Part shown: positions 1 through 51,665 of the stretch, in pieces
Layout: the number at the start of each line of letters is the position of its first letter
Numbering within the stretch: the first letter of the stretch is position 1
Virus record (IMG/VR): IMGVR_UViG_3300028610_002655
Coordinates: 1-51,665 of that record
Origin: a virus
Taxonomy: Duplodnaviria > Caudoviricetes
Reading direction: 5' to 3' (one strand)
Length of the DNA stretch: 51,665 nucleotides
Program-made: the position numbers and the translations under genes
The notes under the pieces: model-generated
The model's database searches: none
What the model saw: only the letters and a program-made list of their open reading frames with translations
Told to the model about the DNA's origin: nothing

Positions 1-144
1 AGAATGCACTTGAGAACCAAAATTGTCTTGAAAAGTGTGCCATCATTGTGTGATATTCAATACCTAAACATTCAAGCTCTATTGTTGTACCTTCATCTTT
101 GTCACTTGCAGGTAAAATTTTTTGAATTTCGTAAAATCTTATGT
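1..144. repeat. Terminal direct repeat, left copy (circular assembly overlap)
   Basis: Bases 1-144 are identical to 51522-51665. Confidence 0.97.
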
Positions 145-394
145 ACGGATTTCCCTCAAGATCATCTAATGTAATTCCAATCCTATCAAATTCATCAACT
201 GATTTAGGATCTGTAGTTGTTATTCTTCGTCCATAAGGTGCTTTGAGAGTCAATCTTAGACTATTAACTTCACCACTTCCAACATCGGTGAACAATGGTA
301 ATCCAATAACATCTTTTGTGATATTCGTACTTGCGATATAATTTACAGTTGCATCATATAGTATTACTGAAAAATTAGTAAAATTAGAGGGCAT
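1..394 (-). CDS. N-terminal part of the baseplate hub / central tail protein (continues 51521->48973; about 980 aa in total)
   Basis: Manual translation from ATG 394 (MPSNFTNFSVILYDA...ELECLGIEYHT) is stop-free and joins MMAHFSRQ of the 864-aa ORF; the ATG overlaps the 3' end of the upstream gene (384-866). Confidence 0.88.
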   Translation of the reverse strand, partial: MPSNFTNFSVILYDATVNYIASTNITKDVIGLPLFTDVGSGEVNSLRLTLKAPYGRRITTTDPKSVDEFDRIGITLDDLEGNPYIRFYEIQKILPASDKDEGTTIELECLGIEYHTMMAHFSRQFWFSSAF

Positions 395-866
395 TTTTTA
401 CATCACCGCCTAGTCTTAGAGTAATGGTAAATCCTACAATCTTTTTTTTCTCATATAATATTTCAAGTGTAGGATTTGCAATCTGATATCCAAAAGTTGT
501 AGTTGGTTCTACATTGAAATCAGTTGGAAAATCAAGTTCTAATCCAAACCTGCCAGGTTGAAAACCATCTGCAAATTTTGCTTCTTTCCACCACTTTACA
601 ATTTTAGAAATTCCTGTTTGAACATTTTGAAATTGACCTATAATTTTAATATCAATACCATCAGCTCCCATATCTTCAATGTCATTTTCATCTCCCTCAA
701 GTGCAGTATTTTCAGGAATTGAATTTCTCATTGTAATGTTTGTTGAAAAAAGATCACTACTACTGCCTACATTTGTCAGGTTAAACTTTACAGTGTTTGA
801 ATCTCCGGCTGTTTGCTGGGATCCATCAGCAGCTCCATCTTGTACTTGCCAAATCTGATTAACCAA
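384..866 (-). CDS. Putative distal tail / baseplate protein (probable TTG start at 866)
   Basis: Lies between the tape-measure-like gene and the hub; beta-rich; the TTG overlaps the upstream stop. Confidence 0.5.
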   Translation of the reverse strand: MVNQIWQVQDGAADGSQQTAGDSNTVKFNLTNVGSSSDLFSTNITMRNSIPENTALEGDENDIEDMGADGIDIKIIGQFQNVQTGISKIVKWWKEAKFADGFQPGRFGLELDFPTDFNVEPTTTFGYQIANPTLEILYEKKKIVGFTITLRLGGDVKNAL

Positions 867-1620
867 ATCTACTATTTCTCCTGTTTGCAAATTTACTTGC
901 ACGACTTGAGCTTTGAGATTCTATTACTGGTGCAATTACACGTCTAGGATCTAGTCTATTCATTGGAATTGCAGTTGGGTTATACAGATTACCTGATATT
1001 TGTCCTCTTAATTCTGAACCTCTTAGAAAGGGAATGGTAGTTATTACAACTGTTCTAAATCCTTGTCTTAATTCTGCTTGTTCTTCTCTACTGTTAAATA
1101 ATAAAATTTCATCTTTTGCAATTCTTTTAAATCGTCTATCAAGTAATCTTCCAGGCTTTAATAATTCTGAGATAATAAATTGTACAGCTGCAAAGATAAC
1201 TGTTGCAAGTGCAACTATACCTGCACCTTTTGCAAATTTTTTAAAAAAAGTGGAAAATAAAAACTTGAATGGATCTTTAGAAAATGTTTGTAAATTAGAA
1301 ACTTGAGTTCTTGTAAGGGATTCCATTGTTCCAAATGGTGATTTTTTTAGATTGTCTAGTGTCTCTGTTAGTTTAGTAACTTTTCTATCAACTTCAGGTG
1401 TTATATTTTTGTCTTTAGATAAAATATCAGATGTTTTTAACTCTGTTTTTTTTAGATCAATCTCTTCGTCTACTATTGTACGTATTTCAGTCTCTAAATC
1501 GGGATTTTCTATTTCAGATATTGCAGTTACAGTATTGGTATGTTCAGGTGAAGCTGAAGAAATTTTAACACTTTTTAATGCTACTTCAATAATACGATTA
1601 ATAGTATCAGATAAAGCCAT
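859..1620 (-). CDS. Short tape-measure-like or ejection protein with a hydrophobic segment
   Basis: Directly after the tail tube; helical; hydrophobic stretch GAGIVALATVIFAAVQFII. Confidence 0.45.
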   Translation of the reverse strand: MALSDTINRIIEVALKSVKISSASPEHTNTVTAISEIENPDLETEIRTIVDEEIDLKKTELKTSDILSKDKNITPEVDRKVTKLTETLDNLKKSPFGTMESLTRTQVSNLQTFSKDPFKFLFSTFFKKFAKGAGIVALATVIFAAVQFIISELLKPGRLLDRRFKRIAKDEILLFNSREEQAELRQGFRTVVITTIPFLRGSELRGQISGNLYNPTAIPMNRLDPRRVIAPVIESQSSSRASKFANRRNSRFG

Positions 1621-2295
1621 TTACGCATCCACGGGGTGTACTGCATCATCTGTAATGATCAAAGTGCCAACAATTTTGATTCTTCCTTCACTACCTTCTA
1701 ATGGCTCAATTGATACATCACTTAATTCTGCATTAAAAGCAAATGCCACCGGACTTGAAACTTCAGTTATACTAACAGTGGGTGTGGTAGAATATCCACT
1801 TCCCTTATCAATTACAATAATCTTGATTACTTTACCCTCAGATACTATACCGACTGCTTTTGCAATAGTATCAGGAGATCCTCCAGTAAAAGTGACAAGT
1901 ACACTTGTATAATTACTTCCTTGATTACTTAATGCAACTCCTGTTACTTCATTATCTGATACTGTTGCAGAAGCTGCTGCATTAGCACCAGTTCCTGAAA
2001 ATGGATTTGATGCCATCTCTAACGTATATGGTAGATTTGTCAAAAATCCATTCTCGTCTCTGGCATTTAGATTTGCCCAGTTTACAGTCTTTGTAATATC
2101 TGCCTCCAGCTCTATAGGAACTGAATGGTCTCCTGCACCAAACGTATTAACTGGTCCTATCTCTATTGCGTCTCTAAATCTAGTTCTAGATATATCAAGT
2201 GTTAATTTATTTTTTAAAATGTATCTATCAGTACCTTGTTTTAGAATCCACTTTGCATTAATTATAATATTTTCAGGATTGCCTTGATTTGTCAT
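1621..2295 (-). CDS. Major tail tube protein with an inserted beta domain
   Basis: Follows the terminator-like gene; tube-like beta pattern; insertion with two GSxY motifs (NQGSNYT, DKGSGYS) common in phage tail proteins. Confidence 0.6.
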   Translation of the reverse strand: MTNQGNPENIIINAKWILKQGTDRYILKNKLTLDISRTRFRDAIEIGPVNTFGAGDHSVPIELEADITKTVNWANLNARDENGFLTNLPYTLEMASNPFSGTGANAAASATVSDNEVTGVALSNQGSNYTSVLVTFTGGSPDTIAKAVGIVSEGKVIKIIVIDKGSGYSTTPTVSITEVSSPVAFAFNAELSDVSIEPLEGSEGRIKIVGTLIITDDAVHPVDA

Positions 2296-2326
2296 AAATT
2301 TATTTCGTGTTTAAATTTTATTAGAA

Positions 2327-2830
2327 TTATTTTGAGATTATTGTTAAATTTAGAGTGATGGTCCTGCCTTGATCTGGATGTCCTTTTTTGGCAGTAAACA
2401 ACAAAGAATCAACACGTTCTATGAAACTTTTCAGGCATATTGGATCATCAGTAGTATTAGGAGTAAATAGTTGAAAATTATTTTCTATTGCAGTAGATAT
2501 TGCCAATTCTATATCATCTAATTGTTTCTCAGAATTTACTGGTTTATCTTTTGTTTTTGATACAAAATTTATCAAATATCTTACAGTATTCTCAAAATAT
2601 GATTGTTCATTGTTTTGTACTATACCTTTTGGTTTTTTTGTAAGTATTGGATTACCATTAATTACATATGCAAATGGAGCAAAGTCTGAACCACTAGAAA
2701 ATTTTGGTACTCTTTGCCCAACATATATCTCACGAAGTTTACCTACGGTTTTTCCTAAATCAAATACATTAGTATCAGCCTTTAAAATATCTACAATTCT
2801 TTGTTTGTTTTTATTATGATCAGTTGCCAA
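2327..2830 (-). CDS. Putative tail terminator / completion protein
   Basis: Size and position just upstream of the tube; helix-strand pattern. Confidence 0.55.
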   Translation of the reverse strand: MATDHNKNKQRIVDILKADTNVFDLGKTVGKLREIYVGQRVPKFSSGSDFAPFAYVINGNPILTKKPKGIVQNNEQSYFENTVRYLINFVSKTKDKPVNSEKQLDDIELAISTAIENNFQLFTPNTTDDPICLKSFIERVDSLLFTAKKGHPDQGRTITLNLTIISK

Positions 2831-3160
2831 CTATTTCACCCAAAAAACAAATCTTTCGGATGTTTGAAACTCATCATTGTTATTTAGTTTCACTTTTCCT
2901 GCATATTCCCAATTAGCAACCAAATCTAAAATTGATTCTGTTTCAGGATCTGTGTTTGTATATGTGATGAAAAAATTTGCACTGGATGGAGGATTCTCTA
3001 CTAATGTTGCGGTTTTTTCAAATCTTGTTCCATCTGGTTTGTAAAATACAATAAATTGCTCTGCAACATCTACAATATCAAAATCAGTATCAGATATACA
3101 ATCTAAAAGTTTTACTTGAAACTGTGCACCAAAGTGATTTAATGCAAAAGTTGTTGCCAT
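2831..3160 (-). CDS. BppU-like N-terminal-domain virion protein
   Basis: Motif FYKPDG...W.Y.G.V...F.V resembles BppU-type adaptor domains. Confidence 0.5.
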   Translation of the reverse strand: MATTFALNHFGAQFQVKLLDCISDTDFDIVDVAEQFIVFYKPDGTRFEKTATLVENPPSSANFFITYTNTDPETESILDLVANWEYAGKVKLNNNDEFQTSERFVFWVK

Positions 3161-3179
3161 GATATTACATACCCCTCGC

Positions 3180-3290
3180 TTATTTAGTAACTACACATAG
3201 TTCTGCAGCTACTCTCTTTGTTGGAACTTTTTTAACAAACGTTGCTTCTCCTGCAAAGTTTGATCCAAAATTAGTACCAAATCCTCCCAT
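3180..3290 (-). CDS. 36-aa microprotein MGGFGTNFGSNFAG...AELCVVTK (not in the ORF track)
   Basis: Manual translation; start overlaps the stop of the 709-aa gene and the ORF fills the gap. Confidence 0.6.
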   Translation of the reverse strand: MGGFGTNFGSNFAGEATFVKKVPTKRVAAELCVVTK

Positions 3291-5419
3291 CATGCACTCG
3301 CCTGTAATCCCAGAGAAGCTAATTGTGCTAAAATAGAATTAATTGCAGTTCTTGCTTCTGCATCTACTGTTGCGCCACCTGCAGGATCTGCAATATGTGC
3401 AGGTTGAACTATAGGTGTTGCATTCCAAAATCCAAGTTTTTGTGTTGTACTAGTTGCAATTTTTGTTCCAGTTGTAGTTCCTATAGATATGTTATTTGCA
3501 TCACCTATTGTGAATAGTACATTACTAAATTCGTATTCTTCTACACCATTAACACCAATTCTAAGAGATTCATTAGTTGGCATATTCATTCTTAATGAAT
3601 TACTATTAGCCCAAATTGCAATGTCACTTGCATCTGGAGTTGAATTTGTACCAGCAAATCTTATCTGATCTAGATTAATTAAATTATTTCCCTTCAAATC
3701 TAATCCGTTTGTGTTGTCAAGTAACATTTCAGAAGCTCCAACAATGAACCATTCATGTGTGTCTCCAGTTTCTGAAACTTTGTATTCAAGTCCTCCAGTA
3801 TTGCCTTCTATTTCTTGAGATTCACTAACCCAGAATATAGATTGATTATTATCCAACTTTATTCCTGCTGCGCTTATCACTAAACCAGAACCACCCAGTA
3901 ACTCCAGATTATTTTGATCTAATCTCATTCGTAGAGTGCCATTCGTATTAACTTCAAAATTATCATTTGCCCCAACATTGATAACAACATTACCGCTTCC
4001 ATCTACACCAAGATAATTTTGGCTTATGGATGGTTCTGTTCCTGTTAGAGTTAGTTGAAATGCATTTACACCAATAAGATTATTTCCATTCATGTTTACA
4101 GGTTTTAGAATGTCAATATCGTCACCATCATTAGCATTAAATGCCATCCATAATTGATCAGTCGCACCTGTTTTTAATAATCTAAATTTAAGACCACCAG
4201 AAGGATTTGCTATACTGTCATCTTCGGTAATTGCATCAATACTTGCAATTGAAAGTTTAGTGCCATTATCATCTTCACTATGAAAATTAATAGAAGCAGA
4301 TATGACATTATTACCTGGATTATTCGTATCATTATATAATTCTAAAATTGGTACCCCTGTTTTTTGCATTGAGATATCCCCAACATTATCTAAATCATTT
4401 CCATTCATGTTTAGAATCTGAGTTTGATCACCTAATCCAGTAATTCCTGTAAATACACCTTGTCTGTTCTTCCACTTAGAACCAGTAGTATCAAATTCTA
4501 ATAGATCATTATCGGCAACTGCAGTAATTACAACATCAGATAAATCATCTAGTACAGTAGTTAATCCTAGAAAATTAGCTTCAGCAAAAGCTTTAGTTAC
4601 AACATCTTGAGCTAAAATTGGGTCTACAACATTACTAATTTTTTTACTATGATTATCTGTAAATGCGTCACTTACAGTAAATTCAACTTGATCATTAATT
4701 AAAAGTTGATGAGTACCACCAATTACTACAAAATATTTCAAGTCTAGTGCAACATGGTCTATTAGTGTAGATACATTATCAAATTGAATATGTCCACCTT
4801 GAAGATGTAAATCATTTCCATGAATTTGTGTTACTCCCTCTTTAACGGTAAATGTTGTTACTGAATTAATCTTATAAAGAAATTGACCGCCAGCAACAAC
4901 ATCAGAAATAAGATTTGCTGCTCCTTGTGATATTGTTGTATTTGCATCATCAAATTGAATTAATCCAGTATTAAGATCTAAAATATTTCCATGTATGTCT
5001 GTTGTAGTTCCTGTAACAGTAAATTTGGGTGATGAATCAATAATGAAAGAAAATTGTCCACCAACAGCAACATCAATTTGAAGACCTAAACCCACCTGAG
5101 ATATTGTTGTATTTGCATCAGCAAATTGAATTAATCCAGTACCACTAACAATTAACTTATTACTATTTGTATCATGGTTAGCACTCCATGTAAGAACTTC
5201 ACCACCATTCACTATTGCACTTTGTGGAATAAAATTAGGAGAATTATCTCCTGAGACATAATCAATTAGTTGATCTACATTATCTATTGTTTCATTAGTA
5301 GTCTTTGTAGTAACTAAAATTGTACCATTTGGAATTGTTATAGGAGAAACTACTGTATCAGTAGCTGGTGGAGTAGGATCTTTTGTGACTCCTTTATTTA
5401 GTCCTGGTAGTGTTGCCAA
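3290..5419 (-). CDS. Fibre protein with three 57-aa repeats
   Basis: GLIQFxDANTTISQ repeats 171 nt apart; DPxxAQDxxTK and LDDLSDV fibre motifs; fibre-type C-terminus. Confidence 0.75.
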   Translation of the reverse strand: MATLPGLNKGVTKDPTPPATDTVVSPITIPNGTILVTTKTTNETIDNVDQLIDYVSGDNSPNFIPQSAIVNGGEVLTWSANHDTNSNKLIVSGTGLIQFADANTTISQVGLGLQIDVAVGGQFSFIIDSSPKFTVTGTTTDIHGNILDLNTGLIQFDDANTTISQGAANLISDVVAGGQFLYKINSVTTFTVKEGVTQIHGNDLHLQGGHIQFDNVSTLIDHVALDLKYFVVIGGTHQLLINDQVEFTVSDAFTDNHSKKISNVVDPILAQDVVTKAFAEANFLGLTTVLDDLSDVVITAVADNDLLEFDTTGSKWKNRQGVFTGITGLGDQTQILNMNGNDLDNVGDISMQKTGVPILELYNDTNNPGNNVISASINFHSEDDNGTKLSIASIDAITEDDSIANPSGGLKFRLLKTGATDQLWMAFNANDGDDIDILKPVNMNGNNLIGVNAFQLTLTGTEPSISQNYLGVDGSGNVVINVGANDNFEVNTNGTLRMRLDQNNLELLGGSGLVISAAGIKLDNNQSIFWVSESQEIEGNTGGLEYKVSETGDTHEWFIVGASEMLLDNTNGLDLKGNNLINLDQIRFAGTNSTPDASDIAIWANSNSLRMNMPTNESLRIGVNGVEEYEFSNVLFTIGDANNISIGTTTGTKIATSTTQKLGFWNATPIVQPAHIADPAGGATVDAEARTAINSILAQLASLGLQASA

Positions 5420-5477
5420 TAAAATTAATTTGTTAATATGACTTTTGAGAAGTGTTTGATTTTAATTTAAAAAAAGG

Positions 5478-6089
5478 TTATGGGTTTTGACCCAAATTAT
5501 ATTGAATGTATGCAGTTGCATTTACATTGTTGTGATAGGCGTGGACAATATAGGTTCCATTTGTGAGCCATCTATGATTTGGTTCTATTGAAAGTGAAGA
5601 ATATCTGTTATTTTGTTCAATTAGAAAATCCTCATACTGAACATGTGTACCAGTTGGATTATGGATTTCAAAATCCACCCAATTTTGAACCATCATATTG
5701 GCAGTTCCATAGATTCTAAAGTTTTCACCTTTACTAATTGATGTAGGATATACATTCACAGTAAACGGTAAATCTTGTGCTGGTATTGTACCATCTAAGA
5801 CATCTAGTCTGTATTGTAAATCTGATATTTTAGTTGCTGTATTATTTAGATCAGCTTCTATGTTTGTTGTTATATCAAAGAGAGTAGCAATATTATGCCA
5901 CATCTTGTAAATATCTACAAAACAAGCATATTCTGCATTCTGCCATTTCTCATCGTTGAGTTTGTTTTCACAGGTAATATACCAGTTCTCTTCAGTGGGC
6001 TGCCTTACTGCATACGCATTTGGTATAATGATTGTCAAAATCAGTAAACCAGCCAATGCTATTATTATTTTATTTGTCATATTATTCAA
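5478..6089 (-). CDS. Secreted or membrane protein with coiled coil and Ig-like C-terminal domain
   Basis: Signal peptide ending AYA; heptad segment; beta-sandwich pattern; several NxT sequons. Confidence 0.6.
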   Translation of the reverse strand: MNNMTNKIIIALAGLLILTIIIPNAYAVRQPTEENWYITCENKLNDEKWQNAEYACFVDIYKMWHNIATLFDITTNIEADLNNTATKISDLQYRLDVLDGTIPAQDLPFTVNVYPTSISKGENFRIYGTANMMVQNWVDFEIHNPTGTHVQYEDFLIEQNNRYSSLSIEPNHRWLTNGTYIVHAYHNNVNATAYIQYNLGQNP

Positions 6090-6093
6090 ATCA

Positions 6094-7611
6094 TTAATCT
6101 GGTAATAGGATGCTCATATTTGTCTGATAAACATCAATATCTGCTGTACCATTATAATTAATCACTGCAACTTGTATAACATCATCTGTTGTTAGTTCTA
6201 CAATATCTGTTCGGGTAAGTGGAGTGATAGTTGTTGTAAATGCTCTAGGAGGGTTTACACCAACTATTCCACCATTTTTTAATAGTACAATTCCTATATC
6301 TACGCCACCACCACCAGATCTGTTTATTGTTGCACTATACGTTATAGCATAACGTCTTGCAGATAAAACATTTGCAATTAATCTTCCCTGGTTTGGAGTT
6401 ACAGTATCTTCTGTGAATCTTTCTAGATTGTTAGTTACCCATCCAACATCAGATATTACTTCTGGTACATCTTGTGTATTGATTGTTACAGTTATTGGAG
6501 AAGCTAGCTGTAGTGATGCACTACCAGTAGTCATACTATTTTGTTGTCCTGGATTGTCTTTTGCAGTTACTAGAATATCTGTACTAGCCAAGGAGGATTT
6601 ATTCATATTACCAGTATCTGTTGCAACAAATGCAATATCAACATCAAATTCTGTAGCAGAAGCTGGAACACCTAATACAAGTCCTGTTTGGTTGTAACTT
6701 GTTTGAGTAACAAATCCTGATATTACTACAGGTATATGTTCTGATAATCCATGCGGACTTGCAGTAGTAAATCTGCATTTACCAGATCCATTATCTGCAA
6801 CGCTATTAATTGCAATATCTGTTCCAGCTTGGAATAAATCAGTAAAGAATCCTGTAGTTTTTTCTATAACATATGCAGCACCAGCACTAGAATTAGGATC
6901 AAGAAATAGTACAGATGATGCAGTATCATTAACAAAACAATTCGACATGGTAAATGCTGAAGTGCCACTAGATAGAATTGTAATAAAAGTTAGAGCAGGA
7001 GCAGATGGTGACTGGTTAAGATTAAAACCATTAAAAATTCCGTTTATTAGGTTTTTTATTATTAATCCTGAGTTTACTCCCTGTAATGCTGTAAATCGAA
7101 AATCCAAAAATGGAGAAGCTATAGTTCCTGTCTTATCAAAAGAATTGAAAATTACATCTTCCATAATTACAACAAAGGCTGTTGCAATATCAAATATGTC
7201 GTTAGAGTTCTGTCCGTCAATATCGATGTTATGAATATTTAATGTTAGAATGGGATTAGATAAATTTTCATTTTGGAATATTGCCCCTAATCCCTGATAG
7301 GTAATTCTTATCTCAACAGTAGAGCCATAAAGTTCTAGAGAAGAATTATTACCAATCATTATTGGTTTAGTTAATGTAAATGAACCATCAATTACGATAG
7401 TCCAACTCTCACCAGCAGGAATTAATATACCTGTACCAAATTTTGCTTCTAATTGTGTTTGCGATGTTACATTAATTTGGAATGGTGGATTTGGTCTGAC
7501 TCTTCCTCTAAATGTAGTACCATCTTGTGATATTGCAACTTGTGCATCAGGGGTTTGTGTATTAGTTACATCAGATAGATCGGAGATTTTTACTCCAGGT
7601 GGTAAACTCAT
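6094..7611 (-). CDS. Fibre/spike protein (beta-helix plus C1q/BclA-like head)
   Basis: Beta-helix-like periodicity; TTASPHGL...VVISG module; C-terminal DIVELTTDDVIQVAV motif. Confidence 0.6.
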   Translation of the reverse strand: MSLPPGVKISDLSDVTNTQTPDAQVAISQDGTTFRGRVRPNPPFQINVTSQTQLEAKFGTGILIPAGESWTIVIDGSFTLTKPIMIGNNSSLELYGSTVEIRITYQGLGAIFQNENLSNPILTLNIHNIDIDGQNSNDIFDIATAFVVIMEDVIFNSFDKTGTIASPFLDFRFTALQGVNSGLIIKNLINGIFNGFNLNQSPSAPALTFITILSSGTSAFTMSNCFVNDTASSVLFLDPNSSAGAAYVIEKTTGFFTDLFQAGTDIAINSVADNGSGKCRFTTASPHGLSEHIPVVISGFVTQTSYNQTGLVLGVPASATEFDVDIAFVATDTGNMNKSSLASTDILVTAKDNPGQQNSMTTGSASLQLASPITVTINTQDVPEVISDVGWVTNNLERFTEDTVTPNQGRLIANVLSARRYAITYSATINRSGGGGVDIGIVLLKNGGIVGVNPPRAFTTTITPLTRTDIVELTTDDVIQVAVINYNGTADIDVYQTNMSILLPD

Positions 7612-8615
7612 GCTTCAGTCACCAATGCTATATCATCTTCAGTTGTTATGATGTTTAGTGAATCTTCAGTTAAGAATGCAACACTCTTCCAATAATTCAT
7701 TATTGCATTAGATATTGTAAACAAATTTACTTGTTGGTCAGTATCATAGAATACTAATTCTTGGTATTGATAACTAGCAAAAGGTCCAGATGTTGGACCA
7801 GTAGCACCTACAGATATTTCACTTAAGACAGTTGATGTAGAGCCTTGTGTTCTTTGTGCAATTTGTATGCTATCTTCTAATATTCTTTGATTGTCTGTTC
7901 CAGCAGTTTTACTAAATGCATAAACATGGTGCAATGTATCGTTAAATCCTAGTGGTGATGTTAGTCTATTTGAACCAGAAGGACCTGCATCCCAGATTAT
8001 CATATTTGCGTTACTTATTCGAACAAAAACATGGTTAGGATCATCTGGTGAATTTAGATTGAAAAGGTCTGTATTATTACCTATATCCACTTTATTTCCA
8101 ACAGTAAAAATAAAGAGGTGAGATGCGGGGGTTGGTAATGAAAGTGTTGAAAGTAACACATCATTTGACGCATCAAATTTCATAGCTACGACATTGTTAC
8201 TTTTTTGTAATACTCCTGCAATTATTATTAATGGTAATTTTGTATTATCTGCATTATCATCAAGATCAATTCCGTTACCTGACTGGTCATACCAAATTTT
8301 TACTTGTCCATCTGATGCGCCAACAAAGGATGTTAAAGATACTAAATCAAGATTTCCATCAGCTAAAAATCCAATATCTTGTTCTGTTCCATCTGATGTT
8401 CTTCTTACTCTGATTGCAGGGCCAGTATATGCACTTCTTAATTGTCTTAGAGAATATGCTATTTCAGCACCTGGAAATGAATCTAAAAGAAGATCTAACG
8501 GTGCCAAGTCCATACCTTGAGGTGGTAAAATGAATGTAATAGAAAAACCGCCTTCGATTCTTAGTTGCTCAGAATCATCTCGCGTTTGTGGTGGTTCTGC
8601 AAAAAAACGTGGTAT
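7608..8615 (-). CDS. Concanavalin/arabinofuranosidase-B-like lectin-fold virion protein (frame open upstream of ATG 8513 to ATA 8615)
   Basis: AYSLRQLRSAYTGPAIRVRR...EQDIGF...WYDQSGNG motif typical of this phage domain. Confidence 0.7.
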   Translation of the reverse strand: MPRFFAEPPQTRDDSEQLRIEGGFSITFILPPQGMDLAPLDLLLDSFPGAEIAYSLRQLRSAYTGPAIRVRRTSDGTEQDIGFLADGNLDLVSLTSFVGASDGQVKIWYDQSGNGIDLDDNADNTKLPLIIIAGVLQKSNNVVAMKFDASNDVLLSTLSLPTPASHLFIFTVGNKVDIGNNTDLFNLNSPDDPNHVFVRISNANMIIWDAGPSGSNRLTSPLGFNDTLHHVYAFSKTAGTDNQRILEDSIQIAQRTQGSTSTVLSEISVGATGPTSGPFASYQYQELVFYDTDQQVNLFTISNAIMNYWKSVAFLTEDSLNIITTEDDIALVTEA

Positions 8616-8953
8616 TACACTTCACCTACTAGAATGCGATTTAGTGTACCAGGTTGTTTAGCTCGGAAATTAACTTCAACCCCTGAAGTTACTCTGATGT
8701 ATCTACTTTGACCACCCATAACATCTTGTTCTTGATTAAATGCTACCCATGTTACTTGACCATCAAGTGAGAATTCTACAACAGAGACCACAGAATATGA
8801 AAAATCAACAACAATTGTAGTTCCTCTATTTGCATTAGATGTTAATACTGTAATGTCTTCTGCAAACCATACCTCATCTGCATTTTTTGAAACAGGAGTA
8901 GTTATCTGATCTCCTATTTTGAAAATATTAGAATCGATTGGAAAATCTACCAT
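8615..8953 (-). CDS. Small beta-sandwich virion protein
   Basis: Structural cluster; VEFSLDGQVTW motif; late-promoter motif upstream. Confidence 0.5.
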   Translation of the reverse strand: MVDFPIDSNIFKIGDQITTPVSKNADEVWFAEDITVLTSNANRGTTIVVDFSYSVVSVVEFSLDGQVTWVAFNQEQDVMGGQSRYIRVTSGVEVNFRAKQPGTLNRILVGEV

Positions 8954-8984
8954 AAATCATATTATTTCTAATCTTTTAAGAGAA

Positions 8985-9443
8985 CTATCCAAAGCGTTGT
9001 GACACAAACAAATCATTTTGTGTTGGTAATGGTACCTTGATATTTCTTGGATCAAATCTTGCAAGAACAGTTACTGTTCTATTATTTCTTAATGAAATTA
9101 ATTCTTGTATAAGACCACCAGCCATTGGGTATCCTTCAGTACCACCTTCTCCGTATAATTCAACATTATATTTTTCAAGATAGTTTTTTGATTTTGCAAT
9201 TAGCTCAATGTCTTCTGCCTGTAATGAACGAGCATATGCTAATGCTGCATGATGGCATCTAGAAAAATAAACAGAGCCTTCCTCTAGTGGTGTATCAATG
9301 TATCGTGATATTGCAGTCTGAACTTTTCCGTTTGCATCATTTACAAACTGCAAATAAGTATCATCATCTTGTGTATCAGTACTTTGTATCATCTTCTTGA
9401 AAAAATCAAGAGTTAGATACTGATCTATTGGCTGTACACTCAT
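8985..9443 (-). CDS. Head-tail adaptor (gp6/gp15-like)
   Basis: YLTLDFFKKMI...DDD...A...V...I..Y pattern; follows the capsid gene. Confidence 0.65.
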   Translation of the reverse strand: MSVQPIDQYLTLDFFKKMIQSTDTQDDDTYLQFVNDANGKVQTAISRYIDTPLEEGSVYFSRCHHAALAYARSLQAEDIELIAKSKNYLEKYNVELYGEGGTEGYPMAGGLIQELISLRNNRTVTVLARFDPRNIKVPLPTQNDLFVSQRFG

Positions 9444-9657
9444 GGTTTTGGTGGTGGGTAATTGAATCGTGCGTTATATTCTGCTTGCACTCTATCTAGA
9501 TTTTCATTAATTAGTGCTGCAGTTTCTTCATAATCATATTTTTCATATCGTAAATTATCATCCCCTAATGATTCAAGTACAGTTCCAGGCAGATCTCGTA
9601 AATCTTCACTTCTGTTTCTGAATTGACCGTAATTTATCCCAATAATGTTTCACCCAT
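9440..9657 (-). CDS. About 70-aa protein needing a -1 shift from ATG 9657 or an ATT start at 9643/9646
   Basis: Frame INYGQFRNRSEDLRDLPG...NYPPPKP* fills the gap and its TGA overlaps the adaptor ATG. Confidence 0.55.
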
Positions 9658-9696
9658 GAATACAATCTAGTAATTATAGACAAAAAGAAGTATATC

Positions 9697-10794
9697 CTAC
9701 GCTGGTGTATCAAATGGAACAGTCATTCCAAAGTCTCTAGTTAATTTGGTTAACTGCTCCTTTACTGCAATATACTGATTGAAATCTAATTTCTTGACAA
9801 CTTCACCGTCTCTTTCCTCATCATAGTATCTTCTCATAATTACTGGTCCTTGACCTAATCTTAGTGCATTTGCCTTGTTGATTGCAAACATTACATCATC
9901 GTTTGTAATCATTGGATCAACTACTGCAGTAATTCCAGGAATTCCTGGAAATTGTACTACACCACCAGATGGCAATCTCATTGGAGCTAATCCAGATGGA
10001 CCACTGTTTTCAGTCCAAGTGTTTGATGTGTAATTAGCATACATTGTAGGAGACATTGCTACATGATCTATTGATACATCATTAGTAATCAAGAATGATT
10101 TGAACAAGTCCAAGAGATCATTACCTGTGTTATTAGTGGAATGGAAATTAGCTCCAATATCTGCAGGAGATCCTAACTGAACCTGAGTGTTTGCAATCTT
10201 TGTTAATTGGTTGATGCCTTCTTGGTTTCGTCTTCGCTTCATACCCCAATCTATCTGTGATTGGTCAATCTGTTGTGGATTGATGATAGTTCTAATCATA
10301 TCCTCAATTGGATTGTAAGTCTTACCAGTTAGTTTCTTTAAATCATATTCAATTTCATCATAGTTAGTTGTAGTTGATCTTGATTCCTCCATTCTATCAA
10401 GATATTCAACATCTTGAGTGGTGTCATAGAAAGTCTCTCGGAATTCTAACTGAGGAATGTCTCTGTGTATATACATTGCATCAATGTGGAAATACACATC
10501 AGGAACTCCTTGAGCTGCTTCAAATAATCTGATTAACTGCAAGTGTGTAATGTTTTCTGAATTTGCTATAGTAGTAGCTGCTGCAAGTGACAAATTCTCA
10601 TTAACAATTCTTGAAAACAATGCAGATGTCTTATCATGCATCGGCATTACCTTACCAGCTAGACCTTGTTTTTCTGGTTTTCGTAGTTTAGCATAAAGTT
10701 TCTGATTCTCTGGTATAGAGTTTTTGTGCTCACCTGTGTAAACTCTTCCGTCAGGAAGTACGGTAATGGCACCGTGATAACTATCGCCTTTCAT
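9697..10794 (-). CDS. Major capsid protein (HK97 fold inferred)
   Basis: 365 aa; last gene of the portal-protease-decoration-capsid series; HVAMSPTMY and PGIPGITAVVDP motifs. Confidence 0.8.
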   Translation of the reverse strand: MKGDSYHGAITVLPDGRVYTGEHKNSIPENQKLYAKLRKPEKQGLAGKVMPMHDKTSALFSRIVNENLSLAAATTIANSENITHLQLIRLFEAAQGVPDVYFHIDAMYIHRDIPQLEFRETFYDTTQDVEYLDRMEESRSTTTNYDEIEYDLKKLTGKTYNPIEDMIRTIINPQQIDQSQIDWGMKRRRNQEGINQLTKIANTQVQLGSPADIGANFHSTNNTGNDLLDLFKSFLITNDVSIDHVAMSPTMYANYTSNTWTENSGPSGLAPMRLPSGGVVQFPGIPGITAVVDPMITNDDVMFAINKANALRLGQGPVIMRRYYDEERDGEVVKKLDFNQYIAVKEQLTKLTRDFGMTVPFDTPA

Positions 10795-11249
10795 TAGGCT
10801 TGCACCGTCTCCACTACTATTTTGTCGCCAGATACTGAAACTATTTTCTTTGTTGAATCTGTATTTCTAGTATAAATCTCAAAAACTTTACCGATGTATA
10901 GATCACTAGTCTTAGCCCCTGTTACAATGTTAGTTGTATTTGCAACAACAATGACATCTTCACCTGGCACTAATGAACCAACTGTATCGTTAAAGATCAT
11001 TCTAGTTCGTGGACCTAAACACTGAACTTTATCATCATTTGCAACTACTGCTGCTAAAAGTGGTGTTGCTTTAGCCTGAAAAATTCCGTTATCTAATGTT
11101 GTAGATACAACAATTAATCTTCCTGCAGCATCTTTGGTGTAAACTACACCTTTTAAAATTACTAGAGTATCACTGATTGGTTCAGTTGTAGTGACTGAAT
11201 ATTGAGGATATGGCATATCACCTGCTACCATTGGGTTTAGATCAGCCAT
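10794..11249 (-). CDS. Capsid decoration/cement protein
   Basis: Small beta protein between scaffold and capsid; KGVVYTKDAAGRL pattern. Confidence 0.6.
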   Translation of the reverse strand: MADLNPMVAGDMPYPQYSVTTTEPISDTLVILKGVVYTKDAAGRLIVVSTTLDNGIFQAKATPLLAAVVANDDKVQCLGPRTRMIFNDTVGSLVPGEDVIVVANTTNIVTGAKTSDLYIGKVFEIYTRNTDSTKKIVSVSGDKIVVETVQA

Positions 11250-12886
11250 TATGCGCTGACCTCAGCAATTTGGTCAAAGGTTTTACCCTTTAGAGCAGTT
11301 ACATCTGAACCATTAAAAACAAAATTATCATTATCATCTGGAATAATAGATGCCTTCATACTTTTAATTTCAAATTTATTATCATCATATTTACTTAGAA
11401 TATCATCATAGGATTTTCCCTTTAGTGATGCGTGATATTCATTTACATCTTTTGCACCAAGACCGTTTTTGGATTTTAAAGCCACCAAATCTGTAATCAT
11501 TGAAGTTGACTCTTTAGCTTCTAATGCAGAAAGTCTTGCTTCTAGTTTTTCTTTTTCAGGGTCATGATTAGTTGCTTTCTTTGCTTTTCTCATTTCGTTA
11601 TGAACTTCCATAGCTGCCTTGAGGTCGTCTTTGTCATCGTCATTTGCCCTTAAACTGGCAACCATCTTTTCGCGTTCCTCATCTTCTACATTTGCAAATA
11701 GTTTTCCGTATCTACCTTTACGAGCTTCATGTGATTTTTCGTTGTTATCTTTATCTTCTTGAGCTTTAAGTTTAGCTTCAAGATCTTTTACTTTATCTTC
11801 TTGAGCTCTTAGGTTTTTTTCTAATTGTTCAGCATCAGGCATTGTATTCTGTTTTGCAGAGCACGAACAAGTCTTAAAAGAACTTTTAGCTTTTTTTCCT
11901 TTTGATTCTCCGCATTCAGAATATGCAATAGCTAAAGCTTGATCATCAATTTCAATTCCAGAATCTTTTTTCTCTTTGATTATTTTTTGAACACATGTAC
12001 TAGCTGATAACAAAATTAATTGTCCCTTGTGTTTATACAGTAATGGTACTTCTTGCAGATGAGAAATGTTTTCTTGATTTGCAATTGTAGTTTCAGCTGA
12101 CATACTAGCTGCCAATGCATGTCTGTAATTGACTTTGGATTTTTCTTTGGTTGGGTTTACTGGAGTGTCCTTTGGATTTGTTTTTCCAAACTCATGCAAA
12201 TCACAAAGATCTTCATATCTAATCTCACCTTTTACAAGCTTGCAAGTGTTATTTTCCACAAAGAATTTACAGTTCCCACACATTGGGGCATCTTCATATT
12301 TTGCTGAAAGTAATTTTACATCACAATCTTTTCCATCACACATTGTTTTGACAATTGCAGTGTCTTTACCATATGCAGGATTATTCTTCAAAAATGCGTG
12401 ATGAACAAACTTCCATGCATTAGTATCAATAATTGGCAGTCCTGCCCTTCCATGCCCTAATACTTTAACACCATACGCAAGAGGCCATATCAGTGGAGAT
12501 ACGTATTTTATCTCTCGTTTTTGTAGTTTTTGCCAAAATTCATCATTATTTACCTCATGAATTAGATCTACTGACTCTTTTTCTTCATTTAATACATAAT
12601 CAATAATCGTAGTCCGCTCAAATGGTTTTTGTTTGGCAACGTTTTCCTCAAATGTATCAGCCTCAACATGGTCCAAATCACACCCTTCTTTTCTGCACAC
12701 CTCATACTCTATTCCAGGAAATTGTAATGCAGTGTGAATATATTTTTTAATTGAATCCCATGTGGCTCTCCATTCGTTTTTGTTTCGCTCAGAGTTCATG
12801 CCAAAGGTTCTTACAAATTTTCCCTCTCGGCCTTTCCAGTTTGTTAAAAGATTTGTTGCTGGAATTTCCCTAGCTATTAGATACAT
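11249..12886 (-). CDS. Prohead protease-scaffold fusion with an internal HiPIP-like Cys cluster
   Basis: N-terminal protease-like region (RNKNEW...YVSP...HHAFLKNNPAYG); CxxC-x9-C-x12-C cluster; charged coiled-coil C-terminus. Confidence 0.75.
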   Translation of the reverse strand: MYLIAREIPATNLLTNWKGREGKFVRTFGMNSERNKNEWRATWDSIKKYIHTALQFPGIEYEVCRKEGCDLDHVEADTFEENVAKQKPFERTTIIDYVLNEEKESVDLIHEVNNDEFWQKLQKREIKYVSPLIWPLAYGVKVLGHGRAGLPIIDTNAWKFVHHAFLKNNPAYGKDTAIVKTMCDGKDCDVKLLSAKYEDAPMCGNCKFFVENNTCKLVKGEIRYEDLCDLHEFGKTNPKDTPVNPTKEKSKVNYRHALAASMSAETTIANQENISHLQEVPLLYKHKGQLILLSASTCVQKIIKEKKDSGIEIDDQALAIAYSECGESKGKKAKSSFKTCSCSAKQNTMPDAEQLEKNLRAQEDKVKDLEAKLKAQEDKDNNEKSHEARKGRYGKLFANVEDEEREKMVASLRANDDDKDDLKAAMEVHNEMRKAKKATNHDPEKEKLEARLSALEAKESTSMITDLVALKSKNGLGAKDVNEYHASLKGKSYDDILSKYDDNKFEIKSMKASIIPDDNDNFVFNGSDVTALKGKTFDQIAEVSA

Positions 12887-12931
12887 CTAAGAATTGGAAC
12901 TATTTTTATTCATAAAAGAAGAATCAGTTTA

Positions 12932-13162
12932 TCATTTTGATTTTGTTACAGGTTCTTCTTTTGGTAAAGTTGCAGGAGTTTTAATATTATTACTCACAAA
13001 CTTTGGATGTCTTTGTTTTCCTCTTTGAATAATTCTAGGAGAAGCATTTACATCACCTAATTTTTTTATTTCATTTTCAAGTTTGGCAATAGTGTTTGCT
13101 TGTTGATCTGCAGTTTTTTGCAGCTCTTCAATTTTTTTAGAACTATTATCATCTTTTCCCAT
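12932..13162 (-). CDS. Small coiled-coil protein
   Basis: Heptad pattern; late-promoter motif upstream. Confidence 0.6.
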   Translation of the reverse strand: MGKDDNSSKKIEELQKTADQQANTIAKLENEIKKLGDVNASPRIIQRGKQRHPKFVSNNIKTPATLPKEEPVTKSK

Positions 13163-13196
13163 GATGCTTTACAATTTGATAATAATATAAGAATAA

Positions 13197-14948
13197 TTAC
13201 AGTTTACCTTTTTTCATGGTTATCTTTTCTGTTCCAGACCCAATACTCATTTTGTTTTTTCCACCCCCTCCAGGAATTGTTTCAGCATCAGTCTCTACCA
13301 TTCCAGGATAATTAATTAATCCCATTAGTTTTCCATACTCTGCATCAGTTAGTTGCTTTCTTGAGTCAATCTCATTTACTGCCTCTACCTTATCAAACCA
13401 CTCTGCAATGTTTAGATCCTCAAACTTCATTATCACTCGGAATTTCTTTAATAATTCCTTATCATCTTTGTTCATTATTCTAAACCACTTGTCATATGAT
13501 TGCGGAGATACTGAACGGTTAATCCACTCCCTCATTGGATTAATTGTAGTAGCTATTGCTAGCTGTATCTTACCAATCATGGTAGCACGATTACTAGCTG
13601 ATTCATCATAAAACATTGCATGAGGCATACCAAGAGTTGCTGCACAATATTTTACAAGTGACTCATTCATGTTGATAAAAGAATCCACTTCTGGCTTGTA
13701 GTCAATATTATCAAAGCGTGTAAGGTTTGGATCTTTCATCAGAATGTTTGTAGTAGCTGGAACCATTCTTTGAGATACTAGATCATATTCCTCTTCTTTC
13801 TTTGATGCAGTAGAGCCTTCTGGTTTTATTGAGAGTAATCCCAATCCAGAGTATGCGTTCTCACCCATTGCGACAAAATTAACACCGATGTTAGTTCTTA
13901 GAACTCGCAGAGAATCAATCATTGGGAGCATAAATGAATCACCGTACCATGTGGAGTTGTACGTGTTAGCTGAAATCAATGGATTCCACAGATATATTGA
14001 ATCCTGAATGTCTACAAATCCATTAGAGTTATTCCATTGGAACTGCTCAAGGCGTGATGTAAATGGGTTAGTCTTTATCATGCCCATTTCGCGTGCATGT
14101 GCGTTTTGCATGGAGCTTGGAATGTCTCCATAGTTTTTCTCATCAATGCTTACTGGTTCATCATATCGAGATAAAATGGCAGATCGATTAAAGGTAATTG
14201 CATTTAGAACTAGTGATGCAATTTTATCCTGAAATGAGATATCAAGGTATCCATCTTTATCAAATGATAATTGATTTTCTATCTGAATTAGATCACGAAT
14301 AATATCATCATGAGAATCTATCTCTTTTTGATTCTCTACTGAATCCTCTCCTGGATTAATTAACTCTAATTCTGGTTTGAATCCCCTGCCAACTAGAAAC
14401 TTTACCATGGAGCGTAATAATGGACCACCAATGGTACTACGTGAATGAGCTTCAAATGTTATGTAATCAAGTGATTGTGCAGGATTTGAGAAATATCGTG
14501 GAAACCATCTCTGCTTTGTATTTCTTCTGTATGTAATTTCTGCAGCGGACAATGGAGTGCCAGTTTTTTCATCATTAACTACTAGGTGCATGTATGGCTT
14601 CCAATGATTAACTATATCCTCATCATACGCTGTCGCATCACCAAAAACTGCTGGCTCAAACTTGCTACGCTTTCCTCTTAATGGTCCAGCTGCTGCTGCA
14701 ATACGGTATTCTTTTTTCTTTGTATCGGGATTTATGATCTCCTCTTTGATTCCATCAAATCCTTCCCAAGAAATAACTGACTGTCCATTTTCTTTTTTCT
14801 TTGAGAACTTTACTTTGAGTGTTAGATGTCTTGCTCGCCACACTTTGGTTCTATTGATATCAAACTTTAATGCAATTTGAGAATCTGTAAACTGTGGATA
14901 TCGTAAAATGTATTTTGCAATATCATGTAAAGAAGATTTTTTGTTCAC
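13197..14948 (-). CDS. Portal protein with an N-terminal HTH-like extension
   Basis: 583 aa, downstream of terminase; WYGDSFML and CAATLGMPHAMFYDESASNRAT portal-type motifs. Confidence 0.8.
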   Translation of the reverse strand: MNKKSSLHDIAKYILRYPQFTDSQIALKFDINRTKVWRARHLTLKVKFSKKKENGQSVISWEGFDGIKEEIINPDTKKKEYRIAAAAGPLRGKRSKFEPAVFGDATAYDEDIVNHWKPYMHLVVNDEKTGTPLSAAEITYRRNTKQRWFPRYFSNPAQSLDYITFEAHSRSTIGGPLLRSMVKFLVGRGFKPELELINPGEDSVENQKEIDSHDDIIRDLIQIENQLSFDKDGYLDISFQDKIASLVLNAITFNRSAILSRYDEPVSIDEKNYGDIPSSMQNAHAREMGMIKTNPFTSRLEQFQWNNSNGFVDIQDSIYLWNPLISANTYNSTWYGDSFMLPMIDSLRVLRTNIGVNFVAMGENAYSGLGLLSIKPEGSTASKKEEEYDLVSQRMVPATTNILMKDPNLTRFDNIDYKPEVDSFINMNESLVKYCAATLGMPHAMFYDESASNRATMIGKIQLAIATTINPMREWINRSVSPQSYDKWFRIMNKDDKELLKKFRVIMKFEDLNIAEWFDKVEAVNEIDSRKQLTDAEYGKLMGLINYPGMVETDAETIPGGGGKNKMSIGSGTEKITMKKGKL

Positions 14949-15000
14949 AAACGTTCACGAACAATTAATGAACATTTCATAAAGGAATTATTATAAAAAA

Positions 15001-15204
15001 TTAAGATATTGCTCTTCCTGTAACAATTAGAACTAGTCTTTGAGATTTACCAGCACCAGTTACATTTACTATTTGAGTTGAGATAATATCCCATACTGCA
15101 TTTGGAAACAATGCTGCAACTCCATCTTGAAGGGAAGTATCTGAAACTGCAGTATAATCTGCAGTTATTGGAATTCTAACAAATTTAATATCTCCATCTG
15201 CCAT
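15001..15204 (-). CDS. Small hypothetical protein (likely start MADGDIK at 15204)
   Basis: Late-promoter motif sits 29 nt upstream of ATG 15204. Confidence 0.55.
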   Translation of the reverse strand: MADGDIKFVRIPITADYTAVSDTSLQDGVAALFPNAVWDIISTQIVNVTGAGKSQRLVLIVTGRAIS

Positions 15205-15241
15205 GATAAAAAATATTTTACATAACTTAAAGGAATTATAT

Positions 15242-15925
15242 CTAAATATCTCTAAACGACAAACCACGTTTGTTTAAAATTAGTTTGTAATCAGCCATGC
15301 TTCTAGGTTCTTTTTTTCTTACTGGACCAATTACAGTAATTCCACCTCCTAACTTGTTTATCATATACTCCATTGTAACATCTAATGATAGCATCCATGC
15401 ATGTAATAGATCATTGTGTTTTCCCTTGTGCTCAAACTTTATGGAACCATCAGGGTTTAGTAAAATTTGTTCATTAACTATTTGTTGCTTTAGTGTTCTG
15501 ATATTGTCTCGCTCCATGGGATTTTCTATTTTATTATGGTCTGGGAAATTATATCCATTATCTAAAAAATTCTTTGAGCTCTTGGCCATCTGCATTTTGG
15601 TTCCAGCCTCACCTTTGGTAAATGGAGTCTTTTTGATTCTGTCCTCACCGTATTTCTCCTCTAAAAAATCAGCTAGTGTCTTTTCATTTGTATAGTCAAT
15701 GTTAATTACTCTAAAATCCGCATACTTTGATAGTACTCCTTCTGTTAGCTCATCCCAGGTTGAGGAGTATTTTCCTTTTTGTAGTTTGATTAGTTTTAAC
15801 AGTAATGGCATCCAGGGTTTCTCTTCAGGGATATCTGCAGGTAATGCATGTACTGCTATTCCGAAATAATCTCCAACTATTGCTGGGTCCATTCCAATAA
15901 ATAACTCATCGTCTCTAGTATTCAA
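15242..15925 (-). CDS. terL: Terminase large subunit, nuclease (RNase H-fold) domain as a separate gene
   Basis: FIGMDPA...D, NIDYT and KHNDLLHAW acidic motifs. Confidence 0.85.
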   Translation of the reverse strand: MNTRDDELFIGMDPAIVGDYFGIAVHALPADIPEEKPWMPLLLKLIKLQKGKYSSTWDELTEGVLSKYADFRVINIDYTNEKTLADFLEEKYGEDRIKKTPFTKGEAGTKMQMAKSSKNFLDNGYNFPDHNKIENPMERDNIRTLKQQIVNEQILLNPDGSIKFEHKGKHNDLLHAWMLSLDVTMEYMINKLGGGITVIGPVRKKEPRSMADYKLILNKRGLSFRDI

Positions 15926-16959
15926 AATGAATCATATGCCTCAGTAGCTTCTGGTGATGTTTGATTAATGGAATCTTTGTCAAACCATGTTTGGTCAGTT
16001 GAATAAAAGTCAGCCAAATAATACATTCCAAATAATACTCCCAGTCTGCGCTTTTCTTTTTCTATGAATTCTGGTGTAATCATTCCACAATCAATTCCAA
16101 CCTGATACGTGTATTTTCTAACCAAAAATCCAGAGGGAGTTTGAATCTTTTTTCCTTCTTCTAATTCTATAGTTATACCGTCTTGCTTTAGTGAATCATC
16201 CTCATCTACAATATTGAATACTGGTCCTGATGGTCCTCTTGGTGGACACTCTATAACTAAAGAGCCATCAGTGTTTGCTAGTCTACTAAATGCACCACCA
16301 AATGCTTCTACAAATCGCTCTTCAGTCATATCAGCTAAAGTAACATCAGACATGTGAATATGACAAACTCGCTTAAATGAAATTAAAGATCCTGCAGATG
16401 TTATCCCTAAAGCCACAATTTTAGTTGGAGTACCTGGATTCTCGGGGTTCCTCAGATAAATGGTATCAATTTTTGAGCGTTCGTCTTTTAATAGTTCTTC
16501 TTCTGTTACTGCCCTGTCAATTAAAAAGTCAGCATAGATAGAACTACCTATCATCTTTTTTAGATCTTGGATATGTTCTCGAGCTTTTTCTTTTGATTGT
16601 GATATTATTAAAATCTCTTTTCCTCTTCCTCGAGTTAATGCTATATGAAGATCTTCAAGCAATATCATAGTTGAGAGACCAATTTTTTGAGACTTTAGAT
16701 ATAACCTATACTGAGATATCCATCTGTCAGCCCATGTCTGAATTTGATGGTCAGCTAATACTGTTACATATTCATTTGTTTTTTGATTAACAAAAAATCC
16801 TACATTTAAATAAAACTCATCTAGTTTATCAGGAATCTCTTCAACTGATTGTAAGGTTAGCTCACGTATCTGATTTTTCTTTCTATCCTCTATTTCCTGC
16901 AGTCTTTGCTCTTCATCAGTAAAGGGATAAAATGGTATTTTCTGAGTTATTAATTTCAT
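15922..16959 (-). CDS. terL: Terminase large subunit, ATPase domain as a separate gene
   Basis: LADHQ adenine motif; Walker A-like KSQKIGLST; ILIISQSKEKA; coupling-like ECPPRG. Confidence 0.82.
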   Translation of the reverse strand: MKLITQKIPFYPFTDEEQRLQEIEDRKKNQIRELTLQSVEEIPDKLDEFYLNVGFFVNQKTNEYVTVLADHQIQTWADRWISQYRLYLKSQKIGLSTMILLEDLHIALTRGRGKEILIISQSKEKAREHIQDLKKMIGSSIYADFLIDRAVTEEELLKDERSKIDTIYLRNPENPGTPTKIVALGITSAGSLISFKRVCHIHMSDVTLADMTEERFVEAFGGAFSRLANTDGSLVIECPPRGPSGPVFNIVDEDDSLKQDGITIELEEGKKIQTPSGFLVRKYTYQVGIDCGMITPEFIEKEKRRLGVLFGMYYLADFYSTDQTWFDKDSINQTSPEATEAYDSF

Positions 16960-17432
16960 TTTGATTCTAACTTTATCATTCCGTGTTTTGCAATTACGAG
17001 CTGAAGATCTTCCTGGTTTTTGATGATAGATCTAATATAATCATAAGCAGACGATAGATACACCTGCAGGTTTTGTATTCGCTCAAGTATTGCTGATTGC
17101 AAAAATGGTTTTGGTTCTTCTCTGTATTTTTTCCATTGTTCTGCCTCTATTGTTTCGAGTGTTTTAATTCTCATCATGTGCTGCTCAAATAACCCATTCT
17201 TTGAGGTTATTTTGTAGCCTTCCTCTATCATTTTATCGTTTAATGTTTTTTTAATTTCATAATATCTACTTGTTTCAACAGATTTGTAGTTGGATTTGAT
17301 ATATACCAGTGACTCTTTTTCAGATAGCTTCATTACAATACATCTAAGGGTTAGCTGTTCGAGCTCTACCTTGTTTTGTTCTCTCTTTGATGGAATGAGT
17401 TTAGTGGAATTTTTATCCGTTTTTTTTCCCAT
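16956..17432 (-). CDS. Putative terminase small subunit
   Basis: Helical 158-aa gene coupled directly upstream of TerL. Confidence 0.6.
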   Translation of the reverse strand: MGKKTDKNSTKLIPSKREQNKVELEQLTLRCIVMKLSEKESLVYIKSNYKSVETSRYYEIKKTLNDKMIEEGYKITSKNGLFEQHMMRIKTLETIEAEQWKKYREEPKPFLQSAILERIQNLQVYLSSAYDYIRSIIKNQEDLQLVIAKHGMIKLESK

Positions 17433-17465
17433 TAATTAAAAATGGGAATTAAAAGTATATTGGAA

Positions 17466-19694
17466 CTAATTACTATAATTTTTCTTTTGATCTAGTCTTT
17501 TTTGTAATAACTCTTCTTGTAATTTGAGTTTTTCACTCAAGTTCGCTTGTGCAATTTCAGATACTGATTTTCCATCATATTGATTTTGAAGATCATAAGA
17601 GTCAACTTGGTATGAGTGCTGGTTTACAGAATAGTCTCTTGTCATCGGTGTTAGTCTTTTTATCTCATCTGCTATCCTAATATCTAATTCTGCCTGTCTT
17701 TGTTCCTCAGACTTTGATAGATCATATGCAAATGTCTCATCTAATATACTAACTAGTTTACTTGCATCAAAGTGCAATATTGCTTTATCTTGTTCAGCAA
17801 TAATTAGACTAGAGAAAATAGAATTTTGTCTTGTCATTACAGATCCAGCTTTGTCAGGTTCTCGGATTGGTACTGGAATAGTATCTATTATTTTAAATGA
17901 TTTGTAATTATCACCAGTCCACAAGTAGCCGTATTCGTCTTGCCACATGTCAGTTTTATAATCTATTAGAGTTAATTCTACAATTCCTGCTCTTTGCGGA
18001 TAAAACGCGCCACCTTTTTCTGCAGTTATTGTATCTAATAATGGCTCATTTAATGATTTACCAACTACTAGAATACCATCATTCATAAAATTTACAATAC
18101 TGTTTCTAGAGATATCCATTGCGTTTATTGCCATTACGTTATACTTTGGTTGATCACGATAAATGTAATCCATTGAGACTGCTAAACAATCAGAAGTTGT
18201 GTAACCACACTCTACTATACTGGTAGTTACATTGGTAACATCAATGAGGGGATATTTTTCTACTTTTTCTATCTTTTCAACTTCACCTCCCTTTAGAGAT
18301 ATTGTAACTAGTGTTTGTGCCTCACTTAACGGAGCACCAATTTCAGGCATTCCAAAGCCAACTTGAAACCACTTTATATTATTTGGACCATTATTCTCAT
18401 ATGCTGTTAAGGTGAGATTATTTGTCTGGTTTGTCTCTACTGTGATTAATGGATACTCTGTGTGATAGTTAGTTACATCAGTGGCTATTCCATTAAATGA
18501 GAATCCATTATGTACGAGCTGTTTGTATTGTTTACTCTTTCCAAATGTTGGAGGAACACAGTCAGCACAGCTTCCACCTGATTTTTTCTTTTTTTGAAGT
18601 TCAGGAGTTAAAGAAGAAGGATCTATAAATGTAAACACACATTTAATTTCATCACCCTTAATAATATCAATTCTTTTGTGATGATTCACAGTCTCATCAT
18701 TCTTTTTACAAATTTCTGATTTCATCGCAAGTCCAGAGGGAAATTCTTTTAGATGTATGTCACCAAAGGCACTATGATGTATCTCAAATTTTTCACTACG
18801 TACTACATCATCAAAATGAATTGTGTTGTAGGTTAACAAGCTTGTATTAATACCATACACAGCATAAACAAATTTACCATCAATAGGTGAAATTATATCT
18901 ATTTCAAATGTTGGAAGATTATCTACCTCATTAAATGTAATTGTACATACGTTTAAAATCGTAGACTCATAAAAATAATTGTTAAGCATATTCAGAATGT
19001 TACCGTTTATATCTACACAAATTTGTGACGTTAACTCAAGTCCAGAGGGAAAAGATGTTATATCTACAGTAAAAAATTCTTCTGAAATATTAGTAGTTAT
19101 GTGAGTACCCTTTATCTGACTAGTAACATCGATTGTTCCCTCGACTACAAAAGCATTACCTATATCACCTACACCATATTTATATTCACCACTAATAGGT
19201 GAAATTATCCGAATTACTAATGGTGTAGGGACAACATCATTTACAACTTGATTTACAAATTCATCATGATCGCTAACAAGATCAAAATTACAGGTTATTG
19301 GAGCTTTAGTGGAAGGCGTATATGGAAAATCAATCTTATTCCCATTTTCCACATTACAAGAATAATTTAGTGAAGTTAATCCCAGATTAATTTCAACACT
19401 ATTAATATAAATCGGTTTGTCTAGTGAAGCATAAAATAAAGTCGATCCTTCGCGCGCATAATCACCAGTTGATTCATTAATGAGCATCATTCCATGTGGG
19501 GCTGCACCTAATAGAATCGTGAAACTCGAATTCGGTGGGATTGTTCCATAATTCATAAAAATTGGTACACTATCATCTGGATTTAACCCAGTTGATAGTT
19601 CAGCAAAAGCATCTGATATGCCAAAAGATGCCATAACCAAAATAAACAAGCTAAGCATCACTAATTTATTCAATAGTTTTTTTGTGATATACAA
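17466..19694 (-). CDS. Large secreted surface protein, thaumarchaeal type
   Basis: Signal peptide; internal repeats (IISPIxG...FPSGL...IC); GGSCADCVPPTFG motif recalled from Nitrosopumilus exported proteins. Confidence 0.65.
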   Translation of the reverse strand: MYITKKLLNKLVMLSLFILVMASFGISDAFAELSTGLNPDDSVPIFMNYGTIPPNSSFTILLGAAPHGMMLINESTGDYAREGSTLFYASLDKPIYINSVEINLGLTSLNYSCNVENGNKIDFPYTPSTKAPITCNFDLVSDHDEFVNQVVNDVVPTPLVIRIISPISGEYKYGVGDIGNAFVVEGTIDVTSQIKGTHITTNISEEFFTVDITSFPSGLELTSQICVDINGNILNMLNNYFYESTILNVCTITFNEVDNLPTFEIDIISPIDGKFVYAVYGINTSLLTYNTIHFDDVVRSEKFEIHHSAFGDIHLKEFPSGLAMKSEICKKNDETVNHHKRIDIIKGDEIKCVFTFIDPSSLTPELQKKKKSGGSCADCVPPTFGKSKQYKQLVHNGFSFNGIATDVTNYHTEYPLITVETNQTNNLTLTAYENNGPNNIKWFQVGFGMPEIGAPLSEAQTLVTISLKGGEVEKIEKVEKYPLIDVTNVTTSIVECGYTTSDCLAVSMDYIYRDQPKYNVMAINAMDISRNSIVNFMNDGILVVGKSLNEPLLDTITAEKGGAFYPQRAGIVELTLIDYKTDMWQDEYGYLWTGDNYKSFKIIDTIPVPIREPDKAGSVMTRQNSIFSSLIIAEQDKAILHFDASKLVSILDETFAYDLSKSEEQRQAELDIRIADEIKRLTPMTRDYSVNQHSYQVDSYDLQNQYDGKSVSEIAQANLSEKLKLQEELLQKRLDQKKNYSN

Positions 19695-19717
19695 GTATAT
19701 AAATCCATGATATCATA

Positions 19718-19804
19718 TTACAACAACGAGATCAGATAACCTACAAATATTCCGATTACAAATGATGCCACTAATCCAAGGGTTACAGTATTTTTGATGT
19801 TCAT
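19718..19804 (-). CDS. 28-aa single-TM microprotein
   Basis: MNIKNTVTLGLVASFVIGIFVGYLISLL; ATGA-coupled to the upstream ORF. Confidence 0.5.
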   Translation of the reverse strand: MNIKNTVTLGLVASFVIGIFVGYLISLL

Positions 19805-19944
19805 CTCTGTGATATGAAATATTTTAGATCTGTTCTGGCAAGATTTGCAGCAGTCATATCTCCTGATAATTCCAACTCTTTAATTACTTGCTTTGTTGTC
19901 TCTATCTCGTTTTCAAGTTGTATTTTATTCATGTATGGTGTCAT
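19801..19944 (-). CDS. 47-aa helical microprotein
   Basis: Manual translation MTPYMNKIQLENEIETTKQ... Confidence 0.5.
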   Translation of the reverse strand: MTPYMNKIQLENEIETTKQVIKELELSGDMTAANLARTDLKYFISQR

Positions 19945-19988
19945 TCTAATTTAACTAATAAAGAGATGTGTGTATTTTTTAAACACAC

Positions 19989-20087
19989 CTAACTTACATG
20001 AATGTCTTTTTTGTGTCTTTTTAGATCTTTGCGTGAGGTTGCTGTATAATCACAGTTTGTATAATTACACGATACTAAACCCCTCAT
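19989..20087 (-). CDS. 32-aa C2H2 zinc-finger microprotein
   Basis: MRGLVSCNYTNCDYTATSRKDLKRHKKDIHVS has C-x4-C-x12-H-x4-H; promoter motif 30 nt upstream. Confidence 0.7.
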   Translation of the reverse strand: MRGLVSCNYTNCDYTATSRKDLKRHKKDIHVS

Positions 20088-20112
20088 AAAACTGTGATTA
20101 TATTAGATGAAT

Positions 20113-21108
20113 TTAAGAATTTGCATATTGTATTAATTCGTCTGGAAGATTGTTTCTAGTATCACAGTTTTGGCATTTGTTTTTGTGTTTTACCATCCAT
20201 GCCAAACGTTCTTTATATAATGGAATCTGACAATGCTCACACTTTGATATGTGGCCTGGGGGTAATACTTTATCACAGTCATAACATTCCAGATTATTTG
20301 ATTCTGCTTTATCGCGTACACGCCAGGAGCCACAAGTACACTGAACTCCACTGTAATCTAAAAATAATGCAGTATCTCTACTAATTGGTTTTAAAATATT
20401 TAGCTGACTTTGTCTGTTGCCCTTTTGAAATTTAGTTGCCTGCTTTAATGTCAAAAATTTATTCTGTTCAGTTAGATTGATTATGTTTTGCTCCATGAAG
20501 ACCTTGGCGCATTTGTTGGTGTTGCCCAAAACAGTAGCTAAACATTCAAGTAAAAATAATTCAGTGTTTCTTGGTACCTTTGTTTTGTTGTCTATTGCAT
20601 TTTTGCAATTATTAATCATAGTAGTTCTTTGTTTGTAAAATTCATTCATTATCTTTTCTCCAAACTTGTCTTCTAGGGGTTCAATGATCTTTGATTTATC
20701 AACTATGGTTCTGCATACATCAATAATATCATAACATAACTCTATCATATCTCTATTCGGAGTATTTATAGAACTATTTGGTTGATCCTGCGCAGGATCA
20801 AGTGTATTTCTTGCCATGGATGGATCAGTCCAGCCATTTCTTTTTGTAACTAACCAATATGTTCCGTTATGCCATTTATACTCTTCTCGTGTCATAAACT
20901 CTTTGAACTGTTTCTCATAAAGCTTATCCTCAATATCTTTTCTCATAAGAGTAGAGATCTGAATCTTTTCTATTCCCTGGATTTCCAGCTCATTTCCCAT
21001 GGCTACCCATAGAACCTCATTGTTAGGTATCTCTATGTTTAGTTCATTCTCAATTACGTTTTCTAATAGATTAGAGTAATCCTTTGAACGCTGTAATAGA
21101 TGGCTCAT
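20113..21108 (-). CDS. Hypothetical protein with a C-terminal double zinc ribbon (possible transcription regulator)
   Basis: CTC, CYDC, CEHC and CQNC pairs. Confidence 0.6.
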   Translation of the reverse strand: MSHLLQRSKDYSNLLENVIENELNIEIPNNEVLWVAMGNELEIQGIEKIQISTLMRKDIEDKLYEKQFKEFMTREEYKWHNGTYWLVTKRNGWTDPSMARNTLDPAQDQPNSSINTPNRDMIELCYDIIDVCRTIVDKSKIIEPLEDKFGEKIMNEFYKQRTTMINNCKNAIDNKTKVPRNTELFLLECLATVLGNTNKCAKVFMEQNIINLTEQNKFLTLKQATKFQKGNRQSQLNILKPISRDTALFLDYSGVQCTCGSWRVRDKAESNNLECYDCDKVLPPGHISKCEHCQIPLYKERLAWMVKHKNKCQNCDTRNNLPDELIQYANS

Positions 21109-21272
21109 TCATTATTACATGTGTAAAAATTAGTATAAATACGATATTAGACTATTCCGGGACCAGTAATTGATAAGAACTCCACTTTTAATAATTAACA
21201 CGCATAAAAAATTATCAAAACTGGATATTTTCTCCACTCTTGTATTAATGAAATAAAGATACAGTAGTTTTT

Positions 21273-21443
21273 TTAGAATCGTTTCACTTTGGTTATCATG
21301 GCACTGTATAGATAGCCTTTGGGACCAAGAGTGACTGCATATGCTACTCTAGTAGTATTCATTTGTACCATAGTATCAGCTACTCTTTTAGCAAATTTTT
21401 TTTCATCTGTATGCTCTTCGATGATTTTGATATTTACTTTCAT
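21273..21443 (-). CDS. Small hypothetical protein (likely start MKVNIKII)
   Basis: The upstream part of the track ORF overlaps a better zinc-ribbon ORF. Confidence 0.5.
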   Translation of the reverse strand: MKVNIKIIEEHTDEKKFAKRVADTMVQMNTTRVAYAVTLGPKGYLYSAMITKVKRF

Positions 21444-21468
21444 ATTATTAATTATGTATAGAAGTATT

Positions 21469-21591
21469 TTATGTATTTGCTCGCTTCCCACACTCTTGGC
21501 ATTGTGGCCTTTCATGAATCTTTTTAGCATTAGGATCTCTTGAGGATGCGTATTCATTACCACAAGAGCAGTTATAGACTTTGAGTTTCAT
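21469..21591 (-). CDS. 40-aa zinc-ribbon microprotein
   Basis: MKLKVYNCSCG...CQECGKRANT; ATGA-coupled. Confidence 0.6.
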   Translation of the reverse strand: MKLKVYNCSCGNEYASSRDPNAKKIHERPQCQECGKRANT

Positions 21592-21731
21592 TTTTTTCTC
21601 TTCTTTACACATGTGTGTTGGATGATCTGCTGCTTGATAAAGACTAGTTTCTCAAGTGTGGTATAATCACGCTCAATTGCAGTTCTTTCAATTTCTCGAT
21701 TAATAATCACAACGGCTTCTGGAAGAGTCAT
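21588..21731 (-). CDS. 47-aa microprotein
   Basis: MTLPEAVVIINREIER...; coupled at both ends. Confidence 0.55.
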   Translation of the reverse strand: MTLPEAVVIINREIERTAIERDYTTLEKLVFIKQQIIQHTCVKKRKK

Positions 21732-21952
21732 TTACACCAGCTTCCATGAGGTTTACCATCACCCATTATCTCATAGCATAAGGGACAAATATCATATCCC
21801 ATTAGTATTTGATTGATAAACCACAACTCCTCATAGTATCCTTGGTCATCACTAGTCAAGATATAGTCAATGATATAATTTGGCATGTGTGTGTGCTCTC
21901 TCATAGTTGTCAATCCATGTCTAATTATATCCATGGTTTTATTACAACCCAC
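21728..21952 (-). CDS. Small Cys/His protein
   Basis: CPLC...H...C motif. Confidence 0.5.
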   Translation of the reverse strand: MGCNKTMDIIRHGLTTMREHTHMPNYIIDYILTSDDQGYYEELWFINQILMGYDICPLCYEIMGDGKPHGSWCK

Positions 21953-21962
21953 TAGGTTATAA

Positions 21963-22210
21963 GGTTTTTAAAAAACCAGAATCGACAGTTATCGACAATT
22001 ATACTCATGCCTGGAGTTGTTCTTAGGTGATTGTCGATGAAAAACACAAAATGTTATAGGATTTTTTTATTAAAATCAATGAAATTAAGAGTACCATCTT
22101 TATCAAATATTTTAGTTAGTTTTCCATTTTGTCTCGACAATCGACCGAGTTTTGCGATGCCTAGCCATATAAAAAGAGGATGATTGTCGATACTCTCGAT
22201 GATTGTCGAT
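21963..22210. repeat. Iteron-like GATTGTCGA(T) cluster, candidate replication origin
   Basis: Six exact or near copies in both orientations at 21981, 21991, 22029, 22134, 22182 and 22201, plus a palindrome at 21963-21977. Confidence 0.55.
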
Positions 22211-23658
22211 TTTAAATCAGATAAATTATGTATGGTAAGATCAGCGCCCAATGAATAAAAATTCTGCTTTTTGTTATCAGGATTTGGTTCACTCTCAAGC
22301 ATTCCCTCATCTACTAATGGCTCTAGATAATTTTCAACTATCTTTTTTGGAGTGGTTGGTTTGTCAAATTTCTCTGCATATTTATCTGCTAGCTGACGGG
22401 ATGTTAATTTGACCTGTAATTTAACATTGCCATAACTATCCAAATTCTCCATTAACAACTCCTTGACTACCTTTTGAAAGAAATTTACCTTATCTGGTGC
22501 CAAGGTGCTAATTACACCTAAGAACTCTGTTGATTTATCAATATTCTCAAGTGATGTAATTACAGAAACATGTCTTATTCCTTGATTAGTGATGAACTCT
22601 ATTTTCATATTCTCCTTAGCATGTAGTATTGTCTCAATATTACAAAATGCGTTAATTCGCGCAAAATGTCTCATATCAATTCCTTGAGTATTTGGGAGTA
22701 ATTCTACTATTTTTTGTCTGTATGGATTATAAATTGGGTTATTGTCATCTTGGCATAGTGTAATTATATATTCTTTAAGTTTGGCTACAAAAAATTTTGA
22801 ATATTCTCTATCCTTGGAATTTGTGTGTATATGAGCAGCCCAAGTAGGCACACCCATAATATCAGCAGTTAATTTGTTTGCAGCCTTGTATTTTTTAACA
22901 TCAGTGTTAGGTGATGTAATAAAGAACCTGCTTTGAATCTCTGGCCACACTTCATTTTTTGCTTCATTTTTTGCAGAACATACAATTGCTGCAGGCCAAC
23001 CTCTCAGAATAGTTTCTTTGACTCGCAGAGAGCCATCACCAGTTGTGGTTTTGTATAGTAATTCATGCTTGTCATGAGAGAGTAGTGGCTTTAGCATTTC
23101 ATATGTTGCAGGATTTGGATTATCAAGAAATAATAAAATTTTATGAGTTAGATCAACCATATTTTTGGCATTTGCCTTGAGCTCTTGGTATTCTGCCTCT
23201 AACTCTCGGCTCAGTTCTTTATCTTTACCTTTTCTTGCTTTCATTATATCAAAAAATAACTTTTCTGATCGCTCACCAATTTCATCTCCATTCTCATCAA
23301 TTAATACACCATTTTGATGAATTAATGCAGTAGGAGATAATCTTGCCACAGTAATCATATCTTTAGTTGGAAATAGATTAGTGACTTGAACTGTAGCATA
23401 TGTCTTACCTTCAGAAGTTGGAGCAAGCACACCAAGATTAATTGGATTATTAGTATATGCTGAAAAACATACTCGTAGTATTTGCCTTACTAGAATCGGG
23501 TCATTTTTTATTCTAGTATCTAAAAATTTTTCAATCTGCTCAATTGGTCTACCATCCTCTTTAATTTTCTGTATAGTTTTTTCATGTGCATTTGCAGATA
23601 CTTTTGAAACTAAATCCATTGCATCATCAACAAAGTTTGAAGTAGAATTAATCTTCAA
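22054..23658 (-). CDS. AAA+ (MCM-related) replication helicase/initiator with C-terminal winged helix
   Basis: Walker A APTSEGKT; Walker B-like ILLFLDN; arginine finger QSRF; wHTH-like LTSRQLA...LVDEGML. Confidence 0.75.
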   Translation of the reverse strand: MKINSTSNFVDDAMDLVSKVSANAHEKTIQKIKEDGRPIEQIEKFLDTRIKNDPILVRQILRVCFSAYTNNPINLGVLAPTSEGKTYATVQVTNLFPTKDMITVARLSPTALIHQNGVLIDENGDEIGERSEKLFFDIMKARKGKDKELSRELEAEYQELKANAKNMVDLTHKILLFLDNPNPATYEMLKPLLSHDKHELLYKTTTGDGSLRVKETILRGWPAAIVCSAKNEAKNEVWPEIQSRFFITSPNTDVKKYKAANKLTADIMGVPTWAAHIHTNSKDREYSKFFVAKLKEYIITLCQDDNNPIYNPYRQKIVELLPNTQGIDMRHFARINAFCNIETILHAKENMKIEFITNQGIRHVSVITSLENIDKSTEFLGVISTLAPDKVNFFQKVVKELLMENLDSYGNVKLQVKLTSRQLADKYAEKFDKPTTPKKIVENYLEPLVDEGMLESEPNPDNKKQNFYSLGADLTIHNLSDLKSTIIESIDNHPLFIWLGIAKLGRLSRQNGKLTKIFDKDGTLNFIDFNKKIL

Positions 23659-23867
23659 AGCCTATTCATCTCAGATTCTCGAAGTTTTTTTTTGTATATC
23701 AGATTACGAGGCTTTGAACGTAATTTGTATCCGCAACACGGACACCAGATGCCATCCCATACTATAAACAAATCACAGACCTGACAACGCTTCTGGCCAT
23801 TTTTATATCTACCATTAATAAAAGCTCCAATAGCTTTATGTCTTGTACAAATGCCCTTGCATCCCAT
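23655..23867 (-). CDS. Thaumarchaeal-type Cys-rich zinc protein
   Basis: CKGIC...GQKRCQVC...WDGIWCPCCGYKLR, a family recalled from Nitrososphaeria genomes. Confidence 0.7.
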   Translation of the reverse strand: MGCKGICTRHKAIGAFINGRYKNGQKRCQVCDLFIVWDGIWCPCCGYKLRSKPRNLIYKKKLRESEMNRL

Positions 23868-23868
23868 G

Positions 23869-24246
23869 TTATTTTTTCTCCGTTAGAGTTTTTTCAAGAC
23901 TTTCGGGGGTGATTTCATATACTTCACTCAAAATAAATGAAATTATTTTAGATAATGGAAATAGAATATCTATAACATCTAATTCAGGATAAAGGCCTAA
24001 AAGCGCAAATGCTGACAAAGCTCCTAATTCTTGTGGAAAATTAGGTAATGAAGAAGTATATTTTAGCATAGAATTGACTTTAGCTACACGTATAAATTTA
24101 AGAAAAAATTTTTGTGAAAGTATTGGAGCTAGCCCTGATTCTGCCGTGTAAGATATAATCCCAAGAGAAAGTAACTGTTTAAATCCTTCCTCTATTTCTT
24201 CATCTGTTATTACTTCTCCATCTATTTTTATTTCTTCGTCTGTCAT
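23869..24246 (-). CDS. Hypothetical protein
   Basis: Coupled ORF in the early operon. Confidence 0.55.
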   Translation of the reverse strand: MTDEEIKIDGEVITDEEIEEGFKQLLSLGIISYTAESGLAPILSQKFFLKFIRVAKVNSMLKYTSSLPNFPQELGALSAFALLGLYPELDVIDILFPLSKIISFILSEVYEITPESLEKTLTEKK

Positions 24247-24782
24247 ATTTTCTCCTTTTTCTTTTTTGGTGTGGGGAGATGTTGTTCATCAAATCCTTGA
24301 TAGCATGGTGTGCCTTCTGGAACTCGCTTGAATATCCAAAACGATACAACATCACGATATGAATTAAAAGCCTGGACCACTTGCCAGCACTCTATTAATT
24401 CTAATCCTGTAACCCATGGAAACCATGGCGCATTGATAATTACATAGCCTCCCATCTCTACTAAATCCCTCATGGCATACGAGAAATATCTGCGAGTGTG
24501 ATATGGGATCTCCCAAGGGGGATCAGCCAAAATGTTTTTCTGTGAGCTTGAACCTAACTTGTCTGGCAAGTCCCGAATATCTGCGATTATATCGGGATTA
24601 TTCCCTCGCTCTATGTCAATTCGCAGTGCCCCGACTTGGGACTTGCCAGAAAAACAATGACATAGATCAGCATCTCTAATTTCTAGTCTATGCAAAGTGT
24701 CTCGGACAAAATCCTCTATTTTATCAGGCCAAACCCAGGCCTCAATAAACTTGAATTTTCCCTTGTCTACTTTATGTTTCAT
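24243..24782 (-). CDS. Small amino-type (probably N6-adenine) methyltransferase
   Basis: Motif I-like HCFSGKS; DIIADIRDLP; catalytic DPPW. Confidence 0.75.
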   Translation of the reverse strand: MKHKVDKGKFKFIEAWVWPDKIEDFVRDTLHRLEIRDADLCHCFSGKSQVGALRIDIERGNNPDIIADIRDLPDKLGSSSQKNILADPPWEIPYHTRRYFSYAMRDLVEMGGYVIINAPWFPWVTGLELIECWQVVQAFNSYRDVVSFWIFKRVPEGTPCYQGFDEQHLPTPKKKKEKI

Positions 24783-25099
24783 CTTCTACTTCTCCTTGCC
24801 ATATCCACTGCCCTCTCAAATCTCAAATCATCTTTTATTGCCTGCAAAATTGTGATTAGCTGATGACATGTCTTGCATAGTAATGCAAATCTGTCTGGGA
24901 ATTTTTTGATTATTGGAAGAATATACAAATTGTAAAGATACCAGGAATTAAAATCAGAATGTTTCTTTTCATCTTTCCTGTATACTATATGATGAAAGTG
25001 AAAATTCTTTCCAAACTTTTTTAGACATACCATGCATGCACCACCAAGTAGGGATGCTACTTTTTTTCTTTCCTCTTTGATTATTTCTATTTGATTCAT
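24779..25099 (-). CDS. HNH-like endonuclease
   Basis: LGGACMVC...FHFHH...LLCKTCH. Confidence 0.7.
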   Translation of the reverse strand: MNQIEIIKEERKKVASLLGGACMVCLKKFGKNFHFHHIVYRKDEKKHSDFNSWYLYNLYILPIIKKFPDRFALLCKTCHQLITILQAIKDDLRFERAVDMARRSRR

Positions 25100-25165
25100 T
25101 TTCTTTTCCTTTACTGCCCAGTTTACATCTTGAGCAAAGATGTTTTTTTAAAAAAAAATAGGATG

Positions 25166-25534
25166 CTATGCATCCACTAGAACCCAATAATCCTTTCCAC
25201 CACCCTTGGCCTGTATCATTACACATTTGACTGGACCTACTGGCTTTCCATTTTTTAGATCTTCTCTTAATTGTGGATTCTTCAAAGTATCCATAACAGC
25301 TTTTCTGCTTGTGTAGAATTGATCATACTCTGTTCCTTCTACTTTGATTGATTTTTTAGTTGTAATGCGTATAGATGGTTCGCCTTCATAGCTTGAATCT
25401 TGTACAGATGTAATTGTAAAAGATTCAGCTCCAATTTTGGCCAAGCCTATTGCATCTCCACTTGTTTGGTAATCGCTTATCTTACTCATTATATCACCTC
25501 CTCTAATTGTATTAGTATCATCGTTGCCACCCAC
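25166..25534 (-). CDS. Putative OB-fold ssDNA-binding protein
   Basis: FTITSV...FYTSRKAV...GKDYWVL pattern seen in phage SSB-like proteins. Confidence 0.5.
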   Translation of the reverse strand: MGGNDDTNTIRGGDIMSKISDYQTSGDAIGLAKIGAESFTITSVQDSSYEGEPSIRITTKKSIKVEGTEYDQFYTSRKAVMDTLKNPQLREDLKNGKPVGPVKCVMIQAKGGGKDYWVLVDA

Positions 25535-25745
25535 CAGCTGAAAATTTTACAGTTAAGGTTTCCTCAAATCTTTGCACAGAAAAAATATACAAACCTAATT
25601 GTCTCATCCATTCTATTTGTTCGGGATTTAGAACTACATACGAATTGGTTTTTGCAATATATTTTTCATCATCTGCATCATATGTAATATTCCACATATC
25701 TAAGACATCTACAATTTTAGATACTATCTCATTCTCTATTCCCAT
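25518..25745 (-). CDS. Hypothetical protein
   Basis: Coupled ORF. Confidence 0.5.
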   Translation of the reverse strand: MGIENEIVSKIVDVLDMWNITYDADDEKYIAKTNSYVVLNPEQIEWMRQLGLYIFSVQRFEETLTVKFSAGGWQR

Positions 25746-26022
25746 TTTTCATCCTCATCATATCGAGACGGTTTTTTTCCATTTCTTTCATTTTTTCATC
25801 ATATACTTTGCGTGACATTCCAATGACAACAATTCCAGTTAGTAAATTTTTCACACAACCAATATGATTATAATTTTCATTTTTGTGTATATCATATATC
25901 ACTCTAGCTTGTGCATCACTCATAGTATTCCAATATTTGTTACAAGTATGACAAGATGTAACATGAGAAAATTCCTTATCTCTCATTTTATCCTCACCAT
26001 TACAAATTCTGCATGACACCAT
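25729..26022 (-). CDS. Hypothetical Cys/His protein (start may be MRDKEF)
   Basis: CHTC...H...H motif. Confidence 0.5.
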   Translation of the reverse strand: MVSCRICNGEDKMRDKEFSHVTSCHTCNKYWNTMSDAQARVIYDIHKNENYNHIGCVKNLLTGIVVIGMSRKVYDEKMKEMEKNRLDMMRMKNGNRE

Positions 26023-26111
26023 GTGCAGACAAGTCTAGAATTTTTGTTAGTTTTCCTTGAGATTCGCTCACCACAATCAAGACACACCACAGGGATAAAG
26101 CTAGGAGTCAA
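25983..26111 (-). CDS. 42-aa zinc-ribbon microprotein
   Basis: TTG start; MTPSFIPVVCLDCGE...VCTWCHAEF. Confidence 0.55.
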   Translation of the reverse strand: MTPSFIPVVCLDCGERISRKTNKNSRLVCTWCHAEFVMVRIK

Positions 26112-26204
26112 CTACTCTCTCCAACTTTTTATTTTCTTCAATTTGCTCGTCAAGTGACTTTGCACCACACCCAGCAAGTATTCCAAACCAGTATTGTGAG
26201 ACCA

Positions 26205-26384
26205 TTATGAGAAAGCCTCCTGAGTGGTAAGCTGCTTTTTTGTTTTGTAATCAAAGATTGCCTTAACCCCTCTCTGATACTCAAATTTTTTAGAGTGATC
26301 TTGGCAGACAAAGATTAACTGCTCATTGTCATAACGGATTACAAGTTTGACTGGTTTGCCACAACAGCGTTTTGGTTCAGTCAT
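26205..26384 (-). CDS. Small Cys/His protein (start MTEPKRCC)
   Basis: CC...CQDH motif; ATG overlaps the end of the RHH-like ORF. Confidence 0.55.
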   Translation of the reverse strand: MTEPKRCCGKPVKLVIRYDNEQLIFVCQDHSKKFEYQRGVKAIFDYKTKKQLTTQEAFS

Positions 26385-26655
26385 TATCACTAATCCTCTT
26401 TTCTGCAATCAACATGAGCTCCTCAGTTGATTCAGCTTTGGATGCTGCAATGAGTAAATCGCTTTTGGTGCAAAGTAATTTTGTATTCTGTGCAATGTAC
26501 AGCAATCCAAATCTTGCAAGAACTGATTTGTCAATTGAATAACCTTTAGCTTTAAGATTAATGATAACTGGAGACGCGTCAATAATTCTCTCAACAGATT
26601 TGTTTGTAACATCTGTAACACGAATGAAAATTCCAGTTGTATTAGATTTCGATAA
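26377..26655 (-). CDS. RHH-like regulator, first gene of the early operon, with no canonical start
   Basis: Frame SKSNTTGIFIRVTDVTNKSVERII...DKSVLARFGLLYI has a strand-helix-helix pattern; its end overlaps the next start. Confidence 0.55.
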   Translation of the reverse strand, partial: LSKSNTTGIFIRVTDVTNKSVERIIDASPVIINLKAKGYSIDKSVLARFGLLYIAQNTKLLCTKSDLLIAASKAESTEELMLIAEKRISDND

Positions 26656-26782
26656 GACACTCTCCCCTCAAATTATATAACACAGAATAGTTTGCAAACA
26701 AGCTTTATTTAAAATGGATCAAAAGAATTATTACCGTATATCAGACGTATAGTAAATGTTAAATTATAATAAATTATTGGAT

Positions 26783-26860
26783 TTACATTGGTCCAGTGAA
26801 CGGAAATGTCTCCCTTTTCAATTATGTAACACAACGTTTTGAAACACTGGGCCAATGTAA
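26783..26860. ncRNA. Candidate structured small RNA (78 nt, 16-bp closing stem)
   Basis: TTACATTGGTCCAGTG pairs with CACTGGGCCAATGTAA (15/16); GC-richer than flanks; T-run after it on +. Confidence 0.45.
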
Positions 26861-26893
26861 CTTTTTACTTGGTTTTGATTCCATATATTGTTA

Positions 26894-26913
26894 TGATCAA
26901 TTCACTTTGATCA
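26894..26913. promoter_or_regulatory. TGATCA-N8-TGATCA operator, copy 1
   Basis: TGATCA ATTCACTT TGATCA. Confidence 0.6.
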
Positions 26914-27033
26914 ATTGGAATAGAGTATGGGGGTTTAATAAAATGATATATAATTTAAATTGATCATAATTTTAAGAATAGATAATTTGGATTGAAGATT
27001 TTTTTATTATCATATTGATCTGTGTAATTATTA

Positions 27034-28218
27034 ATGACATATAAAAACACAAAAACAATATTATTTGCATCTTTGATTGCTGCAATGATTCTATCATTTT
27101 CAGGAATGAACATGATAGAAGCTGCAGCAAATGAGAAGGCAAATGATAAAGTAGAAAAAAAATCAACACTAACAAAAGAACAAAAAGAAGATCTCAAGCG
27201 AGTAACTGAAATCATGACTAAGCGTCTTATTTTGGAAACTGAGAAAAGAGGACTCGAAAAAAGTGCATCTACTGATGACAAAATAGTAAAATTAGAAATC
27301 GAAAAACAAATAGATGATATTGATAAAGAGTTCAATAAACTCCAAAAGAAAAGTCAAGAAAGATACCATGTAACTCCAGAAAGACAAGCTGAATTATCTC
27401 AAATTAGAGAAAATACCGACTTTTCTGGAATTCCACTAGTAGGAATGGGAATTGATGGCATAAAAAAACAACTTTCTTTTGAAATCTTAGATAGTAAATG
27501 GAACAGAGCACTTGAAGACAAATATAGAAAACAATTACACGAATTGATTCCTAGTGAAAAATCTTTCACTATTAAATTCAGAGATACCCCAACAGACTTT
27601 TTATGTGGTAGTAGACAAAATTGTATTCAATTATTTGGTGGAACACAAATCGAAGCTCATACAAGCGGTAATTGTACCTTGGGTTACAAAGCTATTAGAT
27701 TAGGAGTAATAGGATTTGTAATGGCAGGTCATTGTGCAGATGGTGATGTAGGTGAAAGTGTATATCATCCAACTGGAAATCGTAGGGCTGTGGGTATTGT
27801 GATTGCAGAATTGAAACATTCTAACACATCTTGTGATTGTGCATTTGTGGGAACTTCTAGTAGTGATGTATCAAGCAAAATCTATTTTGGTCCATTTAGG
27901 TACTATCAACCACAATACTACACATCCACAACAAACCAAGCAGGCCAATATGTAGCAATGTCTGGTGTAGGAAGTGGAATTGAATACGGTGTAGTAAATG
28001 ATATTGACTTTACTGCAAATTATAACAGTGGTACAGTCAAACATTTAGTAAAATCTACATTAGATTCAACTTATGGAGATAGCGGTGCACCAGTTACACG
28101 TTCAACTGGCAAAAGTATTTTTGGCATAGTTAGTGGTGGTCAGGAATTCTGGGGCGAAACTTATCACGTTCCAGTTCAGAGAGTCATGACAGAATTAGGT
28201 GCTTATCCAGTATCATAG
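27034..28218 (+). CDS. Secreted S1 (alpha-lytic/streptogrisin-like) serine protease with pro-domain
   Basis: Signal peptide; CTLG, MAGHC, DCAFV and GDSGAP give a complete His-Asp-Ser triad. Confidence 0.9.
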   Translation: MTYKNTKTILFASLIAAMILSFSGMNMIEAAANEKANDKVEKKSTLTKEQKEDLKRVTEIMTKRLILETEKRGLEKSASTDDKIVKLEIEKQIDDIDKEFNKLQKKSQERYHVTPERQAELSQIRENTDFSGIPLVGMGIDGIKKQLSFEILDSKWNRALEDKYRKQLHELIPSEKSFTIKFRDTPTDFLCGSRQNCIQLFGGTQIEAHTSGNCTLGYKAIRLGVIGFVMAGHCADGDVGESVYHPTGNRRAVGIVIAELKHSNTSCDCAFVGTSSSDVSSKIYFGPFRYYQPQYYTSTTNQAGQYVAMSGVGSGIEYGVVNDIDFTANYNSGTVKHLVKSTLDSTYGDSGAPVTRSTGKSIFGIVSGGQEFWGETYHVPVQRVMTELGAYPVS

Positions 28219-28751
28219 GATTCACCCTTGTTCTTTTTTTCATATTTTTCCCAAATTCGTACAACTATCAAACCAATTACTATTATGAGTAATGGAGTTG
28301 TGTAAGTGTAATCAGTTGAATTTTCAACATATTCAATATGAGTAGTTGTCATATGAACCCAAGAAAGAATTCCAATAAATCCAATTACTGCAAACTTTAT
28401 TCCATCTCTAAAAATCCTCTTCAGAATTCCTTGTTTTTCAATGTCTTCTTTAGTTTTATTAATTGTAACAAAAATATCACTATTAATTTTAAAAAATCTA
28501 TGTTCTTGTCCTTTTCTTTTAATCTTCTTTTCTGTAATTGTTACCATGCCTAACTCTTCCATCTTTTTTAGATGATGAATTACCAGACTAACTCTCATGT
28601 CAAGTGTTGTGGCAATCTCATTTGTGTACATTGCCTGATTCATTAGATTAAAAATGATTTTTCTACTTGAATCATTACTTAGTAGCTCGCCTAGAGATTT
28701 GAGGTTATCATCAGATGCAAATACCTTGATTTTTGGTTCATCATCTAACAA
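28203..28751 (-). CDS. ArsR-family wHTH regulator with two C-terminal TM helices
   Basis: LSNDSSRKII...YTNEIA...SLVIHHLKKMEELG; two hydrophobic segments. Confidence 0.85.
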   Translation of the reverse strand: MLDDEPKIKVFASDDNLKSLGELLSNDSSRKIIFNLMNQAMYTNEIATTLDMRVSLVIHHLKKMEELGMVTITEKKIKRKGQEHRFFKINSDIFVTINKTKEDIEKQGILKRIFRDGIKFAVIGFIGILSWVHMTTTHIEYVENSTDYTYTTPLLIIVIGLIVVRIWEKYEKKNKGESYDTG

Positions 28752-28771
28752 TATTGTTCAATTCAGATAGA

Positions 28772-28789
28772 GCTATATCTATGTATAGC
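28772..28789. promoter_or_regulatory. GCTATA-N6-TATAGC palindrome in the divergent promoter
   Basis: Second copy at 30694-30711. Confidence 0.45.
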
Positions 28790-28831
28790 GACTGTTAAAT
28801 ATTTTAATTTATATTAAAAATATGAAGGAAA

Positions 28832-29188
28832 ATGAAAACTAGATATAAAATATTGATTATCGGAATAATTGTTTTTAGTATATTAGTTGTGATTCCACTT
28901 GCAATAACTTGGGGTACTGAATATAATTGTCGTATTAGTAAAGAAGTATGTACATGGTACGAGGTGCCAATAATTGGTTCAGGTTATTTTGACGGTGATC
29001 CAAAACCTGATGTTATTGAAGACCCAAATTCGAATTACATTGAACCAACTTATAATTATACAGGACTGGGAGATGATTGTACTTGGATAGACCATCCAGA
29101 TGATTGCTATGCAGTAGTACCAGAACCAATATGTGAGGAAGGACTTTACTATACTGACAGATATGGATGTAGTGAGTTTAGGAATTAG
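28832..29188 (+). CDS. Membrane-anchored Cys-rich acidic protein
   Basis: MKTRYKILIIGII N-terminal anchor; six Cys. Confidence 0.65.
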   Translation: MKTRYKILIIGIIVFSILVVIPLAITWGTEYNCRISKEVCTWYEVPIIGSGYFDGDPKPDVIEDPNSNYIEPTYNYTGLGDDCTWIDHPDDCYAVVPEPICEEGLYYTDRYGCSEFRN

Positions 29189-30401
29189 TCTTCTTCATCA
29201 CTAACTGATTGATATAATTCTTAATCTCATCAGTCATTGGTCCATTTGATTGCAGATCTCGCATCTTCTCAGATAGCTCATCAATCTTTTTCTCTTTTGC
29301 TTCTAGTTCACTAATTTTTGCTTGTTGCATCTTTAACTGTCTCCTTTGGCGCTCCTTTGTACTAATGGTTAATTGATCTATAGCTTTGACAAACTCCTTA
29401 AAACACTCTTGCCTAGTTGGAGTAAGATATGTACCATCAAGGCCTTTTTTGTGCTGCATCAGCTTCTCTGCGATATTGGAATTTACCTCAGAGTCAAGCT
29501 TGAGAATTGTATTGAATCTCTTTCTAAAGCCATGGTCTATCTGAACATCAAAGCGATTTCTCTTTTTAATTCTGGTAATTGATGTTCTTCCAAGTATTCT
29601 CTGCATTGTCTTTTGAAAGCCATTACCTGTCATCTGAAAGTATTTGCCATCTTTATCTACACGTAAAGATAAAAAGATTGGAGTGTTCTCATCAAATATT
29701 TCACCCCTCTTTTTTCTAAAGGCATGATAATTGTCAATTGCCATAGTTGCCTCTGGAGATGTAAAAACAAAATGAGAATAGTCATTTTCATCAATAATTT
29801 GCGAATCACTCCTAGTATCTTTTTCAGATATTGTCTCATCAGACTCTGCATAAATGAGAAATGCATAGCATTTCTCATCGTTAGGATCAAGCATAGCTAT
29901 CATGTGTTTCATTAATAATGGATGATTATGCACTCCAACCCTAGAGCCAGTTGATGCATGATAATGAATAACTGCAGTCTCTCTATGATTAATGCAGCTA
30001 TCAAGCATTGTATCAATTTTGGTGGTTTCCCAGGGTTTGTAGCCTGATAGTTTTTCTTCTGGCGGAAATTGTGCATAAACTGGCTTCCAAGATACTGCAT
30101 GTTCACGATAATTTACATCCAATAATTTTCGCATTGGTTTGAATTGTTTAGGTACAGTATTTGGTGAAATTTCATTAGCTAAAACTCGTTTTCTCAGGTG
30201 TTTCACATACATATCCATAAGGGACTGTAGATCTGTATCTGATACCTTGAGAAACTCTACTACTCCGGATATGTCAGACCATCTAAAAAATACTTTGAGA
30301 TAGCTGTTGTAAGTAGGTAAGCTGGTACGAGCTAGATTTGTGTCCTCCAAAAGAGTGATTTTTGTGCGTGGGTTTTCTAGGCCTTGTTGTAAGCTAATCA
30401 T
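29178..30401 (-). CDS. int: Tyrosine integrase
   Basis: STGSRVG (R), HGFRKRF (H-x-x-R), LMQH and GTY (Y); C-terminal coiled coil. Confidence 0.92.
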   Translation of the reverse strand: MISLQQGLENPRTKITLLEDTNLARTSLPTYNSYLKVFFRWSDISGVVEFLKVSDTDLQSLMDMYVKHLRKRVLANEISPNTVPKQFKPMRKLLDVNYREHAVSWKPVYAQFPPEEKLSGYKPWETTKIDTMLDSCINHRETAVIHYHASTGSRVGVHNHPLLMKHMIAMLDPNDEKCYAFLIYAESDETISEKDTRSDSQIIDENDYSHFVFTSPEATMAIDNYHAFRKKRGEIFDENTPIFLSLRVDKDGKYFQMTGNGFQKTMQRILGRTSITRIKKRNRFDVQIDHGFRKRFNTILKLDSEVNSNIAEKLMQHKKGLDGTYLTPTRQECFKEFVKAIDQLTISTKERQRRQLKMQQAKISELEAKEKKIDELSEKMRDLQSNGPMTDEIKNYINQLVMKKTNS

Positions 30402-30470
30402 AACCTATATCTCCATAATTAGTATATGAGTTAAGTGCCATATGCAAACAATAGGATATTGTTTTAACTA

Positions 30471-30512
30471 CCTGCATATGGGTAATAACTTTTAACTATT
30501 ATTTAAATAATT
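30471..30512. repeat. Cassette-flanking repeat A
   Basis: CCTGYATATGGGTAWTAACTTTTAACTATTAWTTAAATAATT; second copy 31216-31257; 11-nt core also at 32838. Confidence 0.8.
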
Positions 30513-30693
30513 AATCAGAACTGGGGTCCATAATAACTATGATTGTATCATCATTATCTTCTAATTGAGTTATCTTATATCGCACTGTAGTCAAATTAAC
30601 AGTCATTTCAATATGATCACCCAAACGAAAATTAGGAAGTCCTTCTCGTTTTGAAAAAGTTGTCCGACATCTTCCTATTGGAATATCTACCAC
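30511..30693 (-). CDS. 60-aa beta-barrel-like hypothetical protein (cassette 1)
   Basis: Own TATA-like box about 25 nt upstream. Confidence 0.55.
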   Translation of the reverse strand: MVDIPIGRCRTTFSKREGLPNFRLGDHIEMTVNLTTVRYKITQLEDNDDTIIVIMDPSSD

Positions 30694-30712
30694 GCTATAC
30701 TTACGTATAGCA

Positions 30713-30755
30713 ATTATTTAAAATGGATCAAAGATGATCAATTTTAATTGATCAT
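30713..30755. promoter_or_regulatory. Repeat B: TATA-like box plus TGATCA-N8-TGATCA operator
   Basis: ATTATTTAAAATGGATCAARGATGATCWATT..AATTGATCAT; second copy 31172-31214; TATA half also at 26706-26722. Confidence 0.75.
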
Positions 30756-30767
30756 TGTGATTATGAT

Positions 30768-31169
30768 TTATTTTTCATTTAATTCAAACTTCCATTGTAT
30801 ACCGCTTATTTGATGATGGACTTTCCCATCCTTATAAATTCTATCAAACTGAATTGAACGTATTTTAAAATCAATTTGTACGTTGTTTGTGAATTCGATA
30901 AGAGTATCTGGAATCTCAACTAATTTATGTTTTAGATTTTTTTTATTTGATAGTTCAGGAATGTAATCATCTCTATTCTCAAAGTGGGGGTGTTGAAACT
31001 TTGCAGAAAATGTAGTTTTTTGATTTTTTCTATGTAAAACTACTGACACAACTTTAAGATTTAGTTTGATTCTCATTCCATCTTCTAATTCATAAACAAA
31101 ACCTCTCTCATCATCAACAAGTGGATAACAAATTAAATCCTCATTCAAGATATATTGTAAACAATACAA
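30768..31169 (-). CDS. Hypothetical protein (cassette 2)
   Basis: Flanked by two copies of repeat B. Confidence 0.6.
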   Translation of the reverse strand: MYCLQYILNEDLICYPLVDDERGFVYELEDGMRIKLNLKVVSVVLHRKNQKTTFSAKFQHPHFENRDDYIPELSNKKNLKHKLVEIPDTLIEFTNNVQIDFKIRSIQFDRIYKDGKVHHQISGIQWKFELNEK

Positions 31170-31171
31170 TT

Positions 31172-31257
31172 ATTATTTAAAATGGATCAAGGATGATCTA
31201 TTAAAATTGATCATACCTGTATATGGGTATTAACTTTTAACTATTAATTAAATAATT
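31172..31257. repeat. Repeat B and repeat A in tandem
   Basis: Matches 30713-30755 and 30471-30512. Confidence 0.8.
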
Positions 31258-31663
31258 ATTTTAATTGTAGTATTTTTTTATTCGTTATATCAATTAATGA
31301 TGTATCTTTTTTACGTTTATTTTTAATAAAAAATAATTGTTTGTTTGCTAAAGCAGGATGAAAATTAAAATGTTGAATAATTTTTGTTCGTAATCTTCGA
31401 TTCACAGATCTTCTTAAATGACCACAATAAGTTTTTTTGTTACCCAATATATCAACACTATTACTTTCATGACATCCTCTTATTTTCTGATTATTTTGTT
31501 GAATGCATTTTTTACATGATTTTTGACGATATTGAGCTTCAGTTATTTCAAATCTTTTTTCTAAACCAACACCATCTTCCAACCAATCAACCATTCTATC
31601 TTGCCTAATTTTATCTAAATCTGTTAAACTTGTTTGTGGAAAAGATACACGTTCATCCATCAA
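31256..31663 (-). CDS. Basic Cys-containing hypothetical protein
   Basis: CKKC...GCH...YCGH. Confidence 0.55.
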   Translation of the reverse strand: MMDERVSFPQTSLTDLDKIRQDRMVDWLEDGVGLEKRFEITEAQYRQKSCKKCIQQNNQKIRGCHESNSVDILGNKKTYCGHLRRSVNRRLRTKIIQHFNFHPALANKQLFFIKNKRKKDTSLIDITNKKILQLK

Positions 31664-31718
31664 CGTAACTCAAAATATAGCATATTTAATCCATATCCAG
31701 CCGCAAACCTGTTATCTA

Positions 31719-32702
31719 TTAAAACCCTCTAGTTTTATGGTTTAACTGAAATTCTTGAGGTACAAAATCACTATGTGGAGTTTGATCTACAACTGCGAGA
31801 CCAATTTCACGAAGTGAATTAAAAATTAAATTATTTGATTCAATATGTATAATGTTTCTTGGACGTTCTGATTCTTCATAACACCAAGTATGAGTATTGA
31901 ATATTTTACCAGGAGGCATTATTGCTGGTAATTTAGTATTAGGTCGGACATAACCTGGAGATATTAGATGTGGTCCTATTAACCCAGCCAAGATGTGATT
32001 TGATGCAAATGGGGGTGCATTACTTCTGAGTGGTTTTACCGAAATTATATTACAAAGAATTTTTTTATTTGCTAATTCACTGGAAAGAATTGACATATTT
32101 CTTGGAAATTGGGAGAAACCACCCCATTCAACATTGAATGCTTTGAATTCTTTCTTAATTACAAGTTTAATTTTTTCTTGAAACAACTCTGGATTTTCCG
32201 TTCTAAGACTAATTGTAGGACATTTAATTTGATCCGTTTCCATTTCAAGAAAATTATCCAATTGTCTTTCAAATTCTGAAGCTGATTGGTTCTTGTCAGG
32301 TTCCATATCCGATAGAAATGTTGTTTGTAATTCTGTTTGTATTTCCAAAGACAGTTGACGAGTACGTTCATCAACATGATTAGAATCATAATAAAAATTT
32401 ATACCTGTAATTTTTGGATCTTTCTTACTAACTATATTTTCAAAATCTTTTCTAATAGCAGTTCTTTTTGCCACATCAGTTAAAGGCTTTGCATTTGATG
32501 CAGTCTGATCAATATAATAATAAAAGATTTCACTTTCTAAATCAATTTGTGTATCATGTGATTTTTTATAATCAGATTTATTTGAGCACAAATATGGACA
32601 TTCAAATTCAAAATCATCAATCATTGCTTTAAGATAGTTAGAAGTGAATTTATTTTCAGGGTTAGTTAATGATCTATTATCAATAATTACAAGTTCTGGC
32701 AA
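31719..32702 (-). CDS. Hypothetical protein, possible TIM-barrel fold
   Basis: 327 aa with alternating strand/helix pattern; no motif recognised. Confidence 0.5.
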   Translation of the reverse strand: MPELVIIDNRSLTNPENKFTSNYLKAMIDDFEFECPYLCSNKSDYKKSHDTQIDLESEIFYYYIDQTASNAKPLTDVAKRTAIRKDFENIVSKKDPKITGINFYYDSNHVDERTRQLSLEIQTELQTTFLSDMEPDKNQSASEFERQLDNFLEMETDQIKCPTISLRTENPELFQEKIKLVIKKEFKAFNVEWGGFSQFPRNMSILSSELANKKILCNIISVKPLRSNAPPFASNHILAGLIGPHLISPGYVRPNTKLPAIMPPGKIFNTHTWCYEESERPRNIIHIESNNLIFNSLREIGLAVVDQTPHSDFVPQEFQLNHKTRGF

Positions 32703-32788
32703 TACAGTGTAATAATTTAACTACGCTATAAATGATCCACCGATCTGGTTAGAATCTGATCTGTAACTAACTAAAATACTCTCTAAAC

Positions 32789-32808
32789 AGATCAAACCAA
32801 ATAGATCA
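32789..32808. promoter_or_regulatory. GATC-pair operator copy inside a cluster of six GATC sites
   Basis: AGATCA AACCAAAT AGATCA. Confidence 0.55.
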
Positions 32809-32855
32809 TTATGGCTATTGACTGATCTGTTCAAATCCCTGCATATGGTTATTGA

Positions 32856-33074
32856 TTATTTTTTGGCTCTTCGCTTCTTGTTTAATTCTGGTGCATGCTT
32901 GTAATAGTATTCCAGGCTTGTCGTGTTGCGTTTTGTCTTGTCTTTATAATGCCTATTCAGGGATGATGCTCTTTCTTCTGTGATGTTTTGTTGATATCGT
33001 AGCTTGCGCTTTCTTTTAATCTCATCTTTGTTTTTTTCATAATAATTTTGACGGGTGGTTGTATAAGTTGACAT
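32856..33074 (-). CDS. Basic helical-repeat protein (YYEKNK repeats; no nuclease domain)
   Basis: YYEKNKDEIK, RYQQN and YYYKH repeats resemble DNA-binding arms of phage HNH proteins. Confidence 0.55.
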   Translation of the reverse strand: MSTYTTTRQNYYEKNKDEIKRKRKLRYQQNITEERASSLNRHYKDKTKRNTTSLEYYYKHAPELNKKRRAKK

Positions 33075-33077
33075 TTT

Positions 33078-33102
33078 AAAAAAAAGAAAAAAGGGGGAAA
33101 TT
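33078..33102 (-). terminator. Oligo-T terminator after the S-layer gene
   Basis: Pyrimidine tract TTTCCCCCTTTTTTCTTTTTTTT just after the stop. Confidence 0.6.
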
Positions 33103-33113
33103 TGAACTAGTTT

Positions 33114-36100
33114 CTAACTTACGTTGACAGTTATACTAACTGGTGGTGATAATGCCGTTGGATTATCAACAGACTCCCAAACAAATACAGTAGCAGTGTA
33201 TGCTCCTGCTTCACTTGGTGTCCATGATACCGCTGGGCTGAATGATTGACCACTTGTTAATGAACCTGTAATCCAGTCTAATTTGACTGTAACACCGTCA
33301 CTATCCTGAACCTGTAACAAGTATGCGAATGCTTGCTCTCTATCCTGACCATTTATCAAGTCAGCAGTGAGTTGTACCTGTTGGTCAACTGTAACAACAT
33401 CTAAGCTGTTACCGAAGGCATCAACGGTTCTCAAGTTAGCAGCTGGTGCTCGCTCAAGAGGTGGTACTATCGTGCCGATTAGTGTAGTGGCAGTAATATC
33501 AAGTTCATCTGCAGTTGTGTACGGATCTGGTAGTGTATTGTCCTCATATTCTGCGGTGACAGTGTCACCTTCTGCGACTCTGAGTCTGTGACCAGATGAT
33601 TCATCGGAGGTTGTGAAGAACACAGTACCTTCGAATATTCCGGTTGCCTCATTAGTCTCAGTTACAGTAAGGTCAATACCTCCGGCATCGGAGTCAGACC
33701 ACACATCGACAGCAAAGTTGTCGACTGCTTCTGGATTAAAGTTCATATCTGGATCAATTATTCTAACAACACCTGTTCCGCTAGCTGGATAGCTTGCTTC
33801 AAGCCACTGAGTTTCACCTATATTCCATCTGATAAGTGCTGAACCAATTACAGTTTCATCCTCTGAGAATTCAAAGGATACTGTAAGTCCGTCATCATCA
33901 TCTGCTGGTAATAGTCCATCTGTTGGACCACCATTATCTAGGGATATAGCACCTGTTGCGTCTGTTTCAGTACCATCGCCATCTGCATCATGTTCAGGAA
34001 ATCCTGTAAGGATTACTTCACCTGTGAAGATGCCTGTGTCAGTTCCAGTTTCAACGAGTTTGTAATTGTCAATATCAGAACCTCGAGTTGAGACCTTTAT
34101 TGGGTCTGCAGCTGTGTTTCCAATTTCGTCAACTAAATCACCGTCAAAGTTGTGATCTGGAGCGACTATGGTAATGTAGACTTTATCAGTCCATGTGTAA
34201 ACTTTTTGGTCAAGCTCTACAGTTGCACCGAAGTTTGAAGTAAAGATTGTAACATTTACATCTTCATCTTCATCACCTACATAGTTTGATCCGGATGGAC
34301 CCCAATCAGTATATTCTAATACGATTTGTTCACCTCTGTTAAGGTTGTTACTATCTAGTTCCGCAGGAATCTCAATGACTACTTGGAAGATACCAGTAGA
34401 GTCACCAGTTTCTCTGAAGCTAGATGGTTCTGGATCAAAGTTAAGATCTTTACCCAATGTGGTAATAGCTGCATCAGAATCCCATTCAATCAAGTCCAAG
34501 GAATATGATTCTGCACCATCATTGTCCAAATCAAAGTCTGGCTCAATGAGTGTTAAAATCATATCAGAACCGATAAGATATACGGATTTGTCTGATTGCA
34601 ATACACCATTTCTTAGGTCAAATGTAGCTGAATCTGTGACAGTATTTGGTTCACCTGAAGCATCAGTTGGATCAGTGTATTCTACAGTGAGAATATCTCC
34701 TTGTAAGATACAATGTTTATCATCGTTTGATGCACCTGCAATACGGTCTGATACTATAGTACCTTTAGTAGTTGGACATGCTGAACTTACTGGGCCATCA
34801 GTGAATCTGATAGTCAAATCAAGTTCAAATATACCAGCATCAGGTGCAATCTCTAAGATTGGACCTAATTCTAGTGTATTATCAATTACATCCTCGCCTA
34901 TAGTAATTTGTTTACTATTTGCACTAGATGCTCCTGCTGTTGCAAGAACTACATGATTGGAGCCTCTACTAATAGTGACCTTTACAGGACCATTATCTGT
35001 AGATTCTTCTATCTTATCCTCACCATTTGGAGCTAAATCAAAGTCTGGATCATTGACTCTAATATGTACAGTCAAATCACCAACACCTAATTCACCACCA
35101 GCAGTAGCATGAAGTGGGAAGTATGATTCTCCTTCAGCGGATGTACCATATGGTACTGAATAGACAGTTCTATCAAATGCGACAGAACCTGTATTTGCAC
35201 TTATACCTGCAGAATCACCTGTTTCTATAGTTTCACCAGATGCATCTCTAAAGTCTTGATAGTTAACTTCAAGATCAACTCCTGTTACAGAATCGATTTT
35301 AAAGGTGTCACCATCAGGCTGACAGTATGTTTTTGGAATTTGGAATGTTCCAATAAATACACCAGTAGAGTCACCAGTTTCTATAATAGTACTCATAGAG
35401 CCAAATAGACCACTTGCACCATCGCAAGATTTCCATTTAGCATCATTGAAAGTAATATCAAGAAGTAATGATCTACCATCACCAATACTATCTGATTCTC
35501 TTACTACATAGACATCAGGAAGTTCGCTGTCGGTATTGAGATCAGGGTCGTTAACTGTTACAATAACAGTATCTGCAACTTTGTAGTTTGTACTATCAAA
35601 TGTTACCATACCCGAATAAGTTGGAGCATCTTCTTTGGCAGATATTGTGGTTTGTTCACCCTCATTATCTGTATCTAAGTAGACTATCTCAACTGCATCC
35701 TCATCAGTCAAATCTTCATGAACTATTACATCAAGCTCATCACCTATTGTTTCAAGGCTAGCGAATGTATCAGCATTAAAGATATTGATTTGATTTAGCA
35801 TAATGTATTCGACTGTACCAGTGTATATTCCACTAACTGAAGTAGTTTCTTCTGCTTCAAATCTGTATATTGCATCGTTGTAACGTTTACCATCACTTGA
35901 TTGTCCAAATGTAAGGATATCAAAGACGACGTTAAATGATTTACCTTTTAGACCTTCAGAATCAACTGTGATAACAAGATTTCCTGATGTTATATCATCA
36001 ATTACATCTTGATTAACGTAGATTAATCCTTGATCATCCAATTTTAATCCGTTAACGGATGCAGTTATTTGATTTAGGGATCTAATATCATAGTTAATCA

Positions 36101-37991
36101 GTGTATGGACACCATCGACATTTACAAAGTCATCTAGTATGTTAGAAGAGATTCCAGTATCAATTACAACTGTAGGGTTAGCATCAGGTGTAATGGGAGT
36201 GGCATCAATTCTTAATATTTTACTAAATTGTGTAACAGTAAATGTTGCTGGAGCATTAGTTGAAGCACTATTTAGTGAATCATTTGTAGCTTTAATTTGC
36301 TCAACCAAACTAGTTTGTTCAACAATTGCAATATCTAGCTTTGACTTTACTATTAATTCTGTAGGAGTAAATAATGCAGTAATCTCTTCTGCAATTTGAT
36401 TTACTCCAATAACTGCATTATCTAACAATGCCTGTTTGGCATCTATGGCTCCTTGTGTAGCACCTCGTAGCCATAAATCGTCAAGTTCAGTACTGTTAAC
36501 AATGACAAAGGCGTCCCACTTTGTTTGATTTGTGTTAAGAACAGCTGCATTGGTATTAGATTCAATTTCGGTCCAAGCGGTTTGATTGTCAAAAACCCAT
36601 TTATCTACAATGGTTTCTCTATCAGTTAATTCTTTGAGTGCATTGACTAAGTCAGTTGTATCCATTTGTCCAGTTATAGTAACAACACTTGTTGATTCAA
36701 GAGTTGTTGGACTACCAATTTCTATTGTTGGAATTACAGTAAAGATTGCATCACTAACATCAAAGTCATTGTCGAGTTTTGTGTTAGTATTTGCGTCTTG
36801 ATCTGTAATTACAACAGTAAGTGGTTCTCCAGAACTCCATTCACCATCAATGGATGCAATATCCATATCAATTGTACCACCAAAGTATTTTACAAAAATA
36901 CTTGATTTGTCAGCATTGTACTCAATAATTCCACTTTTGTCTCTTATTTTGGCATCAGTTGTAAACAAATCAGATTTATCTGAATCGTCTGTATTATCAA
37001 ATACACCACTATTTGGTGCTGATTCTGTAACTACTATAGCTGGTCCATAGTCAACTGATGTGAAATGATCATCGTTTGGTTTTAAAACGAGCACATTTTT
37101 TACATCAAGATCTAAGAATCCATTATCATCATAATACAAAGCATTTTGCTTTGCTGGTGTAATGTCAGCTAAAGTAGTGAGGTCAGTGGTTTCATCAACA
37201 ATACCATACCATGAAGTTTTATTCTCGACATTGAATGTCCAAGTATCTTCATCAGTAGGGTCGATGTTTAGTTGCATGTCATCAATGACTAGATGAATAT
37301 CTGCATTGTGTGCATAATCATTTTTGTCTAGACTGTATGATGCAAAGTCATCCATATCTTCTGTGTAGGTAAGACTGACTACTTGATCAGGACTACCACC
37401 ATAGATTACAGCAACTGTTTGAGCATCAGTGAAGGAGAATGTTTGGATAAATGGCCATTTGTCTTCATCTGAAGATTTAAGCTCAATTTGTCCCAAATCA
37501 CCTTCACCGCCAGGATTAGCATAAGAGTTTTTGTTGAGACTACGTTCATTGTTTAGAACATTTTGTCTATCATCTCCATTACAGAAAACCTCAGCTGCGT
37601 CATCAAAGTCACCCTTAACCGTAAGTGTTTTAGTACAATCTACACCAAAATCAATATTCGTGTTAGGTAAAGCATCTACTACATTTTGAGCAGCAACATA
37701 TGCATACCATGATCCATCATCGCCTTGTGCCATGACTAGATCATCACCATCAATAGTTACATTTGGTTGACCCTTTGATTCATCAGTTTGACGAATACTT
37801 GGATCATTCACAACAATCTCAAGGACCATTGGACCACCAAAGTTAACGCTTGACACATACAGATTTGCTGTTTGTGTTACTTCAGCTGAGGCAGTTGGCG
37901 TAAAGCCTGGAAAGGCAATAGTCATACCGCCTGCTAGCATGATTGTCATTAGTGTTAGACTAGTTATTTTTCGTTGTATTTCGTTATTCAT
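33114..37991 (-). CDS. Nitrosopumilus-type S-layer protein (Nmar_1547/NmSLP-like), likely start MNNEIQRK
   Basis: N-terminus MNNEIxRKITSLTLMTIM.AGG; repeated V.DPD.N...ETGDSTG.F Ig-like units; C-terminus VWESVDNPTALSPPVS.TVNVS; very acidic. Confidence 0.9.
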   Translation of the reverse strand: MNNEIQRKITSLTLMTIMLAGGMTIAFPGFTPTASAEVTQTANLYVSSVNFGGPMVLEIVVNDPSIRQTDESKGQPNVTIDGDDLVMAQGDDGSWYAYVAAQNVVDALPNTNIDFGVDCTKTLTVKGDFDDAAEVFCNGDDRQNVLNNERSLNKNSYANPGGEGDLGQIELKSSDEDKWPFIQTFSFTDAQTVAVIYGGSPDQVVSLTYTEDMDDFASYSLDKNDYAHNADIHLVIDDMQLNIDPTDEDTWTFNVENKTSWYGIVDETTDLTTLADITPAKQNALYYDDNGFLDLDVKNVLVLKPNDDHFTSVDYGPAIVVTESAPNSGVFDNTDDSDKSDLFTTDAKIRDKSGIIEYNADKSSIFVKYFGGTIDMDIASIDGEWSSGEPLTVVITDQDANTNTKLDNDFDVSDAIFTVIPTIEIGSPTTLESTSVVTITGQMDTTDLVNALKELTDRETIVDKWVFDNQTAWTEIESNTNAAVLNTNQTKWDAFVIVNSTELDDLWLRGATQGAIDAKQALLDNAVIGVNQIAEEITALFTPTELIVKSKLDIAIVEQTSLVEQIKATNDSLNSASTNAPATFTVTQFSKILRIDATPITPDANPTVVIDTGISSNILDDFVNVDGVHTLINYDIRSLNQITASVNGLKLDDQGLIYVNQDVIDDITSGNLVITVDSEGLKGKSFNVVFDILTFGQSSDGKRYNDAIYRFEAEETTSVSGIYTGTVEYIMLNQINIFNADTFASLETIGDELDVIVHEDLTDEDAVEIVYLDTDNEGEQTTISAKEDAPTYSGMVTFDSTNYKVADTVIVTVNDPDLNTDSELPDVYVVRESDSIGDGRSLLLDITFNDAKWKSCDGASGLFGSMSTIIETGDSTGVFIGTFQIPKTYCQPDGDTFKIDSVTGVDLEVNYQDFRDASGETIETGDSAGISANTGSVAFDRTVYSVPYGTSAEGESYFPLHATAGGELGVGDLTVHIRVNDPDFDLAPNGEDKIEESTDNGPVKVTISRGSNHVVLATAGASSANSKQITIGEDVIDNTLELGPILEIAPDAGIFELDLTIRFTDGPVSSACPTTKGTIVSDRIAGASNDDKHCILQGDILTVEYTDPTDASGEPNTVTDSATFDLRNGVLQSDKSVYLIGSDMILTLIEPDFDLDNDGAESYSLDLIEWDSDAAITTLGKDLNFDPEPSSFRETGDSTGIFQVVIEIPAELDSNNLNRGEQIVLEYTDWGPSGSNYVGDEDEDVNVTIFTSNFGATVELDQKVYTWTDKVYITIVAPDHNFDGDLVDEIGNTAADPIKVSTRGSDIDNYKLVETGTDTGIFTGEVILTGFPEHDADGDGTETDATGAISLDNGGPTDGLLPADDDDGLTVSFEFSEDETVIGSALIRWNIGETQWLEASYPASGTGVVRIIDPDMNFNPEAVDNFAVDVWSDSDAGGIDLTVTETNEATGIFEGTVFFTTSDESSGHRLRVAEGDTVTAEYEDNTLPDPYTTADELDITATTLIGTIVPPLERAPAANLRTVDAFGNSLDVVTVDQQVQLTADLINGQDREQAFAYLLQVQDSDGVTVKLDWITGSLTSGQSFSPAVSWTPSEAGAYTATVFVWESVDNPTALSPPVSITVNVS

Positions 37992-38086
37992 GTTATTAGT
38001 TTTCAATTAAAAAGTTAGTATATAAAATGAATGAACGATTGATTCTTGATTTTGCCAAATATTTTATAAATTATTAAATTAGCAAA

Positions 38087-38174
38087 GTGAACAGGCATCA
38101 AATGAAAAGTTCAAACCAAACTACTGCTGACAATTCTGAGGGTATTTGGATATTTCCCTATCTAGCCTGTTCAT
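38087..38174 (+). ncRNA. Candidate structured small RNA divergent from the S-layer promoter
   Basis: GTGAACAGGC/GCCTGTTCAT closing stem and inner CCAAA(C)TACT/GGTATTTGG stem; G-U pairs favour +; TTTATAAA at 38063-38070. Confidence 0.45.
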
Positions 38175-38210
38175 CTATTGATTTGAAAAGAACTTTAAAA
38201 ACATATAGTA

Positions 38211-38789
38211 TTATTTTTTTGTTAATGAAGCGATATTTCTAGGATCAAAGAGAACTATACTATCACAATCCCATGTGTTAAAAATAGTGTGCATATGCAG
38301 CTTCCATGAATTCTCATAGTATATTCCATCACAAATATTAAATGCATTGGACCATATCATTTTGGGTGTAACTGGATTACCTTTTTTGAATTGCTCAAAT
38401 TGATAATGTGAAAAATTAACCAAGTCACTAATATTAAACTGGAATCCTGGATTATAATCTCTAATGTCAGGTAGTAAAAATTGTACCAATTCATCAGCAT
38501 CATCAACTGTTGATATTCTGATAAATAACAGATTTGCCTTGAGATACACATTACATATTGTTGAATTTTGTATGTCTCGGAATTCCTCTGATTCACACCA
38601 TCTCTCCCAATCACCATTTACTGATATCCAAAATCCAGGTGGTTTGTAAATTAATGCCTTATCCCCTAGATCGGATAGCATGATATCATTTTTTATCATA
38701 CCCTCATATCCTTTTTGTGTGGTTGTATGGGTTAGAGGTGCTGTGATGTACTGAGAATTAATAAAATTCAATTGACATTCCATTCTCAC
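38211..38789 (-). CDS. Phage hypothetical protein (KPxGxWxS...DGI...WDxxS pattern)
   Basis: YKPPGFWIS, CDGIYY and TWDCDSIVLFDP motifs. Confidence 0.6.
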   Translation of the reverse strand: MRMECQLNFINSQYITAPLTHTTTQKGYEGMIKNDIMLSDLGDKALIYKPPGFWISVNGDWERWCESEEFRDIQNSTICNVYLKANLLFIRISTVDDADELVQFLLPDIRDYNPGFQFNISDLVNFSHYQFEQFKKGNPVTPKMIWSNAFNICDGIYYENSWKLHMHTIFNTWDCDSIVLFDPRNIASLTKK

Positions 38790-39367
38790 CTTAATGTCTC
38801 AACATCTGCTGGTTTGTAAAACTGTAATACAGGACAATACTTTCCTTTTCTTGCTTTAAGATATTCTAGTGCTAGGTTGTGATGTTTTGGTTTTTGATTT
38901 TCCATTAATTTAATTTTGTATTTTCTTGCACGATTTTCAACTAAATAATTTATAATTGCATTACCAAAAATTAAAAAGAATGCCAACCCAAACTGAAAGG
39001 CCATCAGATAATAATTCTCTCGAAACAAATACACTATACCAGCCCCAAACATTGCAGCACTAGCGATTACTCTTACTAGTTTTGAGCTTACTTTAATTGC
39101 AGGCCATTTTATTTTAATTGGCCTTTTATGATATAGGGCATCAAGAAAATTATAAACAGGCACACACACTTTTCTGATTACCACCATAGAGGGATATGCA
39201 TAACAACACAAAACTACACTCCAGAAATATTTACAGAGTGTGATATTTTTTGGTACAATCTTTACGCCAAAATGCTCATAATCTTTTGCATACTTTTGAA
39301 AGTACCATTTACCCATAACATAAAACACTAGTCTATAATGCCAGGATCTTACGCTGATAGGATTCAA
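38786..39367 (-). CDS. Phage membrane protein
   Basis: Hydrophobic helices; LCKYFW and YLKARKGKYCPVLQF motifs. Confidence 0.65.
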   Translation of the reverse strand: MNPISVRSWHYRLVFYVMGKWYFQKYAKDYEHFGVKIVPKNITLCKYFWSVVLCCYAYPSMVVIRKVCVPVYNFLDALYHKRPIKIKWPAIKVSSKLVRVIASAAMFGAGIVYLFRENYYLMAFQFGLAFFLIFGNAIINYLVENRARKYKIKLMENQKPKHHNLALEYLKARKGKYCPVLQFYKPADVETLR

Positions 39368-39405
39368 TGTAATTTTAATAATTTCAGATATAAAATAAAA
39401 TACTT

Positions 39406-39425
39406 TGATCTATTTGGATTGATCA
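39406..39425. promoter_or_regulatory. TGATCW-N8-TGATCA operator
   Basis: TGATCT ATTTGGAT TGATCA; 19/20 inverted match to 41825-41844. Confidence 0.65.
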
Positions 39426-39463
39426 ATTATTCATAAATCATCATACAGTGTAAGGAATTTACA

Positions 39464-39617
39464 GTGATCATACTTGTTTTTTTGGTTTTCATAACTTAGA
39501 TACTTCGTATGGGATTCATGGTTTTCATGCCATTTACAACTCGTATGAGATTTGTGGTTTTCAAACAGATTTCACCTCATATTCTTCTTTTGGTTTTCAT
39601 ATGATGGGTACTTCATT
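39464..39617 (-). ncRNA. TIGR-like guide RNA array: four 36-nt units, each with two 9-nt spacers
   Basis: TGAAAACCA at exact 36-nt spacing (+ strand starts 39483, 39519, 39555, 39591), alternating with a WAYGARKTR repeat; begins right after the Tas stop codon. Confidence 0.85.
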
Positions 39618-40508
39618 TCAATCATCTGTAAATGCCTCAACTGTACTATGTTGTAAGAGTTGTTTAGTATATGGCTCTGTTGTTTCTAATCCTTGTTGCC
39701 TTCGCCAAGTTTGCCATAAATGAACAAGAAATATCTTTACTGTCTTTCGCATGGCAATATTAACAATGTGACTGTCTGTGTGTTTTGGGTTTTTTCTTCT
39801 TTCTTTCTTTTTGATTTTATCATATAGTTTTCTGTACTTACATCTGTTAGGTGAACACATTACAAATGATCTTCCAACTTTCCAAGCAACTTGCCTTAGT
39901 CTAGGATTCCAGTTTATTTGATAACCTGAAATCTTTTTCTGTATGGTATATTCAGTCATACTATTACACACTGGACATTTTAGAAACGGGTGTAACATCT
40001 TGGCTGTTTTTCCTGTGTGATATTCTTTTATGATAAATGTTGGTTTTTTACAATTAGGACAGAAATTATTTCCACCATACCCAGCATATTGGTGTAAACT
40101 GGATGGATGCTGATATTTTTCAATATCATCAATGTATGCTATCAATCCAGCAGAAAGTAGTACGTCAATACCTGTTATTTTTACTAAATATTGGTTATGT
40201 AATGCATAATTTTTTAGTTGATTTCTTAACAATCGTTCAATGTCTTTCTCAAAAGATTGCGCGTTCCCAAAGATTGTAGTAATTCCATAAATAGATAATT
40301 CATCCTCAGTTAGTGAATGTTCACGTTTTGAAGCTCTTATTCTTGCTTGTGTTTGTATTCTTTGTCCTTGAAAATCATAGTAAATATCAACTAGATTCCT
40401 TAACAAGTATGGTGGGATTTCATCAGTGTCTTTAAATGGTATAGGAACTTTCTTTTTGATTTTTGCCTTTCTTTGCTTACTCTTTATCTTTGACAATTCC
40501 CTTCTCAA
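39618..40508 (-). CDS. TasA-like Nop-domain / IS110 C-terminal-like RNA-binding protein, no nuclease domain, zinc-ribbon insertion
   Basis: Coiled coil LRNLVDIYYDFQGQRI; TGIDVLLSAGLIAYIDDIEKY...SLHQYAGY; WNPRLR; AMRKTVKIFLVHLW; no RuvC/DEDD region; adjacent array. Confidence 0.82.
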   Translation of the reverse strand: MRRELSKIKSKQRKAKIKKKVPIPFKDTDEIPPYLLRNLVDIYYDFQGQRIQTQARIRASKREHSLTEDELSIYGITTIFGNAQSFEKDIERLLRNQLKNYALHNQYLVKITGIDVLLSAGLIAYIDDIEKYQHPSSLHQYAGYGGNNFCPNCKKPTFIIKEYHTGKTAKMLHPFLKCPVCNSMTEYTIQKKISGYQINWNPRLRQVAWKVGRSFVMCSPNRCKYRKLYDKIKKKERRKNPKHTDSHIVNIAMRKTVKIFLVHLWQTWRRQQGLETTEPYTKQLLQHSTVEAFTDD

Positions 40509-41340
40509 GGTACAAGCTTACTTTGGGGCCTGCCACATCAATGATGTAATGGTATATTCCGCGCATTGCATGATTGTCTCTCTTCTCTGCTAGCTCACGA
40601 ATTTTTTCTGATTTTACTAGTATATCACCTAGTGCAATCATGCCATCTTCTGCTATGTCATTCTCATAGTATATTCTAAAGAAATTTCTCATTATTGTAT
40701 AATGGTAAAATATCGACTCAGGATTAGTTGCTATCTTGGCTAAGAGTGGAATAAATTTTTTCAGCGCTGTTATATCTTGTGGAATAATTGATTGTAAAAA
40801 GTCATCAATATGCATTGGTCTGAGTGGTCTAATGGATGTAGACTTTGCATAGTGCAGACAATTAATGGCAACTGCATATCTTATCTTACTACCTTTAGTG
40901 TAATGCTCACAGTACTCTCGTAGATCATTAAAAAATTTGATCGAACCACTATCTAGTGCTTTGAGATGATCAGCTAAAGTTAGTGGTTTACCAAGGTTTA
41001 GTCTGCGATAAATCTCTCGGCTATTACCACCAGTGTATACAAATAATATCAGATCATATGTTGTTAATGCCCAAAAATCCCTAGCGTATTTTAGTCCCTC
41101 TATTCTGTGCTGGCCATCAATTACATCATATTTGGATGGACCACTAGAATGGACTAGCCGTAATACATTATCAGTGAATTTATTATCAATTATAGCATGA
41201 GCAATTTTGTGTACCTTTTGCTTTGAGACTCGTCTCTCAAATGAAGCATAAGCAAATGTCTCTTCAATCTTTGATAGATCAAAGTTTTTGAGTGTAACAA
41301 TTTTTGCCTCTGGTGGCATGTAAACCTGTTTGTTACTCAA
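40477..41340 (-). CDS. DGQHR-motif ParB/Srx-like (DndB-related) protein
   Basis: FERRVS...YDVIDGQHRIEGL...IYRRLNLGKPL. Confidence 0.8.
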   Translation of the reverse strand: MSNKQVYMPPEAKIVTLKNFDLSKIEETFAYASFERRVSKQKVHKIAHAIIDNKFTDNVLRLVHSSGPSKYDVIDGQHRIEGLKYARDFWALTTYDLILFVYTGGNSREIYRRLNLGKPLTLADHLKALDSGSIKFFNDLREYCEHYTKGSKIRYAVAINCLHYAKSTSIRPLRPMHIDDFLQSIIPQDITALKKFIPLLAKIATNPESIFYHYTIMRNFFRIYYENDIAEDGMIALGDILVKSEKIRELAEKRDNHAMRGIYHYIIDVAGPKVSLYLEKGIVKDKE

Positions 41341-41815
41341 TGCTCCACCCTTTTGGATATAGATGATTTTCCTTTACTATTTGGTCAGTTTCGACCTTAA
41401 AATTATAGAACCTGATTAGTTGTATTACTTGTAATGGTTTAAAATGCAACAGCACACGTCTTCTTTCATCACATATTCCCATTGCGTAAAGTGGTGTTCC
41501 CAGAATTACTTCAACCTCTTTTACTTTTAGTCGTACCATATACTGCATTTGATGTCTTCCATCTTTGTGGATTTTCAAATGCAAAGCTATTATTCCATTA
41601 TTGACTGACCATTGATTGTTAATGTCAATCTCCATGTTATTCCATTGTCGTAAAAATGGGTGGTGGTTTTTATCATCATCTTCAATACATAATATTTTAC
41701 CAACATACTTTGATTGACAAAGATAAACTCTATGATTATACATTGGCGCATCTCTTGGATTATGAGATATTGTATAACTTCCTTCTCTCACATGTTTATA
41801 AAAAAATAATATCAT
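41333..41815 (-). CDS. Hypothetical protein, first gene of the Tas operon
   Basis: Overlaps the DGQHR gene start by 8 nt. Confidence 0.6.
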   Translation of the reverse strand: MILFFYKHVREGSYTISHNPRDAPMYNHRVYLCQSKYVGKILCIEDDDKNHHPFLRQWNNMEIDINNQWSVNNGIIALHLKIHKDGRHQMQYMVRLKVKEVEVILGTPLYAMGICDERRRVLLHFKPLQVIQLIRFYNFKVETDQIVKENHLYPKGWSIE

Positions 41816-41824
41816 TTAAGATTC

Positions 41825-41844
41825 TGATCAATCCAAATTGATCA
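41825..41844. promoter_or_regulatory. TGATCA-N8-TGATCA operator upstream of the Tas operon
   Basis: TGATCA ATCCAAAT TGATCA. Confidence 0.65.
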
Positions 41845-41863
41845 CATTATAATAAAAAAAGAA

Positions 41864-42040
41864 TTAGAGCCTTTTACGGATCTTCTCTAATTTTGATATG
41901 ATTTGTGTGATGTTTTTCTTTACACCCTTTGCTTCACCACGAATATATGACCTTGCAAGCTGACTCACATCAGCTCCAATTCCAAAGAGTATGTATGCAA
42001 CATCAAGTTTTTCCTTACAGATTTCCCAGTGATTTGCCAT
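41864..42040 (-). CDS. 58-aa helical microprotein
   Basis: MANHWEICKEKLDVAY...; TAATG-coupled; T-run after the stop. Confidence 0.6.
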   Translation of the reverse strand: MANHWEICKEKLDVAYILFGIGADVSQLARSYIRGEAKGVKKNITQIISKLEKIRKRL

Positions 42041-42354
42041 TATGTTACCAGCTGTATGTGTGGGTGTACTTTGAGATATTCACGCTCAGCTCGAGTTAGG
42101 GGTTCAAGACAATAAAGATCAAAATGTTTTCGCATGTTTGATTCTCGTCTTGCCATAGGACTAAAGAATACACCATTTTTTGATTCATTGTAATAGATAC
42201 CTTTGGTTCCATCCATACAATAGATGTATTGTGTTTTGCCTTTTCGCAGTGTTCTGCGTGAAGTTTTGATAGCAACTAGAATCATTGCCTTACCATTTAT
42301 TTTTTTTACAGATGAGAAAAATGTTTCCCTATCTGCTATTTTGGAGTAATACAT
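42040..42354 (-). CDS. Hypothetical basic protein
   Basis: Coupled ORF. Confidence 0.55.
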   Translation of the reverse strand: MYYSKIADRETFFSSVKKINGKAMILVAIKTSRRTLRKGKTQYIYCMDGTKGIYYNESKNGVFFSPMARRESNMRKHFDLYCLEPLTRAEREYLKVHPHIQLVT

Positions 42355-42743
42355 TATTGTGTCTCCTTTCCTGGTGGCAAATCATCTACATCATCTATTG
42401 GTTCTAGTTCTTCCTCAGTAACTTGTTGTGTTTTTCTATCCTTTATTTTTTGAGATATTTTGTGACTTTTTCTTACTGCTGCATCCACTCCCATTACCAA
42501 ACCAATCTGACCAAAGACTGCAGCTAACTGTAATGTTGAATCCATGTCTTCAGGTAGAGCATCAATTACTGGTGCTACTAATCCAACTGATGTTACCATA
42601 CCAATCATGAATGTAGTTAATGCCAAAGTAGGATTAAATTCACTCCAACTTTTGCCTACCATTCCAGTGATTATTCGAAAACTTACTCCAATTACACAGA
42701 TTATCACTGTAATAATTACTGGTTCAAACCCTAGAATTTGCAT
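42354..42743 (-). CDS. Three-TM membrane protein, holin-like
   Basis: Three hydrophobic helices and a charged C-terminal tail; at the end of the late region. Confidence 0.55.
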   Translation of the reverse strand: MQILGFEPVIITVIICVIGVSFRIITGMVGKSWSEFNPTLALTTFMIGMVTSVGLVAPVIDALPEDMDSTLQLAAVFGQIGLVMGVDAAVRKSHKISQKIKDRKTQQVTEEELEPIDDVDDLPPGKETQ

Positions 42744-42891
42744 ATTGCCTCACTTTTACGAGTAATTTCACTCATTACATTTGGTAAAAATTTTGTAGGT
42801 TATGAGAAGTAATTTACTATCACGCCTATTAAAACAAGATGACAATATGAATTTAATATAATTATAAATAGTATGTTAAGAACCAAACATA

Positions 42892-43035
42892 ATGGCAAAA
42901 CGAGTTACAATAATGCTAGATGATGATTTAGACAAAAAGGTAAGAATTCGTCAGGCAAAAATGATTCAGCAGAAACAGGCAACATATAGTTTCTCAAGAT
43001 CCCTAAATGATATATTAAGAAAAGGTTTCAAATAA
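42892..43035 (+). CDS. 47-aa thaumarchaeal-type ribbon-helix-helix protein (not in the ORF track)
   Basis: MAKRVTIMLDDDLDKKVRIRQAKMIQQKQATYSFSRSLNDILRKGFK; TTATAAAT at 42862-42869. Confidence 0.8.
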   Translation: MAKRVTIMLDDDLDKKVRIRQAKMIQQKQATYSFSRSLNDILRKGFK

Positions 43036-43043
43036 CACTAGTA

Positions 43044-43685
43044 TTATTTAGTTGGTTCTTCGCTAGGTTTGTTTAGTTCTTCAAATTCTTTATCTAGGAT
43101 TTCTTGTTCTGCTGCTTTAATTTTATCAATAATTATTTCAGAGAAAAGACCATGAATATAGGATTCAATACATTCTTCTTCTGAGAATTTTAAGATGTCT
43201 TTTTCACTTTTATCTATCTCATTTTCTTTTTGTTTTATTTGATTTGGATCTACCTTTCCATCAGATCTTAGATCAGATAATACTTTTTTGTTATTTTCAA
43301 GAACTGATGCATTAAATTTTCCATTTAAAATAGATGATAGTTTTGCCCACCTACAAATTTTATCCCAAAACGTACCACCTATAATACATTCAAAAGGCTC
43401 TAGATTTCCTGCAATATCTTTTGGTTCCCATTCCAGATTAGATGTAAGTTCTACTGTATCAAAATTAATTTCAGCAAGAGTTGAGGGTACAACTATAGGT
43501 TTGTTATCTTTGATTAATCGAAGATTTACAGTTTTTTTAATAAACACATCACCAATTCCTTCATTGATTTTTTTTGTAGAATTTTGATAGAGATATGCTC
43601 GTTCATCTTCTTTTTTAGGAAAACAAGTTTGAAAATCAGTTATAATATCTGAAGATAATTTGAGAATTATTGTTTTTGCCAACAA
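43044..43685 (-). CDS. Hypothetical protein
   Basis: 213-aa ORF with a helical acidic C-terminus. Confidence 0.6.
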   Translation of the reverse strand: MLAKTIILKLSSDIITDFQTCFPKKEDERAYLYQNSTKKINEGIGDVFIKKTVNLRLIKDNKPIVVPSTLAEINFDTVELTSNLEWEPKDIAGNLEPFECIIGGTFWDKICRWAKLSSILNGKFNASVLENNKKVLSDLRSDGKVDPNQIKQKENEIDKSEKDILKFSEEECIESYIHGLFSEIIIDKIKAAEQEILDKEFEELNKPSEEPTK

Positions 43686-43735
43686 GTGATGGATCGCAAA
43701 TGAGATTAATAAGCGTTGTACAGTTATTTACAAAA

Positions 43736-44326
43736 CTACACACATAGGTCACTTTGAGTATCAGTATTAACACATAGATCTGCAACTATAGTATTTGGTG
43801 TGATGACTGGTTGTGGGAAAATAAAATGTTTGAATATTGTAGTTTTTGTAGCAGCTTGGAAAATTTTATGGATAAATATTGTAGTCTTTGTAGTGATTCC
43901 TTTAATATCATGTTTGAAGATTGTAGTTTTTGCAATGTTTTGAGATATACCATGTTTGAATGCTGTAGTTTTTTCTACACTTAGACGAATAATATGTTTG
44001 AATATTGTAATGTTTGCAACACCAGTAATTATCTCATGCTTGAATATTGTAGTCTTTGATGCTGAGATGCCAATATCATGTTTGAATTTAGTAATCTTTG
44101 CTACAACTAGACCCATACCATGCTTGAATATTGTAGTCTTTGAGACAAAATTAATTATAGTATGCTTGAATATTGTAGTTTTTGAAATTAGTCCACTAAT
44201 AACATGTTTGAAAATAGTAGTTTTTGAAACAGATGATTCAATTTGATGCTTGAATATTGTAGTCTTTGAGACATTATCTATTAGTTCAAGTGCTGTAATA
44301 TCGTGAGTGTGTGCAAAAGATAGCAT
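43736..44326 (-). CDS. Beta-repeat fibre protein with eleven 14-aa xxKTTIFKHxI units (likely start MLSFAH)
   Basis: 42-nt periodic repeat; GGAGGG Shine-Dalgarno-like sequence before ATG 44326. Confidence 0.75.
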   Translation of the reverse strand: MLSFAHTHDITALELIDNVSKTTIFKHQIESSVSKTTIFKHVISGLISKTTIFKHTIINFVSKTTIFKHGMGLVVAKITKFKHDIGISASKTTIFKHEIITGVANITIFKHIIRLSVEKTTAFKHGISQNIAKTTIFKHDIKGITTKTTIFIHKIFQAATKTTIFKHFIFPQPVITPNTIVADLCVNTDTQSDLCV

Positions 44327-44339
44327 GTTGTACCCTCCA

Positions 44340-44663
44340 CTATGATGTGTATAATGCGAAAGTAATTGTCTTGTTAGATCCTGATACTTGCTCACATGTA
44401 ACTCTGTATGATGAAGATGGCATCCAGTTTACTAGGATTTCAGGATTTTCTTGTACTCCTCTAACTATTGTAGTTCTATATTTTTTCTCTACTGCTGCAT
44501 CTTCATCTAAATCATAAACACGAATCATTATTTCATCACCTGCTAACAAGGCATCAAAAAATATTTTAGTTGAATAGTGTTTCAATCCTACTTGGGATGC
44601 AAATAATGGTTGCTCAGTTCCATTCATTAGTAATGAACCACTAATATCAAGTATTAATGCCAT
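44340..44663 (-). CDS. Small jelly-roll-like virion protein
   Basis: Structural cluster; pattern similar to 45268-45627. Confidence 0.55.
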   Translation of the reverse strand: MALILDISGSLLMNGTEQPLFASQVGLKHYSTKIFFDALLAGDEIMIRVYDLDEDAAVEKKYRTTIVRGVQENPEILVNWMPSSSYRVTCEQVSGSNKTITFALYTS

Positions 44664-45271
44664 TACTGTAATACCTCGCGTTCGTGTGTTGTATGAGTAT
44701 CAGGTGTGTTGATTTGTTTGGTTGCAGTAGCTGGAGTTGCAATTATTCCTGCATGTGTATCAGTACCTTTGATGAAAAATAAAGTTACTTCTATTGTACC
44801 ATAAGTGGTGACATCATCTTCATTTACGGTATAGGTAAAAGTTCCAGCAGGTGGTGAAGTATCAAAGAATGTTCTTAACTCTACTGACTGTTGATTAGTT
44901 TGAGATGACTGTAAGTCAAATGTATCAAGTACTGTTGCACCTCTTTTTATAACCCAATCCTTTCTAAAATTTTGATTAGCAATAAATGTTCCACTAGCAA
45001 CTACTATTACCAAAACACTCTTTTCTGTTGGAGTTGTAATATTTGAAAAAGTTGCTACTGCAAAACCTAGACCGTCAGTAGTATGAGCACGACCCTGAGC
45101 TTGAACTTGTGTTGTTCCAGATATTCCTTGTGGAGTTTGTTCTAAATCCTTAGACATTACAAGGGAACCACTTAATCCAGCTACTGCGGATGTATCAATA
45201 ATTCCAATACTGTCTTCTGGATCTCCCAATAATAGTGGTTTAGCATTTGGAAATGGATGTATTCTAGTCAT
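44663..45271 (-). CDS. Putative receptor-binding or fibre-head protein
   Basis: FDTSPPAGTFTYTV beta-sandwich motif. Confidence 0.5.
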   Translation of the reverse strand: MTRIHPFPNAKPLLLGDPEDSIGIIDTSAVAGLSGSLVMSKDLEQTPQGISGTTQVQAQGRAHTTDGLGFAVATFSNITTPTEKSVLVIVVASGTFIANQNFRKDWVIKRGATVLDTFDLQSSQTNQQSVELRTFFDTSPPAGTFTYTVNEDDVTTYGTIEVTLFFIKGTDTHAGIIATPATATKQINTPDTHTTHEREVLQ

Positions 45272-45627
45272 ACTCGAATCTCATCTCTTACACTTCCAGG
45301 GATGTTTTTTGCAGATCCTTCAGCAATACTGCTTTGTAATGTAATTTTCATATCTTGCCCAGAACCATCCAATATTATGACAACACCTTGTGTACCAGTT
45401 TCATAGTCAGTTGGAAATACTTTTTCAGATATTTGGCGATAGTTTGATCCATCTATTTTCTCAAAAACTCGTAGGGTTGTAATTTGTAATAAATTTGAAA
45501 AATCAAAGTGATGGTCTATTAATTCCTCGAGATTTAGATGTTCAACTAGATTAGTTTCTACAGTAGTATTTGGATGAGTAAATAATACAGTTCGTAATAC
45601 TGTTGTGATTTCTCCGGCATCTGGCAC
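45268..45627 (-). CDS. Small jelly-roll-like virion protein
   Basis: LRVFEKIDGSNYR motif. Confidence 0.55.
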   Translation of the reverse strand: MPDAGEITTVLRTVLFTHPNTTVETNLVEHLNLEELIDHHFDFSNLLQITTLRVFEKIDGSNYRQISEKVFPTDYETGTQGVVIILDGSGQDMKITLQSSIAEGSAKNIPGSVRDEIRV

Positions 45628-45631
45628 AAAA

Positions 45632-46009
45632 TCACTGTCCTTCTTGTTGTAGTTTCTCCCAAGTCTGATACGCTTGAGATGATTTTGGAATATCTAATTG
45701 TGCAGTAAATGATTTTTTACACTTTCTACATGTAATATTGTCTTTGTTAGTTATTGAAATACACTGTAATGCTCCACAATCAACTTCTACATTTCCTTTT
45801 CTTTGTGGATTTGTGCATTTTACATAATATAATGGAACACTTGTATTTTGAAGTGAAGCAATCCATTCTTCTCCTTTAGAATCTATTCCAATGTATAATT
45901 TTTCTTCTTCATTCCATATCATTTCAAGATTATTTTTGTTCCAAAATTTTTTAGGTGCCTTGGAATAATCTATCTCAAGTCGTTTTTCTAATTCTTCTCT
46001 TAGTGTCAT
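45632..46009 (-). CDS. Zinc-ribbon-containing protein
   Basis: C...C...C...CRKC. Confidence 0.55.
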   Translation of the reverse strand: MTLREELEKRLEIDYSKAPKKFWNKNNLEMIWNEEEKLYIGIDSKGEEWIASLQNTSVPLYYVKCTNPQRKGNVEVDCGALQCISITNKDNITCRKCKKSFTAQLDIPKSSQAYQTWEKLQQEGQ

Positions 46010-46527
46010 GGTAAAGTATCTCCTTCTGCTTTTATGGTATATTGATCTACTGTTGAACTTGCTGCAGCCATTACATTATACCTAATCCAATGACCTCGAA
46101 AATCATTTTGGTCAAGTGAACTTATTGCAATTCCTGCAGCTTTATTTGCAGGAGATGTAAATGATGGACCAGATGGTGCAGTCTCTTCATTAGCTATAAT
46201 TTCTATTGCAAGATTCTTTGCCTCATCAGCTATGGCAATCGAAACATCAGTATCACCAGAACTTGTTTGTGATTCAATCCAAAATACAGGATTAGTCCAT
46301 GTTAATACAGCACTAGTAATTTCATTAGAATAAAAATAACCGTGATAAATTACAATTCCATTTAATGCCTCTGTACTTGTAATATCATCCATATCATTAT
46401 TATCAGTATCAGATACAATTACTCCTCCAGCAACTGTACTCATTGCACCACCTAGTGCTAGATTAGGATCAGTGTTTGTGGGACCCCCTGAAAGTCTATG
46501 GATAAGATCAGCTTCTACTATTGGCAT
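46006..46527 (-). CDS. Virion structural protein
   Basis: LSGG..NTDPNLALGG and WIR motifs seen in phage tail proteins; late-promoter motif upstream. Confidence 0.6.
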   Translation of the reverse strand: MPIVEADLIHRLSGGPTNTDPNLALGGAMSTVAGGVIVSDTDNNDMDDITSTEALNGIVIYHGYFYSNEITSAVLTWTNPVFWIESQTSSGDTDVSIAIADEAKNLAIEIIANEETAPSGPSFTSPANKAAGIAISSLDQNDFRGHWIRYNVMAAASSTVDQYTIKAEGDTLP

Positions 46528-46602
46528 TAATTATTACGGTCAGATTTTGTATTTGAGAACTAAATGCTATTTAAAGAGGATAAATGATATACAGATGATT
46601 AA

Positions 46603-46794
46603 ATGGATAAAAAAACAATTATTTTATTGAGTTTAGTGTGTGTAGTTAGTTTTTCCGTAGGTTACATATCTGATATAGATATCATAGATATTAATGAATT
46701 ACCAAAAGAACCTAATAGTGAGACTGTATGTGGAAAAGGAACAGAAGAAAGAAGTGATGGTAGATGTTATCCAAAGTTATTAAATTATATGTAA
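46603..46794 (+). CDS. Small membrane-anchored protein with a CGKGT...C motif
   Basis: N-terminal TM helix; CGxGT motif recalled from Nitrosopumilus surface proteins. Confidence 0.6.
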   Translation: MDKKTIILLSLVCVVSFSVGYISDIDIIDINELPKEPNSETVCGKGTEERSDGRCYPKLLNYM

Positions 46795-46809
46795 TAAGAT
46801 ATACTAGAT

Positions 46810-46929
46810 CTATTCCAAATCTTCAAGAGGTTTTCCACACTTGAAACAATTAGTTGGGTATGTATCCATAGGTTGTCCTTCATCTAATTCTACTTTGCAA
46901 TTAATACATCCTTTTCTTATCCATTCCAT
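46810..46929 (-). CDS. 39-aa zinc-ribbon microprotein
   Basis: MEWIRKGCINC...NCFKCGKPLEDLE. Confidence 0.6.
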   Translation of the reverse strand: MEWIRKGCINCKVELDEGQPMDTYPTNCFKCGKPLEDLE

Positions 46930-46933
46930 ATCT

Positions 46934-48976
46934 CTAAGGCTCCGTTGCTATTATTTGTGATACACCAGTTTGAAAAGAAGCTCTTAATTCTGTCTTTCCA
47001 CCTGCTGTTGGGACGGTAAACAAAATAGCTGTATTTGTTTGTCCACTTGGTTTAAATCCTGTAGCATAACCTTCAATGATTGCAACTCCAGATTTATCAT
47101 AAATAAAGTCCCATGCTTGAGTTGGTGCACCTAAATCATCAGTGTTATCAGTATTTGGGGTGATATTACCAATTGTGTCTGCGATAAAAGTTACACTATC
47201 TGTTGATGCATTTCCTAAAGTGACATTTCCATTAAACAACGTAGCTCCAAAAAAGGTATTAGTTCCAGTCCAATCTTGTGATACTACACCTAGTCCAGCT
47301 AGTGTAGTTGTAGCATTAGGAAGTGTTAGTGTTCTAATAGTTGATGTAGAAATACCACTTAGATCCCACTTTACTTGTTTTGAATTATCTGACTGATTTT
47401 GAATAAAATAATTACTATCTCTTACATTAACAATTCCAGCAAAAACATTAGTGCCAGTCCAAGTTTGTGATACTACACCTAGTCCAGCTAGTGTAGTTGT
47501 AGAATCTGGTAATGTTAAAGTTCTATTATCTGTATGGTTTGATTTTAGTGTTAATACTTTACCTGTAGTAGCTCCAACCAAATCAAATTTAGCTTGTTTT
47601 GTAATGTCTGCTGTTTGTTGTATGAAAAAGTTAGTATCTCTAACGGTAGTGTTTCCAGCAAAAATATTAGTGCCAGTCCAAGTTTGAGATACTACTCCTA
47701 ATCCAGGTATTGTAGTTGTAGCATTAGGAAATGTGAGAGTTCTATTATCAGTTGGATTAAAATCAAGTGTAGTAACCTTTCCTGTAGTTCCTCCTGCTAA
47801 ATCGAACTTTAATTGTTTAGTAATGTCGGATGTTTGTTGTATGAAAAAGTTAGTATCTCTAACGGTAGTGTTTCCAGCAAAAATATTAGTTCCTGTCCAT
47901 GTTTGTGATACTACTCCAAGTCCAGCCATTATTGTGGAAGAATCAGGAATTCTTATTGTTCTAGTTTGACCTGTAGTTATGTCAACTGCACTAAAGAAAA
48001 TTTGTTTAGTGTTATCTGCTACATTTAAAATTCTAAAATCATCTGTAACATCAATTGTACCTGAAAAAAAGTTAAATCCTGTCCATTCTTGAGCGCCTAC
48101 CTGAAGTCCACCCAAGTCAGTTGTTTCATCTGGAAATGTTACAGTTCTATTATCCGTATGATTGGATTCTAGTGTAAGAACTTTTCCTGTAACAGCTACT
48201 GCTAAATTAAACTTTAATTGTTTAGTAATATCTGCGGTATTTTGAATAAAGAAATTTGTATCTCTAACTGAGGTGTTTCCTGCAAAAATATTCTCACCTG
48301 TCCATGTTTGGCTTAAAACTCCTAACCCAGCCATTGTGGTGGAAGAATCAGGAATTGTAATTACCCTAGTAGTTGCTGGAGTAAATCCATCAATCTCAAA
48401 TCTTAATAATTTTGTATCATCTACACTTCCTTTTATGAGAGGATTAGAATCAATAAATGGCGGATCACCAGATCCATCATCGCCTGAACCTCCTTCTATT
48501 TTCCATTTGTTAGTAAGAATATCATATCTTAATGTAACAAATGCTTGATTAGTTAGAGTAATTGATGATAAGACATCTATGTTATCTGCATTATCTATTG
48601 TTATTGTATGGCCAACTTTAGCAATTAGTTTTAATCCCTGAAAACTTAGCTGAAAATTATTAATTGTAGATAATGTATCTGTAGTTCCAGTCTCTGATTC
48701 TAAAATTACAACACCAGCATATTTTCCAGAGTTACCTCCAATGTCAATAGTATCTGATACAATCTGAATCTTTGATGCATTATACCCAATAGCACCATCC
48801 ATTACCCCCCCAGATGTAAAGAGAGGAGATTTGTTGTTATTGTTTGGTGGAGGTGTAGTAAAAAATTGCCCGTGATCAATATTTGAGTTCTGAGACATAA
48901 AAGCTTCAGCTTTTCTATTAAACTTTTGCTGAAATGCCTCAAAGGATTCATCATTTGATCTAGCTTTTCCTGTCAT
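46934..48976 (-). CDS. Long tail fibre with six repeat units of about 60-73 aa
   Basis: Repeats of DTNFFIQ..TKQLKF...RT.T.PD.TTT.AGLGVVSQTWTG.N.F. Confidence 0.85.
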   Translation of the reverse strand: MTGKARSNDESFEAFQQKFNRKAEAFMSQNSNIDHGQFFTTPPPNNNNKSPLFTSGGVMDGAIGYNASKIQIVSDTIDIGGNSGKYAGVVILESETGTTDTLSTINNFQLSFQGLKLIAKVGHTITIDNADNIDVLSSITLTNQAFVTLRYDILTNKWKIEGGSGDDGSGDPPFIDSNPLIKGSVDDTKLLRFEIDGFTPATTRVITIPDSSTTMAGLGVLSQTWTGENIFAGNTSVRDTNFFIQNTADITKQLKFNLAVAVTGKVLTLESNHTDNRTVTFPDETTDLGGLQVGAQEWTGFNFFSGTIDVTDDFRILNVADNTKQIFFSAVDITTGQTRTIRIPDSSTIMAGLGVVSQTWTGTNIFAGNTTVRDTNFFIQQTSDITKQLKFDLAGGTTGKVTTLDFNPTDNRTLTFPNATTTIPGLGVVSQTWTGTNIFAGNTTVRDTNFFIQQTADITKQAKFDLVGATTGKVLTLKSNHTDNRTLTLPDSTTTLAGLGVVSQTWTGTNVFAGIVNVRDSNYFIQNQSDNSKQVKWDLSGISTSTIRTLTLPNATTTLAGLGVVSQDWTGTNTFFGATLFNGNVTLGNASTDSVTFIADTIGNITPNTDNTDDLGAPTQAWDFIYDKSGVAIIEGYATGFKPSGQTNTAILFTVPTAGGKTELRASFQTGVSQIIATEP

Positions 48977-51521
48977 GGTATGAATCTCTTAACTCCTTTG
49001 ATGCGTCTTTGTAGTCCTCCCGAACCTGAAGCTGGTCTTGATATGGAATACTCTATCTTTTTAGCAACTAGCTTTATTGTATTTAATTCAGTATCTGTCT
49101 CTACCCAAAATTCAGTATCTGGTGGTGCTTCGTTAATGTTATTTTTAATACATTCAAAAAATACTGGTCCAATACTTACAATATCTCCAATAACATAGTT
49201 AATACTGTTCAACCATGTAGGAGCTGAGATGATTGGTTTGTCTGAATCAATTACTAATCTTCTATTTTTTAGATAAAATGAATCTCCAAATTTAATATCA
49301 AATATTTTTTTGCCTGTAGTCATTATATCAAACTCTTTATGTCTAAATTGCTCTATCTGTAACTGTGAATCTGCAACCTCTTTTGCCTGATCAAATAACA
49401 TTATATCTTGTCTGTGTATCATGTCAGGTTCTAGATTTTTAGTTTGATTTGTACCAGAGTTTACAACAAGTGCTTTCTTAAAGTGTAGATCATCTATAGT
49501 TAATGTAATTCTTCCACCCAAAGCTGCTGAAAGTGAAGTGTTTGATAGATCATTAAGATTTCCTTCCGGTGCAAACCGTCCAAAGTCATCATATTGATCC
49601 TGATGCTGAATTACAATCCATTTGATATTTCTGGATTCCATAATATTTTGATTGTCTATATCTTTTGGATTTAACAAATCTATCAGATTATTTAGTTTAA
49701 AATAACGTGGCTTTTGTCCTCGAATAACTTGATAAGCTGATATTTGTGTATCAAATGGAATTATTCTACCATTAGTTTCTTCTTGTTCAAAATCAAAAGC
49801 CCAAACATTATCATTTGTATCACCCATCAATACACGAATTTGTGCAGTGCCATCAACTACAAACAAAGAACCATCAAATGGATTTCTTGCCTCAATTTTT
49901 AAGCCGATAGCACCACTAAATGTTGTTAACTTGAATAGTCTATCAGAGTCTTCCTGATTATATCCTAATTTTCCATCAGGAGTATATCCCATGTTTGATA
50001 TGTCAAGTGTTGATGGTTCGTTTACTCCTTCTGCTGCAGAATTTTTTCCACCACCATAAATATCACCTACAGTTTCAATTATACCATTAAATGTTGAGAC
50101 TGGATATGGAAATCGTATATTAAACCATGCTCCATGAGACTGGTATGATTCTTTATCTATGATTCTATCAGTTAATGCAGAATTAAAATCATAAACTATC
50201 TCTATTGCAGAATTGATATTTGTGGTAAATGGTGTCCCGTCTTTTGTAACATCAGGAAATTTTGCACAATTAGTTTCTGTTGGTTTTGGGTCAAAGGATG
50301 TTGTATTTTTCATCGTTTTGAATTGATGAAAACAATCAGATCCTAAATCATTATTAGTAATATCAGTAAAGCTAGTTGCTCCATCATCCCATTCAAACAT
50401 TTTTCGTTCTCTAAATACTCCGATCTGCATTTTATCGAGTGTTGAATCCAGTTTGTACTTTACAACAAAAACTAATTCTTCTAAATTGGGATTAGGGTTT
50501 GTTTGTAATTCTACAACACTGTCCTCAAATAAAACATTGAAAGGATCTCTTGCCCCTGCAGGAAATATTCCAGTTCCTTCATTTAGAAATCTATACCCAC
50601 GTGGAAAGAATGCATTAGCATACAAATATTCTCCTTCTAATCCCTGAGATGGAACACCACCTGTTCCTATTGCATGATCATCAACCCAAGTTCTAAAAAA
50701 TCCATTTGCATTAATTACAATATTTCCATCAAAGAATGCAGCTCCTGTACTTGTATATTCTCCAGATACAACTGTTACTGCATCTGGTTTGCATATACCA
50801 TTTAGGATTAGTGCAACTTTGTCATCAGTCCATTCAGAGTATTGTGATGAATCTCCAAACTCATCAGACATATCAATTTGTTGCCAAAAAGAATTAAAAT
50901 CTGCAGCACAACTTGTAGGTCCAGGAGGGGTATTTCCTAAATTATTATCTGCTAGAGATTTATAATGCTGACCCTGATACAAAACTTTAGCATCTGTAAT
51001 ATATGGAATTGCACTATCCCATTCAGGTCTGAATGTGAATTGAAATATTCCAGAATTATATATCTCTCTGCCTTTTTGTAATGCTCCTGCACGAGAATCG
51101 CCAACAACATACGATATGGTACCAGTTTGGTTTTGTACCTCTCCTCCAGTTTCAGATACATTAACTAAACTACTCCTTACTATCGTTACAGGTTCGGGAT
51201 TTCCAGTCTTTGCTTCTGGACTAGCTCCTGATGAGAAACATCTAAAGTTTATACTATCTACATCAGGCGTATCAAATCCCAACTCAAAAAAGTCAAAGAC
51301 ACCCCCACCAGCACCTGATGCTCCCTGTCTATCTACTAAATCAATCCATATATCATAAATGTAAGACGGGTTAATTCCATAATCATAGATTCCCTGTGTA
51401 AAGTTAGGAAGGTCATTTCCTATTTCAGTGTCAGGATCATACACTACATTATGACCTGTAAGAAAGGGCTGTGTAGTTCCTCGATTATCGTTGTATGTGT
51501 TTCCAGCTTCTTTTGATGGTA
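48973..51521 (-). CDS. Baseplate hub / central tail protein, C-terminal part, with two CBM5/12-like modules
   Basis: PEWDSAIPY...VLYQGQHYKSL and PTWLNSINYVIGDIV...FECI; hub-like IKFGDSFYL...KKIEY C-terminus. Confidence 0.65.
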
Positions 51522-51665
51522 AGAATGCACTTGAGAACCAAAATTGTCTTGAAAAGTGTGCCATCATTGTGTGATATTCAATACCTAAACATTCAAGCTC
51601 TATTGTTGTACCTTCATCTTTGTCACTTGCAGGTAAAATTTTTTGAATTTCGTAAAATCTTATGT
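51522..51665. repeat. Terminal direct repeat, right copy
   Basis: Identical to 1-144; an ORF reads in frame across the junction. Confidence 0.97.

What the first reader, a model, noticed from the sequence alone, without database searches (positions are those of the whole stretch)
33114..37991. Virus encodes a full-length host-type S-layer protein
Seen: an intact ORF of about 1625 aa, nearly 10% of the genome, with its own TATA box and terminator inside a circular viral contig. Established: its termini and Ig-like repeats match the Nitrosopumilus S-layer protein, the main envelope layer, which is negatively charged and binds ammonium. Inference: lysogenic conversion of the cell surface, either excluding competing viruses or changing ammonium capture. 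I do not know of a described tailed archaeal virus carrying a whole S-layer gene, but I cannot search for one.
Basis: partly seen in the sequence, partly recalled or inferred. Interest (0 to 1): 0.86.

Follow-up and report, generated by a model that had tools for sequence, protein, structure and literature searches.

The report
Archaeal virus carries host S-layer gene
A head-tailed virus of ammonia-oxidizing archaea, like at least seven related viral contigs, carries a complete and well-preserved copy of its host's cell-coat (S-layer) gene, so these viruses may be able to alter the surface of the cells they infect.

Summary
Window 33114-37991 (-) is an intact 1625-aa ORF. It matches the solved Nitrosopumilus maritimus S-layer protein (PDB 8c8k, E=0) from the signal peptide to the C terminus.

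The contig is a real virus genome. It has an exact 144-bp terminal repeat, an HK97-fold capsid protein confirmed by fold search, and a terminase-like gene. Relatives of its 583-aa portal-sized protein occur in 9 of 401 genomes of the host family.

The gene is not an assembly accident. Seven other virus-like contigs carry full or near-full SLP genes, four of them in the same slot of a head-gene module. A complete relative without an SLP has only 33 bp at that slot.

The virus captured the whole transcription unit. A host-type promoter (palindrome plus TATA) and an oligo-T terminator are conserved between host and viral copies.

Five viral SLPs form a well-supported clade that contains no gene of known host context. 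They evolve under purifying selection (dN/dS 0.29-0.39). The window's copy keeps 505 of 517 host-conserved positions.

The function is inferred, not shown. The most likely role is export into the infected cell's S-layer to change its outer face and exclude further viruses. Lysogeny is not established. I found no prior report.

The parts
33114..37991 (-). Complete S-layer protein (SLP) gene, 1625 aa, homologous to N. maritimus NmSLP
   Evidence: Open frame. PDB 8c8k E=0, 1458 bits. It retains 505 of 517 positions that are >=95% conserved in 21 host SLPs. Net charge -211.
37884..37991 (-). N-terminal signal-peptide region (residues 1-36), nearly identical to the host SLP leader
   Evidence: Residue-by-residue alignment to 8c8k residues 1-36. 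The same MNNE..RKITSLTLM start is seen in 5 other viral SLPs and in 5 of 6 host SLPs compared; the L003 start was not resolved by my script. No signal-peptide predictor was run.
38019..38050 (-). Host-type SLP promoter: palindrome-like motif GAATCAATCGTTC (38045-38033) followed by the TATA-like box TTTTATATA (38027-38019)
   Evidence: Sequence. The same layout appears upstream of 5 host and 5 other viral SLP genes: GGAC-N5-GTCC or GAAC-N5-GTTC, then TTTAAATA/TTTATATA, then AATAACATG.
33078..33113 (-). Conserved 3' untranslated stretch and oligo-T terminator (C5-T6-C-T8 at 33097-33078)
   Evidence: Sequence. A near-identical 'aactagttcaaatttcc..tttttt.ctttttttt' follows the stop of 5 host and 3 other viral SLP genes.
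32856..33074 (-). Small, very basic ORF (72 aa) directly downstream, co-inherited with the SLP in other viruses
   Evidence: 51% identical to the ORF after the SLP in G001. Homologues follow the SLP in L078 and L079. It is absent from all 37 host SLP loci. No family hit.
9697..10794 (-). Major capsid protein, HK97 fold (virus hallmark)
   Evidence: AlphaFold2 model with mean pLDDT 81.7. Foldseek against PDB: Haloferax tailed virus 1 capsid 8qpq E 7e-12, HK97 1ohg E 2e-10, 339 matches at E<=0.001.
15922..17432 (-). Terminase large subunit-like gene, possibly in two ORFs (16956-17432 and 15922-16959)
   Evidence: PHROG phrog_2, E 3.2e-10, for 15922-16959. 85% identical in the related virus G002. 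The upstream ORF has no hit.
13197..14948 (-). 583-aa structural-module protein (portal-sized; function inferred) with proviral relatives in host genomes
   Evidence: 90% identical in G002. Homologues in 9 of 401 genomes of the family of a Nitrosopumilus MAG, several with internal stops.
1..144 (.). Direct terminal repeat, identical to 51522-51665
   Evidence: Exact 144-nt match of the two ends. The record is classed 'direct terminal repeats'.
29178..30401 (-). Possible tyrosine recombinase (weak lead only)
   Evidence: NCBIfam NF001399 E 0.0039, 16.5 bits against cut-off 279. An HGFRKRF...GTY motif was read by eye in the translation. No PDB match.

Best explanation
What it is (shown): a lineage of head-tailed (HK97-capsid) viruses of Nitrosopumilaceae carries a complete transcription unit for the host's main S-layer protein. 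The unit comprises a host-type promoter, the Sec-type leader, the whole multi-domain acidic body and the host-type oligo-T terminator. In one virus group it sits as a two-gene insert (SLP plus a small basic ORF) between conserved head-module genes. The viral copies are intact and form their own clade as far as gene context is known. They are under purifying selection comparable to host copies.

How it most likely works (inferred): the gene is transcribed by the host machinery from its strong SLP-type promoter in the infected or lysogenic cell. The protein is exported through its conserved leader. It is built into or beside the host lattice through the conserved C-terminal two thirds (70-79% identical to host SLPs). 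It then displays a divergent N-terminal part on the surface; residues 37-440 are at most 50% identical to anything found in 401 host-family genomes. This would change what later virions meet at the surface, giving superinfection exclusion or receptor conversion, while keeping the negatively charged ammonium-trapping layer working.
For: Identity of the gene: PDB 8c8k E=0 over residues 1-1625 in 5 stretches. The pore pair D73/E74 of NmSLP (paper PMC11153153, section 5 read in full) aligns to D70/E71, and D70 is invariant in 17 of 17 aligned SLPs. Net charge is -211.

Virus status: exact 144-nt DTR, HK97-fold MCP, TerL-like gene, and a structural module 60-90% identical to viral record G002.

Not host DNA: 0 of 37 host SLP loci share any other window ORF within +-6 kb. 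The conserved host neighbours are absent from the viral contigs.

Recurrence: SLP genes lie in viral context in 8 contigs: the window, G001, L078, L079, L052, L050, L064 and G249:C59. G001, L078, L079 and L052 have it in the same slot. The complete relative G003 has a 33-bp gap at that slot.

Promoter and terminator are shared by host and viral copies.

Clade: IQ-TREE SH-aLRT 99 for 16 rows, of which 5 are viral, 11 of unknown context and 0 known host. FastTree gives the same clade at 98, plus one 974-aa chromosomal protein. Among rows of known context the split is 5 viral/0 host inside and 1 viral/14 host outside; Fisher p = 0.0004, but the rows are not independent.

Selection: NG86 dN/dS is 0.29-0.39 for 7 viral pairs and 0.23-0.31 for 3 host pairs. 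The window's protein keeps 505 of 517 host-conserved positions (97.7%); the host leave-one-out mean is 97.5%. GC3 is 0.22, like the other window genes at 0.21.

Assembly: in run X1, 100%-identical Logan unitigs tile the flanks (depth 21.9-29.2) and the SLP-specific interior (15.6-22.3). One unitig (32878-33147) bridges the 3' junction.
Against: There is no evidence of expression, export or incorporation; the mechanism is inference. No host SLP close to the viral one is known (best full-length non-self identity 60%), so compatibility with a host lattice is assumed.

Eleven clade members have unknown context. Two sit on contigs of 107.7 and 112.1 kb and one 974-aa member on a 1.39-Mb contig. These could be cellular, which would weaken the idea of a viral clade.

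The SLPs of L079 and L064 fall outside the clade. The L064 copy keeps only 311 of 413 host-conserved positions.

Synonymous sites are near saturation (dS 0.35-1.5), so dN/dS is rough. SLP divergence between related viruses (54-67%) is within the range of neighbouring genes (45-92%), so there is no sign of special diversifying pressure.

Assembly caveats: the SLP interior depth is slightly below the flanks. The listed 5'-side unitig (37972-39263) reaches only 20 nt into the CDS. The conserved stretches 33148-34288 and 37728-37971 are not covered by any listed unique unitig. An allele switch inside them therefore cannot be excluded from contigs alone. X1 may be the source sample.

No integrase was confirmed.
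Confidence: 0.5

Rival explanations
1. Auxiliary-gene reading. The virus supplies fresh S-layer subunits to keep the ammonium-concentrating layer, and so the energy supply, intact during a long infection after host transcription is shut down. This would resemble psbA in cyanophages or amoC in other Thaumarchaeota viruses.
For: The protein keeps the strong negative charge, the pore residues D70/E71 and 97.7% of host-conserved positions. The S-layer binds and channels ammonium (PMC11153153, abstract and passages). AmoC-carrying thaumarchaeal viruses are cited as precedent in PMC6563490 (passage).
Against: An S-layer is a stable structure that mainly needs new subunits for growth. A replacement subunit would be expected to be nearly identical to the host's. 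Yet the viral N-terminal part is at most 50% identical to anything in the 401 family genomes searched, and the viral copies form their own clade. SLP carriage is rare: 4 records found in the IMG/VR scans, and 0 of 3 related viral records searched have it.
Confidence: 0.2
2. Egress or decoy reading. The viral subunit is a lattice-disturbing or shed variant. It would either weaken the S-layer at the end of infection to let virions out, or be released as a decoy that soaks up competing virions.
For: Lysis systems of tailed archaeal viruses are poorly known (my own knowledge). The N-terminal part, which forms the hexamer centre and the outward domain 4 in NmSLP, is the divergent part. The window also encodes a secreted alpha-lytic-type S1 peptidase. 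The viral protein has fewer N-glycosylation sequons than host SLPs, 8 against 11-27.
Against: Retention of host-conserved positions equals that of hosts, which argues for a normally assembling subunit. The promoter is the host SLP type rather than a shared viral late-gene signal. The peptidase gave no match in G001, G002 or G003.
Confidence: 0.1
3. Virion component. An SLP-derived protein on the particle docks into the host S-layer by the same contacts that hold the lattice together.
For: In G001, L078, L079 and L052 the gene lies inside the head-gene module.
Against: The export leader is fully conserved, and tailed virions assemble in the cytoplasm. The gene has a host-type promoter and terminator. 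The whole length is conserved, including the C-terminal domains that face the membrane in NmSLP. In the window the gene is not in the structural module.
Confidence: 0.07
4. Passenger or artefact. The gene is either a recent, functionless capture of host DNA or an assembly chimera between a virus and an abundant host.
For: Host SLP sequences are very abundant in the same run, with summed depth up to 704 over the conserved C-terminal part. This creates shared k-mers where assemblers can switch. The interior depth (15.6-22.3) is a little lower than the flanks (21.9-29.2).
Against: Eight contigs carry SLP genes in viral context, from several different metagenome or assembly records judging by their differing record prefixes. 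There is a clean empty site in G003. Both viral flanks contain the SLP ends in unitigs at viral depth. Selection is purifying. GC3 equals that of the viral genes. No closer host sequence than 60% exists among 5.8 billion clusters.
Confidence: 0.05

Closest known systems
N. maritimus S-layer protein NmSLP (Nmar_1547; PDB 8c8k; von Kugelgen et al., Nature 2024, PMC11153153)
   Same: Homologous over the whole length (E=0). Same leader, acidic character and pore residues. The C-terminal 765 residues are 70-79% identical to host SLPs. Same promoter and terminator layout as chromosomal SLP genes.
   Different: It is encoded in a virus genome and lacks the conserved chromosomal neighbours. Residues 436-686 do not align to NmSLP. 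That stretch is predicted as a four-helix segment (local pLDDT about 75-92 in an otherwise poor model), an architecture shared with the chromosomal SLPs of L005 and L003. It has fewer sequons.
Putative S-layer-type protein Gene_23 of the OM43 myophage Melnitz (Buchholz et al., AEM 2022, PMC9004378; passages seen)
   Same: A virus-borne gene annotated as an S-layer protein, for which the authors postulated alteration of surface receptors and protection against superinfection.
   Different: That case is a bacterial phage with an annotation-level call only. No homology to a structurally defined host S-layer protein is stated in the passages I saw. Here the gene is a full-length orthologue of the host's main SLP with its regulatory signals, and it recurs in a virus lineage.
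[quoted passage not shown] 2019, PMC6563490; figure legend and passages seen)
   Same: Mobile elements of the same host phylum can carry an SLP-type gene.
   Different: Those are integrated cryptic elements without virion genes. I could not see which protein is meant; figures and supplements are not held. Here the carrier is a capsid-encoding virus genome with terminal repeats.
S-layer genes on mobile DNA in haloarchaea (review PMC13437554, passage seen)
   Same: [quoted passage not shown] It takes this as a hint of horizontal transfer.
   Different: Those are the cells' own primary SLP genes in cellular replicons, not an extra copy inside a virus genome.
Prophage-mediated surface (serotype) conversion and superinfection exclusion in bacteria (own knowledge, not from a call)
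   Same: The proposed logic is the same: a virus-borne, independently transcribed gene changes the receptor layer.
   Different: Known cases modify or mask receptors (O-antigen modification, small membrane proteins). None that I know replaces the main envelope lattice subunit itself.

Membership tests
Nitrosopumilus-type S-layer protein (NmSLP family) | Sequence homology to NmSLP over the full length | tested here: met
   8c8k_A E=0, 1458 bits, stretches covering 1-121, 161-264, 319-435, 687-1625. 1613 homologues were found, the named ones from Nitrosopumilus, Nitrosarchaeum, Nitrosotenuis and Nitrosopumilaceae.
Nitrosopumilus-type S-layer protein (NmSLP family) | N-terminal export signal | tested here: met
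   Residues 1-36 align almost identically to the NmSLP leader. This rests on homology only; no predictor was run.
Nitrosopumilus-type S-layer protein (NmSLP family) | Array of ten Ig-like domains | tested here: inconclusive
   Most of the chain aligns to NmSLP domains. Residues about 446-576 are predicted as four long helices (fragment model, mean pLDDT 56, about 75-92 locally). The same insert is present in the host SLPs L005 and L003. Pfam sees only a sub-threshold PKD hit.
Nitrosopumilus-type S-layer protein (NmSLP family) | Strongly acidic surface and acidic pore residues (Asp73/Glu74 in NmSLP) | tested here: met
   17.8% D+E, net charge -211, pI about 4.05, like 6 host SLPs compared. D70/E71 align to D73/E74, and D70 is invariant in 17 of 17.
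Nitrosopumilus-type S-layer protein (NmSLP family) | Retention of positions conserved in cellular SLPs | tested here: met
   505 of 517 positions (97.7%) against a host leave-one-out mean of 97.5% and range 88.4-99.8%.
Nitrosopumilus-type S-layer protein (NmSLP family) | Chromosomal SLP locus with conserved neighbours | tested here: not met
   0 of 37 host loci share a neighbouring gene with the window. The host neighbour set was defined. This is the point of the finding: the gene is an SLP gene outside the cellular locus.
Nitrosopumilus-type S-layer protein (NmSLP family) | Forms the hexagonal lattice on cells and binds ammonium | not testable with these tools
   Needs expression, cryo-ET or binding assays.
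Head-tailed dsDNA virus (HK97-fold capsid, terminase packaging) | HK97-fold major capsid protein | tested here: met
   Model with pLDDT 81.7. Foldseek PDB top hits are all capsids, with HFTV1 8qpq at E 7e-12 and prob 1.00.
Head-tailed dsDNA virus (HK97-fold capsid, terminase packaging) | Large terminase | tested here: met
   phrog_2 E 3.2e-10 for 15922-16959. The G001-group TerL gives phrog_675 E 4.2e-29. There is no Pfam hit and no GenBank phage match.
Head-tailed dsDNA virus (HK97-fold capsid, terminase packaging) | Portal and tail genes | tested here: inconclusive
   Only weak hits: tail fibre phrog_26419 at E 7e-5 and virion structural protein phrog_10356 at E 3e-14. The portal is assigned by size and position only.
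Moron / host-derived auxiliary gene in a virus | Discrete insert with its own promoter and terminator between conserved viral genes, absent from close relatives | tested here: met
   G001 21190-26387 (SLP plus small ORF) against a 33-bp gap in G003 between homologous neighbours. Promoter and terminator. Related records G002, G003 and G004 gave no SLP match.
Temperate virus / lysogenic conversion | Integrase and attachment site, or an integrated copy carrying the SLP | tested here: inconclusive
   Weak recombinase lead only. No tRNA gene in the window. Homologues of a structural gene lie in 9 of 401 host-family genomes, but none lies next to an SLP of the viral type in the 5 genomes checked.
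Superinfection-exclusion system | Reduced adsorption or entry of a second virus | not testable with these tools

The most novel reading that the evidence does not exclude
Viruses of ammonia-oxidizing archaea maintain their own long-lived pool of complete S-layer genes, each a distinct clade member carrying host-type expression signals. They use these genes to re-coat the infected cell with a different outer face. They also occasionally swap these genes with hosts: the SLP of the G001-type virus L079 lies outside the viral clade. Viruses would then be both users and drivers of S-layer diversity in one of the ocean's most abundant cell types. A possible side effect is a change in the ammonium-trapping properties of infected cells.
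Probability: 0.3. Interest if true: 0.85.

Novelty: new variant of a known kind. Interest (0 to 1): 0.75.

Why it matters
The S-layer is the only wall of these archaea. It is the first thing a virus touches, and according to the 2024 structure it is also the device that concentrates ammonium for nitrification. A virus lineage that carries the whole gene with the host's own expression signals suggests a new form of surface conversion in archaea. It gives a concrete handle on two open questions: what tailed archaeal viruses of AOA use as a receptor, and why SLP N-terminal domains are so variable.

It also shows that a very large host structural gene (4.9 kb, about 9.5% of the genome) can be stably kept by a 51.5-kb virus. 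Pfam has no model for this protein, and its identity was fixed structurally only in 2024. Annotation pipelines would therefore call it hypothetical, which may explain why I found no report of it.

Tried and rejected
Bacterial promoter and terminator scan: not relevant to archaea. It found 31 promoter-like sites against 22.9 expected and 3 terminator-like sites against 2.6. I did not use it.

GenBank phage collection: no match for the SLP, the TerL-like protein or the 583-aa protein.

RNA evidence: no RNA holder was listed for 31500-39500, so nothing can be said about expression.

Runs X2-X4 hold only small shares (0.05-0.06). When laid, they mostly cover the conserved SLP C-terminal part at 90-95% likeness, with a few short pieces on flanking genes. 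I draw no habitat or strain conclusion from them.

Stretches 33148-34288 and 37728-37971 have no listed unique X1 unitig. The table is truncated (1708 rows not shown), so this is not evidence of absence.

Fragment model of SLP residues 300-880: mean pLDDT 56, too poor for a fold search. Only the helical segment is quoted, with that caveat.

Names for the closest homologues: the listing of cluster members gave no accession and no informative name for 10 of 10 proteins; one was labelled only 'hypothetical protein'.

Integrase: nothing in PDB.

GC bump of the gene as a sign of foreign origin: rejected. Host SLP genes are also GC-richer than their flanks, and GC3 matches the viral genes. The per-region GC lines at the end are wrong because gap codons were included; ignore them.

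Special diversifying pressure on the viral SLP: not supported.

Complex prediction was not used. The chains are too long, and a pass would rest on likeness to 8c8k.

Context was examined for only 11 of the 28 metagenome loci. The other 17 are short or partial and were not classified.

Trees. One search used 53 rows: P0001-P0034, P0120, the 13 of my 20 chosen large-contig proteins not already among those, and 5 locus-derived proteins, out of the 120 listed hits. One search used 35 of these; L064, P0014, P0035, P0036 and others were left out. One search left out P0014, P0035 and P0036.

Papers. I saw passages only for PMC6563490, PMC13437554, PMC11706807 (reference list only), PMC12647753, PMC10541130, bioRxiv 10.1101/2024.04.23.590705 and PMC9004378. 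For PMC11153153 I saw section 5 in full plus passages. Supplements were not seen, and Krupovic 2019 data files may say which SLP is meant. The statement that I found no report of a virus-borne SLP in archaeal viruses rests on searches. The papers of Lopez-Perez et al. and Ahlgren et al. on marine thaumarchaeal viruses were not read.

The tallies include eight genomes flagged unpublished (G265, G084, G100, G234, G345, G099, G263, G212). No individual claim rests on them.
Full report
**The observation**

The ORF is real. The ORF listing gives 33114..38006 on the minus strand. From the ATG at 37991 it translates to 1625 residues without a stop. Pfam has no model for it; the only hit is a sub-threshold PKD match. 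NCBIfam gives only a distant, far-sub-threshold match to an anammox S-layer family.

Against the sequences of solved structures it matches chain 8c8k_A with E=0 and 1458 bits. Five significant stretches run from residue 1 to residue 1625. This chain is the cell-surface protein of Nitrosopumilus maritimus, described as NmSLP/Nmar_1547 in PMC11153153.

The leader MNNEIQRKITSLTLMTIMLAGGMTIAFPG is almost identical to that of NmSLP. The acidic pair that lines the central pore of NmSLP (Asp73/Glu74) aligns to D70/E71.

The protein is as acidic as cellular SLPs: net charge -211 and 17.8% D+E. It has fewer N-x-S/T sequons, 8 against 11-27.

Only residues about 436-686 fail to align to N. maritimus. 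They do align to the chromosomal SLPs of two Nitrosopumilus MAGs, L005 and L003. In a poor fragment model they form four long helices that are locally confident. This architecture therefore belongs to a cellular SLP subfamily and is not a viral invention.

**Is the carrier a virus?**

- The window is held as a virus record with direct terminal repeats and 100% estimated completeness. I verified an exact 144-nt repeat at its ends.
- ORF 9697-10794 was modelled from 38 homologues (pLDDT 81.7). Its best structural matches are capsid proteins only: Haloferax tailed virus 1 at E 7e-12 and HK97 at 2e-10.
- ORF 15922-16959 hits a large-terminase PHROG (3.2e-10). 7608-8513 hits a virion structural protein, and 48973-51567 weakly hits a tail fibre.
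- The module from 2.3 to 17 kb is 60-90% identical at the protein level to another viral record, G002.
- The 583-aa protein of this module has homologues in 9 of 401 genomes sampled from the family of a Nitrosopumilus MAG, several interrupted by stops. This ties the virus group to that host family and shows that relatives integrate.

**Is the SLP gene really part of the virus?**

None of 37 cellular SLP loci shares any other gene with the window within 6 kb. Cellular loci have a conserved set of neighbours, and the viral contigs lack it.

SLP genes sit among viral genes in seven further contigs:

- G001 (36 kb) and L078 (32 kb).
- L079 (44 kb).
- L052, L050 and L064.
- G249:C59, a 25.7-kb contig binned in a family MAG. 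It carries a primase-helicase, an exonuclease and a terminase upstream of its SLP.

In G001, L078, L079 and L052 the SLP occupies the same slot, between a 568-aa protein and a head-morphogenesis-type protein. The complete relative G003 (48 kb) has the same neighbours with only 33 bp between them. The insert is therefore a two-gene cassette: the SLP plus a small, very basic ORF.

The window carries the same cassette in another genomic neighbourhood. Its 72-aa ORF at 32856-33074 is 51% identical to the G001 one.

Independent unitigs of the run that holds 94% of the sampled words (X1) tile the region at 100% identity. Depths are 21.9-29.2 on the flanks and 15.6-22.3 on the SLP-specific interior, and one unitig bridges the 3' junction. 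Caveats:

- The listed 5'-side unitig reaches only 20 nt into the CDS.
- Two conserved stretches are not covered by a listed unique unitig.
- X1 may be the source sample.

An allele switch inside the conserved part cannot be ruled out from contigs alone. The presence of an SLP gene in the virus can hardly be an artefact.

**What exactly was captured?**

The 55 nt before the ATG and the 40 nt after the stop are conserved between cellular and viral copies. Upstream there is a palindrome-like motif (GGAC-N5-GTCC in hosts, GAAC-N5-GTTC or mixed forms in viruses), then a TATA-like box about 30 nt before the ATG, then AATAACATG. Downstream there is 'aactagttcaaatttcc' followed by an oligo-T tract. 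Beyond these limits the viral and cellular sequences differ.

The virus therefore holds the whole SLP transcription unit, roughly window 33078-38050.

**Evolution**

In a FastTree tree of 53 SLPs and an IQ-TREE tree of 35, five viral SLPs (window, L050, L078, G001, L052) fall in one clade. It also holds 11 proteins of unknown context, on contigs of 4.8-112 kb. Support is 98 and 99. No SLP of known chromosomal context is inside it in the IQ-TREE tree. In the FastTree tree one 974-aa protein from a 1.39-Mb contig is.

The sister clade holds chromosomal SLPs. The SLPs of L079 and L064 lie elsewhere, which suggests more than one capture or an exchange with hosts.

For residues 37-440, the seven best matches in my collected set for five of the six viral SLPs tested (not L079) are viral or of unknown context. 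Among 401 family genomes the best identity for this region is 50%, and that hit is the virus-like contig G249:C59.

Pairwise dN/dS is 0.29-0.39 between viral copies and 0.23-0.31 between cellular ones, with dS near saturation. The window's protein keeps 505 of 517 positions that are at least 95% conserved in 21 cellular SLPs, the same rate as cellular SLPs left out one at a time. GC3 (0.22) equals that of the other viral genes (0.21). The gene is therefore old in viruses and kept functional.

**Mechanism**

Shown: an intact, exported-type, lattice-type subunit gene with host-type expression signals, kept under constraint in several viruses.

Inferred: it is made in the infected or lysogenic cell, exported, and joins the S-layer through its conserved C-terminal two thirds. 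It then shows a different N-terminal part at the surface. In NmSLP the N terminus forms the hexamer centre, domain 4 projects outward, glycans cover the outer domains and the last domains face the membrane.

I judge receptor conversion or superinfection exclusion the most likely purpose, at about 0.5 including uncertainty about everything else. Less likely are maintenance of the ammonium-trapping layer (0.2), an egress or decoy role (0.1), a virion component (0.07) and a passenger or artefact (0.05).

Lysogenic conversion as such is not established. Only a weak recombinase lead exists at 29178-30401, and there is no tRNA gene.

**Comparison with what is known**

I found no report of an archaeal virus carrying an S-layer gene. 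None of the four papers listed for NmSLP/Nmar_1547/Nmar_1201 concerns viruses, judged from titles and abstract starts. The nearest precedents are:

- A putative S-layer-type gene annotated in the bacterial phage Melnitz, with the same superinfection idea.
- An 'SLP' in a cryptic integrated element of Thaumarchaeota, seen in a figure legend.
- Haloarchaeal primary S-layer genes on mobile DNA.

I rate the finding a new variant of a known kind (host-derived moron or surface conversion), with a high but not extreme interest of 0.75.

Noticed in passing
window 39618-40508 (-), with 40477-41340 (-) next to it: The 296-aa ORF matches NCBIfam NF052498 'TIGR-Tas system RNA-guided endonuclease' at E 4e-44 and 151 bits, above the cut-off of 100. 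PHROGs calls it a transposase, and it has a weak IS110-like hit. It and the neighbouring ParB-like ORF are conserved at 64-77% in the viral records G001 and G003. The ParB-like ORF alone was also found at 70-77% in L043 (a stretch of G003) and L044.
   Followed up: partly
window 43905-44273: A tandem array with periods of 42, 84 and 126 nt (5.7 copies of 42 nt, 68% matches) lies about 3.5 kb from the Tas-like gene and inside or over ORF 43736-44395. I did not test whether it is a guide array.
   Followed up: no
window 27034-28218 (+), the only large plus-strand gene: A secreted S1 serine peptidase of the alpha-lytic protease type. It has an N-terminal hydrophobic leader and the motifs MAGHC and GDSGAP. 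PDB alpha-lytic protease matches at E 1.2e-6 over residues 200-370. The Atlas gives feature score 0.96 and structure TM 0.61-0.67 to S1 peptidases. It is a candidate envelope-degrading enzyme for entry or release. No match was found in G001, G002 or G003.
   Followed up: partly
upstream of SLP genes: window 38033-38045; loci L002, L078, L079, L050, L052, L004-L008, L021: The palindrome in front of the TATA box changes in step on both arms between hosts (GGAC...GTCC) and several viruses (GAAC...GTTC). This is what a conserved regulator-binding site would look like.
   Followed up: no
window 15922-17432 (-): The terminase-like gene may be split into two overlapping ORFs, of 158 aa and 345 aa with a 4-nt overlap. 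Only the second hits a terminase family.
   Followed up: no
window 2-394 and 48973-51663 (-): One gene runs across the ends of the record. The frame is open at both ends and is joined by the 144-nt repeat, as expected for a circularly permuted or circular assembly.
   Followed up: no
window 47434-47949, inside ORF 46934-48976: A 219-nt tandem repeat (2.4 copies, 83% matches), giving a repeated 73-residue unit in a 680-aa protein that hits phrog_13925 in four stretches.
   Followed up: no
genome G374: One 2.5-Mb genome of the host family holds more than twelve full-length SLP paralogues, whereas the other four genomes looked at showed one clearly full-length copy each.
   Followed up: no
window 38962 joined to 34253 in run X1 (table 5c): One contig of depth 9 joins the gene upstream of the SLP to the SLP's C-terminal third, with 26 other letters between them. 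It may be a related virus with a shorter or rearranged SLP. It remains unexplained.
   Followed up: no
SLP residues about 446-576 (window about 36264-36656): A predicted four-helix segment replaces the stretch that in N. maritimus cannot be aligned. It is present in a subfamily of cellular SLPs (L005, L003) as well as in the viral ones.
   Followed up: partly
viral record G002 (27950 bp): It is classed as having direct terminal repeats but is only 57% complete by CheckV. It shares the window's structural module but none of the rest.
   Followed up: no

Follow-up and report, generated by a model that had tools for sequence, protein, structure and literature searches.

A probable TIGR-TasA locus of the tasParB-tasA type with an altered edge repeat in a complete tailed-virus genome

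What kind of system is formed by a viral gene whose stop codon runs directly into a string of short alternating repeats? The locus lies in a window of 51,665 nucleotides (the whole stretch of DNA that was analysed), which is a complete 51.7-kb tailed-virus genome. A preliminary description, made from the letters alone, had read it as a TIGR-Tas-like RNA-guided system that pairs a nuclease-less Nop protein with a 36-nt dual-spacer array. We are confident in assigning it to the TasA type of TIGR-Tas systems, in the tasParB-tasA operon form. In Faure et al. (2025), Table S1 ('ProteinInfo') has two entries with the identical 292-aa sequence, as a peptide search showed; thus, the kind and the protein were already known, the family and operon type are likewise published, and no new kind is described here. 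New are the changed edge repeat, a set of shared TasA substitutions, the conservation of guides and a four-cysteine insertion in the wedge. The locus is unusual solely in its altered edge repeat.

The 296-aa minus-strand open reading frame ends in a TGA stop at 39620-39618, and the array begins at the very next base. Its features, in the direction of reading, are as follows.

39464..39617, minus strand: TIGR dual-repeat array, four 36-nt units (from reading, repeat counts and shuffles)
39617-39609, minus strand: edge0, AATGAAGTA
39608-39600, minus strand: spacer A1, 9 nt
39599-39591, minus strand: loop1, TGAAAACCA, exact copy
39590-39582, minus strand: spacer B1, 9 nt
39581-39573, minus strand: edge1, TATGAGGTG, second repeat
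39572-39564, minus strand: spacer A2, 9 nt
39563-39555, minus strand: loop2, TGAAAACCA, exact copy
39554-39546, minus strand: spacer B2, 9 nt
39545-39537, minus strand: edge2, TACGAGTTG, second repeat
39536-39528, minus strand: spacer A3, 9 nt
39527-39519, minus strand: loop3, TGAAAACCA, exact copy
39518-39510, minus strand: spacer B3, 9 nt
39509-39501, minus strand: edge3, TACGAAGTA, second repeat
39500-39492, minus strand: spacer A4, 9 nt
39491-39483, minus strand: loop4, TGAAAACCA, exact copy
39482-39473, minus strand: spacer B4, 10 nt, unlike the other variable stretches, which are 9 nt
39472-39464, minus strand: edge4, TATGATCAC, last repeat

The minus strand thus reads as had been claimed, with 9-nt repeats and 9-nt spacers alternating at a 36-nt period. 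The loop repeat is identical in 4/4 units and the second (edge) repeat is degenerate. Written as RNA, the loop repeat UGAAAACCA starts with UG (box D) and ends with CCA (box C) around an A-rich loop; a UG-AAAA-CCA type of loop repeat is described for TaTasR (Faure et al., 2025). The suspicion that the second repeat lacks a CCA end was also borne out: the window edges read UA...GUA, GUG or UUG, not UG...CCA. The array agrees with the TIGR layout as published by Faure et al. (2025), having two alternating short repeats, spacers of about 9 nt, a unit of about 36 nt and a position on the tas strand.

Could such a pattern arise by chance or compositional periodicity in an AT-rich intergenic region, or be a small CRISPR-like array? 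We regard this as scarcely credible. Tandem Repeats Finder reported nothing in the window at a score of 30 or more and Rfam nothing at gathering thresholds, a silence that speaks for this explanation, although for Tandem Repeats Finder it follows from half of each array unit being variable. Exact TGAAAACCA occurs five times on the two strands of the window, four of these within the array, and the four identical 9-mers at 36-nt spacing form the longest such chain in the window. Of 200 first-order Markov shuffles, 143 had a longest chain of 1 and 57 one of 2; none reached 3. These shuffles refute chance periodicity, as do the arrays of the same design that accompany the homologous gene in 35/53 related loci. 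A CRISPR array has a single repeat of 25-36 nt, whereas two different 9-nt repeats are present here, and no cas family was found among the window ORFs scanned (47 against Pfam, 36 against PHROGs).

The gene upstream of the array carries two features that are discussed below.

39618..40508, minus strand: tasA, nuclease-free Tas protein with a coiled coil and a Nop-type C-terminal domain (NF052498, 9mty, Foldseek)
39648..39671, minus strand: codons Y280 to H287, putative precursor-RNA-cutting Y/H dyad (alignment to SpTasH)
39939..40073, minus strand: four-cysteine beta insertion, CPNC ... CPVC, about residues 146-190 (alignment, model, conservation)

The minus-strand protein is TasA, with a coiled coil and a Nop-type domain and free of a nuclease. 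Counted from a TTG at 40508, the reading frame has 296 aa; in the 292-aa form on record, the start is four codons further in, at 40496. The protein matches NCBIfam NF052498 ('TIGR-Tas system RNA-guided endonuclease') at 151.2 bits (cut-off 100) over profile positions 1-215 of 215, and has 115 related protein clusters. Its best PDB sequence match (phmmer) is the 331-aa TasR chain 9mty (E 8.4e-18), with TasH also among the best, and the alignment to TaTasR begins at TaTasR residue 120, beyond the RuvC domain. About 32 residues, mostly disordered or of low pLDDT, precede the coiled coil; therefore, there is no room for RuvC or HNH, and a Pfam scan of the protein gave no match to either. A Tas protein that has no nuclease domain is a TasA. 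In Foldseek, the AlphaFold model (pLDDT 83.6) is nearest to TasR (E 7.9e-11, TM 0.60) and TasH (E 2.0e-8), then to IS621 (E 1.3e-5), with Nop5 chains at merely E 1.1-1.4. The family match above cut-off and the top fold matches uphold the Nop-type protein without RuvC or HNH of the preliminary description, which had also proposed a structural comparison, with TasA, Nop5 and IS110.

The IS621 recombinase among the fold matches, a weak Pfam Transposase_20 match (E 0.0092, 16.8 bits, under the 21.3 cut-off) and PHROG 4285, labelled 'transposase' (E 2.9e-31), could be taken to mean that the gene is the remnant of an IS110-family transposase, with the repeats as mobile-element ends or bridge RNA. 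This is extremely improbable. The match to the NCBIfam IS110 family NF033542 stays far under the cut-off of 140 (26.4 bits) and spans just residues 88-143, and the N-terminal RuvC-like DEDD domain is missing, there being only the short stretch before the coiled coil. TasR and TasH outrank IS621 in the fold search, TasR by five orders of magnitude in E-value, and the repeats show the TIGR layout and covariation between successive repeats (see below). A Nop-type RNA-binding domain and a coiled-coil dimer are common to TasA, IS110/IS621 and the archaeal Nop5 of box C/D RNPs; unlike IS621 and Nop5, the window TasA has neither a RuvC/Tnp catalytic domain nor a fibrillarin-binding domain.

We predict that Y280 and H287 form a putative RNA-processing dyad of the dual-repeat Tas type. 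They align with Y289 and H296 of SpTasH, respectively, and are invariant in 35 aligned sequences. The two SpTasH residues are reported as catalytic in pre-tigRNA processing (PMC13421893), and a role of the Y/H dyad in precursor processing is also given by Xu et al. (2026).

In the alignment to 9mty, TasA residues 149-187 fall between TaTasR residues 215 and 217; the TaTasR wedge is defined as G210-K230 in the methods of Xu et al. (2026). Whereas that wedge is short, the window TasA has about 39 extra residues with four cysteines. Across the 35 sequences, C150, C153 and C178 never vary and conservation of C181 reaches at least 90%; the insertion is modelled as four strands, all-beta, with pLDDT above 90. 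This wedge-loop insertion is likely a zinc ribbon, with metal binding predicted. The main text of Faure et al. (2025) makes no mention of the insertion, and the word 'zinc' has no occurrence there; the supplementary figures may show the clade. The preliminary description did not mention the insertion.

Upstream of tasA is a second gene on the same strand.

40477..41340, minus strand: tasParB-like gene, 287 aa, DGQHR motif (weak sequence matches, fold, conserved position)

At its 3' end, the gene runs about 20-32 nt into the start of tasA. The protein weakly matches a PHROG ParB-like partition protein (E 6.1e-5), and Pfam matches to GmrSD_N/DUF6551 are sub-threshold. Its AlphaFold model (pLDDT 81.5), which has a predicted ParB/Srx fold, matches Noc, ParB-CDP, KorB, pNOB8 ParB-N and sulfiredoxin with probability 1.0, at TM values of just 0.27-0.38. 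A homologue lies directly upstream on the same strand in 32/32 related loci with at least 1000 nt of upstream sequence. The overlapping ParB-like gene, which the preliminary description lacked, therefore places the locus in the tasParB-tasA operon type of Faure et al. (2025). The published loci likewise combine a ParB-like gene, a nuclease-free tasA and an adjoining dual-repeat array; they differ in having 10-nt repeats, according to the text of Faure et al. (2025), where the window repeats are 9 nt, and in the box C consensus that is gone from the window edge.

Related arrays allow the repeats to be compared. We parsed 427 units in 35 of the 53 related loci examined, and these arrays have 5-29 units, versus four in the window. 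In 11 IMG/VR loci, all edge-repeat chains found lay on the tas strand. The relatives' edge is TACGAGTCA and their loop TGAAA[C/A]CCA, close to the edge TGCGAGCCA and loop TGAAACCCA of TaTIGR in Table S1 of Faure et al. (2025), which also has 9+9-nt spacers and a 36-nt unit. Spacer positions of the relatives carry less than 0.4 bit of information.

Among 358 distinct units from relatives, edge position 7 of one repeat pairs with position 2 of the next in 341, and 22 A-U and 10 C-G pairs among these are compensatory. Of the 24 cases with A at position 7, 22 have T in the next repeat but just 4 have T in the same repeat. Between position 6 and position 3 of the following repeat the pairing is complete (358/358 units). 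Covariation between consecutive edges is the pattern expected if the RNAs are cut inside the edge repeats.

Three of the four window guides recur in other viruses. Units that match guide 1 at 17/18 nt occur in four related loci (L006, L021, L022, L045), units that match guide 2 at 18/18 nt in two (L017, L037) and units that match guide 4 at 17/18 nt in two more (L026, L052). For 2000 composition-matched random guides, even the best match had at least 3 mismatches. In the guide-sharing loci, tasA DNA is only 67-70% identical over its full length (68% and 77% in two partial loci). Because guides are conserved across such divergent viruses, a conserved target outside the virus is most likely, either on the host chromosome or in a rival mobile element.

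The geometry used in target searches puts the reverse complement of spacer B behind spacer A, on the model of the published wcaD site in E. coli. There, TaTIGR spacer B is matched exactly in reverse complement, and the 9-mer before it resembles spacer A (6/9 pairs if G-U counts, as published). Within the window, the four guides in both geometries gave 4 matches at up to 3 mismatches, versus 0-4 in 20 shuffles, and the sole match in their own virus at up to 2 mismatches was the array itself. The array was also the 1 match of 236 guides to the window. Against six viral genomes (the window virus and five related, 230,722 nt) these 236 guides showed no excess: 5 matches at up to 2 mismatches (one being the array), with 11 in the control geometry and 8-12 in shuffles. 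Exact 18-nt predicted targets in IMG/VR numbered 8 for guide 2, 14 for guide 1 (two variants) and 2 for guide 4, and collapsed by their flanks to about 3, 7 and 2 independent contexts, respectively. Six of the guide-2 matches are one conserved coding site in related contigs, and four of these contigs, compared over their whole length, matched no other guide. The matches seem no more than chance would yield in so large a collection, and we did not accept them as the target. Dyad symmetry was not enriched: the target of guide 2 is partly symmetric, but 6/235 guides reach score 6 versus 7.2 expected. No close relative was found in GTDB species genomes (an alignment query gave three matches at 26-31% identity), and GenBank phage records gave no match to TasA or to the terminase-like ORF. 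A search for tRNA genes, which covered the window plus nine stretches from related records, found none.

The edge repeat is where the window departs from its relatives. Its edges are TAYGARGTR, those of the relatives TACGAGTCA, and the usual box C is lost: position 8 is C in 0/5 window edges versus 100/108 edges of relatives. In the RNA, the relatives' edges read UA...UCA, with an A-U pair replacing G-C, so that the edge box pair is G-C in TaTasR, A-U in the relatives' clade and G.A in the window. The window edges do not have the box D and box C of the loop repeat, in the same or a co-varying form. Position 7 pairs with position 2 in 1/4 guides, and the other three have a G.A mismatch, which occurs in 1/358 units of relatives. 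The position 6 / position 3 pair is kept in 4/4 units (A-T, G-C, G-C, A-T), an outcome with a frequency of 1 in 6 by permutation alone. In TasA, the window and its two closest relatives share 12 substitutions at positions at least 90% conserved elsewhere (the window has 13), for example GIGP to GIDV and W139H; these could reflect co-adaptation or relaxed constraint. An independent sequencing run carries 148 nt of the window array with 1 difference. Two more runs hold contigs with tasA about 91% identical, window-like edges and extra 27-nt inserts; each insert contains the loop repeat and is itself placed between window-like edges.

One explanation is that the system is in decay, the array having shrunk to four units and the protein drifting; with edges that lack box C, guides would no longer be correctly processed or bound. 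The edge box C (UCA) is missing in 5/5 window edges, G.A stands at the box C/D pair in 3/4 guides, the array is short, TasA has those 13 substitutions at otherwise conserved positions, and an IUPAC pattern for the changed edge matched no other IMG/VR contig. We nevertheless consider decay unlikely. Loops are exact in 4/4 units, three guides still match units of other viruses at 17-18 of 18 nt, and the edge changes are non-random, position 8 being T in 4/4 internal edges and position 7 G in 3/4. The position 6 / position 3 pair survives two double changes. The window and its relatives of 91% and 88% identity all retain an intact reading frame, Y280, H287 and the four cysteines, and the same edge type occurs in contigs of other runs (one near-identical, two about 91% in tasA).

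Tentatively, we suggest instead that this lineage may have rewired the edge half of its guides. The edge would have gone from UACGAGUCA to UAYGARGUR while the loop repeat stayed canonical; box C would therefore have become GUR, with a G.A apposition in place of U-A, and TasA would have changed along with it. The core guides, kept across viruses that otherwise share few genes, would point to a fixed target in the host or a rival element, at which TasA would load or position the ParB-like NTPase. TasA with its zinc-ribbon wedge and this partner might then form an RNA-guided equivalent of a parS site. All of this taken together is a doubtful combination, put forward as a possibility.

By homology to TaTasR, SpTasH and TasA proteins tested elsewhere, we propose the following mechanism. 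An operon RNA would run from tasA on into the array, where each 36-nt unit may be bound by a TasA dimer joined through the coiled coil. One protomer would sit on the loop repeat, UGAAAACCA, which has UG as box D', CCA as box C', a G2-C7 pair and an AAAA loop, and the other on the two guide ends, derived from consecutive edge repeats, which in this lineage would have UAYGARGUR in place of UACGAGUCA. The loop with Y280 and H287 could cleave inside the edge repeats, yielding four guides. Within one 18-bp site, each of the two 9-nt spacers of a guide would pair with a different strand, and the top strand would read spacer A and then the reverse complement of spacer B. TasA having no nuclease, the complex would bind and bend DNA without cutting, and could block transcription or replication, or mark the site for its ParB-like partner. 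Such guided binding, which would leave the DNA uncut and may involve the ParB-like protein, is in keeping with TasA proteins that bind DNA and repress transcription without cutting it, as reported by Xu et al. (2026). Processing of the RNA, binding, repression and cooperation with the ParB-like protein are all predictions by homology. As to transcription, a bacterial-type scan returned 0 terminators and promoter-like sites at chance level. There is no terminator hairpin 3' of the array (folding of the following 106 nt, z = 0.23), where the sole feature is a T-rich tract, and none of the listed sequencing runs holding the sequence is recorded as RNA.

Among characterized systems, TaTIGR-TasR of a Thermoproteota archaeon (9mty) is the best match of the window TasA in both sequence and fold. 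TaTasR has an active N-terminal RuvC and cuts DNA, unlike the window TasA, which lacks RuvC. By description, FpTasA and MbTasA resemble the window protein, having likewise a Nop domain alone and no nuclease. FpTasA binds 36-nt RNAs (Faure et al., 2025), and for MbTasA both DNA binding and transcriptional repression are reported (Xu et al., 2026). The accounts of these two proteins name no ParB partner, and TasA is described as having no clear associations to other proteins (Faure et al., 2025), whereas the window tasA has such a partner.

The locus is a compact natural test case, with a complete viral genome and only four guides, and its strictly linked ParB-like partner adds to this value. 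Because three guides are conserved across divergent viruses, a search for the real target is tractable given host genomes from the same sediment habitats. The edge variant could show how much box C/D sequence a Tas dimer needs. On the tentative rewiring reading, a functional window array would mean that two box motifs that differ can be read by one symmetric Tas dimer.

The genome is a complete IMG/VR virus record (51,665 bp, direct terminal repeats, completeness rating 100%), and PHROGs matches to terminase, virion and baseplate families identify it as a tailed virus. Past the stop codon of tasA (39618-40508, minus strand), the sequence reads exactly as the preliminary description had given it. 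A loop repeat alternates with a second, degenerate edge repeat (AATGAAGTA, TATGAGGTG, TACGAGTTG, TACGAAGTA, TATGATCAC), and the variable stretches are 9-mers, except for the last (10 nt). The features of this region are as follows.

39599-39591, 39563-39555, 39527-39519, 39491-39483, minus strand: loop repeat TGAAAACCA, four exact copies in the window sequence
39387-39403, minus strand: T-rich tract TTTTATTTTAT, about 60 nt past the last edge repeat
40477-41340, minus strand: tasParB-like gene (287 aa, DGQHR motif), its 3' end overlapping the tasA start

Only five exact copies of TGAAAACCA occur in the window, both strands counted. The four copies in the array make up the longest chain of identical 9-mers spaced 36 nt apart; among 200 first-order Markov shuffles, the maximum chain length was one in 143 and two in 57. 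Tandem Repeats Finder did not report the array, as expected because half of every unit varies. Terminator scanning and folding found no significant hairpin ahead of the T-rich tract, a candidate termination signal that could function as such if the host is archaeal.

The only Pfam match of the tasA product is Transposase_20, below threshold. NCBIfam NF052498 (TIGR-Tas system RNA-guided endonuclease) scores 151.2 bits over the whole profile (cut-off 100) and the NCBIfam IS110 model 26.4 bits (cut-off 140). Among solved structures, chain 9mty_A (331 aa) is the closest by sequence (E 8.4e-18), together with TasH. In the structural comparison that had been proposed, an AlphaFold model (pLDDT 83.6, pTM 0.80, from an alignment of 35 sequences) matched TIGR-TasR 9mty first (E 7.9e-11, TM 0.60), then TasH entries and then IS621 recombinase, with Nop5 chains reaching only E 1.1-1.4. 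Together with the TIGR-type array, these matches support the initial TIGR-Tas interpretation. Alignment to TaTasR, a TasR with RuvC, starts at TaTasR residue 120, beyond the RuvC domain, and just ~32 poorly ordered residues precede two long coiled-coil helices in the model. Thus, the nuclease domain is absent and the protein is TasA, and the earlier statement that it has no RuvC or HNH domain holds.

Y280 and H287, both invariant across the 35 aligned sequences, align with Y289 and H296 of SpTasH, reported as catalytic in precursor processing (PMC13421893; Xu et al., 2026). An insertion relative to TaTasR, between its residues 215 and 217, spans residues 149-187 of the window protein and contains four conserved cysteines. 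By this alignment the insertion sits within the wedge, defined as G210-K230 in the methods of Xu et al. (2026). It is modeled as an all-beta hairpin pair (pLDDT above 90) and is a putative zinc-binding site. Neither Faure et al. (2025) nor Xu et al. (2026) uses the word zinc in the main text, and a literature search joining tigRNA and zinc returned nothing concerning Tas, judged by title and abstract.

The preliminary description missed the upstream ParB-like gene, which together with tasA makes up the tasParB-tasA operon described by Faure et al. (2025), the only source found to use the name TasParB in a literature search. PHROGs annotates its product as a ParB-like partition protein (E 6.1e-5). 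Its structural model (pLDDT 81.5) matched Noc, ParB-CDP, KorB, pNOB8 ParB-N and sulfiredoxin with probability 1.0, at TM values of only 0.27-0.38. The ESM Atlas groups it with clusters from viruses, and its neighbours by structure are of GmrSD_N type. All 32 related loci with 1000 nt or more of sequence ahead of tasA carry a homologue upstream of it, on the same strand.

TasA relatives form 115 protein clusters, mostly 58-91% identical. Matching loci number 11 in IMG/VR and 42 in metagenomes, some of these 53 being one contig present in both sets. No close relative was found in GTDB species genomes, and none in GenBank phages. The window's terminase-like ORF has no match in any of five related viral records (G001-G005, records of L008, L009, L011, L006 and L003), every one of which encodes tasParB-tasA and an array; G004 is classified as a provirus by IMG/VR. 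The module may therefore sit in, and move between, otherwise unlike viruses. In another related IMG/VR locus (L010:4640-5000) the tasA match ends at residue 230; array units and the tasA 3' end come next in reverse complement, reflecting either an inversion inside the locus or a chimeric assembly.

We parsed 427 array units in 35 of the 53 related loci, 298 of them with 9+9-nt spacers. All edge-repeat chains found in the 11 IMG/VR loci are on the tas strand. The repeats (edge TACGAGTCA, loop TGAAA[C/A]CCA) are close to those of TaTIGR (loop TGAAACCCA, edge TGCGAGCCA; Table S1, Faure et al., 2025), and spacer positions carry <0.4 bit (n=108 units). In 341 of 358 distinct units, the base at edge position 7 is paired with that at position 2 of the following edge (278 U-A, 31 U.G, 22 A-U, 10 C-G). 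Of the 24 cases with A at position 7, 22 have T in the next repeat and just 4 have T in the same repeat. All 358 units pair position 6 with position 3 of the following repeat. The published structure predicts such covariation between successive repeats when RNAs are cleaved within the edge repeat (Faure et al., 2025), and its occurrence is good indirect evidence that the relatives' arrays are processed and bound.

The window array has canonical loops and edges of the form TAYGARGTR. Position 8 is T in all four internal edges and C in none, compared with C in 100/108 among relatives, and position 7 is G in 3/4. These changes would place G.A in three of four guides where relatives pair U-A, a combination found in 1/358 of their units. 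An assembly oddity is ruled out by contigs from other runs: one independent run yielded 148 nt of the window array with one difference, and two others yielded contigs with tasA ~91% identical over 354 nt, bearing 27-nt inserts that each hold a loop repeat flanked by window-like edge copies (units reconstructed from alignment tables). The main rival is decay of the window system. The position 6/position 3 pair is kept in 4/4 guides, as A-T in two where the relatives' homologous units have G-C; this is only suggestive, given 1 in 6 by permutation alone. At positions at least 90% conserved across 29 other members, the window protein has 13 substitutions, 12 of them common to it and its two closest relatives (91% and 88% identical); GIGP to GIDV and W139H are examples. 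We read the altered edge as a lineage-specific variant, and consider decay unlikely.

Target geometry was taken from the published E. coli wcaD site. There, TaTIGR spacer B has an exact reverse-complement match, and the 9-mer ahead of it on that strand forms 6/9 pairs with spacer A counting G-U, in agreement with the source paper. Thus, the target top strand reads spacer A, then the reverse complement of spacer B. Guides 1, 2 and 4 (of the window's four units) recur in relatives at 17/18, 18/18 and 17/18, respectively, and guide 3 has no counterpart among relatives' units. The best match of 2000 composition-matched random guides always had at least 3 mismatches. The tasA DNA of guide-sharing loci is just 67-70% identical over its full length, so constraint is tighter on the guides than on the gene, an argument for targets that are conserved.

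A search of 236 guides across the window plus the five related records (230,722 nt in all) yielded 5 matches at ≤2 mismatches, one being the array, compared with 11 for a control geometry and 8-12 for shuffles; predicted targets are not in these viruses. The array match (2 mismatches to the predicted target of guide 1) arises because the reverse complement of guide 1 spacer A (TATGATGGG) resembles edge repeat TATGAGGTG (39573-39590, 39600-39608), a likeness that may be coincidence. Exact 18-mer predicted targets across IMG/VR gave a handful of matches, which seems chance level for so large a collection. Guide 2 has an exact 18-nt target at one conserved coding site (position 1001-1018) in six related contigs (L070, L072, L073, L074, L075, L077; GC 0.38-0.40). 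In the four contigs searched whole, the other guides had no match, and we rejected the site as probably chance. Predicted targets show no enrichment of dyad symmetry.

Other ORFs in the window are:

43736-44395, minus strand: 219-aa ORF with 14-residue tandem repeats (...SKTTIFKH...)
33114-38006, minus strand: 1630-aa ORF with a hydrophobic N-terminal segment and acidic Thr/Asp-rich sequence
24243-25099, 28203-28751, minus strand: HNH endonuclease ORF (Pfam E 4.6e-7), neighbouring methyltransferase-like ORF (PHROG E 1.6e-6) and ArsR-type HTH protein (Pfam E 1.7e-8)

The first two have no match in Pfam or PHROG. The DNA of the 219-aa ORF chains three identical 9-mers at 42-nt spacing, and the 1630-aa product may be a virion surface or fibre protein.

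By homology, the operon RNA would run on from tasA into the array, and TasA dimers would bind it and excise four 36-nt guides, each pairing with both strands of one 18-bp site. Lacking a nuclease, the complex would bind and bend DNA; tested TasA proteins repress transcription through such binding (Xu et al., 2026). The strictly linked ParB-like protein would probably act at those sites too.

Novelty of the system is not supported: short peptides of the window protein, searched in the Faure et al. (2025) supplement, led to two Table S1 'ProteinInfo' rows with the identical 292-aa sequence, and that table covers proteins of every TIGR system in the study. Thus, the kind of system, operon type and protein were already catalogued. 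Still of interest are the altered edge repeat, the wedge with its four cysteines, the guides conserved among relatives and the ParB partner.
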